Translations under genes and position numbers: made by a program
From: Candidatus Methanomethylicia archaeon
GTDB taxonomy: Archaea > Thermoproteota > Methanomethylicia > Nezhaarchaeales > B40-G2
Length of the DNA stretch: 49,007 bases
Direction of reading: 5' to 3'
Assembly: GCA_029259155.1 (NCBI GenBank)
Contig: JAPDJI010000021.1
Location: 1-49,007, forward strand
Notes under the pieces: model-generated
Seen by the model: only the letters and a program-made list of their open reading frames with translations
The model's database searches: none
What the model was told of the DNA's origin: nothing
Part shown: piece by piece, positions 1 to 49,007 of the stretch
Position numbering within the stretch: position 1 is the first letter of the stretch
Layout of the letters: the number at the start of each line of letters is the position of its first letter

Positions 1-58
1 AGGCCTCGTAGACCATCCTAGAAAGCTCTTCAGCTAGGGCTAAGCAGGGCTTAGCCAT
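1..58 (-). CDS. 5' end of a gene running off the window edge (MAKPCLALAEELSRMVYEA...), next in the cob operon; function unknown
   Basis: ATG at 58-56 overlaps the cobY stop region and is preceded by GAAGTGGGG; the frame is open to base 1. Confidence 0.55.
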   Translation of the reverse strand, partial: MAKPCLALAEELSRMVYEA

Positions 59-678
59 GGATAGGCCCCACTTCATTAATCAGCCTCTCAGCTAGCTGTA
101 GGTCCTTGAGGGTGTTGATGTTGACCGCCACCTCGACCCTTCTGAGGACCAGGAGCTCCTCGTCGATCCACTCCTCGTCGATCAGCGAGGCGTCTAGTAC
201 GTTAATCCCTGAGGGGGCCACCATCAACCCCTCGGCTTCAAACACGTAGCTTGGCCTTATTCCAAGCGCTTCATAGACCTCGTAGGGGGCCACGACGGCC
301 AAGGAAGGCCTGCTGCAATGCGTAAAATAATACCTAACTATATGATCTATGAGCAGCCCGCTCAATAATGGCAGGTCGCAAGCGACTACGAGCACGGGTC
401 CCTCGAGCCTTAGCGCCTTTACGGCGTATCGTAGATCCTCAATGTATCCCTCGCCGGGCGACTAAGGCCTCCGCTCTAAGCCCCCTCGCGACTTCATAAG
501 TGTTGGGCGTGTGCCTCGACGCCACGACTACTACTCTCTCCACGTAGCGGGCCTGCTTAAGGGCCTCCACCACGTAGTTGATTAAAGGCCTGCCAGCGAT
601 CTTTACTAGCGGCTTCTCAACGCCTAAACCTAAGCGAGTGCCTCGGCCTCCAGCCATTAATAAAGCTGGGAGGCGCAT
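51..678 (-). pseudogene. cobY: GTP:adenosylcobinamide-phosphate guanylyltransferase (archaeal CobY), split by a frameshift between 462 and 439 (pseudogene or assembly indel)
   Basis: ORF 439-678 has MAGGRGTRL...EKPL; the +1 frame continues SPGEGYIEDL...VVACDLPLL...NINTLKDL into ORF 51-395; lies directly downstream of cobS. Confidence 0.85.
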
Positions 679-1437
679 CTACAGAACCCTCCCGGCGACC
701 ACTATCGTAGTCAACGACGCTGCGCGCGCCATCTCATTTAGGGCCCCAAACACGTCCCCAGTTACCCCGCCAAGTAGGTTGTGAGAAGCCCTAGCCACGA
801 TTAGCGTCAAGGCCATTGCACTTAGCACAGCTAAGAGCCCTTTCAGGAACATAAGCCACCAGGCTAGCCCGAGGCATGAAGCTATGGACACCGTGAGGCG
901 CGTGGGCCACCCAGGGCTTCTCGCAGCTTTCACGAAGCTAGCACCCATCCCTGGATAGGCGGGTTTTTCAAGGCTCGCCAACAGCACCATCGACAGCTTA
1001 GCTGCGGCCTCCGACGACGCTAAGCTACGTAGAAGCTCCTGTCGAGGGAGCTCTGAGACGCAGGCTATGGACAGTAGGACTATGAGAAGGGCTAGCATGA
1101 AGCCTCCAACTCCAACTTGGACGTCCTTCATGGCCTTAACCCTCTCCTCCGGGGGCCCATGGGCCATCAACCCGTCCCCTAGGTCCATGAGGCCGTCTAG
1201 GTGGTTGAGGCCTGTGATCGCCAGTATCAAGCCTATAGCTACAACCCCTGTGAAGAGGCCTGGGACTACTTCAGCTACCAGCTGAGCTACGGCGCCCGCC
1301 AACGATCCTATGAAGGCGCCGATTAAGGGAAACCAGTACATGCCCAGCGCTGCGTCGACGAGGCCTCCTTCACTAGGCTTAAGCGGTACCACCGTCAGGA
1401 AGGTCAACGCTGCCCTCAGCTCCCTGAGGAGCTTCAA
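679..1437 (-). CDS. cobS: adenosylcobinamide-GDP ribazoletransferase (cobamide synthase)
   Basis: Polytopic membrane protein with FLT, TGLNHLDGLMDLGDG, MKD..VGVGG and GGVTGDVFGA motifs. Confidence 0.95.
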   Translation of the reverse strand: MKLLRELRAALTFLTVVPLKPSEGGLVDAALGMYWFPLIGAFIGSLAGAVAQLVAEVVPGLFTGVVAIGLILAITGLNHLDGLMDLGDGLMAHGPPEERVKAMKDVQVGVGGFMLALLIVLLSIACVSELPRQELLRSLASSEAAAKLSMVLLASLEKPAYPGMGASFVKAARSPGWPTRLTVSIASCLGLAWWLMFLKGLLAVLSAMALTLIVARASHNLLGGVTGDVFGALNEMARAASLTTIVVAGRVL

Positions 1438-2594
1438 GGCTTCCTAGACCTCCGCTTAGCTAAGAGCCTCGAGTACATGTTCGAGGAGGAGCCTGCGATG
1501 AGCCCTCCGATGACGTCGTCCATGAATGGCCCCAGCCGCTTCAAGACGCCGGGCTTAGCCTTATCGAACCTAACGAACTCGAATAGCCCCTTAGTGCCAG
1601 CGATGTACTTGGCTATCTCCATGCCCAAGATTTCATCCGCCAGCAGCGAGACAGGGTCCTCCTTGAAGGCCTCGGCAGTCAGCCCAGGTATCAAGCCCTC
1701 CTCCCCGTCTTCTTGAAGCCTTAAGCCCGCTAGGACTAGGGACGCTACGTTAATGTCCTCCAAGGCCTCCAATAGGCATTCACGTAGGACCTCCACCACT
1801 TCCTCCCTGCTGCCCATGTCTGGGTGGTAGACTAGAGGCTCTAGAGCAGCGTCTAATAGGTCGTCGAAGGTTATACCGCGTTCTTCAAGGCGTTTAATTA
1901 AGGGCCTAATGGGTAAAAGGCCTTCATGCTTCACGACGGCCTCCTTGACGCCCTCCAGCACCCCCAGGCTTACCAGCCTTCCAAGCTCAGTAGCTAGCCC
2001 AGCGTAAGCGACCCGTTCGCCCCTACGCGTACACGCTACGACAATGGAGTCCGTCGAGGTACATGTGGCTGGCCTGCCTGATGCCCGACTCCTAACATCG
2101 AGCCTCCTAAAGGCCTCAGCCTTGGCCTCAGCCACTACTCTAACGAGCTCCACGAGGCAGGGGTCCTCGACGGCTCCGTCGACGAGCAGGATGATGTTGA
2201 CGGTGCCCACCGCCTTCACGTCTACTGAGTCCAGGATCGACACGGCGTTGGAGAGCCCCGCGGTCACGAACACGTCCACAGCGATGGCGCCGCACTTAAG
2301 CCCTCTATGGGAGGCCTTGTTGACGGCGGCGGCCGTCATTAAGCCCACGACGGGCCTAGGCAGCTGGAGGCTATGTGCCACCTGTTCAAGGTAGGCGGCT
2401 GGGTTGGGCTCGTTGAAGCCGCTCGGTACTTGATGGTTGAGTATCGACCTAGCCCTACGTAGGCCGCCGTTGAGCAAGGCCGAGCTCAACGCCTTTAGTG
2501 GGCGGCTGGACTCCACGACTAAGTTGCCTCCGTCCACGTAGCATCGAACCCCTTGACACGAAGGGTTGAACTCCACCCTCGCCCACCTCCTCAA
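1434..2594 (-). CDS. cbiS: bifunctional adenosylcobinamide amidohydrolase (CbiZ) / alpha-ribazole-phosphate phosphatase (CobZ) fusion, CbiS-like
   Basis: N-half has LSSALLNGG, GLMTAA, GTVNII, EAK and ATCTSTD (CbiZ); C-half has DINVASL, DPVSLLADEILG, IAGTKGLFEFVRFDKAKPG and GPFMDD (CobZ/PgpA-like). Confidence 0.9.
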   Translation of the reverse strand: MRRWARVEFNPSCQGVRCYVDGGNLVVESSRPLKALSSALLNGGLRRARSILNHQVPSGFNEPNPAAYLEQVAHSLQLPRPVVGLMTAAAVNKASHRGLKCGAIAVDVFVTAGLSNAVSILDSVDVKAVGTVNIILLVDGAVEDPCLVELVRVVAEAKAEAFRRLDVRSRASGRPATCTSTDSIVVACTRRGERVAYAGLATELGRLVSLGVLEGVKEAVVKHEGLLPIRPLIKRLEERGITFDDLLDAALEPLVYHPDMGSREEVVEVLRECLLEALEDINVASLVLAGLRLQEDGEEGLIPGLTAEAFKEDPVSLLADEILGMEIAKYIAGTKGLFEFVRFDKAKPGVLKRLGPFMDDVIGGLIAGSSSNMYSRLLAKRRSRKP

Positions 2595-3559
2595 AGAAGC
2601 GTTAAGCCCAGGGCACTGCCCAGGGCCGTTAGAGGCACCACGGCCAGGGCGATGAAGAGGGCCACGGTAAGCTTCATTAAGCGCAGGGCGGCCCTAACGT
2701 GGCTTATCGACAGCTCCTCTAAGCCGTCGCCGAGCGTGTAGAAGCCTGGCTTCTCGAGCTGGACGCGTAGGGCTCCAGCCATAGCCGACAGAGGCCACCC
2801 TGAGTTTAAGCTGTCGGTCCTTCCCCGATCCCTCCTCAAGACCCTTAAAGCCCTCCTCCAGTCCATGCCGGCAAGCCACGCCGCGCACACCATTAAGCAC
2901 CCGGTAACCCTGGCGGGTACGTAGTTAGCCAAGCTATCGAGCTTAGCCGCAGCCCAGCCGAGGTGGGTGAAGGGAGGGTGCCTATAGCCGACCATGGAGT
3001 CTAGGGTGTTGATCACGCGGTAGGCCAAGGCTCCTAGGAAGCCTAGGAGGGCGAAGTAGAGGAGAGGTGAGGTGACTCCGTCCACGGTGTTCTCGCCTAT
3101 GGACTCGACCGAAGCTGAGATCAGCTGGCTCCTCGAGAGCCTCCTCGTATCCCTGCTAACTATCCGCGAAACGAAAAGCCTAGCGGCTTCAAGGTCTCCG
3201 TTAGCCATGGATTCCACGATCGGCTCGACGTGTTGCTCCATGGACTTTATCGCGAAGGTCGTCTTGAGCAGGGCCGCCACTAAGAACAGGTATATGAACG
3301 TGGGCAGGGCTGTGCTTAGGAGGCGTAGCGCTAGGTAGAAGGTCGAGGTGAACAGGGCGAGGGACGAGGTGACGAGCAAGAAGCCTCCCAGCCTCCCCCT
3401 AACCCTACGCTCAAGGAACAGGACGTAGCGCCCAACCCAGACCGTTGGGTGAAGCTTCGAGGGAGGTTCCCCAAGGAGTAGGTCGAGGGACAGGGCTGTA
3501 AGCAGCACCGTGAGCTTAACCAACACCGGGCTCAACCAGACAATCAAGGTTTCACTCAC
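2591..3559 (-). CDS. cbiB: adenosylcobinamide-phosphate synthase
   Basis: DLLLGEP..HP, IVSRDT, ESIGENTVDG, YRVINTLDSMVGY, NYVPAR and NSGWP motifs. Confidence 0.95.
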   Translation of the reverse strand: MSETLIVWLSPVLVKLTVLLTALSLDLLLGEPPSKLHPTVWVGRYVLFLERRVRGRLGGFLLVTSSLALFTSTFYLALRLLSTALPTFIYLFLVAALLKTTFAIKSMEQHVEPIVESMANGDLEAARLFVSRIVSRDTRRLSRSQLISASVESIGENTVDGVTSPLLYFALLGFLGALAYRVINTLDSMVGYRHPPFTHLGWAAAKLDSLANYVPARVTGCLMVCAAWLAGMDWRRALRVLRRDRGRTDSLNSGWPLSAMAGALRVQLEKPGFYTLGDGLEELSISHVRAALRLMKLTVALFIALAVVPLTALGSALGLTLL

Positions 3560-4691
3560 CGAGCACGGCTACCAGGGCCCTCAAAAGCGCCTCGTTCTCT
3601 AAGCGCCTTCGAACGGCCACCCTGATGTAACTTCTGCCCAGCCCCCTGAACGAGCTACAGTCCCTAACTAAGATCCCGCGCTTCATTAGATCGGCCTTCA
3701 ATGTGGTCGACGTCTTGCCCGTGCCTCCAACGTCGACCAAGAAGAAGTTGGCCTTGGTGGGGAAGGCCCAGACCCCGCTGAGCCTCCTAAACCTCTCGTA
3801 GACGTAGCGCCTCTCCCTCGCCACGAGCGACTTCACTCGCTCTAGGTACCTTCGATCCCTCAGGGCCTCGACCGCCGCCGCCTGGGCTAGGACGCTCACG
3901 CTCCAAGGGGTCTTGACCCTAGACATCAGCCCGGCCACCTCCTCAGAGGCCACCGCGTAGCCTATCCTCAGCCCTGGCATCCCGAAGGGCTTGGTGATGG
4001 ACCTCAACACGAGGAGGTTCGAGTAGCTGTTGACGAGGTCGACCAGAGAGGCTGGCTCGTCGACAAACTCGACGTAGCTTTCGTCGATCAGCACCAAGGC
4101 GCCTGCCTCGTGGGCTTCACGTACTATCTTAAGTAGGGCCTCGCGTGGCGCTAGGTAGCCCGTAGGGTTGTTGGGATTGCATAGGAAGATTGCCTTCGTC
4201 CTCCTGCTCAAGCTCTGCAGCACGGCCTCAGGGTCGAGCGAGAACCCCTGCTCCTGCTTAAGCATGAGGGGCTTGACCAGGCCCCCCATCTTGGCTACGC
4301 ACACCTCGTACTCGCTGAAGGTAGGGCATGGGATGAGTGCTTCATCCCCCTCCTCCACGAACGTGAGCGCAAACAAGTGGATTAGCTCGGTCGAGCCGCA
4401 GCCCACGATCACATTGTCTGGGCCTACGCTTCCTAGGTACTCCGCTACGGCCTCCTTGACCGCTCTACACTGAGGGTCAGGGTAGAGGTTGAGGAGGTTC
4501 AAGGATTCTTTAATGGCTCTCAGGGCTCGAGGTGGGGGACCTAGAGGGCTGACGTTCGAGCTGAAGTCCACGACCTCCACGCCTAGGCTTAGCGCCTCGC
4601 CTCCATGGACGCCCGGCCTAAGCCTAAGAACCACCCTCCTCGCTGAACGAAGGGGCAGCCCTCCTTTGTCACGCATTGAGGCTGAGTCCAT
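3552..4691 (-). CDS. cobD: L-threonine-O-3-phosphate decarboxylase (PLP-dependent, HisC-like)
   Basis: VHGG, DFSSNVSPLG, NPNNPTG, DESY and RSITKPFGMPGLRIGY motifs; start placed at the ATG at 4691 behind GGAGGAGG rather than at 4775. Confidence 0.9.
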   Translation of the reverse strand: MDSASMRDKGGLPLRSARRVVLRLRPGVHGGEALSLGVEVVDFSSNVSPLGPPPRALRAIKESLNLLNLYPDPQCRAVKEAVAEYLGSVGPDNVIVGCGSTELIHLFALTFVEEGDEALIPCPTFSEYEVCVAKMGGLVKPLMLKQEQGFSLDPEAVLQSLSRRTKAIFLCNPNNPTGYLAPREALLKIVREAHEAGALVLIDESYVEFVDEPASLVDLVNSYSNLLVLRSITKPFGMPGLRIGYAVASEEVAGLMSRVKTPWSVSVLAQAAAVEALRDRRYLERVKSLVARERRYVYERFRRLSGVWAFPTKANFFLVDVGGTGKTSTTLKADLMKRGILVRDCSSFRGLGRSYIRVAVRRRLENEALLRALVAVLGE

Positions 4692-4744
4692 GGCCTCCTC
4701 CGCCTTCAGGGTCAGGTGGGTCGCGTGTGCCAAGACCTTGCACC

Positions 4745-4762
4745 GTAGGAAATATTTCCTAT
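4745..4762. promoter_or_regulatory. candidate operator upstream of the cobD-cbiB-cbiS-cobS-cobY operon
   Basis: GTAGGAAATATTTCCTAT, containing a perfect 16-bp palindrome at 4746-4761; resembles the sites at 7509 and 11568. Confidence 0.65.
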
Positions 4763-4847
4763 ATCTTCGGCGCACTAATATCGCTTGCGCTCCGCCATCA
4801 ACGCAAGCTGGTTAGCTCAACACGCGGCTGCGTCGGGGAGGGCCTCC

Positions 4848-5534
4848 CTAGACCCCCTCAGCGTGCTGCAGTATGCTCATCAACGCGGCGCACCCATAGG
4901 CTCCGCGGCTCACGACCTCGACGACCGCGTACCTGTAGCTTGAGTGTAGTAGCGGTGAAGAGTTGACTAGCGTATGGTACTCGCCTCCCTCGCCGAGCGG
5001 GTCCCACCCCTCCTCCTCGCACACCTCGAGGAACCACTCCAAGTTGTCTTTGGACACCTCGACGCCTAGCAGGTCGGCTCTAGATGTGGACTTAACAGCG
5101 ACCACCGTGAAGCCCACTCCGTCCTCAACCATCTTCCTCAAGAGGGGCCTAGTGGGGTGCTTGAAAAGGGGCTCGAGCAGATCCACGCCTACGCGCCTAC
5201 ACGCCTTCTCGTGCCACTCTAGGTGTTCCTCGAGGAGCACGTCGCCAGCTACTAAGGTCTCAGCCCCAAGCTCCTCGAGCTTCTCCGCGAGAGCCTCGTT
5301 CTCGCGGCCGCTCCTCAACTCAACGACCTCTAGGGGGAGGCCCATGTCCTCGGCGAGCGCCGCTACGGCGTGCGCGTTGAGCTCGTGGGGACTGGGCTGC
5401 TGGAAGGAGGGTCTCACGAATAGGAGGGCGTCGACGTCGACCCCAAGCTCCTTGGCTTTCATGATCGAGTACATTGAGTCCTTGCCTCCGCTAAAGAGAG
5501 CCACGGTGGCCACCGCGCTTTCCACCGCCCTCAA
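4848..5534 (-). CDS. DUF71/COG2102 (diphthine-ammonia ligase-like) PP-loop ATP pyrophosphatase, probable B12-salvage subgroup
   Basis: FSGGKDS PP-loop, AGDV, EPLF and DPLGEGGEYHTLV; located inside the cob cluster. Confidence 0.85.
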   Translation of the reverse strand: MRAVESAVATVALFSGGKDSMYSIMKAKELGVDVDALLFVRPSFQQPSPHELNAHAVAALAEDMGLPLEVVELRSGRENEALAEKLEELGAETLVAGDVLLEEHLEWHEKACRRVGVDLLEPLFKHPTRPLLRKMVEDGVGFTVVAVKSTSRADLLGVEVSKDNLEWFLEVCEEEGWDPLGEGGEYHTLVNSSPLLHSSYRYAVVEVVSRGAYGCAALMSILQHAEGV

Positions 5535-5536
5535 CT

Positions 5537-6304
5537 CTAGACCCTCGGGTAGAGGTTGAGGACCTCACCCACCACGGGCAGGCCGCTGTGGATGTAGGAG
5601 ACGTTGTCTAGGTGCCTCCTAGCCAACGATGCCGCCTCCACGACCTCTTCAGGGGTGGCGGAGCGCCACGGCTGTCCAGGGACCCTGACGTAGCCGTCTA
5701 CCCTGAAAGGTATGGAGCGGTCGACTGACGCTATGAACTTGGAGATGCGTTCGATCTCCTCGATGTCTATGAGCCCCGGTATGAGCACGCTCTCGGCCCT
5801 AACCTTCACGCCGATCTTAGCGGCGCGCCTAAAGTTCCTCAGGACCCTCTCGTTGGGTCTTCTCGTGTAGTATCTGTGAAGCCGGGGGTCCAGGGCCTTG
5901 AGGCTTATGCAGACCTCGTCCAGCCCAGACTCCTTGAGCGCCTCGATAGTCTTCTCGTCCAGTAGGTACCCGTTGGTCAGTAGGACTGTGTAGACCCCCC
6001 GTTCCTTGAAGAGCCTCACCACGTAGGGCAGCGACCTATCTAGGGTTGGCTCTCCACCACCCAAGACGACGCGCTCAACCTTCAAGTCCTCGATCAAGCG
6101 GCTGAGCTCGCTTAGCGATAGAGTGGAGCTTGGTGAAAGCTTGCTTAGCTTAAGCTGCGTCTCCACGGGGATGTGGCAGTCCCAAGGCGAGAGCTTTAAT
6201 ATACACCCTCGGCATTGGAAGTTGCAGCCCTTGAAGAACAAGTAGGCCAAGAGGTCGTGGAAGAAGAACACGAGGTGATATATCCTCGTCTTCACGGCGA
6301 ACAC
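5537..6304 (-). CDS. radical SAM protein (PflA/COG1180-like core); true start may be the GTG at 6295
   Basis: GCNFQCRGC, GGGEPTL, LTNG and LIPGLID motifs; 2 bp from the DUF71 gene. Confidence 0.88.
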   Translation of the reverse strand: MFAVKTRIYHLVFFFHDLLAYLFFKGCNFQCRGCILKLSPWDCHIPVETQLKLSKLSPSSTLSLSELSRLIEDLKVERVVLGGGEPTLDRSLPYVVRLFKERGVYTVLLTNGYLLDEKTIEALKESGLDEVCISLKALDPRLHRYYTRRPNERVLRNFRRAAKIGVKVRAESVLIPGLIDIEEIERISKFIASVDRSIPFRVDGYVRVPGQPWRSATPEEVVEAASLARRHLDNVSYIHSGLPVVGEVLNLYPRV

Positions 6305-6484
6305 CGAGGAGCCTCTGCACTTTTCCTACCACCATTCAGGTAGGCCGATAAAAGTATTGCCTCGAGCGCCTACTCCTTGCGCCTAGCCCTCTAATGAGTT
6401 GCACATCGATAGGTACTTCCCCCGGTGCGCTTGAGTGCGGCAGCAGCCCCCAACAAGTTTGTAAGCGTGTAAGCCGTAAAGGAC

Positions 6485-7348
6485 TTGATGCAGAGGAGAG
6501 TACCCTTCATCACTTTCTGTACTAGGCCGGCGAGAAAGGCTTGGATCAACTTAGCTGGCTGCAACTTTGACTGTAGAGGATGCTTTGCGCTGGCTAAGGA
6601 GGACGTGGGCAGGGCGTTCTCGGTCGCCGAGCTAGTAAGCTTCTTCGTCGAAGCGTGCCTCTACATTTACGGGTGCCTCGTCGACGACGTAGTGATAACG
6701 GGCGGTGAGCCCACCTTAAACCCCGCCTACTTGGTAAGCTTAATCGAGCGTTTGCGGAAGGCGGGCGTGTCGAGGATCTCACTGTCAACTAACGGCCACC
6801 TCTTGGACGAGGCCCTCGTCAGGCAGTTGAAGGTCCTGGGCGTAGGCCCGGTTAAGCTGGATATAAAGGCGTTCAGCGAGGACATACACTACTGGTATAC
6901 GGGGAGGAGCAATAGGAATGTGTTGAGGGCTGCGAAGCTGCTCTACGACTACAGCGTGGACTTCTACGCCCGGACGATACTCATGCCTGGCATCGTGGAC
7001 GTAGACGAGGTGGAGAAGATAGCCAAGTTCCTGTCGTCCATAAGCCCGGAAATACCCTACCGAATATACGAATTCGACCCCTCTCACGCAAGGCAGCCCG
7101 TGGCTAGGAAGCCGACCCTTGAGGAGATGGCTAGTGCCTTCGAGGCGTCTAAAAAGTACTTGGTCCACGTCGAGTCCATCCCCGCCTCCATCGCGTACGA
7201 CTCTAACTACGAATACGTTGAGGTGCGCGACGACATGCTCCTAGATCGATTCAACAAGATCGACGAGGTCTCGAAGCGATCAATCAAGGGCTGGAAGATG
7301 AGGGGCATCCCCTTCAGTGAGGTCTTTTCAAGGCGGGGACGTGGCTGA
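6485..7348 (+). CDS. radical SAM protein (PflA/COG1180-like core), paralog of the divergent gene
   Basis: GCNFDCRGC, TGGEPTL, STNG, DIKA, YTGRSN and LMPGIVD motifs. Confidence 0.88.
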   Translation: MMQRRVPFITFCTRPARKAWINLAGCNFDCRGCFALAKEDVGRAFSVAELVSFFVEACLYIYGCLVDDVVITGGEPTLNPAYLVSLIERLRKAGVSRISLSTNGHLLDEALVRQLKVLGVGPVKLDIKAFSEDIHYWYTGRSNRNVLRAAKLLYDYSVDFYARTILMPGIVDVDEVEKIAKFLSSISPEIPYRIYEFDPSHARQPVARKPTLEEMASAFEASKKYLVHVESIPASIAYDSNYEYVEVRDDMLLDRFNKIDEVSKRSIKGWKMRGIPFSEVFSRRGRG

Positions 7349-7475
7349 CGTTCACGGAGTCGACGATGCTTAAGCCCTCGTAGTTCAGGCGGTCCGCAAC
7401 TCCGCTAAGCCGCTCTTTAATAGCGGCACTACTTCCTAGGGGCACTGCTCGCAAGCTAACTGCTATAGTGCTCAT
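7314..7475 (-). pseudogene. possible truncated remnant of an MTH1187/YkoF (thiamine-binding, DUF77)-like gene
   Basis: MSTIAVSLRAVPLGSSAAIKERLSGVADRLNYEGLS resembles the family N-terminus (xxAxxSVVPLGT...SGL); only 53 codons. Confidence 0.25.
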
Positions 7476-7495
7476 GGTTTTAAAGCACGCCTCAG

Positions 7496-7526
7496 AAAAG
7501 TTAATTAAGCAGGATAAATATCCCAC
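7496..7526 (+). promoter_or_regulatory. btuFCD promoter (BRE AAAAG, TATA TTAATTAA 7501-7508) with candidate operator at 7509-7526
   Basis: GCAGGATAAATATCCCAC lies directly between the TATA box and the start codon; 15/18 identical to the cobT site. Confidence 0.65.
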
Positions 7527-7528
7527 TC

Positions 7529-9046
7529 TTGATGCCTATGAATAAGTTAAATGCCATAGGGTTGCTTGTGGTATTGGCTGCGTTCGTGGCGTCGAGCCTA
7601 GCGTGCTCAATGATGGCTGCTCCTAGCTCGTCTAACGAGTTCCCGGTGACGATCGTCGACGACTTTGGTAGGCAGGTCACCATTGATAGAGAGCCACAGT
7701 GCATCATTTGTCAAGGGCCGAGCTGCACTGAGATCGTCTACGCCCTGGGCGCCCTCGACAAGGTCGTTGCCGTGGACCCCTACTCAGACTACCCACCTGA
7801 GGTCGCCGAGAAGCCGAAGATTGGGGCCTCAGGCCTAGGCTACATTAAGCTCTCAGCTTCGGCCGAGGACTTTGAGACGCTGGACCCAGACTTGATCATC
7901 ACGTACTCTTACGTTGAGGAGAGCGAGGCCGACGACACCATACTCCCGCGACTGGAGGCCCTCGGCCTCAAGGTGATAGTGCTCAGGCCCCTCACCTTGG
8001 AGGATGTCCTGTCCAACATCGAGCTCGTCGGGAAGGCCTTGGGGAGGGAGAGCGAGGCCTCAACGCTGGTCCAAGACCTCAGGGTCAGGATGGAGATGAT
8101 AGAGGAGAGGGTGGCGGACGTCACTTATAGGCCGAAGGTGTATATAGAGTCTTGGTACCCGCCGCCGTGGACCTTTGGGCCCGGTACTTGGGGCCATCAG
8201 CTCATCGAGATGGCTGGTGGGGCCAACGCTTTCGGCGATGCCCAGGTGCAGTGGGTCAGGACCAGCGACGAGGAGGTCATTGAGAGGGACCCCGACGTAA
8301 TCGTAAGCCTGCGGGGGGCTATGCATCAAGCCACCTTGGAGGACTTTAGAGCTAGGCCTGGCTGGGGCCAAGTGAGGGCTGTCCAGCAGGGCTCGGTTTA
8401 CGTGGTGGACGAGAACTTGTTCCTTAGGCCTGGCCCGAGGCTGATTGAGGGCCTAGAGGTCTTGGCGGGTATCCTCCACCCTGAGATCTTCGGGAGTGTC
8501 GAGGTGGTGGCGACTGACGTAGACGTGGACGCCGTCAATAGAGGACTGGCTCAGACGCTGTCCGGTGTCGCTGAGTCCTTTAACTTCACCCTGCTAGTGA
8601 CGGAGGCTGCAGCTCCCAGCAACTTTACGCTGAAGACCACCGTAATTAAGGTGGGCCCCAGCCCTCCGCAAGGTCTCAGGGCGGTCGGCGCCTACTTAAA
8701 CATCCACACTAGCATCTCAGGCGTTGCCTTGAGGATGCTCGCGGTCATCAGCTACGACGAGGCTGAGGTAGGGAGGCTAGGAGTGAGTGAAGAGACGCTG
8801 GCGGTCTATAGATGGGATGGCGGAGAGTGGGTTGAGGTGCCGAGTGCCGCGATGGTCGATGAGGACCTGGTGGTCGCAGTGGTCAACCATACAAGCTACC
8901 TAGCCTTAATGGGGATGCCCAGCCCTCCACCGCCTCCACTAATATCGACTCCCATACCGCTCTGGCAGGCGTTAATGGTGGGTGTCGCGGCAGCAGTTGC
9001 CCTGGGCCTGGTGGGCTTCGCGTTAGGGCGTAGGAGGCGGAGGTAG
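7529..9046 (+). CDS. btuF: cobalamin ABC transporter substrate-binding protein with an extra C-terminal surface domain and PIP-CTERM-like membrane anchor
   Basis: Signal peptide, FPVTIVDDFGRQV, TEIVYALG and RPGPRLIEGLE; about 180 extra residues ending PPPPP..PIP-TM-RRRRR. Confidence 0.88.
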   Translation: MMPMNKLNAIGLLVVLAAFVASSLACSMMAAPSSSNEFPVTIVDDFGRQVTIDREPQCIICQGPSCTEIVYALGALDKVVAVDPYSDYPPEVAEKPKIGASGLGYIKLSASAEDFETLDPDLIITYSYVEESEADDTILPRLEALGLKVIVLRPLTLEDVLSNIELVGKALGRESEASTLVQDLRVRMEMIEERVADVTYRPKVYIESWYPPPWTFGPGTWGHQLIEMAGGANAFGDAQVQWVRTSDEEVIERDPDVIVSLRGAMHQATLEDFRARPGWGQVRAVQQGSVYVVDENLFLRPGPRLIEGLEVLAGILHPEIFGSVEVVATDVDVDAVNRGLAQTLSGVAESFNFTLLVTEAAAPSNFTLKTTVIKVGPSPPQGLRAVGAYLNIHTSISGVALRMLAVISYDEAEVGRLGVSEETLAVYRWDGGEWVEVPSAAMVDEDLVVAVVNHTSYLALMGMPSPPPPPLISTPIPLWQALMVGVAAAVALGLVGFALGRRRRR

Positions 9047-9056
9047 CTGGGGTTTA

Positions 9057-10133
9057 ATGGTTGAGGAGCGCGTGGATCTAAGCAGGGCTGCGAGATGGAG
9101 CCTTACGATCCTCACCCTCACCCTCATCTTATTTACTTGCTCCGCGTTCTCCATAAGCGTAGGAAGCGTCGAGACCTCCGTGGCCGACGCAGCTGGAATA
9201 CTGCTTGGACAGGTCCCGGGCTTTAAGCAAGTCTTCGGGGCTTGGTGGAGCGAGACTCAGGAAGTGGTCGTAGTTCAGCTTAGGCTGCCTAGGCTTGTAT
9301 CCGCCGTGCTAACGGGGGTGGCCTTAGCGACCTCAGGCGCAGTCTTTCAAGGGATGTTTAGGAACCCGCTGGCCGACCCCTACGTCCTCGGCGTGGCCTC
9401 AGGGGCTGGGCTTGGAGGGGTCGCTGCTACGCTACTTAGCCCCAGTCTCCTGCCCATGAGCGTCGTCTACGCCAGGCCCCTCATGGCTTCAACGACCGCC
9501 ATCCTAACGATCCTCATCGTCTACGCAGTAGCGAGGACTGGAGGAAGGGTGCCTGTGCTGAGGCTCGTCCTAGCTGGGGTGGCCGTAAGTAGCTTGATGT
9601 CCGCGTTGACCATGCACCTCCTGTTCTTCGCTGGAGAGAGGGGGCACATTGCCTTAGCATGGCTCTTCGGCTCCTTCGCGATGGTCGAGGGTAGGTGGGA
9701 CTACGTGGAGATGGCTGCGCCGCTCATATTGACGTGCTCGGCGCTAATGTTCCTCTTCTCGAGGGACCTCAACGTCTTAGCGATGGGTGAGGAACAGGCT
9801 AAGCACTTAGGAGTCGAGGTCGAGTCGGTCAAGAAGGCCTTATTGGCCCTGGCTTCAATAGCCACGGCGGCCGCCGTGGCTATAAGCGGTGTTATCGGCT
9901 TCGTGGGCCTGATAGTCCCCCACGCGATGCGTTTAATAGTTGGCCCAGACCACCGCATACTCCTCCCTTCATCAACCTTAGCTGGCGCAACGCTACTGGT
10001 TGCCTGCGACACTTTGATCAGGGCCAGGGTCATCGCCCCCGCTAGCGAACTACCAGTGGGGACCATTACTGCGATGATGGGCTGCCCCTTCTTCCTGTAC
10101 CTCCTAGTTAAGAGCAGGAGGGTGGTTGCGTAG
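9057..10133 (+). CDS. btuC: cobalamin/iron-chelate ABC transporter permease (FecCD family)
   Basis: LRLPR, QGMFRNPLADPYVLGVASGA, IGFVGLIVPH and ELPVG motifs. Confidence 0.92.
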   Translation: MVEERVDLSRAARWSLTILTLTLILFTCSAFSISVGSVETSVADAAGILLGQVPGFKQVFGAWWSETQEVVVVQLRLPRLVSAVLTGVALATSGAVFQGMFRNPLADPYVLGVASGAGLGGVAATLLSPSLLPMSVVYARPLMASTTAILTILIVYAVARTGGRVPVLRLVLAGVAVSSLMSALTMHLLFFAGERGHIALAWLFGSFAMVEGRWDYVEMAAPLILTCSALMFLFSRDLNVLAMGEEQAKHLGVEVESVKKALLALASIATAAAVAISGVIGFVGLIVPHAMRLIVGPDHRILLPSSTLAGATLLVACDTLIRARVIAPASELPVGTITAMMGCPFFLYLLVKSRRVVA

Positions 10134-10136
10134 ACG

Positions 10137-11465
10137 ATGTCGGGGAGAGCCGTGATTAAGGTGCGCGGCGTCGAGTTCGCGTACGACTCCGTGAAGGCCT
10201 TGGACGGGGTAAGCTTAACGGTCGACAGAGGGGAGTTCCTAGGCCTCCTAGGCCCCAACGGCTCAGGGAAGACTACGTTCCTTAGGTGCCTCACGGGGGT
10301 TTTGAAGCCCAAGGTAGGTGTCGTCCTATTGGACGGTCGAGAGGTGTCGTCCATGAAGGCGGTCGACGTCGCTAGGAAGGTAGCCGTCGTCCCCCAGCAC
10401 ACGGCCACAACCTTCGACTTCACGGCCCTCGACGTAGTGATGATGGGCAGGCACCCTCATTTAGGTAGGTTGAGGAGGGAGTCTGGGAGGGACCTGGAGG
10501 TTGTCCGAAGATCCATGGAGCTCGCTGGGGTGCTGCATCTAGCTGATAGGCCCATTAACGAGTTGAGCGGCGGGGAGAGGCAGAGGGTGTTCATAGCTAG
10601 GGCGCTAGCGCAGGAGCCCAAGATCCTGCTCCTCGATGAGCCCACTACGCACCTAGACTTAAACCACCAGCTCGAGATCATGGACTTGCTCGAGAGACTA
10701 CGCGTAGATCAGGGGCTTACGGTCGTCGCGGTTCTACACGACCTCAACTTAGCTGCTAGGTACTGCGACCGCTTGGTCCTAATGAGCCACGGTAGGATAA
10801 GGGCCTTGGGACCTGTCGAGGAAGTGCTTAGGAGTGAGGTCATCGAGGAGGTCTATGGCGTCGAGGTCGAGGTAAGGAAGCACCCAGCGACAGGGTCGCT
10901 ATACATAGTGCCACTGTACACCGTGAGGAGTCGCAGGGCCTCGGGCGTTAGGGCAAGGATCCACGTGATATGCGGCGGGGGCACAGGCGCCTCGATCATA
11001 AGGAGGTTGGTGAACGAAGGCTTCGAGGTGAGTGTGGGAGTGGTGAGTGTCCTCGACAGCGATTATGAGGCAGCTAGGGCGTTAAAGGTGGAGGTGGTGG
11101 CTGAGGCCCCCTTCTCGCCGATCAGCGACGAGGCCTTTGCTAGGGGCCTTGAAGCAGCCCTGAAGGCAGACCTAGTGCTGGTAACGGACGCGCCTTACGG
11201 GCGCGGCAACCTGAAGAACCTCGAGATAGCATTGGAGGCTGCTCGCCGAGGCGTTAAGGTAGGCCTGCTCCTCGACCGTGAGGACTTCCCAGCGACGAGG
11301 GACTTCACGGGCGGAGAGGCCACGAAGCTCCTTGAGGAGGTGCTTGAGAGCGTTAGCGCTTTTACAGCCAGCACCCTGGAGGACTTGATGAGGGCCCTAG
11401 AGGCTTCGAGAGGGGAGGCGTGCACTAAGCTTAGACCTCAACTCTCTACTAAAACCTCTCCTTAA
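10137..11465 (+). CDS. btuD: cobalamin ABC transporter ATP-binding protein with a C-terminal extension
   Basis: GPNGSGKT, LSGGERQR, LLDEP and LHDLN motifs; about 170-aa tail starting IHVICGGGTG. Confidence 0.9.
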   Translation: MSGRAVIKVRGVEFAYDSVKALDGVSLTVDRGEFLGLLGPNGSGKTTFLRCLTGVLKPKVGVVLLDGREVSSMKAVDVARKVAVVPQHTATTFDFTALDVVMMGRHPHLGRLRRESGRDLEVVRRSMELAGVLHLADRPINELSGGERQRVFIARALAQEPKILLLDEPTTHLDLNHQLEIMDLLERLRVDQGLTVVAVLHDLNLAARYCDRLVLMSHGRIRALGPVEEVLRSEVIEEVYGVEVEVRKHPATGSLYIVPLYTVRSRRASGVRARIHVICGGGTGASIIRRLVNEGFEVSVGVVSVLDSDYEAARALKVEVVAEAPFSPISDEAFARGLEAALKADLVLVTDAPYGRGNLKNLEIALEAARRGVKVGLLLDREDFPATRDFTGGEATKLLEEVLESVSAFTASTLEDLMRALEASRGEACTKLRPQLSTKTSP

Positions 11466-11550
11466 CTGAGCGGGGCGGTAGACACCATAGCTGCGACAGC
11501 GTAGGCTTCGAAGCGAGGACGCGTGAGCTTAGTGCTGAGTTGTTAAGCAT

Positions 11551-11585
11551 AAAGGCTAAATAGGGCAGTAGGATAAATAGCCTAC
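11551..11585 (+). promoter_or_regulatory. cobT promoter (AAAGG-CTAAATAG) with candidate operator at 11568-11585
   Basis: GTAGGATAAATAGCCTAC lies between the TATA-like box and the TTG start at 11590. Confidence 0.65.
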
Positions 11586-11589
11586 CACC

Positions 11590-12708
11590 TTGAGGAAGCT
11601 CGAGGACTTCGACGTAGCCCTGATCTACAGGGAAGATAAGGGTGAAAGGTTCCTGCGCAGCTTGATCGGTAAGAGGTACCTGTTCGTCTGCGTCGCAGGT
11701 AGCACTGAGACAAGCCTCATCGAGGGGATCACGGTAGCGGGCGCATCACCTCGATTAACGCTTTATACACCTGCAGCTGACGTTGAGTACCTGCTCCTGG
11801 GGCGATGCAGGTGCATAGAGTCTATCCCCATCACCCCTGAGGGCGTACCCACGCCCGCTCTAATAACGAGGGCTGCGCTGAGGCTGGCTGACGCACCCGC
11901 CCTCGTGGTTGATGGAGGATCCTACGTCGAGCCTGGCGTGCCCCACGTGGACGTTGGAGGGAGCCCAAGCCGCGACATCAGGACGGGTTCGGCCATGGAC
12001 TACGATAGAGCCCTCGAGTCCTATAGGAGGAGCGTGGCCTTAGGCCGCGAGCTTTCCAAGCTCTGCGACTACTTAGTAGTCGGCGAGAGCATACCGGCTG
12101 GGACGACGACGGCCCTCGCCGTGTTGATGGCCTTAGGCGTTGACGCCAAGAACAAGGTTAGCAGCGCCATGCCGAACAACCCTCACGGCCTAAAGGCTAG
12201 GGTGGCCGAGGAGGCGTTGATGAAGGCCGGCCTCGCCCCCGGCTCCTTCAGCGACCCCCTTGAGGTGGTGTCGAGGGTGGGCGACCCCATGATGCCTAGC
12301 TTCGCTGGTCTTGTAGTGGGGGCTGTCGATAGTGTCCCCGTAATCATGGCTGGGGGCACCCAGATGGCTGCTATAGCCGCTGTAATTAAGTCATTGAGGG
12401 AGGACGCGCTGGACAACGTCATCGTAGGCACGACGAGGTGGATCGTTGAAGACGGGTCGTCTGACATAAGGGGGTTAATCAGCCAAGTGGCTGAGGTGCC
12501 GATTGCTGCAGCTGTCCTCGACTTCTCTAAGTCGTCCATTGAGGGGTTGAGGTTCTATGAGAGGGGTTACGTGAAGGAGGGCGTTGGGGCAGGTGGCTCC
12601 TCGGTGGCAGCCATGATCGCAAGCGGAGGTCGTGTGGACTCCTCTAGGATCCTTAGTAAGGTTGAGGCGGACTATGTCTCGCTTAAGGCTAAGGGCTATG
12701 TGGAGTGA
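11590..12708 (+). CDS. cobT: archaeal-type nicotinate-mononucleotide:base phosphoribosyltransferase (MJ1598/TIGR00303 family)
   Basis: GITVAG, TPAADVEYL, PTPALIT, GESIPAGTTTA, AGGTQM and YERGYVKEGVGAGG motifs. Confidence 0.92.
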   Translation: MRKLEDFDVALIYREDKGERFLRSLIGKRYLFVCVAGSTETSLIEGITVAGASPRLTLYTPAADVEYLLLGRCRCIESIPITPEGVPTPALITRAALRLADAPALVVDGGSYVEPGVPHVDVGGSPSRDIRTGSAMDYDRALESYRRSVALGRELSKLCDYLVVGESIPAGTTTALAVLMALGVDAKNKVSSAMPNNPHGLKARVAEEALMKAGLAPGSFSDPLEVVSRVGDPMMPSFAGLVVGAVDSVPVIMAGGTQMAAIAAVIKSLREDALDNVIVGTTRWIVEDGSSDIRGLISQVAEVPIAAAVLDFSKSSIEGLRFYERGYVKEGVGAGGSSVAAMIASGGRVDSSRILSKVEADYVSLKAKGYVE

Positions 12709-12759
12709 GCTGCAATACTTCACGTGCGCGTCGCAGACTCGTCAACGTGAGTTAGCAGC

Positions 12760-13080
12760 GCCACGCATGCTCATGCTATTACCTGCTCCGCGAGTATACC
12801 TAGGTGCACCTACCCCCTCTGTCGAAAGGTCGTAGACGTAGATCGACCCTTGGGCTCAGGGGTTTGCAAAGGAGAGGCTATCGCTAGCCTTGGGCTCGCA
12901 CTTAATGGTTCAGACGATGAGCTGGCCGTCGAAGTATAGGAGGTTCATGCCACCTCGTCCTTAGGTATGCCTGAAAGCCTCGACAATTCATAGGTGGATA
13001 GGTCGACTATGCCACCCCGCCGTCAACCACCACTACGTCGAAGCACTGGTTTGGCTAGAGCCTCTTGACAGGGACTGGGC
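12760..13080 (-). pseudogene. decayed coding debris: FAD-oxidoreductase N-terminal fragment plus a stop-interrupted unknown fragment
   Basis: Minus strand reads CFDVVVVDGG / GGIVDLSTYELSRL (compare DVVVVGGGIVGLSTAYEL), then MNLLYFDGQLIV*TIKCEP...ANP*AQGSIYVYDL. Confidence 0.45.
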
Positions 13081-13188
13081 TCCTCCTACGTAAAGAGTTA
13101 GAGAAACATATAGGAGTCAAGGGTTTTATAGGCTTAGGAGGGGCTGAATATCTCAAGGTCATTCTTTAAGGTATGGAACGGAGTATAC

Positions 13189-13836
13189 ATGGTGGGCGGG
13201 CCTGAGATAACTTCCATGGAGGACTGTTGCGTCTATGCTATTGATGCGGGCCCTGAGGACGTTGTACTCATAGATTCAGGCTTAGGATTAAGCTACGATT
13301 CTCTCGTGGAGAATATGCTTGAGGCCCGACTAGACCCTAGGAAGTTAAGATTTATTATTGCTACTCACGCACATATAGACCATGTAGGTGGCCTATCGAA
13401 GTTTAAGAGAGACTATGGACCTACAGTAGTGGCTCATAGCCTTGACGCTGACGCCATAGAGATAGGAGACGCTGAACGTTTAGCCTTAGACCTCTACGGC
13501 GTGGACTATGAGCCCTGCCACGTAGATCTAAAGCTCTCTAGAGATGTAGAAATCCTTAGGATAGGTGACTTGGAGCTCACCATTTTACACATACCTGGCC
13601 ATACTCCTGGAAGTATATCCATCTATCTTGATGTAGGTGGGCAGCGCCTCCTTTTCGGCCAAGATATCCATGGCCCCTTCAGCCCTCGGTGGGGCTCAAA
13701 CCTCGATCATTGGAGGAAGTCTATGGAGAAGCTTCTTCAACTTGATGCGGATATACTGCTCGAAGGACACTTTGGCGTGATTCAACCTGCAAGCGCGGTT
13801 AAGAGGTTCATAGAGGATTACTTAAACATCATATGA
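13189..13836 (+). CDS. MBL-fold metallo-hydrolase (reading frame open from 13138)
   Basis: THAHIDHVGG, PGHTPGS, GQD and EGH motifs. Confidence 0.9.
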   Translation: MVGGPEITSMEDCCVYAIDAGPEDVVLIDSGLGLSYDSLVENMLEARLDPRKLRFIIATHAHIDHVGGLSKFKRDYGPTVVAHSLDADAIEIGDAERLALDLYGVDYEPCHVDLKLSRDVEILRIGDLELTILHIPGHTPGSISIYLDVGGQRLLFGQDIHGPFSPRWGSNLDHWRKSMEKLLQLDADILLEGHFGVIQPASAVKRFIEDYLNII

Positions 13837-13837
13837 C

Positions 13838-14347
13838 GTGGTTGTCATGTTAACCCTCTTTTTTGACGGTCTCTGCGAACCTGTCAACCCTGGAGGTATA
13901 GCCTGCGTAGGCTTTGTTGTTTATCTCGATAAAGATAAGATAGGGGAGGGCTCAGGCTTCATTGGTGCAGGTTACCTTGGAGATAACACCAGCAATAATG
14001 TAGCTGAATACAGGGCAGTTATTGAAGGCTTGAGGTGGTTGTTGGTCCATGGCTATGAAGGGAGTGAATTGACGGTAAAGGGGGATAGCCAGTTAATCAT
14101 AAAACAGCTCAGAGGCGAATATCAAGTTAAGTCGAAGAGGCTCAAGCCGTTACACGAGGAAACCTTGAAGTTGTTGAGGAAGTTTAAGCTGATGATGCTT
14201 GAATGGATACCTCGTGAAGAAAACCGCGAAGCAGACGCCTTGAGCAGGCAAGCTTACTTAAGGTTTCTTAAGGAGCATCCTGAAGCGCTGTTAATTTATG
14301 GAGCTAGGTCAAGGAGACGAAAGCCTGGCCCTCCTAAATTCAACTAG
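13838..14347 (+). CDS. rnhA: ribonuclease HI (archaeal type)
   Basis: FDG..EPVNPGG, SNNVAEY, GDSQL and WIPREENREADAL motifs. Confidence 0.92.
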   Translation: MVVMLTLFFDGLCEPVNPGGIACVGFVVYLDKDKIGEGSGFIGAGYLGDNTSNNVAEYRAVIEGLRWLLVHGYEGSELTVKGDSQLIIKQLRGEYQVKSKRLKPLHEETLKLLRKFKLMMLEWIPREENREADALSRQAYLRFLKEHPEALLIYGARSRRRKPGPPKFN

Positions 14348-14770
14348 TTTTTCCAAGTCCTTTGGGCTCACCTCTAAACCATAATGTGGATCGCCTGAGC
14401 TAAAGTTAACCTTTTGCCTCGTAAAGACCTCCTCATCTACTAAGAGCTCGACGTCGATGGTTAATGGACATATTGCACCCGGCTCAAGCCCTAGTTTCTC
14501 CAGCTCAGAAAGGGAGGCGAGGCTAACTTTTTCCTTCACTATCTGGGCTACCTTAGCTAGGTCTACCTTTCGCATGCCTAGAAGCATGACTGCATACAAG
14601 CGTCCACTAGCTCCTCTAAGCAGCACGGTCTTGCATATCTCATCCTCTTTGACTTCATCCTCCGCATACTTTACCACCTCGTTAACGCTCACCGCTCGCT
14701 TCTTGAGCCTTATGAACCTATACTCAACACCGCTTGCACTCAAAATTTGTTGGACCTTTTGCAAGCTCAA
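14309..14770 (-). CDS. YbaK/aminoacyl-tRNA deacylase family protein
   Basis: ICKTVLL, GLEPGAICPL and FSSG motifs. Confidence 0.85.
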   Translation of the reverse strand: MSLQKVQQILSASGVEYRFIRLKKRAVSVNEVVKYAEDEVKEDEICKTVLLRGASGRLYAVMLLGMRKVDLAKVAQIVKEKVSLASLSELEKLGLEPGAICPLTIDVELLVDEEVFTRQKVNFSSGDPHYGLEVSPKDLEKLVEFRRARLSSP

Positions 14771-14844
14771 GGCTTCCCCCCTGGTATTCGGTTAGAGGGG
14801 TGTTTAAGTATAAGCTTGCATAAACCGTAAAAGCGGGAGACTGC

Positions 14845-15336
14845 ATGGCTTTAATCGGTCGAGAAATGAAAGGTAGGCCTAAGCTCCTATTCCTCGCCTC
14901 ATGTTTAGCCTCATTAGTGTTCGGCCTCACCGAGTATACTATGCATCTAGCTTCTTCATCAGATATGAATTGGGTGGTGGCAAGCTTAGACGGTTTGCAT
15001 GTTTACGCCTATCGCTTAGGCTTCGCTGCTGTGCTAGCTGCGTTTGCAGTTGTTTTAGCCTTATGGATTAAGGCTGATAGGAAGCTTGTTAAGCCGCTTT
15101 ATGCGTTGGGTTTTTGGTTAATAAGTATCTCCATATGGGTAGCTTCCTTTTTCGCAGGCAAAGCTTTAGATGGACATGGCTGGATAACCCCAGACCATCC
15201 TTTATGTTACATGTTCGGCTACCTACCTTGGCCGACTGTTACACCTCTATTCTTCCTTTACGGTCCCTTGATTCTTATCATCGCTAGATGGCTCGACTTA
15301 GAACTATCGAGGAGGGCTTACGTGACTATAATATAG
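14845..15336 (+). CDS. hypothetical membrane protein (about 4 TM segments)
   Basis: Several hydrophobic helices; fills the gap between genes. Confidence 0.65.
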   Translation: MALIGREMKGRPKLLFLASCLASLVFGLTEYTMHLASSSDMNWVVASLDGLHVYAYRLGFAAVLAAFAVVLALWIKADRKLVKPLYALGFWLISISIWVASFFAGKALDGHGWITPDHPLCYMFGYLPWPTVTPLFFLYGPLILIIARWLDLELSRRAYVTII

Positions 15337-15377
15337 CCTTATTAAGTAACTCTGCATACTAGGCCAAGCGAGGCTCT

Positions 15378-16142
15378 ATGAGGTCGGAGAAGGTAGGTTT
15401 TAGAAGCTTTGACGAAACTGAGCTTCGAGGAGAATTATTCATCCCACAGGTGGGTTCAAAGCCTTACCCTGCTGTGTGTCTATGCCATGGTATACCTGTC
15501 AGTCCACGTCAACCAGGAGATAGAGGTTATGCTGAGCTTGCTGAGCTCTTTTGCGAAAACGGGATAGCTGCCTTGACCTTTAACTTTAGGGGTACCGGTG
15601 AGAGTGAAGGTGACTTTGACTTACTCGCCTGGCCAGCCGACCTAGAAGCAGCCATCGACTATCTCTATAACCACACACTTCTGGATAAGGAGAGGCTAGG
15701 CGTGGCAGGCTTTAGCGGCGGAGCTTTGGCTGCACTTTATGTGGCTTCAAGAGACCCTAGAGTGCGGGCGTTAGCGTTATGCTCCATGCCAGGCGATACT
15801 TCAAGAATCTCCCTTTCAGCTCTTCAGGAAACCATCAAGTTAGCTAGGGCTTCAGGAAGCCTAAGAGGAATAGATGCGCCTGGAACCGCTGAGAAGTTGA
15901 AGAAGGACTTTGACCTATTGAACCCTAAGCGCATCATTAAGCAGGTCAGCCCTAGGCCTTTACTTATACTGCATGGAAGTGCCGATGAACTTATCGATCC
16001 CAAAGAAGCCGAAGAGATTTTTGCGGAAGCTCCTGAGCCTAAACAGCTTATTATAGTGGAAGGAGCTCCTCATAAAATAAGGCTCCACAGGGAAGCCATG
16101 GAGAAGCTTGTATCGTGGTTTAAAACGCTATGGTTAAAGTGA
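15378..16142 (+). CDS. alpha/beta-fold hydrolase
   Basis: CHG, FNFRGTGESEG, GFSGG nucleophile elbow, HGSADE and GAPH. Confidence 0.9.
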   Translation: MRSEKVGFRSFDETELRGELFIPQVGSKPYPAVCLCHGIPVSPRQPGDRGYAELAELFCENGIAALTFNFRGTGESEGDFDLLAWPADLEAAIDYLYNHTLLDKERLGVAGFSGGALAALYVASRDPRVRALALCSMPGDTSRISLSALQETIKLARASGSLRGIDAPGTAEKLKKDFDLLNPKRIIKQVSPRPLLILHGSADELIDPKEAEEIFAEAPEPKQLIIVEGAPHKIRLHREAMEKLVSWFKTLWLK

Positions 16143-17054
16143 TAGGAGCTTCTTGGCGTTTTCACCAAGTATTTTTCTCCTAACCCTTAACGGTAAATCA
16201 AAGGAAACAGCCCAACGTACACAGTTAACCATTCCAGTCTTCCTATCACAGTATCCTCCGATAGCTGGATAATCTGAGCCGAAGAGCACCTTATCTTCAC
16301 CTATCCTCCTGACAGCCTCCTTGACAAGCCTTCGACTAAACACGGCAGCTATGTCTACGTATACGTTATCGTGGTGTCCAGCTACTTCCATGGCTTCCTC
16401 AAACCATATTCCAGGCATAAGGGCGCTGTAGCTGCCCATGTGCGCCATGACTATCTTAAGACCCGGATACCTTGAAGCCACTTTCTCTATATGCTTAGGA
16501 TTGGAGTGCGCTGAAAGCCTAGGATCCTCCCATGGCCCAGGATCGCAGCCAGTATGTATAGTCACTATTAAGCCTTCGCGATAAGCTAACTTAAACAGCG
16601 GGTCTAGGTTTTCATCTGCTGGGTTGAAAAACTGGATGGTAGGTAGCAGCTTTAGACCTTTAAATCCATAGTCTTTAATGATGCCTATCTTCTCTTCTAG
16701 GCTTTCCTCGCTCAGGTGTGGATTTATGGAGCCGAAGCCCACCACTCTGCCTGAAGAGCGCTTCACGTACTCTTTCACTTCTTCGTTAGGAGTGTTTACC
16801 ATCCTAAGTATCATTCTACCCATACTTTTATGATGTGAGCTCCAGCTCTCCATGAAGTGTTCGTAGCCTTCAGGGTCTAACTCCACCGCGAACATAACCA
16901 CGTAGTCTACCCCTGCCTCGTCCATCCTAGCGAGGAGCTCTTCCACAAGTGAAGGGCTGAAAGAGTGAGGGTAGCGATGATCATAATCGAGCGCGTCGGG
17001 AGGATGAATATGGCTATCTATAACCAGTAGTTTTTCCCCTTCAACCTCTATCAA
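16134..17054 (-). CDS. amidohydrolase_2 family metal-dependent hydrolase
   Basis: IDSHIH, IHTG, AHMG and LFGSDYP motifs; ILGENAKKLL C-terminus. Confidence 0.9.
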   Translation of the reverse strand: MIEVEGEKLLVIDSHIHPPDALDYDHRYPHSFSPSLVEELLARMDEAGVDYVVMFAVELDPEGYEHFMESWSSHHKSMGRMILRMVNTPNEEVKEYVKRSSGRVVGFGSINPHLSEESLEEKIGIIKDYGFKGLKLLPTIQFFNPADENLDPLFKLAYREGLIVTIHTGCDPGPWEDPRLSAHSNPKHIEKVASRYPGLKIVMAHMGSYSALMPGIWFEEAMEVAGHHDNVYVDIAAVFSRRLVKEAVRRIGEDKVLFGSDYPAIGGYCDRKTGMVNCVRWAVSFDLPLRVRRKILGENAKKLLSL

Positions 17055-17056
17055 CC

Positions 17057-18313
17057 TTAACCCTCCAAGTATGGCGTCCCTCTCTCCAATATCCCTTCAG
17101 CCATACGCTGAAGCGTTGGCGGCAAGACTCCTTTCTCAGCAGCTAACTCTCTGACCTTCAGTACAAGTTTAGGTGTATCGATACCCATGGGACATACCTC
17201 TCTACACCTACCGCATAATGTGCATGTAAATGCCTGCAACGCTGCCGCCTCTAAGCCTCTCGTGAAAAGAGTCCAGGCGGTCCCAAACCCTCCCATGTAA
17301 GGTCCTTCTCCACTGAAGAACCCTCCCGCAGCATTCCATACTGGGCATACGTAAAGGCACCCTCCGCACTTAATACACGTAAGAGCCTCCTTGAACTCTG
17401 GATGGTCCAACATCGAGAACCGACCGTTATCTAACAGGATGACATGTAGCTCGGAGGGACCTGAAGCTGGCGACACCGTTATTCGCTCTATGTCGTTGGA
17501 GCGGCTGAGGCCTATCGTGCTCATGAAAGTAACCGTGGCTCCTCCTGTGGCATATACTGGGACTACCTTAGAGTACAGCTCGCAAGTATATCGGTCAGGC
17601 ATTATCTTCTCTATTCCCGCCAACACGATGTGTTTTTCAGGGAGTGTTGTGACAAGCCTATCGTTAGCCTCGTTGGTAAGTATGTAGATTAGCCCAACGT
17701 CAGCTGCTATGGCATTTGCTCCAGAGAAACCTACCTTAACCTCCAATGCTTTACGTCTAACAAAGCTCCTAACAAATGACACCAGCTCCTTGGGGTCGTC
17801 AGGAAGTTTCCTGCCAGCCAGCTTAGAGTAAGCTTCAGCCGCTCTTCTCCGAGATACTGTTATAGAGACTCCTGTAGGGTGAGAAGGCTTCCACTTTAAG
17901 AGCTGTAAGAGGATGGCTCCTACATCGGTCTCCCAGACCTGAACGCCGTGTCTCTCAAGGTACTCGTTTAGCTCGATTTCCTCGCTGGTAAGGCTTTTAA
18001 CTTTTAGTAACTCCTTTTCCTCTCCCATAAGCTCCAGTATGAGCCTATTTGCTTCCTCGGCATCCTTAGCTAAGTAAACATTCATGCCCTGCTCCTTCAT
18101 GGAATCCATGGCTTGCCCTACAAGTTCCCTAACCCTACTTAACGTCTCTCTACGTATCTCCTTCAACTCCTCTGCCCACTCCTTTACTTTAAGCCTCCTT
18201 AAGGAAGCCTCCTTCCTAGCCATGTACTTGTCCACAGCCCTCGCCACGGCAGCTCTATGCTCCTCGTCAAGAGCTGCCTCCACAATTTGTTTGAAGTACT
18301 TCTCAAAGCTCAT
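17057..18313 (-). CDS. LUD-domain / 2x[4Fe-4S] protein (LutB/LldF family)
   Basis: KSLTSEEI, ETDVG, PSH, GANA, GIEK, GPSELHVILLDNGR, CIKCGGCLYVCP and CTLCGRCREVCP. Confidence 0.88.
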   Translation of the reverse strand: MSFEKYFKQIVEAALDEEHRAAVARAVDKYMARKEASLRRLKVKEWAEELKEIRRETLSRVRELVGQAMDSMKEQGMNVYLAKDAEEANRLILELMGEEKELLKVKSLTSEEIELNEYLERHGVQVWETDVGAILLQLLKWKPSHPTGVSITVSRRRAAEAYSKLAGRKLPDDPKELVSFVRSFVRRKALEVKVGFSGANAIAADVGLIYILTNEANDRLVTTLPEKHIVLAGIEKIMPDRYTCELYSKVVPVYATGGATVTFMSTIGLSRSNDIERITVSPASGPSELHVILLDNGRFSMLDHPEFKEALTCIKCGGCLYVCPVWNAAGGFFSGEGPYMGGFGTAWTLFTRGLEAAALQAFTCTLCGRCREVCPMGIDTPKLVLKVRELAAEKGVLPPTLQRMAEGILERGTPYLEG

Positions 18314-19029
18314 CCTTGTTCCTCCAGTCTAGAGAGTAGATAACTGCCTAGATCTACCACCTCTACTCCTCTATTCGTCAAGGCTTTACGCCTCTCAGCA
18401 GCTATACTCAAGTTTAGTAGACAGGCTGGACAGGCGGTCACCAGCTTAGATACACCTATAGGCTCAACGTCCCTCTCTAGCCTAATCTCAGCTATAGTTA
18501 GGCAAAGCTCAGGGGCTAATGCCCAAAGCCCTCCTCCACCACCACAACACATCGCCATGTCCTTAGAGGTGAGGGGCTCAACTAACTCTGCAACGGCTCT
18601 AAGAGCCTCCCTAGGCTCATCGTAAACTCCACTCATTCTCCCCAGCTCGCAGGGGTCATGGTAAGCCACCTTCTCCTTTTGATTGGATATGGAGGTTTTT
18701 CTCAAGGCTTCAGCGGCTACTTGAGAAAGATGTCTAATAGGAGGGAGTTCCACGCTTACCTTTTCATAAGCCTTAAAGGCATGATAACACCCTGCACACT
18801 CCGTTACGACGAAGTCCACGTTGTTTTCTCTCAGGAGCTTAGATACCTTAACTGCGTTGTCCTTAAATTCACGGCTCTTACCCATGAGAAGAAGAGGGTC
18901 GCCACAACATAGCTCTCTCGTCAATCGCTTTGTCCTAAATCCTAGCTTCTCTAACAATTTAAGGTGGTCCTCCACCACCTCAGGGAATCTATACCTAAAG
19001 GTACAACCAGCCCAGTATAGAATGTCCAT
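18310..19029 (-). CDS. CCG-domain Fe-S oxidoreductase subunit (LutA/GlcF/HdrD-like)
   Basis: WAGC, CCG, ECAGC, YHDPCELGR, CCGGGGG and ACPAC motifs. Confidence 0.88.
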   Translation of the reverse strand: MDILYWAGCTFRYRFPEVVEDHLKLLEKLGFRTKRLTRELCCGDPLLLMGKSREFKDNAVKVSKLLRENNVDFVVTECAGCYHAFKAYEKVSVELPPIRHLSQVAAEALRKTSISNQKEKVAYHDPCELGRMSGVYDEPREALRAVAELVEPLTSKDMAMCCGGGGGLWALAPELCLTIAEIRLERDVEPIGVSKLVTACPACLLNLSIAAERRKALTNRGVEVVDLGSYLLSRLEEQG

Positions 19030-19049
19030 GTCTCAGTCTAGCTGAGACA
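19029..19049. promoter_or_regulatory. perfect 8-5-8 inverted repeat between the TATA box and start codon of the CCG-LUD-amidohydrolase operon
   Basis: TGTCTCAG-TCTAG-CTGAGACA; minus-strand GAAAA-TTTATTG lies just upstream. Confidence 0.5.
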
Positions 19050-19074
19050 CTTTCTGTCCTCAATAAATTTTCCG

Positions 19075-19275
19075 CTAACCAAACATTCGGGCTTCTTCAA
19101 CCATCATTCTCCTGGGCCTTTCCCAAAGCTCCTTCCTTAGAAGATCCCTTATTGCTACCCTTATAGCCTCGCTTCGGTTAGGGTAAAACTTAAGGTCTAC
19201 CAGCTTGTTAAGACCCTCGATATAAGCGTCAGGTAAGTGTACCGTGAGGATCTTTAAATCGCTCTTTGATGGCAC
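19075..19275 (-). CDS. small ribbon-helix-helix regulator, CdrS/aCcr1-like
   Basis: KILTVHLP...LNKLV...YPNRSEAIRVAIRDLL; GTG start at 19275 behind GGTG. Confidence 0.85.
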   Translation of the reverse strand: MPSKSDLKILTVHLPDAYIEGLNKLVDLKFYPNRSEAIRVAIRDLLRKELWERPRRMMVEEARMFG

Positions 19276-19326
19276 AGCATACACCAAAAATCTAATCAAC
19301 GCGATAACTATTAAATCTTCGTATCA

Positions 19327-19373
19327 TTACGGTAGTCTTACGGTAATACTGGGCACCTTCAGAGCACCTTCAG
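19327..19373. repeat. two pairs of direct repeats with 11-bp period in the divergent promoter
   Basis: TTACGGTA at 19327 and 19338; GCACCTTCAG at 19353 and 19364. Confidence 0.7.
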
Positions 19374-19499
19374 TGGCTTCTCCAACTTATCTAAAAATCT
19401 AGATAGGTAGGTTTAGGTACTTATACCCTTAATGTAACCGATGTGACAGGAGGTAATGCTTAATAATCAGCCCTCTCCCTCTTTTAAAAAGAGGAAACG

Positions 19500-20018
19500 A
19501 TGAAAATCAATGAAAGAGAACGCTTAGAATGGGCATATAGAGAGTGGCGCGAAGGAAAGAGAAGTTTACGGCAGCTCGAGAAGGAACTTGGAATATCAAG
19601 GTCTAAGCTTAGTCGAGAATTTAAGAAAATGGAGGAAGGACGGAGACCGAGGGATAAAGGGGAGCTTTACGCAACCGCTTTCAAGTATATAGAGAACATT
19701 GTGGATACCGAAGGAGGAGCTATCAGGGAATCGGTAGTGTTAGGGCTGATCAAGGAGTTTAAGGTTACTCCTGAGACCGCTGAGGACATTGTTAGTTGGT
19801 ACTGTAAGCTTCAAGGAAGAGCCAGAGCTAAGAGCTGTGCCCACGCAAATGTCGTAGAAGCTCCTCACGGTCTCGTGGTTTACTGCAAACTTAAACATGT
19901 CGGTGGCGGCGAGGCTGGAGGTGAACCTAGGTACTATGAGGCGATTAACGAAGAGAACTGTGCTCTCTGTGCCTTCTATGAGAGAGCGCCAATAAAGAGC
20001 GTTAGACACCGCCTCTAA
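19500..20018 (+). CDS. hypothetical protein with an N-terminal HTH and a C-terminal Cys/His putative Zn site
   Basis: SLRQLEKELGISRSKLSR; CAH...YC...CALC; GAGG ribosome-binding site. Confidence 0.75.
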   Translation: MKINERERLEWAYREWREGKRSLRQLEKELGISRSKLSREFKKMEEGRRPRDKGELYATAFKYIENIVDTEGGAIRESVVLGLIKEFKVTPETAEDIVSWYCKLQGRARAKSCAHANVVEAPHGLVVYCKLKHVGGGEAGGEPRYYEAINEENCALCAFYERAPIKSVRHRL

Positions 20019-20926
20019 CTCTTCAGTTCTTGTCCCGTAAAGTAGAGGTACGCTTCCTCGACATGTTCTAGCTCTATTACCTCTACATGGTATCCTTGAG
20101 AATGTAGATACTCCTCTACGTCTACATATCTTAGCTCATAACGCTCTATCACTAGACCGGGCATTGGGTTTTCTCTTACCACTACCCAAATCGGTGCTAA
20201 TCTCTGTCCATTAGGTATTATGAACAGCTTTCCTCCTCCCCTGGCAGCTGCTAGCGCCTTTTCGAGTATTCCCCCCACCCACCCTATGCTGCCGTCCGGG
20301 TTAATGGTCCCCGTCATGTAGACGGAAGCGTTTAATGTTTCTCCTCTTATGGCTGATATTACCGCGACGGTTATGGCTGCCCCAGCACTTGGACCATCAA
20401 CTACCTCTATACGCTCTTCTTCACTACTCCTAACCCTAACGACTACATCAGTTTCATTCAAGGAAACTCCTGTCAGCTGCTCTGCTACTTGGACGGCTGT
20501 TCTAACGCTTGCCTGTAGATCTATCCCTATTCTAGGCTCTGTATCTACTAGTATCCTACCGCTGCCTTGAAGCAGCTTAACTTCACATTGCAGCGTGACT
20601 CCTTCAAGTCCTGTAGGTGTGGACTTTACAGCTACTAGGTTTACGGTGGAGGCTCCTTGAATCCATCCCTCCTCGCCGCTCCACGTAGCATTAGGGAGAT
20701 TTTCTGCTAAGTTTTTGTAAAATTCTAGTTGACTAAGGGTGAGGTTTAACTGATAGCTTAACTCAGCTACCTTAGCTGATAGTTCTTCAGAGGTTTCAGC
20801 GTAACTTTGAAGCTTGGTGCTTACATCGTTAAGCAGGTGGAGCTGGCTAAGGTAAGCGACCGTCAGGATGGAGTTGATGGCGATGCTTAAGACGAGAAGG
20901 GTTGCTAATAGATTTCCGTGCCTCAA
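20015..20926 (-). CDS. membrane-anchored Lon-like S16 serine protease (protease domain only)
   Basis: N-terminal TM, coiled coil, VDGPSAGAA (Ser), TGTINPDG and VGGILEKA (Lys). Confidence 0.9.
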   Translation of the reverse strand: MRHGNLLATLLVLSIAINSILTVAYLSQLHLLNDVSTKLQSYAETSEELSAKVAELSYQLNLTLSQLEFYKNLAENLPNATWSGEEGWIQGASTVNLVAVKSTPTGLEGVTLQCEVKLLQGSGRILVDTEPRIGIDLQASVRTAVQVAEQLTGVSLNETDVVVRVRSSEEERIEVVDGPSAGAAITVAVISAIRGETLNASVYMTGTINPDGSIGWVGGILEKALAAARGGGKLFIIPNGQRLAPIWVVVRENPMPGLVIERYELRYVDVEEYLHSQGYHVEVIELEHVEEAYLYFTGQELKS

Positions 20927-21160
20927 TTAGCTTCCCCCTAGTCTTGAAGAGGATTAATCGGTAATCTTAAACTTCTCGGGGTGGACTTAAACAACGCACA
21001 GTTGATACAAAAGCTCTTCCTAAATCATGCATTGTTGGCCTGAGGAGGCTAAGAAGGCTAGGCCTTAAACCTCTCTTGCCTGCCTTCCTCGCCATGTCCG
21101 AACTTCAAGTTGGGCCACAAAGTTTTTAGCCGTCGCAGGTACATTAAACCGGGAATTATT

Positions 21161-21970
21161 TTGCCATTGCTGTTTCTAGATTTATCAACACTGATCTTTG
21201 GCATCCTCCTGCTCTTCATCGTCCTTTCGCTGCTTTCAGCCAGCGTCAAGGTAGTTAAGGAATATGAGAGAGCAGTCATCTTCAGACTAGGCAGACTGCT
21301 AGGTGCTAAGGGACCCGGCATCTTCCTCATTATACCTGGTGCTGACAAGTTCTACAAGATAGATCTTAGAGTGACGGTAGTTGACGTACCTAAACAAAGG
21401 ATTATAACTAAGGATAATGTAAGCGTGGACGTTGACGCTGTGGTTTACTACAGGGTTTTTGACCCTATTAAGGCAATCACCGTCGTAGAGGACTATAACC
21501 ATGCTTGCCAACTTCTATCTCAAACAACCCTCAGAGACGTATTGGGCCAGGTAGAGCTAGACGACTTACTGGCTAGGAGGGATGAACTTAATAAGAGGCT
21601 TCAAAGCATCATAGATGCAGCTACAGACCCATGGGGCATCAAGGTTACGGCGGTAACAATAAAGGATGTCTCCCTCCCTGAGACGATGTTCAGGGCCATG
21701 GCTAAACAAGCTGAAGCCGAGCGTGAACGGAGAGGTAGAATAATAGTGGCTGAAGGAGAGCTTCAAGCAGCTAAAATAATGGCTGAGGCCGCTAAAGAAT
21801 ACCAGGAGCGGCTTATTGCCTTAAGGTTGAGGGAGCTCCAGACGCTTTACGATATCGCTAGAGAGCGTAACTTGATAGTAATAGCTCCTGCATCGTTTAC
21901 GATGGCAGGCGAGGTCGTAGGTCTCACGAAAGGTTTACTGCAACAGGAGAAGCAACGGGAGAGGCAGTGA
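21161..21970 (+). CDS. SPFH/band 7 (slipin, stomatin-like) protein
   Basis: EYERAVIFRLGR, ITKDNV, QTTLR and AMAKQAEAERERR; start placed at the TTG at 21161 (ORF opens at 21110). Confidence 0.93.
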   Translation: MPLLFLDLSTLIFGILLLFIVLSLLSASVKVVKEYERAVIFRLGRLLGAKGPGIFLIIPGADKFYKIDLRVTVVDVPKQRIITKDNVSVDVDAVVYYRVFDPIKAITVVEDYNHACQLLSQTTLRDVLGQVELDDLLARRDELNKRLQSIIDAATDPWGIKVTAVTIKDVSLPETMFRAMAKQAEAERERRGRIIVAEGELQAAKIMAEAAKEYQERLIALRLRELQTLYDIARERNLIVIAPASFTMAGEVVGLTKGLLQQEKQRERQ

Positions 21971-23313
21971 GATCTTTAACCTACTGTTTTATTTTATTGT
22001 TATCCATAGCCCTCTTGGCTAGTCAAGCATCTGCCCATGAGAACGGTGAAGTTATAGCTGTGCACGTTCAAGACGTTATTACTCAGGCTACCTATGAGGA
22101 GGTAGCGGGAGCTTTAAATCTAGCTAAGGAACGTGGCTGTCCTCTCCTCATACTTTTGAACACGCCGGGGGGTTCATTGGATGTTACCATTAAACTCGTG
22201 GAGCAGCTTCTCAATTCTCCTATCCCTGTAGTGGTTTACGTGTATCCTAGAGGCGCTACTGCTTGGTCGGCCGGCTCTTTCATCTTGTTGGCCTCTCACA
22301 TAGCTGCTATGTCGCCGGGCACCGTTGTAGGCTCAGCTCAACCTGTTAGCTACAGCCCCTTTACAGGCTCGGAGCCTATTACTGAGTCTAAGGTCTTAAA
22401 CGCTGTCGCCGAGTATGTGGAGGAAGTGGCTAGGGCTAGAGGGCGTAATGCCACGGCTGCGAGACTTTTCGTTACTGAGAACCTTAACTTAGGAGGCAGT
22501 GAAGCCTTACAGATAGGTGTGATTGACTTATTAGCCTCAGACGTTGATGAGCTCTTAGCTGAGCTTGAGGGGGTCGTAGTAGAGGTAGATGGCCAAAACT
22601 ATACCCTTAGGACACAGGGAGCAGCCTTGGTGATGTATGAAGGCGGAATTAGGATTACGATCATGTCACTGCTCTCAAACCCTCTCCTGGCCTCTATCAT
22701 GTTCCTGGCCGGCCTCTATGGCCTGATTTTTGGCTTGGCTTATGCCCAACCCGCCTCAGCGGTTATCGGAGGCTTACTTGTCATCTTAAGCTTGATAGGG
22801 CTCGGTTTTAACGTCAACATAGTCTCTATTCTACTTGTAATGCTAGGTGTTCTACTGCTCTTCATCGAGCTCTTCGTCATCCCTGGCTTTGGAGCTATAG
22901 GTATGACCGGTATAGTTATGATGGTGATAGGGGCCCTCCTCTCTCCATTAAGCATTGACCCTTCGCAGTGGGCCATACACCCAGAGTGGTACAATAAACT
23001 GGCGGTGATTAGCCTAGCTATTGTTGCCCCGCTTCTAGCCTTTTCGGTCTTTGCTCTCTACAAGGTTTTGAAGGCTAAGAGGCTTAGGCCGAAGCTTTAC
23101 ATAGCTGGCCTCGTAGGGCAGGAGGCGATAGCCTTGGATGAGCTAGGTCCTGGCAAAGAGGGTTTTGTTAGGTGTGCAGGTGAGTATTGGGCTGCGTCTT
23201 CCGATGAATACGTGAAACCTGGAGAAAGGGTGATTGTTGTAGGAAAGGAGGGCTCTAAGCTTATAGTTAAGAGGATCGAGGGCGAAGAAGAGGGCGTACG
23301 AGATGAGTCTTGA
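21967..23313 (+). CDS. nfeD: NfeD family membrane-bound serine protease (long form)
   Basis: NTPGG, AWSAG, AAMSPGTVVGSAQP, TM block and C-terminal OB domain with GEYW. Confidence 0.92.
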   Translation: MRSLTYCFILLLSIALLASQASAHENGEVIAVHVQDVITQATYEEVAGALNLAKERGCPLLILLNTPGGSLDVTIKLVEQLLNSPIPVVVYVYPRGATAWSAGSFILLASHIAAMSPGTVVGSAQPVSYSPFTGSEPITESKVLNAVAEYVEEVARARGRNATAARLFVTENLNLGGSEALQIGVIDLLASDVDELLAELEGVVVEVDGQNYTLRTQGAALVMYEGGIRITIMSLLSNPLLASIMFLAGLYGLIFGLAYAQPASAVIGGLLVILSLIGLGFNVNIVSILLVMLGVLLLFIELFVIPGFGAIGMTGIVMMVIGALLSPLSIDPSQWAIHPEWYNKLAVISLAIVAPLLAFSVFALYKVLKAKRLRPKLYIAGLVGQEAIALDELGPGKEGFVRCAGEYWAASSDEYVKPGERVIVVGKEGSKLIVKRIEGEEEGVRDES

Positions 23314-24151
23314 TAGGCTTGAGGACCTAGCTTATTTATTAATCAAGAAAAGCGTCACTACTCTACCTGATGACGTCAAACTTTCTCTTCGAAAGGCTTT
23401 AAGCTCCGAGAAGAGTGAAGTAGGCAGGAAACAGCTTGAAACTATTCTCCTAAACATTGAGCTAGCAGAGGCTGAAGAGCTTCCTCTATGTCAGGATACA
23501 GGTTTATTCAGCTTCTATATCGATCTCGATCCCCGTGTATATGATCCCCTAAAGGTTAAGAAAGTACTAGTGGAGGCTTTGAGGAGGGCTACCATTGAGA
23601 TTCCCTTAAGACCAAACGCCGTTCACCCCTTAACAAGGGAAAACAGTGGAGACAACGTGGGCTTAGGTATTCCTTATTTCGAATGGACATTTAATCGTGA
23701 AGGTTACCTAGAGCTCACAGTAGCTCCTAAAGGTGCTGGCTCCGAAAACATGACTAAGCTAGCTATGCTTCCGCCTCACGCTGGGCTGAAGGGGATTATC
23801 AAGTTCGTGGTGGACTCCGTCGTACAGGCTGGTGGCGCACCTTGCCCTCCTACAGTCTTAGGGGTGGGGGTTGGTGGCTTGGCGGAGGAAGCGCTGAAGC
23901 TAGCTAAACAAGCTCTATTAAGGCCGCTGAGCCAGCCTAACCCTGACCCTGAACTAAGGAGGCTTGAAGCTCTCCTGCTTGAAAAAGTCAACGAGACAGG
24001 TGTAGGGCCTATGGGATTAGGAGGTAGCGTGACGGCCTTAGCGGTCCATGTAAACTATGCTCATACACACACGGCAAGTCTACCTGTAGCTTTAGCTTTT
24101 CAGTGCTGGGCTACGCGTCGAGCAACGTTAAGGGTGGAGGGCTCGCCTTGA
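23303..24151 (+). CDS. Fe-S class I fumarate hydratase / tartrate dehydratase, alpha subunit
   Basis: PLCQDTG, LRPN, PKGAGSEN, PCPP, GPMGLGG and QCWA motifs. Confidence 0.9.
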   Translation: MSLDRLEDLAYLLIKKSVTTLPDDVKLSLRKALSSEKSEVGRKQLETILLNIELAEAEELPLCQDTGLFSFYIDLDPRVYDPLKVKKVLVEALRRATIEIPLRPNAVHPLTRENSGDNVGLGIPYFEWTFNREGYLELTVAPKGAGSENMTKLAMLPPHAGLKGIIKFVVDSVVQAGGAPCPPTVLGVGVGGLAEEALKLAKQALLRPLSQPNPDPELRRLEALLLEKVNETGVGPMGLGGSVTALAVHVNYAHTHTASLPVALAFQCWATRRATLRVEGSP

Positions 24152-24747
24152 AGCTTTTGTGCACTCCTCTTTCTGAAGGGGATGTGGAGACTCTCAAAGC
24201 TGGAGATTATGTTTGGCTCAGCGGTCTAATAGTAGTAGCTAGGGATCAAGCCCACGCTAGAATGCTTAGCCTCCTAGACGAGGGGAAGCCTCTACCCGTC
24301 AACCTCAAAGGATTGGTCGTATACCATGCTGGACCGATAGCGTTGAGGGAAGGAGAAAGTTGGAGGGTTCTGTCCATTGGTCCTACAACCTCCTCAAGGT
24401 TTGAAAAACAAGCTGTTAACTTGGCTGCAAAAACAGGGGTTAAGATGCTGGTAGGTAAAGGAGGTTTGAGTCCACGGAGCGCTGAGGTTCTACGTAAGGC
24501 AAAAGCAGTTTACTGCGCTTACCCGGGAGGAGTGGGAGTCTTACCTGCTAAGTCCATAGTTGAAGTAGTGGAGGTACATTGGTTAGACTTAGGCGTGCCT
24601 GAGGCTTTATGGATATTGAAAGTTGAGAAGCTTGGACCGCTACTAGTTGCCATCGACCTACACGGTGGAGACCTTTACAGGGATGTGGCCAGTAAGGTGA
24701 AAAGTAACTTGGAGAAAATAAATGATGAGTTGGGGCTTAACTTCTAG
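24148..24747 (+). CDS. Fe-S class I fumarate hydratase / tartrate dehydratase, beta subunit
   Basis: ARDQAH, YHAGP, GPTTSSR, GKGG and DLGVPEA motifs; TTGA overlap with the alpha gene. Confidence 0.9.
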
Positions 24748-25654
24748 GAGGCAGCCCTAGCTTCTCTGCAGCTTCGTCTACTCGGCGTTGGATGAACTCG
24801 ATCTCCTTGTCGGTTAAGTGCGCAAACCGACCCTGTGTCCTCAAGTAAAGCTCCACTGGCTTACGCCGAGAAGGCCTTATGGTTAACCTTAGCTTCCCAT
24901 CCTCCACCTCGTAGATAGGTAGCACACCGGTTTCCACGCCTAGCCTAAGTACCTCGAGAGCTTTTTCAGACGGTATTCTCCAGCCAGGTGGACAGGAGCA
25001 GAAGATGTGAAGGTAAGCAGGTCCTTCTACCTCTGCTGCTTTTTTAGCTTTATTGACTAAGTCCAAAGCGTAGGCAGGTGTAGCTGTGGCCACGTAAGGT
25101 ATATTGTGAGCCGCGGCGATTGAAGGCATGTCTTTCTTCCACGTTCTCTGCCCTATGCTTACGCTGCCCGGCGGCGACGTAGTGGTCCAAGCACCGTATG
25201 GGGTTGAGCTGGATCTTTGGATTCCCGTGTTCATGTATGCCTCGTTATCAAGACATATGTAGACGAAGTCATGCCACCTCTCTAGGGCGCCAGATAACGC
25301 TTGAAGACCTATATCGGCAGTTCCTCCATCGCCTGCGAGCGCCACTACGTGAATCCTTTCCCTCTCTAGCCTCCCCTTTCTCATCAAGGTTTTGAGAGCT
25401 GCCTCAATGCCTGAAGCTACGGACGCAGCGTTCTCGAAGGCTACGTGATACCATGGAACCTTCCACGCCGTGTAAGGATAAGGTGTGGACACCACCTCAG
25501 AGCAGCCGGTCGCGTTTGCAACTATACAGTTGGGGCCTATGCCTTTCAACGCTAACCTAATGGCTAAGGCCTCGGTACATCCTTGACAAGCTCTATGCCC
25601 AGGAGCGAAGAGCTCTTCTTTAGGCAGCTCCTTAATGGACTTGTAGTATGCCAT
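24737..25654 (-). CDS. porB: pyruvate/2-ketoisovalerate:ferredoxin oxidoreductase beta subunit
   Basis: [32 protein letters not shown] and CPPGW motifs. Confidence 0.92.
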
Positions 25655-25656
25655 CT

Positions 25657-26838
25657 TCACCACCTCACCTGTATGTACTCAAAGCCTCCATCCATCTTAC
25701 CTTCCTCCGCGACCTTCAAGGCCTTTAATGCAGAGTCAGCTATTTCCGACATTGTCACTTCTCTGCCCCCTATGCCTGCTGCAAACCCTGAGATGCTTGG
25801 CCTCTGTTTTTCACCGTAGAATGCGGTTTTTAGGTCCGAGGTTAACGGCCCAGCCACGCTGCCAGGGGAGAAGGCTCTCTCAACCACAGCTACCGCCTTC
25901 ACCTCGCTGAGCGCGTCCACTATTTCCCTATATGGGAAGGGTCTAAACATCCTCACCTTTAGCAGCCCTGCCTTCACTCCCTTCTCTCTCAGTAGATCCA
26001 CGGCGTCTCTAGCGTTGCCGCAGAAGCTACCCATCATTACTATTGCCACCTCGGCTCCGTCCATCCTGTAAAACTCTATTACGTCATAGTACCTGCCCGT
26101 CAAGTCACCGTATTCCTTCCAGACTTTCTTCGCCACGTCCTTGCTTCGCCGAAGAGCATCTTCAAGCTGATACTTTAACTCAGTCTGGATTTCTGGCAAC
26201 CCTATGGCTCCCCAGGTTGTCGGTTTGCGAGGATGTAATGCGTGGCTTGGGATCTTTCTGGGGGGTAGGAACTTGGCTGCTTCTTCAGCCTCGAGCGGCT
26301 CTATGGCTTCTATTACATGGCTCAGGTGGAAACCGTCGAGATTTACCGTTACGGGTAGTAGCACTTCCTCGTCCTCGGCTATCTTGAACGCCGTGAAGGT
26401 AAGGTCAAAGACTTCTTGAGCGTTTTCCACGAAGAGCTGTATCCAGCCACAGTCCCTAGACCCCATCATATCAGTGTGATCTCCCCAGATGTTTAAGTTA
26501 GGCGACAGCGACCTATTAGCCACTGCCATGACTATAGGGAGCCTGTTGCCAGCAGCTATATACAACATTTCATGCATTAGAGCTAGTCCTTGCCCCGCCG
26601 TAGCTGTAAATACTCTCGCTCCAACAGCTGAGGCACCTATACATGCGCTCATGGCTGAGTGCTCAGACTCAACGTTTATGTACTCAGCGTCAAGCTCGCC
26701 GTTAGCTACGTACTCAGCTAACCTCTCCACTATGTGGGTCTGAGGAGTTATGGGGTAGGCGGCTATCACGTCCACGTTGGCCAGCTTCACGGCCAATGAA
26801 GCTGCATGTGACCCTTCGATAGCTATGCGCTTAGCCAT
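25657..26838 (-). CDS. porA: pyruvate/2-ketoisovalerate:ferredoxin oxidoreductase alpha subunit
   Basis: [22 protein letters not shown] and FRPFP motifs. Confidence 0.92.
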
Positions 26839-27130
26839 ACTCCACTACCTCCTCAACCATCTCTATGGCCTTATAGGGACATATCCTGGAGCATAAGCCG
26901 CAGCCTTTACAGTGATAGTAATCGATCTCTACAACTCCGTCATCTTTCAGTACTATGGAGGCATCAGGACAGTGTGCCCAGCAAATGTAGCATTGTTTGC
27001 ATTTCTCTTGATCGATGACAGGCTTAAGCCCTGTCCTCCACTCTCCTGTCTTGGACTCAGCTATATTACCAGGCTCCGTGATTATAGCGGCTATGGGTAG
27101 CTCTCTCCATGAAGGCTTAAACTTATCCAT
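26831..27130 (-). CDS. porD: 2-oxoacid:ferredoxin oxidoreductase delta subunit
   Basis: KTGEWR, CKQCYICWAHCPD and CKGCGLCSRICP. Confidence 0.92.
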   Translation of the reverse strand: MDKFKPSWRELPIAAIITEPGNIAESKTGEWRTGLKPVIDQEKCKQCYICWAHCPDASIVLKDDGVVEIDYYHCKGCGLCSRICPYKAIEMVEEVVEYG

Positions 27131-27131
27131 G

Positions 27132-27683
27132 CTACACTACCTCCGTCTCTTCATAGGCTCTCTTGACTGCTTCTACATTGCGCGGTCCTAGCTTAGGGCC
27201 AAACCGCTCCTCCACCTTGTTAAGTAATGTGTCGAGCTTAACGATACCGACCACCTTCGCGAAGGCACCTAACATGGAGGTGTTCGTTATAGGTACCTTC
27301 AATATCTCCCTGGCTATCTTAAGCGCATTTATCGATGCAACCTTGCATTCCAAACCAAGCATTTTCTTAAGCTCGGCTGGAGGCCTAGAGGTGCAGACTA
27401 TGAAAGACGTCTCGGGCTTAATGCCTTCCAAGACCTCGCTGAGCTTAAGCAACGTTTCATCTATCACCACTATTACGTCGGGGCTTTTGATCGATCCTCT
27501 TGTCCTTATGGGTTTATCGCTAAGCCTATTGAAGGCTTGCACCGGCGCTCCTCGCCGCTCTGCGCCGAAGGAAGGCATAGCTTGAGCGTAAAGCCCTTCG
27601 TCAATGGCTGCGTGAGCTAGAAGCTCTGCTGCCGTTACTGCTCCTTGACCGCCTCTACCGTGCCACCTCACCTCTACTAACAT
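27132..27683 (-). CDS. porG: 2-oxoacid:ferredoxin oxidoreductase gamma subunit
   Basis: EVRWHGRGGQG, FGAERRGAP and NTSMLGA; start behind GGAGGT. Confidence 0.92.
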   Translation of the reverse strand: MLVEVRWHGRGGQGAVTAAELLAHAAIDEGLYAQAMPSFGAERRGAPVQAFNRLSDKPIRTRGSIKSPDVIVVIDETLLKLSEVLEGIKPETSFIVCTSRPPAELKKMLGLECKVASINALKIAREILKVPITNTSMLGAFAKVVGIVKLDTLLNKVEERFGPKLGPRNVEAVKRAYEETEVV

Positions 27684-27792
27684 CACACTACCTCCGATGG
27701 TTGGGCTAAAGACTTGCGGCACGAGCTTTATTAAGCTGACGGTCTGTTGGGCAAACTCTATTGAAGCCTTGAATTTAGCGGAAAGCTCCTGT

Positions 27793-29367
27793 TCACGATT
27801 GTTGCTTAAGACTCTTTAGTTTCTCGTAGAACATAGCCTTGTTTATGGCATCTATTAAGGCACCTACGGAGGCTATGACTATATCATCGTCCACCGCTTT
27901 GGCCCTAAACCTATTACTGAACTTATCTTTGATCGAGATCTCAACGCTTGCTAAAGAATCAGTTCCTCCAGTTATAGCTTCAATCTTATATTCATCGAGA
28001 GTGTACTGACCTATGGCTCCTATAGCTTTCTCTATGGCTTTGGCAGATGCATCGACAGGCCCAACACCTATGGCTGCAGCTCTTAGCTCTTTACCTCCAG
28101 CCTCTATAGTGACTGAAGCGGTGGGAGTTACGTTACTTCCCGTAACTACGATGAGCTCTTTTAGCGTTATGGCTTTTTCCCTATCAGGGATCCCACCTAT
28201 TACGGACTCAGCTATAGCAAACACGTCTTCGTCCATCAACGTCTTCTTAGCTTCTCCTAGCTCCCTGATCTTCATGACTATCTTTGTGAGCTGTTCCTCA
28301 CTAACCTTCATCCCCAGCTGCTCTAGGAAAGTCTTTACCCCATGCTTCCCTGTATGTTTACCAAACACGATCCTTCTGGTTTGTCCGACTACGCTTGGAT
28401 CAAAGGGCTCATAGCAGGCAGGCTCCTCTATGACACCGTGAACGTGAATCCCTGAGCGGTGAGCGAAGGCGTTACGTCCAACAATAGGATAGTTGGGAGG
28501 ATTATAGATTAGGCTGTATTTCTCAACGAGCCTAGAGACCTCCGTTATAAGCTCCTTTTTGATGTTTGTCGAACCTCCATAAAGCACCTCTAAGCCAACT
28601 ACGACCTGTTCTAGGCTGGCGTGTCCTGCCCTTTCACCTAGGCCATTAACGGTTACCTGTATTTGGTTTGCTCCAGCAACAGCTGCTGCGAGCGAATTGG
28701 CCGTGGCTAGCCCTAGGTCGTTGTGACAGTGCACCGAGATGACGATTTTCAGCTGTTCCCTTAACCTAGAGATAAGCGACTTCATGGCCTCCGGATTCAT
28801 CACGCCAACCGTGTCAGGAACATTTATCCTATCTGCCCCCGCTTCCTCTACGCTCTTGTATATTTTCACTAAAAAGTCGAAAGGCGTTCTCGTAGCATCT
28901 TCACAGGAGAACTCACATGTACAGCCATGGTCCTTAATGTACTCGACGGTCTCGACAGCTCTCTTAATAGCTTCTTCTTCGCTTATGCCGAGTTTGTACT
29001 TTAAGTGCCATGGAGAGGTGCCTATGAAGGTATGTATACAGCTTAAATCAGCTTTCAAGCAGGCGTCTACATCCTCCTTCACTGTCCTAGCGAGGCCGCA
29101 AATCTCCGCCTTTAACCCTAGCCTAGCTACGCTCTTGACTGAGTGTAGCTCTCCTTCAGAGCTTGAAGGGAACCCGGCCTCAATGGTATTTACGCCTAGT
29201 TCATCTAGGCGTTGAGCTATTGTGAGCTTCTCCTCAAGCCTAAAGGCTACGCCAGGAGTCTGTTCACCCTCCCTGAGTGTGGTATCGAAAATCCTAATTT
29301 TGCCTAATTTAAGTTGAGAGGATACTTCCTTGGTGTAGGGTCCTAAATAGATTTTGTACTTCTCCAA
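27793..29367 (-). CDS. 2-isopropylmalate/citramalate synthase family (DRE-TIM) with C-terminal regulatory domain
   Basis: DTTLREGEQTPG, PDTVG, HCHNDLG, GLGERAG and GVGPVDA motifs. Confidence 0.9.
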   Translation of the reverse strand: MEKYKIYLGPYTKEVSSQLKLGKIRIFDTTLREGEQTPGVAFRLEEKLTIAQRLDELGVNTIEAGFPSSSEGELHSVKSVARLGLKAEICGLARTVKEDVDACLKADLSCIHTFIGTSPWHLKYKLGISEEEAIKRAVETVEYIKDHGCTCEFSCEDATRTPFDFLVKIYKSVEEAGADRINVPDTVGVMNPEAMKSLISRLREQLKIVISVHCHNDLGLATANSLAAAVAGANQIQVTVNGLGERAGHASLEQVVVGLEVLYGGSTNIKKELITEVSRLVEKYSLIYNPPNYPIVGRNAFAHRSGIHVHGVIEEPACYEPFDPSVVGQTRRIVFGKHTGKHGVKTFLEQLGMKVSEEQLTKIVMKIRELGEAKKTLMDEDVFAIAESVIGGIPDREKAITLKELIVVTGSNVTPTASVTIEAGGKELRAAAIGVGPVDASAKAIEKAIGAIGQYTLDEYKIEAITGGTDSLASVEISIKDKFSNRFRAKAVDDDIVIASVGALIDAINKAMFYEKLKSLKQQS

Positions 29368-29421
29368 GTGTTTAGCCTCCGCGGCCTTTATCCACGTAGT
29401 AAGGTAGCTGTTAAGCTTAAC

Positions 29422-30396
29422 TCAACTTTCTAAAGCTTTCCTAAACTCTTCAGCTGCCCTTTCGGGAGACACCGTGTTGATGTAGACCTCAAAGCCTTGC
29501 TCAAATCCTGCATGTATAGATATTCTAGGCCTAACCTCTATGTGCCAGTGAAAGTACTCATAGCCTTCTACTCTAGGTGAAGCGTGGAGCCATAGGTTGT
29601 ATGGAGGGTCATTAAGCATCTTCGCTAAACATGATAAGGTGTGGCGTAGCGCTTCAGCTAGGTTTACGAGTTCCTCATCGTTCAGGGTAAGGGGTGAAGG
29701 TTCATGCCTTTTTGGGAGTAGCCAGAATTCATATGGCGATAAACCTGCTTTAGGAAACATAGCTACGTATCCTCCTCTATCATAAAACACCTCTCCTTCA
29801 ACCTCGATGTGACATAGAGGACACTCCTCCTTATGCCAGGCTTTCCTAAACACCTTAAACTCCTCTCTCAGCCTCTGAGGAATGAAAGGCAGGGCTATGA
29901 GCTGAGAGTGGGGGTGAAGGATAGATGCTCCTGCGCTTCTACCATGGTTCCTGAAGAAAGCTACATACTTAACGTAATCCATGGAATAGAGCTCTTGCAT
30001 CCTCGTGAAGATGGCTTTAAGGGCTAACATTAACTGCTCCTTAGAGGCTCTGTGAGGGTGTTCATCGTGTCGAGGTGATTCCACTACGACTTCGTGATGT
30101 CCTACAGCTCCTCCTCTGCTTAACTTTCCCAGCGTTGGAGGTTTAAAGGCTGGATATAGATTTTCAAAACACCTTACAAGCCATCCCTTAACCCTTTCAT
30201 CACCATCTTCCTTACGTTCGATACCCGTAGGTCCCTGGACGTATGCCAAAATAGCTGGCGGAGTGAGATGTTCATTTCCAGGACAAAAAGGACATGTCTG
30301 TTTTCCTCCTTCTAAGGGACGCTTAGCTCTTTCCTCCGCTATTACGACCCATTTACCTATGATCTTGCTTTTCCTTAATTGATCACCTGGGTTCAT
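29422..30396 (-). CDS. galT: galactose-1-phosphate uridylyltransferase (GalT/HIT family)
   Basis: ERAKRP, CPFCPGNE, GHHEV, AGASILHPHSQ and HWHIE motifs. Confidence 0.88.
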   Translation of the reverse strand: MNPGDQLRKSKIIGKWVVIAEERAKRPLEGGKQTCPFCPGNEHLTPPAILAYVQGPTGIERKEDGDERVKGWLVRCFENLYPAFKPPTLGKLSRGGAVGHHEVVVESPRHDEHPHRASKEQLMLALKAIFTRMQELYSMDYVKYVAFFRNHGRSAGASILHPHSQLIALPFIPQRLREEFKVFRKAWHKEECPLCHIEVEGEVFYDRGGYVAMFPKAGLSPYEFWLLPKRHEPSPLTLNDEELVNLAEALRHTLSCLAKMLNDPPYNLWLHASPRVEGYEYFHWHIEVRPRISIHAGFEQGFEVYINTVSPERAAEEFRKALES

Positions 30397-30419
30397 GACA
30401 GCTACCGGGGAGAGAGGAC

Positions 30420-30749
30420 CTATAGGTAAAGCTGCTCTGGTCTACGCTGCTCCATTCTTCTCGGCATTTTCTTGGAGTACCTATCAGTAATCTCTATGTC
30501 ATATTTTACAAACTCCTCAGCCATACGTTTAATGTTCCCGCTTATTTCTTCAAGCTCTTCTTTAGAGAACTGACCCATAATACTCGGGTTTAATACCCAT
30601 TGAAACCAACCCATAATACTTCTCTCCATGGCCCTAAGCGAAGCTGTAAGCAAATTTATCAGATCAAGCCTATCTTTATCTTGTTTGGAAGCCAGCTTCT
30701 CTATGGCTTTTAACATTTCTTTAGCTCCAGCCACCCAAGCTTCACTCAA
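30420..30749 (-). CDS. conserved archaeal protein (DUF2153-like)
   Basis: WV...DRLDL...MERSIMGWFQW..NP...YDIEIT pattern. Confidence 0.7.
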   Translation of the reverse strand: MSEAWVAGAKEMLKAIEKLASKQDKDRLDLINLLTASLRAMERSIMGWFQWVLNPSIMGQFSKEELEEISGNIKRMAEEFVKYDIEITDRYSKKMPRRMEQRRPEQLYL

Positions 30750-30873
30750 TCTAACACACCTTTAACGAGGGATTATGCCCCCCGACCTTTAAAGCTTTCC
30801 AACCTCAAAACCTGTTTCTTAAGGATAAGTGGCACCTCAGCATGTAGGTATATTGATGAAGATGTTTTAAAGA

Positions 30874-30893
30874 ACATAAGAAAAAACAAAGCA
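30874..30893 (-). terminator. oligo-T terminator downstream of the MBL-fold gene
   Basis: Minus strand reads GCTTTGTTTTTTCTTATGTT shortly after the stop at 30902. Confidence 0.4.
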
Positions 30894-30901
30894 AAGGCTC
30901 A

Positions 30902-31552
30902 TCAAGGTGAGCTATGCTGTAGCAACATTATTGTGGTTTCACTGGGCAGCTCTTCCTTTTTCACCTCTACTTCATTGGTGGTGAGGCGTTTAACGTTGTC
31001 TTTACCTTTAAGAAACTCCTCGACGCTAGCTAAGGGGAGTTTTAGGCCAGGAACCTTGAAGTGCATGGGAATGACCACCTTCGGTTTAAGCTGCTCTACC
31101 ACCTTGCTGGCGGCTGTCGCATCTATGGTAAAGGTGCCTCCGACCGGGGTCAATAGGATATCGACTTTTCCTATCTCCTCGATATCGTCAGGGGAGAGTA
31201 TATGGCCTAAATCTCCTAGGTGACATATGCGTAGCCCCTCCAGCTCAAACACATAGACAGTGTTAGGCCCTCTCTTGGCTCCCTTAACATCGTCATGATA
31301 AGTGGCCACTCCTTTAATCTTGACCCCTTTAACTTCATAGTTTCCAGGCCTATCCACTACGATAGCATCGGGTTTAGCCACTAGATTCTTTCCATCGGCG
31401 TGATCGAAGTGGTCATGCGATATCAATACTATGTCAGCGCTTGACTTGGGGGGAGGTATACCTATGTTGACTCCATCGTGAGGGTCTGTGACCACGGTGA
31501 CTTTGTCCTTAACCTCGAAGCAGGCATGGCCAAGCCACTTTATCTTAACCAT
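30902..31552 (-). CDS. MBL-fold Zn-dependent hydrolase (lactamase_B_3 type)
   Basis: WLGHACF, SHDHFDH, HLGDLG, PVGG and IPMH motifs. Confidence 0.9.
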   Translation of the reverse strand: MVKIKWLGHACFEVKDKVTVVTDPHDGVNIGIPPPKSSADIVLISHDHFDHADGKNLVAKPDAIVVDRPGNYEVKGVKIKGVATYHDDVKGAKRGPNTVYVFELEGLRICHLGDLGHILSPDDIEEIGKVDILLTPVGGTFTIDATAASKVVEQLKPKVVIPMHFKVPGLKLPLASVEEFLKGKDNVKRLTTNEVEVKKEELPSETTIMLLQHSSP

Positions 31553-31697
31553 GCTTCCACCCGTATGTCTTTTTGAGCCTTCATGGTTATTTAAAAGCTT
31601 CTTGAGTGAAGTTGACCCTTAAATTCTTGGTTTACAAAAGATAATAAACTTTAGCGGTGTTTGAGGTTTTTACCATCAAGTGAAGGTTTAGAGCTGT

Positions 31698-32822
31698 TCA
31701 GGGGGCCATGTAGTCGCTATATATGTTACTGTGAGGAGCGATGGATAGGAAGGGGGCTACCCTGACCATTTTCGGCGCAACTTGAGCTCCTTCACCTACA
31801 CTCGCCTCATCTCCAAGGACGCTTCTCTCCAAGAAAGCCTTATCGCCTATTTTGCATCTGGCGCCCACCACCGCGTCCTTTATCTTCGCCTCCTCGCCTA
31901 TCTCGGCTTCTTCTAAGACTATTGCCCTCTCTAGCTTAGCTCTCCTCTTAACCACAGTGTTGCTACCTATTACGGTGTAGCTGTAGAGTCTAGCTCCTCT
32001 CTCCACCTTAGCCCCACCACCTATCAGGAGAGGGGGCTCCATGTATACTTCGTCCTCGATCATTGCATCCTTAGCTATCCATAAACCGTTTCCTCTAAGC
32101 TCGGCGGATAGGTCTAGGTGGACCTTGCCGTCTAGAGCGTCCATGTTCGCTTTAATGTAGGTATCGAGCGTCCCTACATCGTTCCAGTATCCTTCATAAA
32201 TGAAGCCATAGATCTCCTCCCCTCTTCCTAACATCTGGGGGAATACGTCTCTTGAGAAGTCTATCATCTTGCCTTCAGGGATATACTTGAACACCTCAGG
32301 CTCTAACACGTAGATCCCTGCATTAGCCAGCTTGCTGAAGGCTTCTTCAGGTCTAGGCTTCTCCAGAAACTTAACGATGCGTTGCTCTGAATCGAGCTCA
32401 GCTATGCCGTAGTGTCTGGTATCAGGAACGGGGGTTAACACCATCGTCGCTAGCCCTCCCTTTTCTACATGTAACTTAACCACGGAAGCTAGATCAATGT
32501 CAGTTACCAGGTCTCCGCTGATGACAAGGAAGGTATCGGTCAGCTTTTCCCTAATCCTTCCAACGCCACCGGCGGTTCCTAAAGGCTTCTCTTCGATTGA
32601 AAACGTTATTTCGAGGCCTTCTACTTCCTTTAAGCATCGAGTTATGGCTTCTCCACCATACCACAGCGTGACTATGGTTTTCTTGAAACCTGTTTTCTTG
32701 AGCAGGTCGGCTACATGGCATATGATGGGCTTGTTAGCCACGGGCATGACAGGCTTAGGCCTGGTGAAGGTTAGAGGCCTAAGCCTTGTGCCCAGCCCTC
32801 CAGCCATAATTACAGCCTTCAA
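31698..32822 (-). CDS. NDP-sugar synthase / mannose-1-phosphate guanylyltransferase-like
   Basis: MAGGLGTRLRPLT..RPKP, LGTAG, FLEKP and YWNDVG motifs; hexapeptide tail. Confidence 0.9.
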   Translation of the reverse strand: MKAVIMAGGLGTRLRPLTFTRPKPVMPVANKPIICHVADLLKKTGFKKTIVTLWYGGEAITRCLKEVEGLEITFSIEEKPLGTAGGVGRIREKLTDTFLVISGDLVTDIDLASVVKLHVEKGGLATMVLTPVPDTRHYGIAELDSEQRIVKFLEKPRPEEAFSKLANAGIYVLEPEVFKYIPEGKMIDFSRDVFPQMLGRGEEIYGFIYEGYWNDVGTLDTYIKANMDALDGKVHLDLSAELRGNGLWIAKDAMIEDEVYMEPPLLIGGGAKVERGARLYSYTVIGSNTVVKRRAKLERAIVLEEAEIGEEAKIKDAVVGARCKIGDKAFLERSVLGDEASVGEGAQVAPKMVRVAPFLSIAPHSNIYSDYMAP

Positions 32823-32872
32823 CCCTCCTCCTTCCTAAATAGGGGGAGGGGGTTTATAGAGGCTTTGAGAAC

Positions 32873-33967
32873 CTATAAGCTCCATTCATTGAGGATGTCG
32901 TTGAGCTGTTGTATAGTTAATCCAGCTATTCCTAGCTTCTCCACGGTCCTCCCTTTTGCCCTATAGTCTTCACCGTTTATAATAGAGAACAACGTGATGA
33001 TGGAGGATATGGTCGAGGTGGTTACCCCTATCATGGAGCCTAAGGACTCCATGAATACAAGTCCGTATGGCACGTCCTCCGTGACGTACCTATCCATCGT
33101 AGTGGAAGGCCCCTTCATCTTTACCCCTGCCTCATATAGTGAGCCTGCCCCGAAGAATATTCCCATCCTGATTTCACAATCCTCCTTAGGTAGGCCTGGA
33201 GGGCATTCATAGAACTTTATGCCTAACTTCCTGCATAGAGCGCGCCTTTCATCATCTACAGCATCATAAACTTTGACCACGGACGGCGTTATACCCTCCC
33301 TGTAGAGGTAGAATTCTCCTTTAGAATACTCGATACGACCAACGTTTAGCAGTGTAGCTATCGGATGGGTGACAGGGTTAGGGTTGTTTATTGCAGCCTC
33401 CATTATGTTGGTGGCAGGGGTTGTGGAAGGGTAGAGCTCTTTAAGCCGATCTATGACTTCTCCTGTGTTCCTAGCTGGAAGGACGCCTGTAGGATTTAGT
33501 TTTGCGTTTACGTAAACCATTACCTTTGCGGGCTCTATGAGTCTGCAGCCGTATGGTAGGGTTGCGGTCTCCGCTATAGTAATCCTCTTTTTCACCCCTT
33601 TTTCCTTCAATAGTTTCGCTACCTCCAGAGACCCTGCGTTGCCTGGCATTAAGACCACTAGTTGGCCATCATGTAGGTAGGGAGCAAAGCTTTCCGCGAA
33701 GAGACTATGTCCAAAAGAAGGGACAACCAAGAATATTATTTCAGCACCATCTAAGGCCTCCTTAAAGTTAGTGGTAGCTTTATCGAGTTTAGCTACCCCT
33801 TGTCTAGCTTTGCCTAAGATCTCGACTTCTCCTTTATCCAGCGTGGGTTTGAAAGTTGCTTCAAAGTTTGGGTGCTCACATAGTCTCACTTTAAACCCTG
33901 CTAATGCAAGGTCAGCTGCAACCGCGTGTGCTCCATGTCCTCCTCCTAAGACAGCTATGGTTGACAT
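32873..33967 (-). CDS. NAD(P)-dependent opine (octopine/nopaline) dehydrogenase family protein
   Basis: GGGHGAHA Rossmann motif, ETATLPYGCR, NPNPVTHP, FYLYREG and RYVTEDVPYGL. Confidence 0.88.
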   Translation of the reverse strand: MSTIAVLGGGHGAHAVAADLALAGFKVRLCEHPNFEATFKPTLDKGEVEILGKARQGVAKLDKATTNFKEALDGAEIIFLVVPSFGHSLFAESFAPYLHDGQLVVLMPGNAGSLEVAKLLKEKGVKKRITIAETATLPYGCRLIEPAKVMVYVNAKLNPTGVLPARNTGEVIDRLKELYPSTTPATNIMEAAINNPNPVTHPIATLLNVGRIEYSKGEFYLYREGITPSVVKVYDAVDDERRALCRKLGIKFYECPPGLPKEDCEIRMGIFFGAGSLYEAGVKMKGPSTTMDRYVTEDVPYGLVFMESLGSMIGVTTSTISSIITLFSIINGEDYRAKGRTVEKLGIAGLTIQQLNDILNEWSL

Positions 33968-34018
33968 ACTTGATCCAGCTTACTTCAACTTTTAGTCAAT
34001 ATAAGAGTTAGGGTGTGT

Positions 34019-34729
34019 TTACTGCCCTAAACCGAGGTATAGGGAGCCCAGTTCAGGGTGGCTTAAGAGTTCATGGCAATTTCCTTCAAACGCTATTCTC
34101 CCTCCTACGAATAGGACGGCTTTATCACCACACTCAAGGGCTCGCTTAGCGTTCTGCTCCACTAGGACGATTGTTATTCCTTGCTCGTCTCTCAGCCTGG
34201 TTATCTCCTTCAACACTTGAAGTGCCATCTTCGGTGAGAGGTTAGCGGTGGGCTCATCGAACAACATTACTCTAGGCCTCCTCATCATGGCCATAGCCAT
34301 AGCCAACAACTGCCTTTCCCCACCGCTTAGCGTGTCTGCCTTTCTATCATAGTACTCCTTCAATAAGGGGTAGTAGCTAAGAACCTCTTCAAGTCTATCT
34401 TTCGTCTCCTCCCTGTTTAATGTATAGCTAGCCATCAAAAGATTCTCTTTCACACTTAGGTTTAGGAAGACGTTGCCTATTTGCGGTAAATAGGCGATAC
34501 CCTTTTTAGCTACTCTATGTGGAGGCGAGCCTGTGATATCCTCACCTTCGAAGACTATCCTGCCCGAGTACACGTTAGTCAACCCGAAGATGGTCTTAAG
34601 GAAAGTGCTTTTCCCGCTGCCATTAGGGCCAACTATTACTGTAAGCTTCTTAGGCTCCACCAACGTGGTGACGTCAAAAAGCACGTGAAACTTTCCATAA
34701 CCTGCGTTAACTTTCTCGATGTTAAGCAT
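34019..34729 (-). CDS. livF: branched-chain amino acid ABC transporter ATP-binding protein
   Basis: GPNGSGKST, LSGGERQ, DEP and VEQNA motifs. Confidence 0.9.
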   Translation of the reverse strand: MLNIEKVNAGYGKFHVLFDVTTLVEPKKLTVIVGPNGSGKSTFLKTIFGLTNVYSGRIVFEGEDITGSPPHRVAKKGIAYLPQIGNVFLNLSVKENLLMASYTLNREETKDRLEEVLSYYPLLKEYYDRKADTLSGGERQLLAMAMAMMRRPRVMLFDEPTANLSPKMALQVLKEITRLRDEQGITIVLVEQNAKRALECGDKAVLFVGGRIAFEGNCHELLSHPELGSLYLGLGQ

Positions 34730-34732
34730 GGG

Positions 34733-35501
34733 CTACCCCCCTAGGTAACCCTCTATTACGTTTGGGTCGGTTAAGACCTCTTCAGCTGAGCCTTTCGACA
34801 CTACCTTTCCTTGAACCATGGCGTAAACGTAGTCCACGTACTTGGTTGCAACCTCTAACCTATGTTCAACTATTAAGAAGGTAACCCCAAGCTCATTCTT
34901 TATCTTGACTAGGTGAGAGAATAGTCTATGCGCTAAAGCTGGGTTTACACCTGAAGCAGGTTCGTCCATCAATATCATGTTAGCCCCTGTCATCAGCGCC
35001 CTGCCCATCTCGAGTAACTTCAACTGTCCTCCGCTGAGCTCATTAGAAGGTTGATCCCATAAATCGCTAAGCTCGAGGATCTTCAATAGCTTGAACGCTT
35101 TCTCTACAGCCTCCTCCTCCTCCTTGACCCACGCTTTTCTGAAAGGTGCCTTCAAGAAGGTCTCTCCAGGATTATCTGGATGTGCTAGCAGCAAGTTTTC
35201 AAGGACTGTAAGCTTGATGAAGGGAGAGGGGATCTGGAAGGTCCTAACCAATCCTAGTTTGAATACTTTATGGGGTGGAAAGCCTGTTATGTCTTTGCCA
35301 TTAAACATAACCTTGCCTTCATCAGGCTTATAGAAGCCAGACACCACGTTTATGAGGGTGGTCTTCCCACTACCATTAGGCCCTATAAGCATGGTTAGGC
35401 TGCCTTTTCCTACTTCTAGGTCTACGCCATTAAGGGCTAAAAGGCCTCCAAACCTCTTCTTCAGCTTCTTGACGACTAGGATGGGGTTACCAGTCGTCCA
35501 T
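34733..35501 (-). CDS. livG: branched-chain amino acid ABC transporter ATP-binding protein; ATG at 35501 is out of frame by 1 nt (indel, or non-canonical ACG start at 35497)
   Basis: Frame reads TTGNPILVVKKLKKRFGGLLALNGVDLEV..MLIGPNGSGKTT, RTFQ, LSGGQ, DEPASG, VEH. Confidence 0.85.
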
Positions 35502-35582
35502 TTTCCCTCCTTTCAAGCAGCCTTAGAAGCTGAGCTTTCTATCAACTTATAAAGCTTTTTAAGATCAAAAAATTAAGGGTTT

Positions 35583-36857
35583 TTAAAGTTGAACGAGCCA
35601 AGCAACGCTATCTGTTGCTGCTGTATAGGTGCCTGCGAGCACCCACTGAGGTTCTCCGTCAACCTCCATGATGACCCATAGGTTGTAATCACCTATCTCT
35701 CTGTCACCGGCTTCGTTTAGCTTTATCCAGCCGCTCGCTCCGAATGTAGATTCAGCCACTGTCGGTAATATAGCCTTGATGGCGTCGGCATCGTACTCGC
35801 CAGCAATCATGATGCTCTTAAATACAACCCAGAGCGCATCGTAGGCATTGTAAGCGTAGGGGTCAGGGATTCTTTGTAGTTCCGCCTCCATGGCCTCCTT
35901 CAGCTCTGTCAGCTTCTCCGACTCCACTGGCGCGAAATACGTGTTCACGAACTTCGTCTCGATGGCGAACTGCGCTGCTACAGGGTCTTCGAGTATAGCG
36001 CTTGATAGACATGTTCCATCACTGCCGAACCACCTCACCTGCTTAAGTATGGGGTACTGGTCTGCCTGGTCAAAGAATGTGGCTGCTTCCTCGAACGCTA
36101 CGAAGTAGACGCCCACCTGATCCGCGCCGTAGATATTCACAGCCTCCTCCACCATGTCCGCTAGGGTGCTTACCTCAGCCGTGAACTCTCTAGCCTCAGG
36201 CGAGTACATGATGCCCTCTGCGACGGTCCCTCCAAGTTCTTCGAACCTTGCCATAGCCGCCTCTACTAGGCCAACACCCCAAGCATCGCCTCTATAGACC
36301 GGTATCACGTACCTAACTCCGCTGTCCCAGATCACCCTAGCCATGGCGGGACCCTGCTTGGTATCGTCGGGACAGAACCTGAAGACATAGTCGTCAGCTA
36401 TTGCTAAGTCGGGTGCCGTTGAAGACGGGCTTATAACGAGTATCTTGTTGGTATCTGCATAAGTCTTACAGTTTCTAACCTCAGCGCTGGACATTAGTCC
36501 TATGACTACTTGTACTCCTTGAGCAGCTAGGTCTTGAAGCTTGCTTAAGGCAACGTCTGGCTTCGTCTCGCTATCCATGAAGAGCACCTCAATCCTGACG
36601 GGTGAGTCGCAGGCTTCCAACATGGCGTTTATCTCCTGCTCTGCTATCTCCAATGCCACCTTCTCGTTTTCAGCGTAGGTGGCTAAACCGCCGGTTAAGC
36701 TGAGTATAGCCCCTATCTTGATGGTACCTGAAAGCGCGGGTACCTCAACCTCCTCGGTTACGACTTCAACTCTCGGTGGAGCTGCTGCGTAGCCTATGCC
36801 AGCGCCTACCAGTAAACCCACTATAAACAATACAGCTAAGACGGCTTTCCCTTCCAT
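35583..36857 (-). CDS. branched-chain amino acid-type ABC transporter substrate-binding protein (LivK/PBP1 family)
   Basis: N-terminal TM, IKIGAILSLTG, SPSSTAP, FRFCPDD and AYDA. Confidence 0.9.
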   Translation of the reverse strand: MEGKAVLAVLFIVGLLVGAGIGYAAAPPRVEVVTEEVEVPALSGTIKIGAILSLTGGLATYAENEKVALEIAEQEINAMLEACDSPVRIEVLFMDSETKPDVALSKLQDLAAQGVQVVIGLMSSAEVRNCKTYADTNKILVISPSSTAPDLAIADDYVFRFCPDDTKQGPAMARVIWDSGVRYVIPVYRGDAWGVGLVEAAMARFEELGGTVAEGIMYSPEAREFTAEVSTLADMVEEAVNIYGADQVGVYFVAFEEAATFFDQADQYPILKQVRWFGSDGTCLSSAILEDPVAAQFAIETKFVNTYFAPVESEKLTELKEAMEAELQRIPDPYAYNAYDALWVVFKSIMIAGEYDADAIKAILPTVAESTFGASGWIKLNEAGDREIGDYNLWVIMEVDGEPQWVLAGTYTAATDSVAWLVQL

Positions 36858-36905
36858 TTCAAGTCCACCCTTAATGTAATAAGAGTTTCCTTCTAAGGTT
36901 TTATA

Positions 36906-36921
36906 AGACTTATCTAAGTCT
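36906..36921. promoter_or_regulatory. 7-2-7 perfect inverted repeat over the BRE/TATA of the divergent liv promoters
   Basis: AGACTTA-TC-TAAGTCT next to the minus-strand CTTATAAAA. Confidence 0.5.
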
Positions 36922-37001
36922 CGCTGCGGGAACTTAATTCTCGATGTGGGGGGAGCGAAGCTTTTTAAAGTCTCCTATGTGTAAGCTCTGACTGGTCTTT
37001 C

Positions 37002-37952
37002 ATGGTTATTGATCCCATCTACGGCGATGCTCTGGTCTTTGCCAGCCTCCTTACTCTACTCAGTCTTGGCTTAACCCTCACTTTTCTTACCACTAAGGTA
37101 CCTAACTTTGCTCACGGCAGCTTCGCCACGGTAGGTATGTACGTAACCCTCACTTTTTCTAAGGTGTACGGTATTAGCCCTTACATAGGTTCGTCGCTAG
37201 CTTTCGTCTTCGGAGCCTTGACTGCATTGACCCAATACCTAGCCATCCTGCGACCTTTGATCCGGCGGGGGGCTTCTATTATCACATTGATGGTAGCTAC
37301 GATAGCCTTCGACTTCATACTCCTAGCCAGCTTGAATATATATGCAGACTACCTCACGAGGGTGCTTGAGATCAAAGCCAGGTACTTTAACCTTAGGATA
37401 GAGGACTTCATCCTCTTCAATGTAAGGGGCCTCTTGTTGGTAGCGCCCTTCCTAGTCTTAGTCGTGGCTATAACTCTCCATCTCTGTTTGACTAAAACTA
37501 AGTTTGGTGTTGCTATGAGGGCAGCTATAGAGAATCCTTCCCTAGCCGGTACGTTAGGGATTAACGTGGATCTAGTTTACCAGGTTTCTTGGATACTTGC
37601 TGGAGGATTAGCTGGTCTAGCCGGAGGTTTAATGCCTCTCTGGTTTATAGGGAACCCTGATACGGGCTCCTTCCTCTTAATAAGCATCTTCGCCGCTAGC
37701 GTGGCGGGCGGTTTCTATAGCATCTACGGCGGTTTTGTGGGAGGCTATGTAGTAGGCTTAGCTGAGGTATTGGGCACCAACTTCCTAGCTAAGACCGTCG
37801 GTCCATGGATAATCCCCTACCGCCCGGTAATTCCGTTGATGGCCATGGCCATAGTCTTGATGGTCTTTCCTCAAGGCATAACAGGTCTATTGTCTGGGGT
37901 TAAGTGGTCAATGAGGTTGAAAGAAATCGTTAAGAGGTGGTCTAGCCATTGA
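37002..37952 (+). CDS. livH: branched-chain amino acid ABC transporter permease
   Basis: GLTL, NFAHG, TKFGVAMRA and GIN motifs. Confidence 0.9.
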   Translation: MVIDPIYGDALVFASLLTLLSLGLTLTFLTTKVPNFAHGSFATVGMYVTLTFSKVYGISPYIGSSLAFVFGALTALTQYLAILRPLIRRGASIITLMVATIAFDFILLASLNIYADYLTRVLEIKARYFNLRIEDFILFNVRGLLLVAPFLVLVVAITLHLCLTKTKFGVAMRAAIENPSLAGTLGINVDLVYQVSWILAGGLAGLAGGLMPLWFIGNPDTGSFLLISIFAASVAGGFYSIYGGFVGGYVVGLAEVLGTNFLAKTVGPWIIPYRPVIPLMAMAIVLMVFPQGITGLLSGVKWSMRLKEIVKRWSSH

Positions 37953-39079
37953 TCCCCCCTGAATACCTATTCTTGCTTGACCTAGCGGGCACCTTTGCCC
38001 CCTATATTATCATTACGCTTAGCTTGAACCTCGAGTATGGTTATGGGGGTATTCCGAACTTTGGTAAGGCGCTAGCTGTGGCCTGTGGAGCTTTTGTAGC
38101 AGGCTTCTTTCCTGGCAGGCTTGCTGCTGAATTATTGAATCTTGGGGCAGGTTTTGACCCTATGCGTTACATTAGAGAGAACTCCATCGTGGTCACGGAG
38201 ATAAACCGAGTACTTGCAAGTGATGCCTTGTTTGGGGCTGGTCTACTTACGTTAACCCTTATTTTAGCTATAGTTATAGGTGCGCTGCTAGGTCTAGTAG
38301 TATTCTACTCTTTCGTTAAGCTTCGAGCAGAGTTCTTAGCCATGGTCCTTCTCGCTGCAGCTGAGGTCCTCCTCTTAATAGGATACAATTATCCTCCTCT
38401 CGTTGGAGGTACCTTGGGGGTTAGCCTACCTGACCCATTCATATGGGCAGGAGAATATAGATTCGTGGCTGTGACCATTTTCCTCCTCATCATGGCTGTC
38501 GCTGTTTTTCTTTACGTCCATAAACTAATGAAGTCCCCGCTAGGCAGGTTGTTAAAGGCGGTCAGAGACGACGAGAACGCTGCTCTGGCCTTTGGCAAGG
38601 ACGTGACCAAGATTAGGATGAAGGCGTTTGTGACGTCATCGGCCATAGCCTCCCTGGGAGGAGCTCTCTACGCTTTTTATACCGGTAGCGTGATAGCCAT
38701 TGCATATAATAGGGTGAGCTGGACTTTCTGGCCTTGGGTCATGGTGATACTTGGCGGCGCAGCTAATAACGTGGGCGTAGTACTCGGCACGTTTACATTT
38801 GTAGCCGTAAGGAAACTTATAATACGTTACAAGTATCAGCTAAGCCCCTTCCTACCTTTTGATGTTGTGTGGTTAGATATGTTGCTTCTAGGTATTGCCT
38901 TGCTCTTCATCCTCCTATACAGGCCTGAAGGGCTTATCCCAGAGAAACCTGTTAGGACGCTTTCCCTCGAAAAGCTGATGAAGTATGTAGGGCCTAAACC
39001 AGCTAGGAAGGCTGGTATACCGATTTCTGTGGAGAGGGTTAAATCTATACTTAAAAAGGGTGGAAGGGGCCTTAGCTAA
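37949..39079 (+). CDS. livM: branched-chain amino acid ABC transporter permease
   Basis: LSLNLEYGYGG, SPLGRLLKAVRDDE, VILGG and RPEGL motifs. Confidence 0.9.
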   Translation: MIPPEYLFLLDLAGTFAPYIIITLSLNLEYGYGGIPNFGKALAVACGAFVAGFFPGRLAAELLNLGAGFDPMRYIRENSIVVTEINRVLASDALFGAGLLTLTLILAIVIGALLGLVVFYSFVKLRAEFLAMVLLAAAEVLLLIGYNYPPLVGGTLGVSLPDPFIWAGEYRFVAVTIFLLIMAVAVFLYVHKLMKSPLGRLLKAVRDDENAALAFGKDVTKIRMKAFVTSSAIASLGGALYAFYTGSVIAIAYNRVSWTFWPWVMVILGGAANNVGVVLGTFTFVAVRKLIIRYKYQLSPFLPFDVVWLDMLLLGIALLFILLYRPEGLIPEKPVRTLSLEKLMKYVGPKPARKAGIPISVERVKSILKKGGRGLS

Positions 39080-39092
39080 GTCTTAGGGATTT

Positions 39093-40250
39093 ATGGTGAG
39101 CATAAGCAGGGTCTTAGCAGCCTGCTGGCTTTCATGGCTACTGAACTTCTCCTATAGGATGTTCGTACCGACGATTCTCCCAGCCTTAAAAGATGAGCTT
39201 AAGCTTAGCGACTTCCTATGCTCTCTTCTCTTAACCTGTCTCTTAGCTGGTTACTCCTTAGCTGTAGCGCTTTCAGGTTTACTTGCATTTAAGTTTGGTA
39301 GACGGCGTACCATAGGCCTCTCGCTCATGGTATCCTCGTTATCCTCCTTCCTAGTTCCTTTTTCATCCTCACTGCCTGTACTGGCTTTCCTCTTATTCAT
39401 CGCAGGCGTGGGGTTAGGCTTGTATCTTCCATCAGCCCTATCTCTGCTCTCCGACCTCTCAGAGCCTAGACATAGAGGTAAGATCATAGGTATACATGAA
39501 ACAGCTGCGCCCACGGGTCAGGTACTGGGGCCCATGGTAGCTTGGTTCCTATTATCTCAAGGCTATACATGGAGGCAGTGTGCCATCATCTGGCCTCCAC
39601 TGCTACTAACGTTATCTCTTCCTTTTCTAACAAGTGGACCCGAGCCAAGCCTCAAGCGAATACATGGGCGTTCCATACCTATCCCCCTAGAGTTTTACCT
39701 CCTCGCGTTAGCCACCTACCTCTGCATGACCTCTGGAACTGGCCTCATATCTATGGTACCTCTCTACCTCTCGGTTTCCTTCGGCCTCTCAGCAGCCGCC
39801 GCTGCCTTTATTGTTGGTTTTTCAAGAATCACAGGCATACTAGGACAGCTCGTCGGTGGTCATCTATCTGACAAGCTGGGTAGGAGAAGACTTTTAGCAG
39901 CAAGCGTAGTCTTAACCGCTGGATCTACCTTAGCCTTCTCCCTACTACCCTACGGTACTCCTTTAATAGGGACGCTATTACTCATGGCAGCCTCCCATAA
40001 CGCTTTCTTCCCAGTGTTCTTCGCTTTCTTATCTGACGTGACCCCTTCCAGCGAAAGGAGCATGATGTTCAGCGTTATGTTGGCGCCTGGTGCCGTCATG
40101 GGTGCCGGTGTAACCCCGTTCATCATGGGCTGGCTAGCCGACTCCTATGGATATACCATCGCTCTTGCTTATCCTACTTCTCTAGCCTTACTCGCTATCC
40201 CTTTGGTAATATTCGTCACTCAGTCTTTAAAAGCTCACTTTAGAGCTTGA
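39093..40250 (+). CDS. MFS transporter
   Basis: About 12 TM segments; GLLAFKFGRR and GHLSDKLGRR motif A. Confidence 0.9.
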   Translation: MVSISRVLAACWLSWLLNFSYRMFVPTILPALKDELKLSDFLCSLLLTCLLAGYSLAVALSGLLAFKFGRRRTIGLSLMVSSLSSFLVPFSSSLPVLAFLLFIAGVGLGLYLPSALSLLSDLSEPRHRGKIIGIHETAAPTGQVLGPMVAWFLLSQGYTWRQCAIIWPPLLLTLSLPFLTSGPEPSLKRIHGRSIPIPLEFYLLALATYLCMTSGTGLISMVPLYLSVSFGLSAAAAAFIVGFSRITGILGQLVGGHLSDKLGRRRLLAASVVLTAGSTLAFSLLPYGTPLIGTLLLMAASHNAFFPVFFAFLSDVTPSSERSMMFSVMLAPGAVMGAGVTPFIMGWLADSYGYTIALAYPTSLALLAIPLVIFVTQSLKAHFRA

Positions 40251-41800
40251 TAGTGTTTGAAGAACCAGATGGAGGTCACTAAGGAAGCTACTATTAATGA
40301 ATAAATGAACAACGAGAGGACAGATGCGTTCTTCGAGATCCAAGTAGCGACTTTCACGGAGGCTTCAGCCAGCGCGAAGAGACCAGCCTCCTCTAGCTGG
40401 TAAGAGATCTTTAGGAACAGGCGGGCTATCATTCTAGCTGGCTGACACCATGAAGGCAGTCCCTCTGCCTGTCTCTCAGCTAGTAATCTTGCCTCTGATA
40501 GGTCCATGGGGGGTAGCTCGAAGCCCCACTCTCTGAACCTTTCAAAGAGGCTTTGGTTAGCGGCTAAGCTTAGGCACTCTATGACAGTTACGTCGTCTGA
40601 AACTTCACCCTTAGCAGCTACGTAGTTAAAGAAATCGTGGTAAAAATTGAGGCCTCCAAACTCGTCGCCTAGCGTCTTGAAGATATGGTATGAGGCAGCG
40701 TAGTAAGGAGTTAGGTCTCCTTGTTGTTCGAAGCTCCAGTCCTGTATAAAGCCTAAATTGTTTAGGTTGGAGGCGATCTCCACAATTTCTTCTTCGTGTT
40801 CCTCTACGCCTTCACCTAGGCCCATGTTTTTACCTAGCTCTATGCTAATGTATTCAGCTAGCCCTTCATGTACCCAGAGCCTTGAAGGCTGTATACCTAC
40901 CTTCCAGAGGAAGTGATGTACAAGCTCGTGTAGGGCTATGAGCTCCATTGTGCCCTCCACGGCTCTGACATAGAAGAGGTTCAAGTTTATCGCTCCAGGC
41001 CTTCCAGCCCTAAACGGCACAAAGCCTCCTACCCCTGAAGCCACGTCCTCCATACTGGGTACGTAAAGTTTCACTTCGATTTCCTCGAGTTCAACTTCAA
41101 AGATTTCTTGTAGTGAAGGGTAGACCTCGCTGTAGAGTGATAGGTAGTGTTGAGCTAGATCCATGTAACGGCTGGCGGCTTCGACCCTAAAACAACCCTC
41201 AGTTAAGGTTATGAGGTTCGCTTGTAGGTTAGGTAGGGTAAACTCGATCGCTAATCTTCCAGAGCTCGGTGGATCTTCTACTTCAACCCATACTCTGCCC
41301 CCTACTTCCCTTATGGTGTAACCTCCATCAACACCGTACACACTTGCGTCTAAGCTGCTTCCCAGCGGTAGCGCTACGACTATCTCTAAGTCATCTTGAG
41401 GGTTAGAGCTGATCTGCGTGGAGAAGAAGAATCCGAAGGGTTCTTCTATGAAAGCTACGTAGCTGGCATTGTAAGTTATCTTAAGCTCGAACCCTTCCTT
41501 CCCGGGGATGTAGGTAAATGAGAAGTTTTCATAAAAGGCATAGCTTATGGGATAGGCTTCACTCAGGTTTGACTGCGTTATATTGCCCTTAACAACCTCA
41601 CATATCCAATGAGTGAAGTTCTTAGGAACTAATAGCCAAGAGCTTCCTGGCGTAGGTGAGGAAAAGGTTATTGTTACATTGGCCGCTCCATCAGAGTCCA
41701 CAATATAGGAATACTTGTAACCTCCTCCCTCTACGTTAAGGGAGGCGGCTACCATAAATAAGGCCAACGTGACCAATACGGCGCTGATCCACCGCTTCAC
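40235..41800 (-). CDS. secreted, membrane-anchored gluzincin-type Zn metallopeptidase
   Basis: Signal peptide, HELVH followed by WVHEGLAEY, C-terminal TM. Confidence 0.8.
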   Translation of the reverse strand: MKRWISAVLVTLALFMVAASLNVEGGGYKYSYIVDSDGAANVTITFSSPTPGSSWLLVPKNFTHWICEVVKGNITQSNLSEAYPISYAFYENFSFTYIPGKEGFELKITYNASYVAFIEEPFGFFFSTQISSNPQDDLEIVVALPLGSSLDASVYGVDGGYTIREVGGRVWVEVEDPPSSGRLAIEFTLPNLQANLITLTEGCFRVEAASRYMDLAQHYLSLYSEVYPSLQEIFEVELEEIEVKLYVPSMEDVASGVGGFVPFRAGRPGAINLNLFYVRAVEGTMELIALHELVHHFLWKVGIQPSRLWVHEGLAEYISIELGKNMGLGEGVEEHEEEIVEIASNLNNLGFIQDWSFEQQGDLTPYYAASYHIFKTLGDEFGGLNFYHDFFNYVAAKGEVSDDVTVIECLSLAANQSLFERFREWGFELPPMDLSEARLLAERQAEGLPSWCQPARMIARLFLKISYQLEEAGLFALAEASVKVATWISKNASVLSLFIYSLIVASLVTSIWFFKHYQALK

Positions 41801-41917
41801 TTTAAATCCCTTTTAAAGAGCCACGTTGCCTGGGAAAAAGCTTCCTCAACTTTTATGAAAGCCTTTTAAGGGTATCTTCGTTATTGGCGACTGAACCAGT
41901 TTGGGTGGTTGATGTAG

Positions 41918-43033
41918 TTGGATACTCGACTCCAGCTCTTTAAGGAAGCCTTCATTAAGAGACACGAGAAAGGCAGGGAGCTGAAAGCGAAGGGTAAGCG
42001 CCTTTTGGGGTGGATTTGTACCTATGTTCCCGAAGAGCTGATAATGGCTGCCGGCGCTATACCTGTAAGAGTCACTGGTCCCCTCGGCGACACCCCTAGA
42101 GCCAACTCTTATCTTCCATCTAACACGTGCTCGACCATGAGGAGCTGTCTAGACGCAGCGTTAGCGAAGACTTACGACTACCTTGAAGGAGTAGTGTTCT
42201 CTAATAGCTGCGACAACATGGGGAGGTGCTTCGATATATGGCGAAACCATAGCGGCTACTCTTACCTACACTTCTTCAACACTCCGCACTCTAGGAGCAA
42301 GAACGCTTTCAGACTATACCTTTATGAGCTGGAGAGGTTTAAGGTGAGCCTTGAAGCCCTCCTTAACGTAAACATAACTGACGAAGCTATACGGAACGCA
42401 ATTAGGCTCCTCAACGAGGAGCGCGAGCTCTTGACAAAGCTATATGAGCTCAGAGCTGAGAACCTTCCGCCGCTCATGGGGACAGACGCCTTTTTCGTAG
42501 TTGCCTCAGCCATGACCTTACCCAAGGAAGAGAGCATAGAGCTTTTGAGGAAGCTTCTAGAGGAACCTCCTAAACCTCTCCAAGACCTTAAAGATAGGCC
42601 TAGGATACTTGTGTCTTGCAGCTTCATAGATGATGAAGCTAAACTAGTCAATCTAATTGAGGAGTCGGGCGGAGTGGTGGTCGTTGATGACTCATGCTGC
42701 GGGATGAGGTACTTCAAAGACATCGTTGAGGAGGCTAAACCACCACTGCAAGCTATTGCTGAGAGGTACCTCAATAAGGTCCCCTGCCCATTCATGGAGC
42801 ACTATGAAGACAGGTTTAAGCACGTCAAAGACCTGATTAAACGATATAACGTCCAGGGGGTCATCTATTACTGCGTGAAGTTCTGTGACGTCCACCTCTT
42901 CGACGCCCCTATGTTAATGGAGGAGCTCAGAGAAATGGGCATACCCTGCATTTTCCTGGACTGGAGCCACACAGAGTTGGATTGGTCTCCACTCAAAACA
43001 AGGGTGGAGGCTTTTATAGAGTCTTTGAGGTGA
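41918..43033 (+). CDS. 2-hydroxyacyl-CoA dehydratase / benzoyl-CoA reductase family subunit (HgdB/BcrC/BzdN-like)
   Basis: YVPEELIMAAG, CS..RSC, NSCD, KFCD and KTRVEAFIE motifs. Confidence 0.88.
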   Translation: MDTRLQLFKEAFIKRHEKGRELKAKGKRLLGWICTYVPEELIMAAGAIPVRVTGPLGDTPRANSYLPSNTCSTMRSCLDAALAKTYDYLEGVVFSNSCDNMGRCFDIWRNHSGYSYLHFFNTPHSRSKNAFRLYLYELERFKVSLEALLNVNITDEAIRNAIRLLNEERELLTKLYELRAENLPPLMGTDAFFVVASAMTLPKEESIELLRKLLEEPPKPLQDLKDRPRILVSCSFIDDEAKLVNLIEESGGVVVVDDSCCGMRYFKDIVEEAKPPLQAIAERYLNKVPCPFMEHYEDRFKHVKDLIKRYNVQGVIYYCVKFCDVHLFDAPMLMEELREMGIPCIFLDWSHTELDWSPLKTRVEAFIESLR

Positions 43034-43039
43034 AGAACC

Positions 43040-44290
43040 ATGTCTAAACCTTCACGTGCGAGAGGCTTAGAGACGACGAAAGGCTTCTTTAGAAACTATG
43101 TGAGGCCCTACTTTGAAGAGGGACATAGAGCCAAGGAAGAGGGTAAGCCCGTCGGCTGGTTCTTCTCCACTTTCCCCGTAGAGATAGCTCAAGCCTTCGA
43201 TGTATACCCTATATGGCCGGAGCAGTACGCTTGTCTTCAAGGGGCTCTCCAAGTATCCGTGAAGTACTGTGAGGTAGCGGAGGGTAAGGGTTTCTCTAAG
43301 GATTTATGCTCTTACGCTAGGAACACGATAGGCAGCATTCTAGACCCTAAGGAGGCTCCACTTGGCGGGATGCCTAAGCCAGACTTTATCTTCGCAGCGT
43401 CCACTGCCTGCGATACTCACCTTAAGTGGAGCCAGGTACTGAGCAGGATGTTCAAGGTCCCATACTTCTATCTAGATGTACCTTACAACGTCTCAGGTGC
43501 TGACTCGCAGGACTTAGAGAAGGAGTACGTGGAGATCTATGTGGCCGAACTTGAACGTCTCATCGAGTTCCTCGAGAAGCAGCTGGATACAAGGCTGGAC
43601 AAGAACAAGCTTAGAAGGACCATGGAGACCTCCATTAAGGCCAACGACCTCTGGATGGACATTATGGACCTACGCAAGGCAATACCCTGCCCTATGGGCG
43701 CCGAAGATGCATGGTCGGCAGTCTTCTTTGTGCTAGCTTGTCCAGGCAGCCAACTGGCCGTAGACTTCTACACGAAGCTTAAGGATGAGGTGGCGGCGAA
43801 GGTTAAGGAAGGTCAAGGCGTAGTTCCGGAGGAGAAGTATAGAGTGGCATGGGACAACCTACCACCCTGGTTCAACCTTGGCTTCTACGACTACTTGAAG
43901 AGCTTGGGCGTTGTCGTTGTCATAGAGATACCTAGCATCACATGGTCCGGCAGGCTGGACGCCTCTAAGCCGCTTGAGAGCTTAGCTCGAAGAGAGTTGG
44001 TTATCTACTCCAACTCCACCATGCCTTTCCGCATAAGACTCATGGATAGGCTAGTCGCTGAGTACAGCCTCGATGGCTTTATGCTTCCCACCAACTGGGG
44101 CTGCCGCTTCATGTCTATTGGCAACATCGACTTAAGGAACATGCTCTATGAACGGCACGGCATACCTAGCCTCATATTGGACTTAGACGCCACCGACTGG
44201 CGCCTCTTCTCGGAGGAGCAGGCTAAAGTTAGGATTGAAGGCTTCGTAGAAGCTATGGAAGCAGCTAAGGCGACGAGGCCTCGGAAATAA
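43040..44290 (+). CDS. 2-hydroxyacyl-CoA dehydratase / benzoyl-CoA reductase family subunit (HgdA/BcrB/BzdO-like)
   Basis: PVEIA.AFD, WPEQY, DLCSYAR, MPKPD, CD..LKW and RIEGFVE motifs. Confidence 0.88.
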   Translation: MSKPSRARGLETTKGFFRNYVRPYFEEGHRAKEEGKPVGWFFSTFPVEIAQAFDVYPIWPEQYACLQGALQVSVKYCEVAEGKGFSKDLCSYARNTIGSILDPKEAPLGGMPKPDFIFAASTACDTHLKWSQVLSRMFKVPYFYLDVPYNVSGADSQDLEKEYVEIYVAELERLIEFLEKQLDTRLDKNKLRRTMETSIKANDLWMDIMDLRKAIPCPMGAEDAWSAVFFVLACPGSQLAVDFYTKLKDEVAAKVKEGQGVVPEEKYRVAWDNLPPWFNLGFYDYLKSLGVVVVIEIPSITWSGRLDASKPLESLARRELVIYSNSTMPFRIRLMDRLVAEYSLDGFMLPTNWGCRFMSIGNIDLRNMLYERHGIPSLILDLDATDWRLFSEEQAKVRIEGFVEAMEAAKATRPRK

Positions 44291-44370
44291 TTTTTTCATT
44301 CTCACGTCTCTTTATAGAGAAACATATATTCTCTTCACGAAAGTTATAAATAAACAGCTTTGAAGATCTA

Positions 44371-44393
44371 AGTAATGGTTTTTAACCACTACT
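44371..44393. promoter_or_regulatory. 10-3-10 imperfect inverted repeat over a TATA-like element upstream of the acyl-CoA ligase
   Basis: AGTAATGGTT-TTT-AACCACTACT (9/10 arm match). Confidence 0.45.
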
Positions 44394-44420
44394 AATCTAT
44401 AGATATGGGGGGATAAGTAC

Positions 44421-46067
44421 ATGTCAGAAAAAGTGGAAATTCCAGAGACGGTTCCTCCATGGTATGAAAGGGGTACAGGATGGCTTACGATGGGTGAACA
44501 GCTCGATGTCAACGTTAGGAAGTTCTCAAACAAGCTGGCGGTTAAGGATTGGAGAGGTAAGGCCTTCAACTATAAGGACTTTAATGAAAGGGTCAATAGG
44601 CTAGCGAACGCTCTCCTTAAGCTGGGGCTGCAAAAAGGCGATAGAATCTCTACGATGATGTTGAACTGTGAAGAATATGCAGAAGTATATTGTGCTGCAG
44701 CTAAAGCTGGATTGGTAGTAGCACCGATAAGCTGGAGGTATGTGGCTAGCGAAGTGGAGTATATTGTTAATCATGCAGATACTAGAGCTATCATTGTGGA
44801 GGAGGAGTTTGTACCTGTTGTAAACCAGGCTAAAGCTAACTTTGAGGACGTGTTAAAGGACGGTTACGTAGTGGTTAGGAGGAGCGACAACCCTGTCCCT
44901 GAAGGGTATGTGGACTATGAGATGTTCTTAGCAGGGGCTCCAGCCGATAGGCCTAAAGTTAGGGTGGAGCCTAAGGACCCTTGGATCCAAGTCTACACGT
45001 CAGGCACCACAGGCTTACCTAAAGGTTGTATTAGGTCGCATGGGTCATATGCTGCTGTCTATACGATCTTCACCATTGAGCATGGCTTCAACGAGAACAT
45101 GTACGGCATGACCATAATGCCATGGTTCCACGTAAACTCCACGTTTTATGGGCTACTATGGTTATACATAGGGGGCTCGCAGTTCATAGGCCGTGACCGC
45201 GGCTTCGATCCCGAAGAACTACTACAGATAGTTGACAGGGAAAAGGTGAACTTCATTTCACTGATACCGACACACTATAAACTTCTCCTAGACCTGCCCG
45301 AGGAGGTAAAGAAAAAGTATGATGTAAGCTCTCTACAAGTCCTCTTAACCTCCTCAGCACCTGTACGTGGACCAATCAAGGAACAGGTCCTTAAGTGGAT
45401 GCCAAACGTTAAACTTCTCGAGGCCTACGGCTCCACCGAGGCAGGCATAGTGACCATCTTGAAACATGAAGACCAACTTAGGAAGGTGGGTTCCATCGGC
45501 AGGGAGACCTTGAACACCTACGACATCAAGCTGCTGGATGATGAAGGAAACGTCATCACGGAGCCAGGACAGGTAGGAGAGCTTTACTCACGTGGACCCA
45601 TGATGTTTGACGGTTACTACAAGAACCCCGAGAAAACTAGGAGCTCCTTTAGGATCATTGATGGCTATCTTTACTTCAGTGCAGGAGATATGGCAATGAG
45701 AGACGAAGATGGTTACCTTTACCTGGTGGATAGAAAGGACAACATGATCATTACGGGAGGAGAGAAGGTCTTCCCATCAGAAGTGGAGCAGGTGGTTGCA
45801 CGTCACCCTGAAGTAGTTGAGGTTTGCGTAATAGGCCTACCCGACGAGAAGTGGGGTGAAGCAGTTACTGCAGTAGTGGTTCCCAGAGAGGGTTCTAAGC
45901 TAGCTGAGAAGGACATCATTGACTGGTGTACCGGGAAGATCGCTGGTTACAAGAAGCCGAAGAAAGTAGTCTTCATGAAGGCCGAGGATCTACCGAGGAC
46001 AGGCTCAGGCAAGATCATCCATAGAAAGGTTAAGGAGAAGCTGATCAAGGAGCTAGGGTACACGTAG
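44421..46067 (+). CDS. AMP-forming acyl/aryl-CoA synthetase
   Basis: YTSGTTGLPKG, AYGSTE, GD, DRKDNMIITGGEKV and PRTGSGK motifs. Confidence 0.93.
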   Translation: MSEKVEIPETVPPWYERGTGWLTMGEQLDVNVRKFSNKLAVKDWRGKAFNYKDFNERVNRLANALLKLGLQKGDRISTMMLNCEEYAEVYCAAAKAGLVVAPISWRYVASEVEYIVNHADTRAIIVEEEFVPVVNQAKANFEDVLKDGYVVVRRSDNPVPEGYVDYEMFLAGAPADRPKVRVEPKDPWIQVYTSGTTGLPKGCIRSHGSYAAVYTIFTIEHGFNENMYGMTIMPWFHVNSTFYGLLWLYIGGSQFIGRDRGFDPEELLQIVDREKVNFISLIPTHYKLLLDLPEEVKKKYDVSSLQVLLTSSAPVRGPIKEQVLKWMPNVKLLEAYGSTEAGIVTILKHEDQLRKVGSIGRETLNTYDIKLLDDEGNVITEPGQVGELYSRGPMMFDGYYKNPEKTRSSFRIIDGYLYFSAGDMAMRDEDGYLYLVDRKDNMIITGGEKVFPSEVEQVVARHPEVVEVCVIGLPDEKWGEAVTAVVVPREGSKLAEKDIIDWCTGKIAGYKKPKKVVFMKAEDLPRTGSGKIIHRKVKEKLIKELGYT

Positions 46068-46162
46068 CCACTGATTTTTTATTCATTACTAATTACGTAT
46101 GAAAACTCCGCAAATTTTTTAACCTGTATGTATCTTTAGAGGCCTTCTGATGGTGTCGCCTT

Positions 46163-48064
46163 ATGGTTAGCGAACTGCTTAAGGATGTTCCAGGTGAGCG
46201 ACTCTTCTTGCTGGGAAATGAAGCCATCGCCCGCGGAGCGCTTGAAGGAGGAGTGCAGGTTGCAGCTGCCTATCCGGGTACGCCCTCCAGCGAGATCCTT
46301 ATGACACTGGCTTCCATAGCTAAGGATGCAGGGATCTACGTCGAGTGGTCGACCAACGAAAAAGTAGCGTTGGAGGTTGCCTTAGCCGCCTCAATATGTG
46401 GGCTTAGGGCCATGTGTTCCATGAAACATGTGGGCCTCAACGTAGCGCACGACCCCTTCGTTACAGCTGGTTATATAGGAGCTAAAGGAGGCTTCGTAGT
46501 GGTAAGCGCCGACGACCCGTGGGCTTGGAGCTCACAGAACGAACAAGACAATAGATGGGTCGCCAAGCAGGCTTACATACCTGTGTTAGAGCCCAGCGAC
46601 GTACAGGAAGCTAAGGATATGATGGCAGCTGCCTTTAACCTCTCCGAACAGTTCAACCATGTGTTTATGTTAAGGAGTGTAACTAGGATAGGACATGCTA
46701 GAGGAGATGTAACTTTAGGACCTCTATTTAAAGAGAAGAGGAAGGGCGTTTTCAAGAAGGATCCTTCATGGCTCACCTACGTTCCTGCTACAGCTCGTAA
46801 AAATAGGCCTCTAATGATACAGAGGCTTGAGAAAATTAAGAAGGCAGTGAATGGGTGGCCGTTCAATAAACTTGACCTTGTCGACGGAGCTAAGCTCGGC
46901 ATCATCGCTAGTGGCTTATCGTATGCCTACGCCATAGAGGCGGTGAAGTGGCTCGGTCTTGAAGGAAAGGTCTCGATGTTAAAGATCGGAACCACCCACC
47001 CTATACCGGAGGAGCTTACAAAGAAGCTGCTAAGCTCTGTTGAAGAGGTGTTGGTAATAGAGGAGCTAGAGCCTTTCGTAGAGCTCCATGTTAAAGCACT
47101 GGCATGCGAGGAAGACATAAAAGTGAAGGTGCATGGAAAGGACCTCATCCCAGTCATAGGTGAGCTATCCACGAGAATAGCGGTGGAGGCCATAGCTAAA
47201 TTAACAGGCACGCCTACACCTGTCGATTTCTCCATGTTGGACAAGGTCAGCAGCGAAGTTGCTCCCATCCTACCGTTTAGGCCACCGATCATGTGTCCTG
47301 GCTGTCCTCACCGCGCCTCCTTCTATGCCATTAAAGTGGCAGCTCAGAGAGTGATTAAGAGCTATGGTGAAGGCGTAGAACCCATCTATCCTGGAGACAT
47401 AGGCTGCTACACGCTCGCGTTTCAGCCGCCCCTATCGACAGTGGATACAACCATCTGTATGGGAGGTAGTATAGGCATAGCTAACGGCTTAGCTCATGTG
47501 GTAAACGCCCCCATTATACCTTGTCTAGGCGACTCAACTTTCTTCCATGCAGGCATACCTCCGCTGATAAATGCGGTGTATAATAAGGCCAAGATAACCG
47601 TCGTGGTCCTAGATAACCTGACAACCGCTATGACAGGTTTTCAACCCCATCCCGGGACGGGCCTCACAGCCATGGGAGACTCCACAGTACGGTTAAAGCC
47701 GGAGGACGTAGCTAGAGGCTGCGGCGTAGAGTTTGTAGAGGTAGCTGACCCTTACGATGTGAAGAAGGCTATTGACATCATGGTTAAGGCCCTCAAGTTT
47801 GAAGGCCCCTCCCTAGTAGTTATGCGTAGGCTTTGCGCCCTCGAAGCTTTAAGACAGAAACGTAAGAAAGGCGAGAAGATAGTCCCCTACACGATAGATC
47901 AGGAGAAGTGTAAGAAATGCGATGTATGTGTCAAGATGTTCGCCTGCCCCTCCATCGTCAAGACAGGAGACACCTACACCATAGACCCTATCACCTGCGT
48001 TGGTTGTGGCGTCTGCGCCCAGATATGTCCATATAAAGCAATAATCCCGCTGGAGGAGGGATGA
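46163..48064 (+). CDS. iorA: indolepyruvate:ferredoxin oxidoreductase alpha subunit
   Basis: GNEAIARG, YPGTPSSE, NEKVA, MKHVGLNVA, SSQNEQD, CPGCPH, DIGCY and C-terminal ferredoxin domain. Confidence 0.95.
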   Translation: MVSELLKDVPGERLFLLGNEAIARGALEGGVQVAAAYPGTPSSEILMTLASIAKDAGIYVEWSTNEKVALEVALAASICGLRAMCSMKHVGLNVAHDPFVTAGYIGAKGGFVVVSADDPWAWSSQNEQDNRWVAKQAYIPVLEPSDVQEAKDMMAAAFNLSEQFNHVFMLRSVTRIGHARGDVTLGPLFKEKRKGVFKKDPSWLTYVPATARKNRPLMIQRLEKIKKAVNGWPFNKLDLVDGAKLGIIASGLSYAYAIEAVKWLGLEGKVSMLKIGTTHPIPEELTKKLLSSVEEVLVIEELEPFVELHVKALACEEDIKVKVHGKDLIPVIGELSTRIAVEAIAKLTGTPTPVDFSMLDKVSSEVAPILPFRPPIMCPGCPHRASFYAIKVAAQRVIKSYGEGVEPIYPGDIGCYTLAFQPPLSTVDTTICMGGSIGIANGLAHVVNAPIIPCLGDSTFFHAGIPPLINAVYNKAKITVVVLDNLTTAMTGFQPHPGTGLTAMGDSTVRLKPEDVARGCGVEFVEVADPYDVKKAIDIMVKALKFEGPSLVVMRRLCALEALRQKRKKGEKIVPYTIDQEKCKKCDVCVKMFACPSIVKTGDTYTIDPITCVGCGVCAQICPYKAIIPLEEG

Positions 48065-48688
48065 GTGTTGAGCGAGTTCAAAGAATTAAACATAGTATTA
48101 ACAGGTGTAGGTGGTCAGGGTACCATCGCCATGTCAGAGGTGTTAGGTAAAGCAGCGGTTCTCGACGGGTTTAAGGTGAGAGGGTCTGAAGTCTTAGGAA
48201 TGGCTCAACGTGGAGGAGCAGTCATAACGTACCTTCGCCTCGGCAAGGAAGTATACGGCCCTATGGTCCCTGAAGGAAAGGCAGATGTAATGATAGCTAT
48301 GGAGCCTTCGGAGGCGCTCCGCAATCTAAGGTTTCTCTCTAAAGACACCATAGTCGTAGTCGGCATGAGATCCATAGTCCCTCCTTCAGTATCACTAGGC
48401 CTAAGCAAGTATCCGGACGTGGAAGATGTTATTAAGAAACTTAAAGAATTAAGTAACAACGTGATCACCATTGACCCGTATAAACTAGCAACTGAAGCTG
48501 GAGATGCTATTGCTGCCAACATGGTAATGCTTGGTGCTTTAGCTGGGACGGGCAAGCTACCCATCAAGGTAGAGAGCCTTAAACAGGCTATACGTGAACG
48601 CTTCAAAGGGAAAGTGGTCGATGTAAACCTGAAGGCCTTCGACCTAGGCTACAGCTACATTAAGGAGGCATTGAAACATAAAACCTAA
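48065..48688 (+). CDS. iorB: indolepyruvate:ferredoxin oxidoreductase beta subunit
   Basis: GVGGQG, SEVLGMAQRGG and ANMVMLGA motifs. Confidence 0.95.
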   Translation: MLSEFKELNIVLTGVGGQGTIAMSEVLGKAAVLDGFKVRGSEVLGMAQRGGAVITYLRLGKEVYGPMVPEGKADVMIAMEPSEALRNLRFLSKDTIVVVGMRSIVPPSVSLGLSKYPDVEDVIKKLKELSNNVITIDPYKLATEAGDAIAANMVMLGALAGTGKLPIKVESLKQAIRERFKGKVVDVNLKAFDLGYSYIKEALKHKT

Positions 48689-49007
48689 GTTTCTGTAAAA
48701 ATACTTCACTTTATTTTATGAAATAAACAACAAATCAATAAAAAATTATTTTGAGGTTTTCTTTAAGATGACTCGCCGAAAGGTGAAGTGCTGAATTGAT
48801 CATTAACGATGAAAGAAAGCCTTAGCAGGCTGATAAATGTGGGGCCATGTAAATAATTGTTGCTGAAGAGACCTCAACTATGACCTCTTCTCCTTATTGG
48901 TTATGATGATCATGGCAGTCGCGTGATACGCTAACTATGCTAAAGCTTACCGAATACCTATACGAGAAGAACTTTCCTTAATGCCAATAGCGGTAGAATT
49001 CTCCAAG

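Follow-up and report, generated by a model that had tools for sequence, protein, structure and literature searches.

A conserved DNA signal was found at four cobamide-gene promoters of a Candidatus Methanomethylicia archaeon (genome G000) and at orthologous promoters in four relatives (G001-G004). Three of the sites, each an 18-bp palindrome, lie in the window, the 49,007-nucleotide stretch of DNA that was analysed. They are most likely docking sites for a DNA-binding protein that would fill the role of the bacterial B12 riboswitch, and the signal appears to be a genuine operator, belonging to a lineage-specific version of a system that has been predicted but not characterised. The explanation favoured here, with moderate confidence, is that the palindromes are operators of a cobamide uptake and salvage regulon and are read by a dimeric protein of contig C35, a PH0730 homologue made of a winged helix-turn-helix (wHTH) and a DUF4443 domain.

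Sites, promoters and genes of the window

Features are listed with their coordinates in Table 1. Positions 4746-4761 inside the cobD site form a perfect 16-bp palindrome. By count, the btuF and cobT sites are identical at 15/18 positions, and the cobD and cobT sites at 13/18. At btuF the site stands immediately 3' of the TATA-like box, and at cobT the two are separated by a 5-nt gap. The centre of the btuF TATA-like box is about 26 nt 5' of the ATG, a distance that fits a leaderless transcript, judged by general knowledge of archaeal promoters. A distance of 53 nt separates the cobD site from its likely ATG, which has a Shine-Dalgarno-like run (GGAGGAGG) ahead of it; the site lies on the core promoter itself. 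A separate TATA box was looked for 5' of this site and none was found, the sole exception among 11 promoters in G000 and relatives. At the other ten (btuF, cobT and eight more), a TATA-like box ends 0-17 nt before the site, and the site ends 1-5 nt (7/10) or 13-19 nt (3/10) before the start codon.

Table 1. Predicted operator sites, promoter elements and genes in the window.
Feature	Position	Strand	Context	Basis
Operator site 1, GTAGGAAATATTTCCTAT	4745..4762	.	5' of - strand cobD-cbiB-cbiZ/cobZ-cobS operon	sequence
Operator site 2, GCAGGATAAATATCCCAC	7509..7526	.	5 nt 5' of btuF ATG 7532	sequence
Operator site 3, GTAGGATAAATAGCCTAC	11568..11585	.	4 nt 5' of cobT TTG 11590	sequence
Decayed site, right half TTTTCCTAC only	6312..6329	.	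full palindrome GTAGGATTTTTTTCCTAC at equivalent place in G001	
BRE/TATA-like element, AAAAGTTAATTAA	7496..7508	+	btuF promoter	inferred from sequence
BRE/TATA-like element, AAAGGCTAAATA	11551..11562	+	cobT promoter	inferred from sequence
Salvage operon	679..4691	-		Pfam, NCBIfam
cobD-type aminotransferase/decarboxylase	3552-4691	-		Pfam; NCBIfam CobD, HisC
cbiB	2591-3559	-		Pfam
cbiZ-cobZ fusion	1434-2594	-		Pfam; NCBIfam CbiS, CobZ
cobS	679-1437	-		Pfam
cobY (NTP_transf_3-like)	51..678	-	split over two frames, 439-678 and 51-395	
Dph6-like ATP pyrophosphatase	4848-5534	-		Pfam
Radical SAM	5537-6304	-		Pfam; trio has NCBIfam TTX_0299-like, below cut-off
Radical SAM	6485-7348	+		Pfam; trio has NCBIfam TTX_0299-like, below cut-off
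btuF-btuC-btuD	7532..11465	+	corrinoid ABC uptake	Pfam; NCBIfam BtuF-like below cut-off
btuF (Peripla_BP_2)	7529-9046 (ORF call)	+		Pfam
btuC (FecCD)	9057-10133	+		Pfam
btuD (ABC ATPase)	10137-11465	+		Pfam
cobT, archaeal-type, nicotinate mononucleotide-dependent phosphoribosyltransferase	11590..12708	+		TIGR00303, Pfam DBI_PRT

The cobT product scored 388.8 bits against TIGR00303 (cut-off 240). NCBIfam scores on the salvage operon were 231 bits for CbiS (cut-off 250), 148 for CobZ (152.5), 281.6 for CobD (290.55) and 291.7 for HisC (276.55). The split of cobY comes from a frameshift or from an error in assembly; its G001 orthologue is intact (L074:1822-2448). The trio of Dph6-like and two radical SAM genes (4848..7348) also accompanies the cobamide clusters of G001 and contig C29.

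An earlier, sequence-only reading of this DNA had reported the three 18-mers with these positions, the 16-bp core and the pairwise identities, and had placed the btuF and cobT sites between TATA-like box and start codon; all of this was reproduced, and its gene names were upheld by Pfam and NCBIfam.

Conservation and the candidate regulator

In same-family and same-order genomes (G001-G004), the palindrome (consensus GTAGGATAAATATCCTAC) was found on the orthologous promoters of btuF, the salvage operon, the ECF-S gene and cobA. Four of the five G001 loci (pattern, at most one mismatch) lie directly 5' of cobamide genes, namely the rSAM-dph6like-cobD-cbiB-cbiZ-cobS-cobY operon, btuF, the ECF-S gene and cobA, and G002 and G003 have one site each, ahead of ECF-S/DUF4430. 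The btuF site reads GTAGGATATTTATCCTAC in G001 and GTAGGATAATTATCCTAC in G004. The salvage-operon site of G001 stands one gene pair further 5' than in G000, ahead of the radical SAM gene that leads the operon, at the position of the decayed G000 site. Counting against the favoured explanation, membership of the regulon is uneven, the rSAM site of G000 being decayed and its cobA promoter having no site, unlike that of G001. The fourth G000 site (GTAGGATATGATTCCTAT, C19:454) is outside the window, 5' of the genes for an ECF S-component (PF07155/PF12822) and a DUF4430 protein. It comes after a TTAAATA box and is preceded by AAAAGGCTTAAATA, a near-copy of the cobT TATA-like element.

The likely reader of the palindromes is the C35 protein (217 aa), encoded outside the window, which matched PF14544 at 96.7-98.6 bits and the Pfam wHTH models PH0730-like_N and CggR_N. 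Overlaid on CggR bound to its operator, the wHTH of the structure model (pLDDT 92.2) fits the DNA-binding domain with an rmsd of 1.2 Å over 69 columns (29% identity). A second G000 copy, on C11, is interrupted by four stops. In G001-G003 the DUF4443 gene and ECF-S/DUF4430 point away from each other on either side of the palindrome. Three other families, with six genomes (G023, G031, G035, G033, G025 and G027), have the DUF4443 gene just 3' of ECF-S and DUF4430-sized ORFs, with GTAGGCAAAATTGCCTAT 0-67 nt ahead of ECF-S; the identity of ECF-S and DUF4430 was confirmed by Pfam in G023, G029 and G015, and loci L119 and L120 show the ECF-S/DUF4430/DUF4443 gene row behind GTAGGCAAAATTGCCTAT. In G000 the C35 factor gene and the C19 ECF-S gene are both at contig ends, so their adjacency is not demonstrable there. 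Pfam and Foldseek found no B12-binding fold or motif (CarH/MerR-B12 type, PF02310) in the C35 protein.

Two other families of the same class carry a differently spaced palindrome, GGATGGATAATCCATCC, present in 7/10 genomes of f3 and 12/12 of f5 vs 0/3 of f1 and 0/1 of f2. In G016 it gave 8+8 matches vs 0+0 in the control, and at least 15 of 23 GGATGGATAATCCATCC sites flank cobT, cobY, cbiB, btuF, ECF-S/DUF4430, cobN, cbiC, cbiM or mtaB. Operator type tracks residue 63 of the recognition helix, which is Thr in 12/12 DUF4443 proteins of f3 and f5 and Ala, Ser or Gly in the 14/14 others. In the wider set, it is Ser or Gly at 3/3 loci with a GTAGG-type site and Thr at 21/23 loci with a GGAT-W-ATCC core; the correlation follows the protein's own phylogeny, so these are not independent events. 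Contig C29 of G000 holds a second salvage cluster with the GGATGGATAATCCATCC operator type, and, as a point against the favoured explanation, no intact Thr-type factor was found in G000. The operator of this lineage (GGAT-N4-ATCC inside GTAGG...CCTAC) appears to derive from the GGATGGAT-A-ATCCATCC operator, which is the more widespread of the two.

The foremost alternative, itself unlikely, is that the operators are real and read by a different transcription factor, with DUF4443 no more than a passenger that is co-regulated at the ECF-S/DUF4430 locus. It draws on the presence of the wHTH-DUF4443 protein in 36/41 genomes of the class (29/29 of those of good quality) regardless of cob gene content; being near-universal, its presence or absence is uninformative. 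A wider set of 80 DUF4443 loci from many archaeal phyla speaks both ways: in favour of DUF4443 as the reader, DUF4430, ECF-S, BtuF, BtuC or CobY was found within 3 kb at 29, and against it, no B12 neighbour was detected with the HMMs used at 51. The C-terminal domain also has no recognised corrinoid-binding fold: Foldseek gave no known B12-binding or CbiX-like fold, its best matches outside the family being insertion domains of AspRS (E about 1e-3), and Pfam gave only the wHTH models and DUF4443. Against a different reader, however, no other DNA-binding gene recurred in the site neighbourhoods examined, the DUF4443 gene itself lies in palindrome-led operons in several phyla, its wHTH is close to the domain of an operator-bound regulator, and residue 63 shifts with operator type.

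At the ten promoters with a TATA-like box, the 18-bp site would cover the expected transcription start, and a protein bound to it would leave that box open to TBP/TFB while shutting out RNA polymerase. Given this placement, the factor is most likely a repressor, and the logic of the regulon would have it active when corrinoid is plentiful. Binding of DUF4443 to the sites, its dimeric state, repression and a corrinoid effector are all four what we infer. Ranked next, and also improbable, is that DUF4443 binds but responds to something other than a complete cobamide (cobalt or cobinamide, for example, or else a precursor of the lower ligand or a partner apo-protein), or that it activates. The DUF4443 fold hints at no ligand, and in relatives the regulon takes in cbiM (cobalt uptake), cobN and cbiC; in the family of G000, however, it consists of uptake and salvage of complete or incomplete corrinoids, and the TATA-to-start position is, by general knowledge, typical of archaeal repressors.

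Chance, core promoters and RNA

The pattern RYAGGAWAWRWWKCCYAY with at most one mismatch gave 8 forward and 2 reverse matches in G000 and 0+0 in a reversed-pattern control. The zero-mismatch loci were four, the three window sites and C19:454. A position weight matrix trained solely on 8 sites from four genomes other than G000 was used to scan the 1.55-Mb G000, where it ranked the cobT site 1 (24.7 bits), btuF 2 (22.2 bits), ECF-S 4 and cobD 6 (17.2 bits). The highest scores in 5 mononucleotide shuffles (16.7-23.2 bits) overlap those of single sites (17-25 bits), so significance rests on the location and conservation of the sites and not on their scores. Judged in this way, the palindromes stand above chance. 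As a point against the favoured explanation, two high-scoring sites are intragenic (C21:5193 and C10:9346), and the second is kept at 18/18 positions in G001.

That the likeness reflects a shared AT-rich TATA/BRE core promoter with chance flanks and no dedicated regulator is very improbable. The site centres are indeed AT-rich, the cobD site may double as a TATA box, and shuffled genomes reach 17-23 bits; but 10/11 promoters have a TATA-like box of their own ahead of the site, the conserved part is the GC-containing arms GTAGG/CCTAC, and cobamide promoters hold 4/6 of the best G000 matches as well as 4/5 of the G001 pattern loci.

No Rfam family matched the window at the gathering threshold, and RF00174 gave 0 matches among 84 scored candidates in G000; as a positive control, it was found in 7/14 named genomes, those seven being bacteria. 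That the palindromes form hairpins in the transcribed RNA, working as a small switch or terminator, is the least probable reading and scarcely credible, since the cobD site does fold at -10 kcal/mol (z = -3.1) but the other two fold unremarkably (z = -1.4 and -1.3) and are 5' of any likely transcript start because the start codon is only 3-6 nt away, the sites occur in both orientations and in divergent promoters, and the Rfam and RF00174 searches were negative.

The sequence-only reading had likewise seen no cobalamin riboswitch, and the window and genome searches agree. It had not found the full motif in intergenic regions outside the cob island; the C19 ECF-S promoter site is such an occurrence. 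The genome scan placed the motif above background, with the best genome-wide matches on cobamide promoters, and it was kept 5' of orthologues in genomes of the same family and of the same order. A co-occurring regulator with a B12-binding or CbiX-like domain had been envisaged: a candidate regulator was found in the wHTH-DUF4443 protein, cis-linked in relatives, whereas the domain was not. A B12 regulon that is independent of riboswitches and operated by a protein, its dimeric factor being encoded outside the window, is thus supported, and the C35 factor would supply corrinoid sensing, binding and repression.

Comparison with known systems

Rodionov, Vitreschak, Mironov and Gelfand reportedly predicted, in J Biol Chem in 2003, a 'CBL-box' in some archaea as the binding signal of a hypothetical B12 regulator, and are said to have left that regulator unnamed. 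A literature search for 'CBL-box' or 'hypothetical B12 regulator' gave no match. Both signals lie 5' of cobalamin biosynthesis or transport genes in archaea without B12 riboswitches and are presumed sites of a protein regulator; the likeness drawn here is one of concept. To this the present work adds wHTH-DUF4443 as a candidate, along with two operators that differ in spacing.

The archaeal repressors MDR1, Phr, LrpA and TrmB bind just 3' of the TATA box and block recruitment of RNA polymerase. Like them, the proposed system would have a dimeric wHTH protein and a palindromic operator placed between TATA box and transcription start, but their effector domains and regulons are unrelated, and the DUF4443 mechanism is suggested by position only. 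Among homologues of the candidate, only PH0730 of Pyrococcus horikoshii has a solved structure (PDB 2P8T), with the same wHTH and DUF4443 layout (phmmer E 2.7e-12, 27% identity; Foldseek E 1.2e-11, TM 0.67/0.77). It is a structural-genomics 'hypothetical protein', and entry 2P8T gives no function, ligand or DNA site. The single paper found on the PH0730 family gives, in the portion available, the family name only, among P. furiosus wHTH families. The N-terminal wHTH of the candidate also matches Pfam CggR_N of the central glycolytic genes regulator CggR (PDB 7OYK, 8R3G), whose C-terminal domain is, however, of the sugar-phosphate-binding SorC type, whereas DUF4443 is a different domain of roughly 100 residues.

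With bacterial RF00174 regulons the system has in common the targets btuFCD, ECF-type uptake, cobT, cbiB, cobS and cobA, and a presumed shut-off at plentiful cofactor. RF00174 acts as RNA, within the 5' leader, whereas here a DNA palindrome stands upstream of the start and the mRNAs are seemingly leaderless. If the proposed explanation is true, the DUF4443 factor would be the protein counterpart of the bacterial B12 riboswitch.

Predicted operators and promoters of the cobamide island

The three 18-mers upstream of cobD, btuF and cobT were read exactly where the sequence-only reading had placed them. Recounting gave the same identities, 15/18 between the btuF and cobT sites and 13/18 between the cobD and cobT sites, and the same perfect 16-bp core of the cobD site. 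The surrounding genes were named from Pfam and NCBIfam profile matches and form a predicted cobamide salvage and uptake island. Coordinates are collected in the table, with those of features on other contigs of the same genome (G000). A frameshift or an assembly error splits the window cobY into two frames.

Operators, genes and other features in the window and on further contigs of G000
Feature	Position	Strand	Basis or remark
Site 1, GTAGGAAATATTTCCTAT	4745-4762		cobD promoter
Site 2, GCAGGATAAATATCCCAC	7509-7526		btuF promoter
Site 3, GTAGGATAAATAGCCTAC	11568-11585		cobT promoter
cobY (NTP_transf_3-type)	51-678	-	two frames, 439-678 and 51-395
cobS	679-1437	-	Pfam/NCBIfam
cbiZ-cobZ fusion	1434-2594	-	Pfam/NCBIfam
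cbiB	2591-3559	-	Pfam/NCBIfam
CobD/HisC-type aminotransferase	3552-4691	-	Pfam/NCBIfam; likely start ATG
Dph6-like ATP pyrophosphatase and radical SAM gene	within 4848-7348	-	Pfam/NCBIfam
Second radical SAM gene	within 4848-7348	+	Pfam/NCBIfam
Right half-site, TTTTCCTAC	6321-6329		before radical SAM gene
ORF divergent from btuF	7314-7526	-	no Pfam match
btuF-btuC-btuD	7532-11465	+	Pfam/NCBIfam
cobT, archaeal type	11590-12708	+	TIGR00303, 388.8 bits (cut-off 240)
172-aa ORF	19500-20018	+	no Pfam match
Fourth site, GTAGGATATGATTCCTAT	C19:454		ECF-S promoter
AT-rich stretch, about 340 nt	C19:1-340		may be an insertion
Intragenic match, GTAGGATACATAGCCTAT	C10:9346-9363 (L020)		3' end of ORF
Decayed DUF4443-like domain	C11:25031-25312	-	four in-frame stops
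Second salvage and uptake cluster	C29 (L019:1-12697)		
Second-type operator, GGATGGATTATCCATCC	C29:8500-8516		divergent cobT/btuF promoter

At btuF the box AAAAGTTAATTAA is directly adjoined by the site, which is followed by 5 nt and ATG; at cobT the order is AAAGGCTAAATA, 5 nt, site, 4 nt and TTG. Both match the proposed placement between a TATA-like box and the start codon. A TATA-like box ends 0-17 nt before the site at 10 of the 11 promoters read in G000 and in four other genomes of the class (G001-G004). At seven of those 10 the site ends 1-5 nt from the start codon (G000 btuF and cobT; ECF-S, the gene for an ECF-type S component, in G001, G002 and G003; G004 btuF; and G001 cobA, if its called ORF start holds). 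At the remaining three promoters, those of G001 btuF, the G001 salvage operon and G000 ECF-S on contig C19, the start codon lies 13-19 nt past the site. Because the TATA centre lies about 26 nt before the start codon, the transcripts, judged by the general spacing of archaeal promoters, look leaderless or short-leader, and the operator would cover the predicted start.

The cobD site is the exception. It lies 53 nt from the ATG, which is preceded by a run of GGAGGAGG, and its own AT-rich centre may be the TATA box. Its counterpart in G001 sits two genes further upstream, before the radical SAM gene, where G000 has the right half only. No site was found at G000 cobA, while G001 cobA has one. Regulon membership thus drifts between close relatives.

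The proposed independence from riboswitches held. No Rfam family reached its gathering score in the window, and the cobalamin riboswitch model RF00174 gave no match in the whole 1.55-Mb, 47-contig genome; the same model was detected in 7 bacterial controls. On RNA folding, two of the three window sites were unremarkable.

Recurrence and conservation of the motif

The pattern RYAGGAWAWRWWKCCYAY was found in G000 at up to one mismatch 8 times on the forward and 2 times on the reverse strand (reversed-pattern control, 0 and 0). Four loci match with zero mismatches: the three window sites and one at C19:454. The last shows that the motif also occurs outside the cob island; the sequence-only reading had found no full copy in other intergenic regions. 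The C19 site follows a TTAAATA box and precedes genes for an ECF-type S component (PF07155/PF12822) and a DUF4430 protein. By InterPro naming DUF4430 is a transcobalamin-like C-terminal domain. When the DUF4430 protein was compared with PDB sequences, matches reached E about 0.05 at best, so its link to cobalamin is drawn from that naming and from the co-regulation here.

The motif is kept upstream of orthologous genes in relatives. G001, of the same family, has five loci at up to one mismatch, four of them directly upstream of cobamide genes: the operon rSAM-dph6like-cobD-cbiB-cbiZ/cobZ-cobS-cobY-AsnSynthase-like, btuF, the ECF S-component gene and cobA/btuR. G002 and G003 each have the palindrome before ECF-S/DUF4430, and G004, from another family of the same order, has a perfect palindrome, GTAGGATAATTATCCTAC, before btuF. 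A PWM was trained on eight sites from G001-G004, none from G000, and scanned over G000. It ranked cobT 1st (24.7 bits), btuF 2nd (22.2), ECF-S 4th (18.0) and cobD 6th (17.2). Maxima in five mononucleotide shuffles of G000 were 16.7-23.2 bits, and matches of at least 14 bits numbered 11 in G000 versus 2-5 in the shuffles. By the whole-genome pattern and PWM scans the motif is not at background frequency; PWM scores alone are insufficient, and the claim is carried by site positions and conservation.

Two other high PWM scorers lie inside genes. The match at C21:5193 was taken as chance, being unconserved and in an unrelated 521-aa ORF. This ORF and the AMP-binding gene downstream of G001 cobA share 119/522 identical residues; they are not orthologous, and the motif is not conserved. 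The C10 match falls within the 3' end of an aspartyl-protease-like ORF; this ORF and a ChlI/VWA chelatase-subunit gene are convergent. All 18 bases of the match are kept in G001 (C9:30927-30944, L075), with about nine synonymous changes in the flanking codons over 54 nt, which could reflect a functional site inside the gene or coincidence.

A Dph6-like ATP pyrophosphatase gene (TTX_0299-like, below cut-off) and one or two radical SAM genes accompany the cobamide salvage clusters of the window, of C29 (L019:1479-2863) and of G001 (L074:6445-9566), where they are placed behind the operator. They are candidates for cobamide-related enzymes still lacking a gene assignment. An Asn-synthase-like gene is likewise recurrent, in C29, in G001 and in G006 (there behind the other operator).

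A candidate DUF4443 regulator

A dimeric, possibly corrinoid-sensing factor had been proposed; no regulator was found in the window, and a candidate is encoded on contig C35. On the far side of the palindrome from ECF-S, and divergent from it, G002 and G003 have a gene for a protein of about 215 aa that combines an N-terminal winged helix (matching Pfam CggR_N and PH0730-like_N) with DUF4443 at the C-terminus. In G001 the two genes are arranged alike, and GTAGGATTAGTATCCTGC lies between them. The one intact copy in G000 (217 aa, C35) adjoins an endonuclease III gene, as in G002. C35 ends 207 nt beyond the start of this gene, and 453 nt separate the ECF-S site from the start of C19; by synteny the gene and ECF-S are likely adjacent. 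The AT-rich stretch of C19 lies between the ECF-S operator and the position expected for DUF4443 from G002 and G003, and may be an insertion that broke the assembly. The decayed C-terminal domain on C11, beside sequence translating like a tRNA-type stretch, could be what is left of a second copy of the regulator, or of an integrated element.

The DUF4443 family was found in 36 of 41 genomes of the class (29/29 of those of good quality) and, among the controls, in Sulfolobus acidocaldarius. In six genomes from three other families (G023, G031, G035, G033, G025 and G027) it closely follows an ECF-S ORF and a DUF4430-sized ORF, and GTAGGCAAAATTGCCTAT lies 0-67 nt before the ECF-S ORF, as computed from match coordinates (ECF-S and DUF4430 were Pfam-confirmed in G023, G029 and G015). 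The same layout occurs at two loci titled Candidatus Culexmicrobium cathedralense and Candidatus Methanomethylicota. A wider set was retrieved with a 7-sequence alignment, with record titles including Nezhaarchaeales, Bathyarchaeia, Hadarchaeota, Nitrososphaeria, Aigarchaeota, Thermoplasmata and Aenigmatarchaeota. In this set 29 of 80 DUF4443 loci have DUF4430, ECF-S, BtuF, BtuC or CobY within 3 kb and the other 51 gave no match. The neighbour HMMs are narrow and were built from sequences of this analysis, so the 29 are a minimum and not a clean rate.

The AlphaFold model of the candidate (pLDDT 92.2, pTM 0.88) has one clear structural relative, PH0730 of Pyrococcus horikoshii (2P8T, 'hypothetical protein'). 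In the model, the winged helix superposes on the operator-bound domain of CggR, and the C-terminal domain shows a weak similarity to the bacterial AspRS insertion domain. A known B12-binding fold, which the sequence-only reading had suggested looking for, did not appear in the C-terminal domain on structure comparison; the effector is therefore inferred from the regulon. A corrinoid pocket might lie around the invariant R137-D138/G144/P161 patch or Cys82. Homodimer prediction for the C35 protein (score 0.00, mark 0.42) counts neither for nor against dimerisation.

Several other candidates were set aside. The ORF divergent from btuF, unconserved in G001 or elsewhere in the genome, was judged spurious. 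The 172-aa ORF of the window, 8 kb away from the cob island, has by eye an N-terminal HTH-like stretch and a Cys-rich C-terminus, and no link to the operators was seen. This ORF, C19:2634-3362 (winged-helix-like by eye), C29:11928-12299 and the 121-aa genes beside mtaB in G016 and G019 show no homology to other candidates and no recurrence at sites.

A second predicted operator type and the reach of the regulon

Upstream of cobT in families f5 and f3 of the class, GGATGGATAATCCATCC stands instead of the window motif. At up to two mismatches it was found 8+8 times in G016 and 5+8 in G019 (controls 0), and 3+3 in G008 and 3+5 in G006 (controls 0-1); G007 had no match. At least 15 of 23 such sites flank cobT, cobY, cbiB, btuF, ECF-S/DUF4430, cobN, cbiC, cbiM or mtaB; the remaining sites lie beside iPGM-like, Asn-synthase-like, radical SAM, URO-D-like, DUF6580 and glycosyltransferase-3 genes. 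In the mtaB-bearing G016 and G019 (L022, L032, L038) a GGATGGAT-type operator precedes mtaB (methanol:corrinoid methyltransferase) and a URO-D/MtaA-like gene, and the regulon there seems to cover corrinoid-dependent methyltransferases besides supply genes. Class-wide, the second type was found in 7/10 genomes of f3 and 12/12 of f5, and elsewhere in 0/3 (other f1), 0/1 (f2), 1/6 (f4), 0/2 (f6), 1/5 (f7) and 1/1 (f8). It precedes ECF-S/DUF4430(/DUF4443) at one Bathyarchaeia and one Nitrososphaeria locus, and many Hadarchaeota loci carry it.

Both types share a GGAT/ATCC core, spaced GGAT-N1-ATCC in the second and GGAT-N4-ATCC in the window. The type tracks the recognition helix of the candidate factor, which spans residues 58-70 of the model. 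At position 63, Thr is found in 12/12 proteins of f3 and f5 and Ala, Ser or Gly in 14/14 of f1, f2, f4, f6 and f7, a count that leaves out two wrong-strand ORFs and takes in f6 with no operator type assigned. In the wider set, Ser or Gly occurs at 3/3 loci whose site is strictly of the GTAGG type, and the 23 with a GGAT-W-ATCC core have Thr (21) or Lys (2); the other 54 have neither motif by strict rules. Family f3 is in the same order as f1 and f2, yet its helix and operator are as in f5, so the pairing follows the protein and not taxonomy; it is confounded by the protein's own descent.

The second cluster of G000, on C29, is complete and paralogous. On one strand it reads cobT-cbiZ-cobY-cobD-cobS-cbiB-rSAM, with btuFCD divergent and Dph6-like and Asn-synthase-like genes alongside; its cobY is intact, unlike that of the window. 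Its divergent cobT/btuF promoter carries the second operator type, and its cobT shares 58-64% identity with the cobT genes of f3 and 49% with that of the window. No intact Thr-type DUF4443 gene was found in G000 (94% complete, 2.6% contamination). The cluster may have been transferred, its operator may be cross-recognised by the resident factor, a gene may be missing, or the contig may be mis-binned.

Taken together, the DUF4443/PH0730 family could be the long-missing corrinoid-responsive archaeal repressors, from Nezhaarchaeales-like Thermoproteota to Hadarchaeota, Bathyarchaeia, Nitrososphaeria and Asgard archaea, a protein counterpart of the bacterial B12 riboswitch. Specificity would have switched in this lineage, from GGAT-N1-ATCC to GGAT-N4-ATCC jointly with residue 63 from Thr to Ala, Ser or Gly. 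Because one genome carries both operator types, the C29 cluster, if horizontally acquired, may have escaped the resident regulator or may depend on it through cross-talk. We give this joint reading slightly less than an even chance. Rodionov and colleagues reportedly identified, in J Biol Chem in 2003, a 'CBL-box' for a hypothetical B12 regulator in some archaea. Our literature searches for 'CBL-box' or 'hypothetical B12 regulator' in archaea returned nothing, and those on DUF4443 no functional study. For PH0730, the text available to us held no functional study and gave the family name in a table only; on archaeal cobalamin regulons, titles and abstracts held haloarchaeal TrmB work and nothing on this system or on an archaeal protein regulator. 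We regard the window element as this lineage's version of a type of system that has been predicted but not yet characterised. New are its changed spacing, the helix change that goes with it, and the presence of both operator types in a single genome.

Since the 2003 prediction, the means by which archaea regulate the uptake and salvage of B12 in the absence of riboswitches has stayed in question. The window offers a clean, bench-testable case, with three operators, simple promoter geometry, a named candidate protein with a solved homologue, and a natural specificity variant whose spacing and helix residue can be swapped. If the regulator assignment is right, cobamide regulons could become predictable across uncultured archaea, with consequences for understanding which members of hot-spring and sediment communities make, scavenge and share B12.

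Follow-up and report, generated by a model that had tools for sequence, protein, structure and literature searches.

The DUF71 gene and two radical SAM genes (here rSAM_A and rSAM_B) at positions 4848–7348 of the window, the whole 49,007-nucleotide stretch of DNA that was analysed, very probably function within corrinoid salvage. They appear to form an accessory block of corrinoid uptake and salvage, and this explanation, taken together with the mechanism proposed below, has about an even chance of being right. The DUF71 gene (4848–5534, minus strand, 228 aa) is separated by 2 bp (5535–5536) from rSAM_A (5537–6304, minus strand, 255 aa), and rSAM_B (6485–7348, plus strand, 287 aa) diverges from rSAM_A across an intergenic region that is 180 bp long by the ORF coordinates (6305–6484). 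All three are intact ORFs, the radical SAM genes each encoding a single-domain protein, and contigs from four public runs, which cover positions 1–9000 with mostly 95–99+% likeness, hold no indels inside any of them.

As the original prediction had it, the module lies between cobD and btuF, and the surroundings prove to be a full archaeal corrinoid salvage cluster. On the minus strand, Pfam and NCBIfam identify cobY (51–678), cobS (679–1437), a CbiZ+CobZ fusion, cbiS (1434–2594), and cbiB (2591–3559); the split in cobY in assembly GCA_029259155.1 is an assembly artefact, because a 2-base difference in the four runs restores the gene. These are followed on the same strand by cobD (3552–4775), a threonine-phosphate decarboxylase / HisC-like aminotransferase gene whose product scores 281.6 bits against TIGR01140 (cut-off 290.55) and 291.7 bits against TIGR01141 hisC (cut-off 276.55). 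The plus strand carries a corrinoid ABC importer, with btuF (7529–9046, PF01497), btuC (9057–10133, PF01032) and a C-terminally extended btuD (10137–11465, PF00005; 367.5 bits against the NF007082 corrinoid ABC transporter ATPase, under its cut-off of 537), and then an archaeal-type cobT (11590–12708, TIGR00303, 388.8 bits against a cut-off of 240). The components of archaeal cobinamide salvage (BtuFCD, CbiZ/CbiS, CbiB, CobY, CobS, CobZ, CobT and CobD) are thus all found around the module, whereas the pathway as described has neither a radical SAM step nor a PP-loop step.

The two radical SAM proteins are paralogous (31% identity over 236 columns, E 1e-32), and they have the features of the superfamily: matches to PF04055 Radical_SAM (4.6e-30 and 105 bits for rSAM_A, 3.5e-21 and 76.5 bits for rSAM_B), an intact CX3CX2C and GGE, and a PFL-AE-like barrel in the model. 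All of the motifs named in the original prediction are present in the translations, including the cluster motif (GCNFQCRGC / GCNFDCRGC), GGEPTL, TNGYLLDE / TNGHLLDE, IPFR / IPYR, and the paired motifs HRYYTRRPNERVLR / HYWYTGRSNRNVLR and LIPGLIDIEEIERISKF / LMPGIVDVDEVEKIAKF. The SPWDCH insert is confined to rSAM_A, where it places an extra D-x-H (WDCH) past CX3CX2C, with D42 invariant and H44 present in nine of ten rows (alignment A2); rSAM_B has a conserved C-terminal extension of ∼55 residues, and clade B, which it represents, has no conserved cysteine beyond CX3CX2C. Pfam recognizes Radical_SAM and Fer4_12 alone in the two proteins, with a sub-cut-off Radical_SAM_2 in rSAM_A, for which no NCBIfam family reaches its cut-off; the ESM Atlas returned generic radical SAM clusters and nothing more specific, and the scores for MoaA (GTP 3',8-cyclase) of 67 bits in rSAM_A and 46 bits in rSAM_B fall short of the cut-off of 284. 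The Bza lower-ligand enzymes are either ThiC-like (BzaA/B/F) or B12-binding radical SAM proteins (BzaD/E), and neither architecture is found by Pfam in rSAM_A or rSAM_B, which sets them apart from that group as had been proposed.

Among solved structures, the best match to the window proteins in both structure and sequence is PFL-AE. The AF2 model of rSAM_B (pLDDT 93.2) has its nearest solved fold in 3c8f (E 5.5e-16), and it shares with PFL-AE (3c8f, 3cb8, 8fo0) and other activases a minimal partial-barrel fold of ∼250 residues with CX3CX2C and GGE. It might be expected from this fold that the two proteins activate a glycyl-radical enzyme whose gene lies elsewhere, such as either NrdD-family gene of the genome, which has two of these and a single NrdG2, and the best NCBIfam matches of rSAM_B are indeed activases. 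However, these scores are far under the curated cut-offs (for rSAM_B, YjjW 76.6 vs 250, NrdG2 65 vs 131 and PFLA 53.6 vs 232 bits; for rSAM_A, NrdG2 45 vs 131 bits), and the NrdG2 on contig C2 is a separate, true one (193 bits, over the curated cut-off). The window family differs from the activases in its low identity to PFL-AE (21%), in its own C-terminal extension and in an N-terminal part that is unmatched, the PFL-AE profile alignment beginning only at the cluster motif (chain residue 26–28). PFL-AE binds the glycine loop through an N-terminal DGxGxR motif; ahead of the cluster motif, rSAM_B reads TRPARKAWINLAG and rSAM_A FHDLLAYLFFKG, with no DGxGxR.

Candidate partners also argue against an activase role. 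The NrdD-like protein on C13 is without an RVxGY-type C-terminal motif, which the NrdD on C19 has, PF01228 is absent from the whole genome, and NrdD was not found in four of the 17 carrier genomes, three of them bacterial. A glycyl-radical enzyme is encoded in none of the loci examined, where synteny is instead conserved with btu and cob genes; in the window, Pfam detected none in the cluster or in the 35 ORFs to the right of 12.7 kb, as the original prediction had stated. That prediction had named activation of an NrdD or PFL encoded elsewhere as the outcome that would count against it, and we now consider such a role highly improbable. It had also read the glycine before the third cysteine as an NrdG-type trait, and this is not borne out in the genome, whose own NrdG2 has CPFC and so keeps the aromatic residue.

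By sequence, rSAM_A falls into clade A and rSAM_B into clade B of a radical SAM family that is small (37 representatives at E<=1e-30 among 1.84 billion) and uncharacterised. Clade A (13 rows) and clade B (17 rows, every one in a B12 context) each have a support of 99 in a quick IQ-TREE run, from which rows were excluded if they had <200 aa, as did the L048 fragment, or scored <100 bits. Enrichment of homologues near B12 genes had been set beforehand as the observation on which the link to salvage would stand or fall, and it is present in archaea and bacteria alike. Within the available flanking DNA, btu and/or cob genes occur in 16 of the 17 other B-clade loci, which belong to archaea labelled Bathyarchaeia or Nitrososphaerota and, on the bacterial side, to Elusimicrobia, Omnitrophota, Planctomycetia, UBP18 and one unclassified bacterium; L004 has no cob or btu gene in the 10 kb available to it on one side. 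The btuF+btuC+btuD trio was found in three of 63 sister-clade loci. A BtuF-family gene adjoins rSAM_B in most loci, leaderless BtuF-like proteins of 252–296 aa flank it in five (L001, L008, L011, L012, L070), and four of the five bacterial loci are preceded, on the same strand, by an RF00174 cobalamin riboswitch. The enrichment and the bacterial riboswitches bear out the salvage link in the original prediction of an undescribed corrinoid module, while repair, remodelling or lower-ligand chemistry is a matter of what one might infer from that link. The comparison genomes are all MAGs, and absences from them are soft; CbiC occurs in one of the 17 carrier genomes, and carriers are mostly salvagers.

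The three genes do not make up an obligate unit, because rSAM_B occurs without DUF71 in L005–7 and without rSAM_A in L008–12. Since the latter are five B-clade loci with adequate flanks, a heterodimer of the two radical SAM proteins is not obligatory either. Complex prediction for rSAM_B with rSAM_A from purpose-built alignments gave no answer either way (score 0.00, mark 0.32), and a search for fused forms recovered no rSAM_B relative at E<=1e-20 among proteins of 504–2000 aa, which is weak evidence.

The recurrent BtuF-family neighbour may be read in another way, namely that the target of the radical enzymes is a protein or peptide (the BtuF-like protein, CbiZ or a small precursor peptide, for example) and not a corrinoid. 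Each of PFL-AE, Dph6 and the asparagine-synthetase-like (lasso-cyclase-type) enzymes has representatives with a protein or peptide substrate, and two riboswitch-headed bacterial B12 operons (L009, L013) that hold rSAM_B and DUF71 homologues also carry a conserved 38-aa peptide gene together with CbpB (TIGR04163, 'rSAM_cobopep', 702 and 679 bits). CbpB differs from the window proteins in being a SPASM radical SAM enzyme of ∼460 aa with its own 38-aa peptide, and neither the window nor the archaeal loci contain it. A dedicated precursor peptide in the archaeal loci was sought and rejected: a motif scan found the CbpA-like peptide in L009 and L013 only, with one unrelated short match in the other loci and the own genome, and the ∼44 bp between btuF and rSAM_B in archaeal L002 are too few to accommodate a peptide gene. 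A conserved motif that might serve as the target was not identified, and a protein or peptide substrate seems unlikely.

Even less probable is a role in adenosylation, in which the 5'-deoxyadenosyl radical would combine with Co(II) of cob(II) corrinoids and supply Ado-corrinoids to CbiZ and CbiB without CobA. The conserved D-x-H of rSAM_A recalls, with a partial match only, the His-on B12-binding motif. Such a step would be simple in chemical terms, and the substrate of archaeal CbiZ is adenosylated, according to the available text of PMC3541065. However, the own genome has CobA, as do 14 of the 17 carrier genomes, for which reason a replacement of CobA was rejected; CobA is encoded within the same operon in L009, L010, L013 and L070, and PduO is also found in two of the 17 carriers.

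The product of the third gene of the module matches PF01902 Diphthami_syn_2 (5.4e-37, 127.9 bits) and has the PP-loop FSGGKDS at residues 14–20. Its best NCBIfam match is the TTX_0299 family (156 bits, cut-off 250), and it scores well below the Dph6 equivalog (Dph6_archaeal, TIGR03679; 107.9 bits vs 197.3), which is represented by a true Dph6 on C16 (271.5 bits against the same cut-off). Of the three DUF71 genes that the genome carries, that of the window is the third; it is additional to the true Dph6, clustered with btuFCD and cbiB, and a B12-linked paralogue in the DUF71 / COG2102 PP-loop ATP pyrophosphatases. A link of DUF71 to B12 salvage was published in 2012 (de Crecy-Lagard et al., PMC3541065), and the window protein resembles that DUF71-B12 subgroup (e.g. 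P. furiosus PF0295) in being an extra paralogue beside Dph6, in SGGKDS, in the Y-H end of its motif and in its clustering. In the subgroup as set out in the accessible part of that paper, ENGEF/YH replaces EGGE/DxE, whereas the window motif is GEGGEYH, with Y-H as in the B12 type and G at the position of the expected N; a DUF71 paralogue on C29 has GEYGEYH and that of bacterial L013 has GENGEYH. The window protein also differs from the subgroup in coexisting with CbiZ.

This coexistence bears on the 2012 proposal that DUF71 is an amidohydrolase replacing bacterial CbiZ in pseudo-B12 remodelling. The proposal draws on an anti-correlation of DUF71-B12 and CbiZ in bacteria (available portions of PMC3541065), and CbiZ was not found in three of the five bacterial carrier genomes (G009, G013, G016). 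It is an improbable account of the window gene, however: one operon holds both DUF71 and CbiZ in L010 and L070 among the bacteria and in most loci of archaea, the window included, and, as a reviewer remarked in the accessible text of PMC3541065, PP-loop enzymes are normally makers of amides and do not cleave them.

Amide formation would fit the distribution of amidation genes among carriers. Strong CbiA/CbiP matches occur in five of the 17 carrier genomes and are absent from the other 12, and three archaeal genomes in which CbiA and CbiP are both present (G005–7) have no extra DUF71. All 17 carriers have CbiP/CbiA, an extra DUF71 or both, the weakest case being G001, a partial 0.8-Mb genome whose sole DUF71 match is a 109-residue fragment. 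A simple replacement of CbiP by DUF71 is weakened by G011 and G013, where both are on one contig. In the genome of the window, a second cob cluster on C29 encodes an AsnB-like PP-loop protein, the second DUF71 and an rSAM_A paralogue (40% identity to rSAM_A, E 2e-47).

In the mechanism that we infer for the accessory block, corrinoids would be imported by BtuFCD and, in some lineages, then held by the leaderless, presumably cytoplasmic BtuF-like protein. They would be taken up by rSAM_B, and by rSAM_A where present, in a PFL-AE-type minimal fold that is open to large substrates; SAM would be cleaved at the [4Fe-4S] cluster of each enzyme, and the resulting 5'-deoxyadenosyl radical would abstract hydrogen at a side chain or at the periphery of the corrinoid. 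An unusable corrinoid, whether damaged, epimerised or otherwise modified, could in this manner be brought to a form that CbiZ, CbiB, CobY and CobS rebuild. DUF71 would adenylate a free side-chain carboxylate of the corrinoid and use ammonia to amidate it, in analogy to the action of its paralogue Dph6 on diphthine, and would supply amidation in salvagers without CbiA/CbiP. That the corrinoid is the direct substrate of the radical enzymes is a proposition on which we are evenly divided. PFL-AE, the closest solved relative of the fold, acts on a protein and not on a cofactor; any single named reaction, such as epimer repair or side-chain tailoring, is at best an unlikely choice.

A different target within the same pathway would be the lower ligand or the aminopropanol linker, which the module might make or modify by a new anaerobic route that feeds CobT or CbiB, leaving the corrin untouched. 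CobD is encoded in 11 loci and CobT in L002, L008, L012, L014, L010, L013 and L048, and the known bza lower-ligand genes are likewise located in cob operons. A small radical SAM enzyme with a PP-loop ATPase also resembles the QueE/QueC pair of 7-deazapurine synthesis, and DUF71 has a weak QueC match (E 0.0046). Yet the genes found closest to the module are those for import and cleavage (the BtuF family and CbiZ), FolE/QueD-like or ThiC-like genes that could supply a precursor are not recurrent in the examined loci, and the module co-occurs with archaeal and bacterial types of CobT alike. We regard a lower-ligand or linker route as improbable.

Most microbes that require cobamides do not make them, and the forms that can be scavenged shape microbial communities. 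A conserved, riboswitch-linked block in two domains of life implies that the textbook salvage pathway is incomplete for many anaerobes, and the fact that it recurs in archaea and bacteria that are not related suggests that microbes recycle B12-like cofactors by way of a step still unstudied. If the amide ligases re-amidate corrinoids, it would become clear how partly deamidated ones are used by organisms that have no CbiA/CbiP, and action of the radical enzymes on the corrin would add a new reaction class to radical SAM chemistry; the small, single-domain enzymes, with thermophilic homologues, can be tested. There is some precedent in the ChuW/HutW-type radical SAM enzymes of haem-uptake operons, which are encoded with an importer of the BtuFCD class and process an imported tetrapyrrole anaerobically. 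However, ChuW is a larger, HemN-like enzyme that releases iron by degrading the ring, whereas the neighbours in the window rebuild cobamides.

The known remodelling enzymes are CbiZ, CbiR and CobS, according to the available text of a 2026 review (PMC12931638), and the accessible sections of PMC3541065 make no link of radical SAM genes to the DUF71-B12 subgroup. As far as the literature was searched, the link of DUF71 to B12 is already known and that of the radical SAM family appears to be new: no paper was found that ties this family to corrinoid salvage in a search that left subscription journals mostly outside, and an earlier mention is possible.

At its widest, the mechanism would amount to the first dedicated repair pathway for B12-type cofactors, in which radical SAM enzymes reset damaged corrin stereocentres or side chains of scavenged corrinoids, and side chains that were hydrolysed are re-amidated by PP-loop ligases (DUF71, AsnB-like), such that salvagers lacking ring synthesis in hot or anoxic sediments could use degraded corrinoids. 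As a corollary, the whole family would act on imported or self-made tetrapyrroles, and its ANME-1 sister clade could belong to the still-missing 17(2)-methylthio-F430 route; we hold this wide view to be a long shot. The sister-clade proteins in ANME-1 are fused to ThiS, and, as a point against the salvage reading, a distant A/B-like pair in a Methanobacterium is flanked not by cob genes but by nikR and a nicotianamine-synthase-like gene.

Two paralogous single-domain radical SAM genes and a PP-loop gene lie between cobD and btuF in the window, an arrangement that was originally predicted and that ORFs, Pfam and alignment confirm. The DUF71/COG2102 PP-loop gene (4848-5534, minus strand; 228 aa; Pfam Diphthami_syn_2, 5.4e-37) starts 2 bp from the end of rSAM_A (5537-6304, minus strand; 255 aa; Radical_SAM 4.6e-30 plus Fer4_12), which is divergent from rSAM_B (6485-7348, plus strand; 287 aa; Radical_SAM 3.5e-21 plus Fer4_12) across a 180-bp spacer. 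All three genes are intact, and they are free of indels in contigs spanning 1-9000 from four public metagenome runs with hydrothermal vent or sediment labels. rSAM_A and rSAM_B are paralogous (31% identity over 236 columns, E 1e-32); every motif listed for them as shared is found in both translations, and the SPWDCH insert is confined to rSAM_A. By Pfam and NCBIfam, one flank comprises cobY, cobS, cbiS (CbiZ+CobZ), cbiB and cobD and the other btuF, btuC, btuD and archaeal cobT, together a complete archaeal salvage and nucleotide-loop set. The cobY gene (51-678) is broken into two frames near 457-462; contigs of all four runs carry two extra bases (TT) after position 462 that give a single frame of 210 codons, and the split thus reflects misassembly or an uncommon variant and does not mark a pseudogene.

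Genomic context ties the radical SAM pair to B12 about as firmly as evidence of this kind can. The window's own proteins were searched against the ORFs of 80 loci, the best of 317 confirmed stretches from a scan of one genome per species. Genes of the btu and/or cob sets occur in 16 of the 17 other loci that carry a gene of the rSAM_B clade (16 in the tree plus the fragment L048), and the btuF, btuC and btuD trio in 3 of the 63 remaining loci (L035, L037, L050), an enrichment whose absence had been named as evidence against the original prediction. In the one exception, L004, no btu or cob gene was found, and one side is only 294 bp long. A quick maximum-likelihood tree with 105 members of the family (rows below 200 aa or 100 bits excluded) places rSAM_A in a clade of 13 rows (support 99), of which 12 have B12 context and one is a long-branch Methanobacterium row, and rSAM_B in a clade of 17 rows (support 99), all 17 with B12 context. 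The family is rare, given that just 37 of 1.84 billion cluster representatives match the clade B profile at E<=1e-30; a collection of 5.8 billion proteins yields 116 relatives of rSAM_B at E<=0.001, none informatively named.

The archaeal B-clade loci are labelled Bathyarchaeia/Bathyarchaeota, Hecatellales and Nitrososphaerota, and the bacterial ones Elusimicrobia, Omnitrophota, Planctomycetia, UBP18 and one unclassified bacterium. With the window included, 11 of 18 loci have rSAM_A alongside rSAM_B, and 11/18 have DUF71. The usual direct neighbour of rSAM_B is a BtuF-family gene or a stand-alone CbiZ. At five loci (L001:2810-3700, L008:10874-11716, L011:2750-3598, L012:10874-11716 and L070:7931-8689) the adjoining BtuF-like proteins, of 252-296 aa, have no hydrophobic N-terminus and are therefore presumably cytoplasmic, where they may serve as corrinoid carriers. 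The typical bacterial order is (cobC-cobU-)cobT-cobS-cbiB-cobD, an asparagine-synthetase-domain protein, DUF71, rSAM_B (and rSAM_A), btuF, btuC, btuD, cobA and a TonB-dependent receptor. Same-strand upstream cobalamin riboswitches were matched five times in four of six scanned loci (L010, L013, L048, L070); of the two loci with no match, L009 is truncated on the 5' side and L011 comes from an archaeon.

Further radical SAM genes are present in some of these clusters. In two loci only, both bacterial B12 operons, the AsnB-like gene is separated from DUF71 by a conserved gene for a Lys-rich peptide of 38 aa (L009:2975-3091, L013:6706-6822) that directly precedes CbpB (TIGR04163, a peptide-modifying radical SAM/SPASM protein; L009:3171-4574, L013:6895-8274; 702 and 679 bits). 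A radical SAM/SPASM gene just upstream of btuF in three others (L005:7031-8053, L006:1342-2439, L007:6966-8063) encodes relatives of AhbD/NirJ2 (155.5-198.3 bits against a cut-off of 500), which are modifiers of tetrapyrrole side chains.

It might be asked whether rSAM_A and rSAM_B are instead activases for a glycyl-radical enzyme encoded elsewhere, such as NrdD. Neither protein comes close to any curated NCBIfam cut-off, the top scores being YjjW activase (76.6 against 250), NrdG2 (65 against 131) and MoaA (67 against 284). Pfam finds no glycyl-radical enzyme in the window, as predicted, and PF01228 was not found anywhere in the genome. The genome does contain two NrdD-family genes, together with a proper NrdG2 on contig C2 (193 bits against the cut-off of 131), and with this separate activase present an NrdD-activating role for the pair is unlikely. 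Nor does the glycine ahead of the third cysteine, which had been likened to NrdG, recur in that NrdG2, which reads CPFC and so retains the aromatic residue. NrdD was not found in 4 of 17 other carrier genomes (three bacterial and one partial), all of them MAGs in which absences are soft. Of the genome's two NrdD-family proteins, the one on C19 has the RVxGY-type C-terminal glycyl-radical motif and the other (C13, 768 aa) does not. The C19 gene (G000:C19:15269-18268), the canonical NrdD, is an open frame of 1139 aa with its Pfam halves about 1.2 kb apart, a gap that points to an insertion in frame, for example an intein.

Structure prediction places rSAM_B near the activases in fold. The top Foldseek match in the PDB to its AlphaFold2 model (clade-B alignment; pLDDT 93.2, pTM 0.91) is the PFL-activating enzyme 3c8f (E 5.5e-16, TM 0.68/0.79, 21% identity), with viperin, NifB and MoaA next, and the sequence profile agrees on PFL-AE as nearest; the alignment to PFL-AE starts only at the cluster motif. 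The last ~55 residues of rSAM_B, in which E246 and W270 are invariant, are an extension specific to the family. Across the family K128, H135, Y138, T139 and N143 are invariant and no cysteine is conserved outside the cluster motif. Just past that motif, clade A has an invariant D42, and 9/10 rows have H44. The minimal open barrel of the model suits a bulky substrate, protein or cofactor alike.

The DUF71 gene has a published precedent. DUF71 has been divided into Dph6 and a DUF71-B12 subgroup that clusters with btuFCD and cbiB and for which a role in pseudo-B12 salvage was proposed, so that this salvage link dates from 2012; radical SAM genes were not found linked to the subgroup in the accessible portion of that paper (PMC3541065; de Crecy-Lagard et al. 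2012). Three DUF71 genes are present in the window's genome. That on C16 exceeds the Dph6 equivalog cut-off (271.5 against 197.3), and the window's copy falls under it (107.9), a score by which the latter is judged not to be the cell's Dph6. The third belongs to a second cob cluster of native G+C (C29, L109:468-8535); it is of B12 type, has the motif GEYGEYH and is 35% identical to the window's copy. With it are an asparagine-synthetase-domain protein (317 aa), an rSAM_A paralogue (237 aa, 40% identity, E 2e-47) with GFEPT in place of GGEPT, cbiB, cobS, cobD, cobY, a CbiZ-domain protein and cobT. Ring-synthesis genes lie on C10 (L107:3-11412): CobN, CbiX, a CbiC-CbiE fusion, four tetrapyrrole methylases, CbiG and CbiT, with a ChlI/D-like protein. 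No CbiA or CbiP is recognisable in this 94%-complete genome, where the CobB/CobQ amidotransferase domain matches at only 27 and 24 bits, and its PP-loop ligases may carry out the amidations for which enzymes are missing.

The 17 other carriers are all MAGs, so that absences among them are soft. One of the 17 has the ring-synthesis marker CbiC, and the carriers are thus mostly salvagers. Five have strong CbiA/CbiP matches: both in G005-7, and CbiP in G011 and G013. Exactly G005-7 are the archaeal carriers with a single Dph6-like DUF71, and a CbiP gene lies inside the L006 and L007 clusters. An extra or bacterial DUF71 occurs in all the others but G001; that genome is partial (0.8 Mb), and its sole DUF71 match is a fragment of 109 residues. 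G001 apart, some capacity to form amides accompanies the importer in every carrier. Since G011 and G013 have DUF71 and CbiP on one contig, the replacement is not clean. CbiZ was found in 14/17 and is missing from three, all bacterial. The 2012 idea that DUF71-B12 substitutes for CbiZ is weakened by bacterial L010 and L070, which have both in one operon.

The preferred reading of the chemistry is an inference. The radical SAM enzymes would abstract hydrogen from a corrinoid after its import, tailoring or repairing it ahead of CbiZ/CbiB, and DUF71, with the AsnB-like protein where present, would re-amidate corrinoid side-chain carboxylates. Alternatively, the radical enzymes may act on a protein or peptide, or the module may perform lower-ligand or linker chemistry. 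Radical adenosylation is a further alternative; the presence of CobA in 14/17 carriers, and of PduO above its cut-off in 2/17, speaks against the radical enzymes standing in for the adenosyltransferase. CobA is present in the window's genome, where PduO was not found. A search of full-text literature, with most subscription journals outside its scope, found no paper on this family in corrinoid salvage. As far as their available sections go, the only remodelling enzymes named in a 2026 review on B12-dependent radical SAM enzymes are CbiZ, CbiR and CobS (PMC12931638), and a 2024 study of Bathyarchaeia mentions BtuFCD and CbiZ and not the module's radical SAM or DUF71 genes (PMC11697101).

The module looks mobile, in that a B-clade gene (E<=1e-40) occurs in only 5 of 62 genomes of the window's class, its own included, and the cob/btu block (1-13000) has 58.7% G+C, where the remainder of the contig (13000-49007) has 48.2% and the genome 49.3%. 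In keeping with this patchy spread, the block resembles an acquired island; no tRNA gene was found within 1-20000, and the G+C contrast is absent from the cluster of the closest relative (L003).

Elsewhere in the tree are three ANME-1-type clades: 21 first genes of tandem pairs; 16 rows comprising 15 second genes and a Methanobacterium B-like gene; and 38 ThiS/MoaD-fused forms and relatives. The ThiS-fused genes (22 loci within L036-L079, e.g. L045:9821-11080) are almost confined to ANME-1-type MAGs, and the fused domain has a Gly-Gly end. Recurrent neighbours within 6 kb of each side of 79 anchored family loci are rhodanese (14), thioredoxin-like (8), YcaO (7), methyltransferase (6), cysteine desulfurase (5) and MoaE (5), and nearly all loci with them have a ThiS-fused gene, which points to sulfur transfer. 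The available part of one report (PMC10702137) describes the enzyme for 17(2)-methylthio-F430 as still missing, and the ThiS-fused clade is therefore a candidate; thioglycine, Moco or arsenic chemistry fit as well (ArsP, SBF and FMN_red neighbours). A tandem family pair lies between a btuF-like gene and btuC/btuD (L035:3243-8809, L037:7909-13042) in two archaeal MAGs that bear the label 'uncultured Halobacteria' (phylum Methanobacteriota), which implies that the importer link predates clades A and B. In a Methanobacterium MAG (L067:4327-6580), A-like and B-like genes stand on either side of nikR, near a CbiM transporter, a DtxR-type repressor, a nicotianamine-synthase-like gene and a third radical SAM gene, a nickel/cobalt rather than a cob setting.
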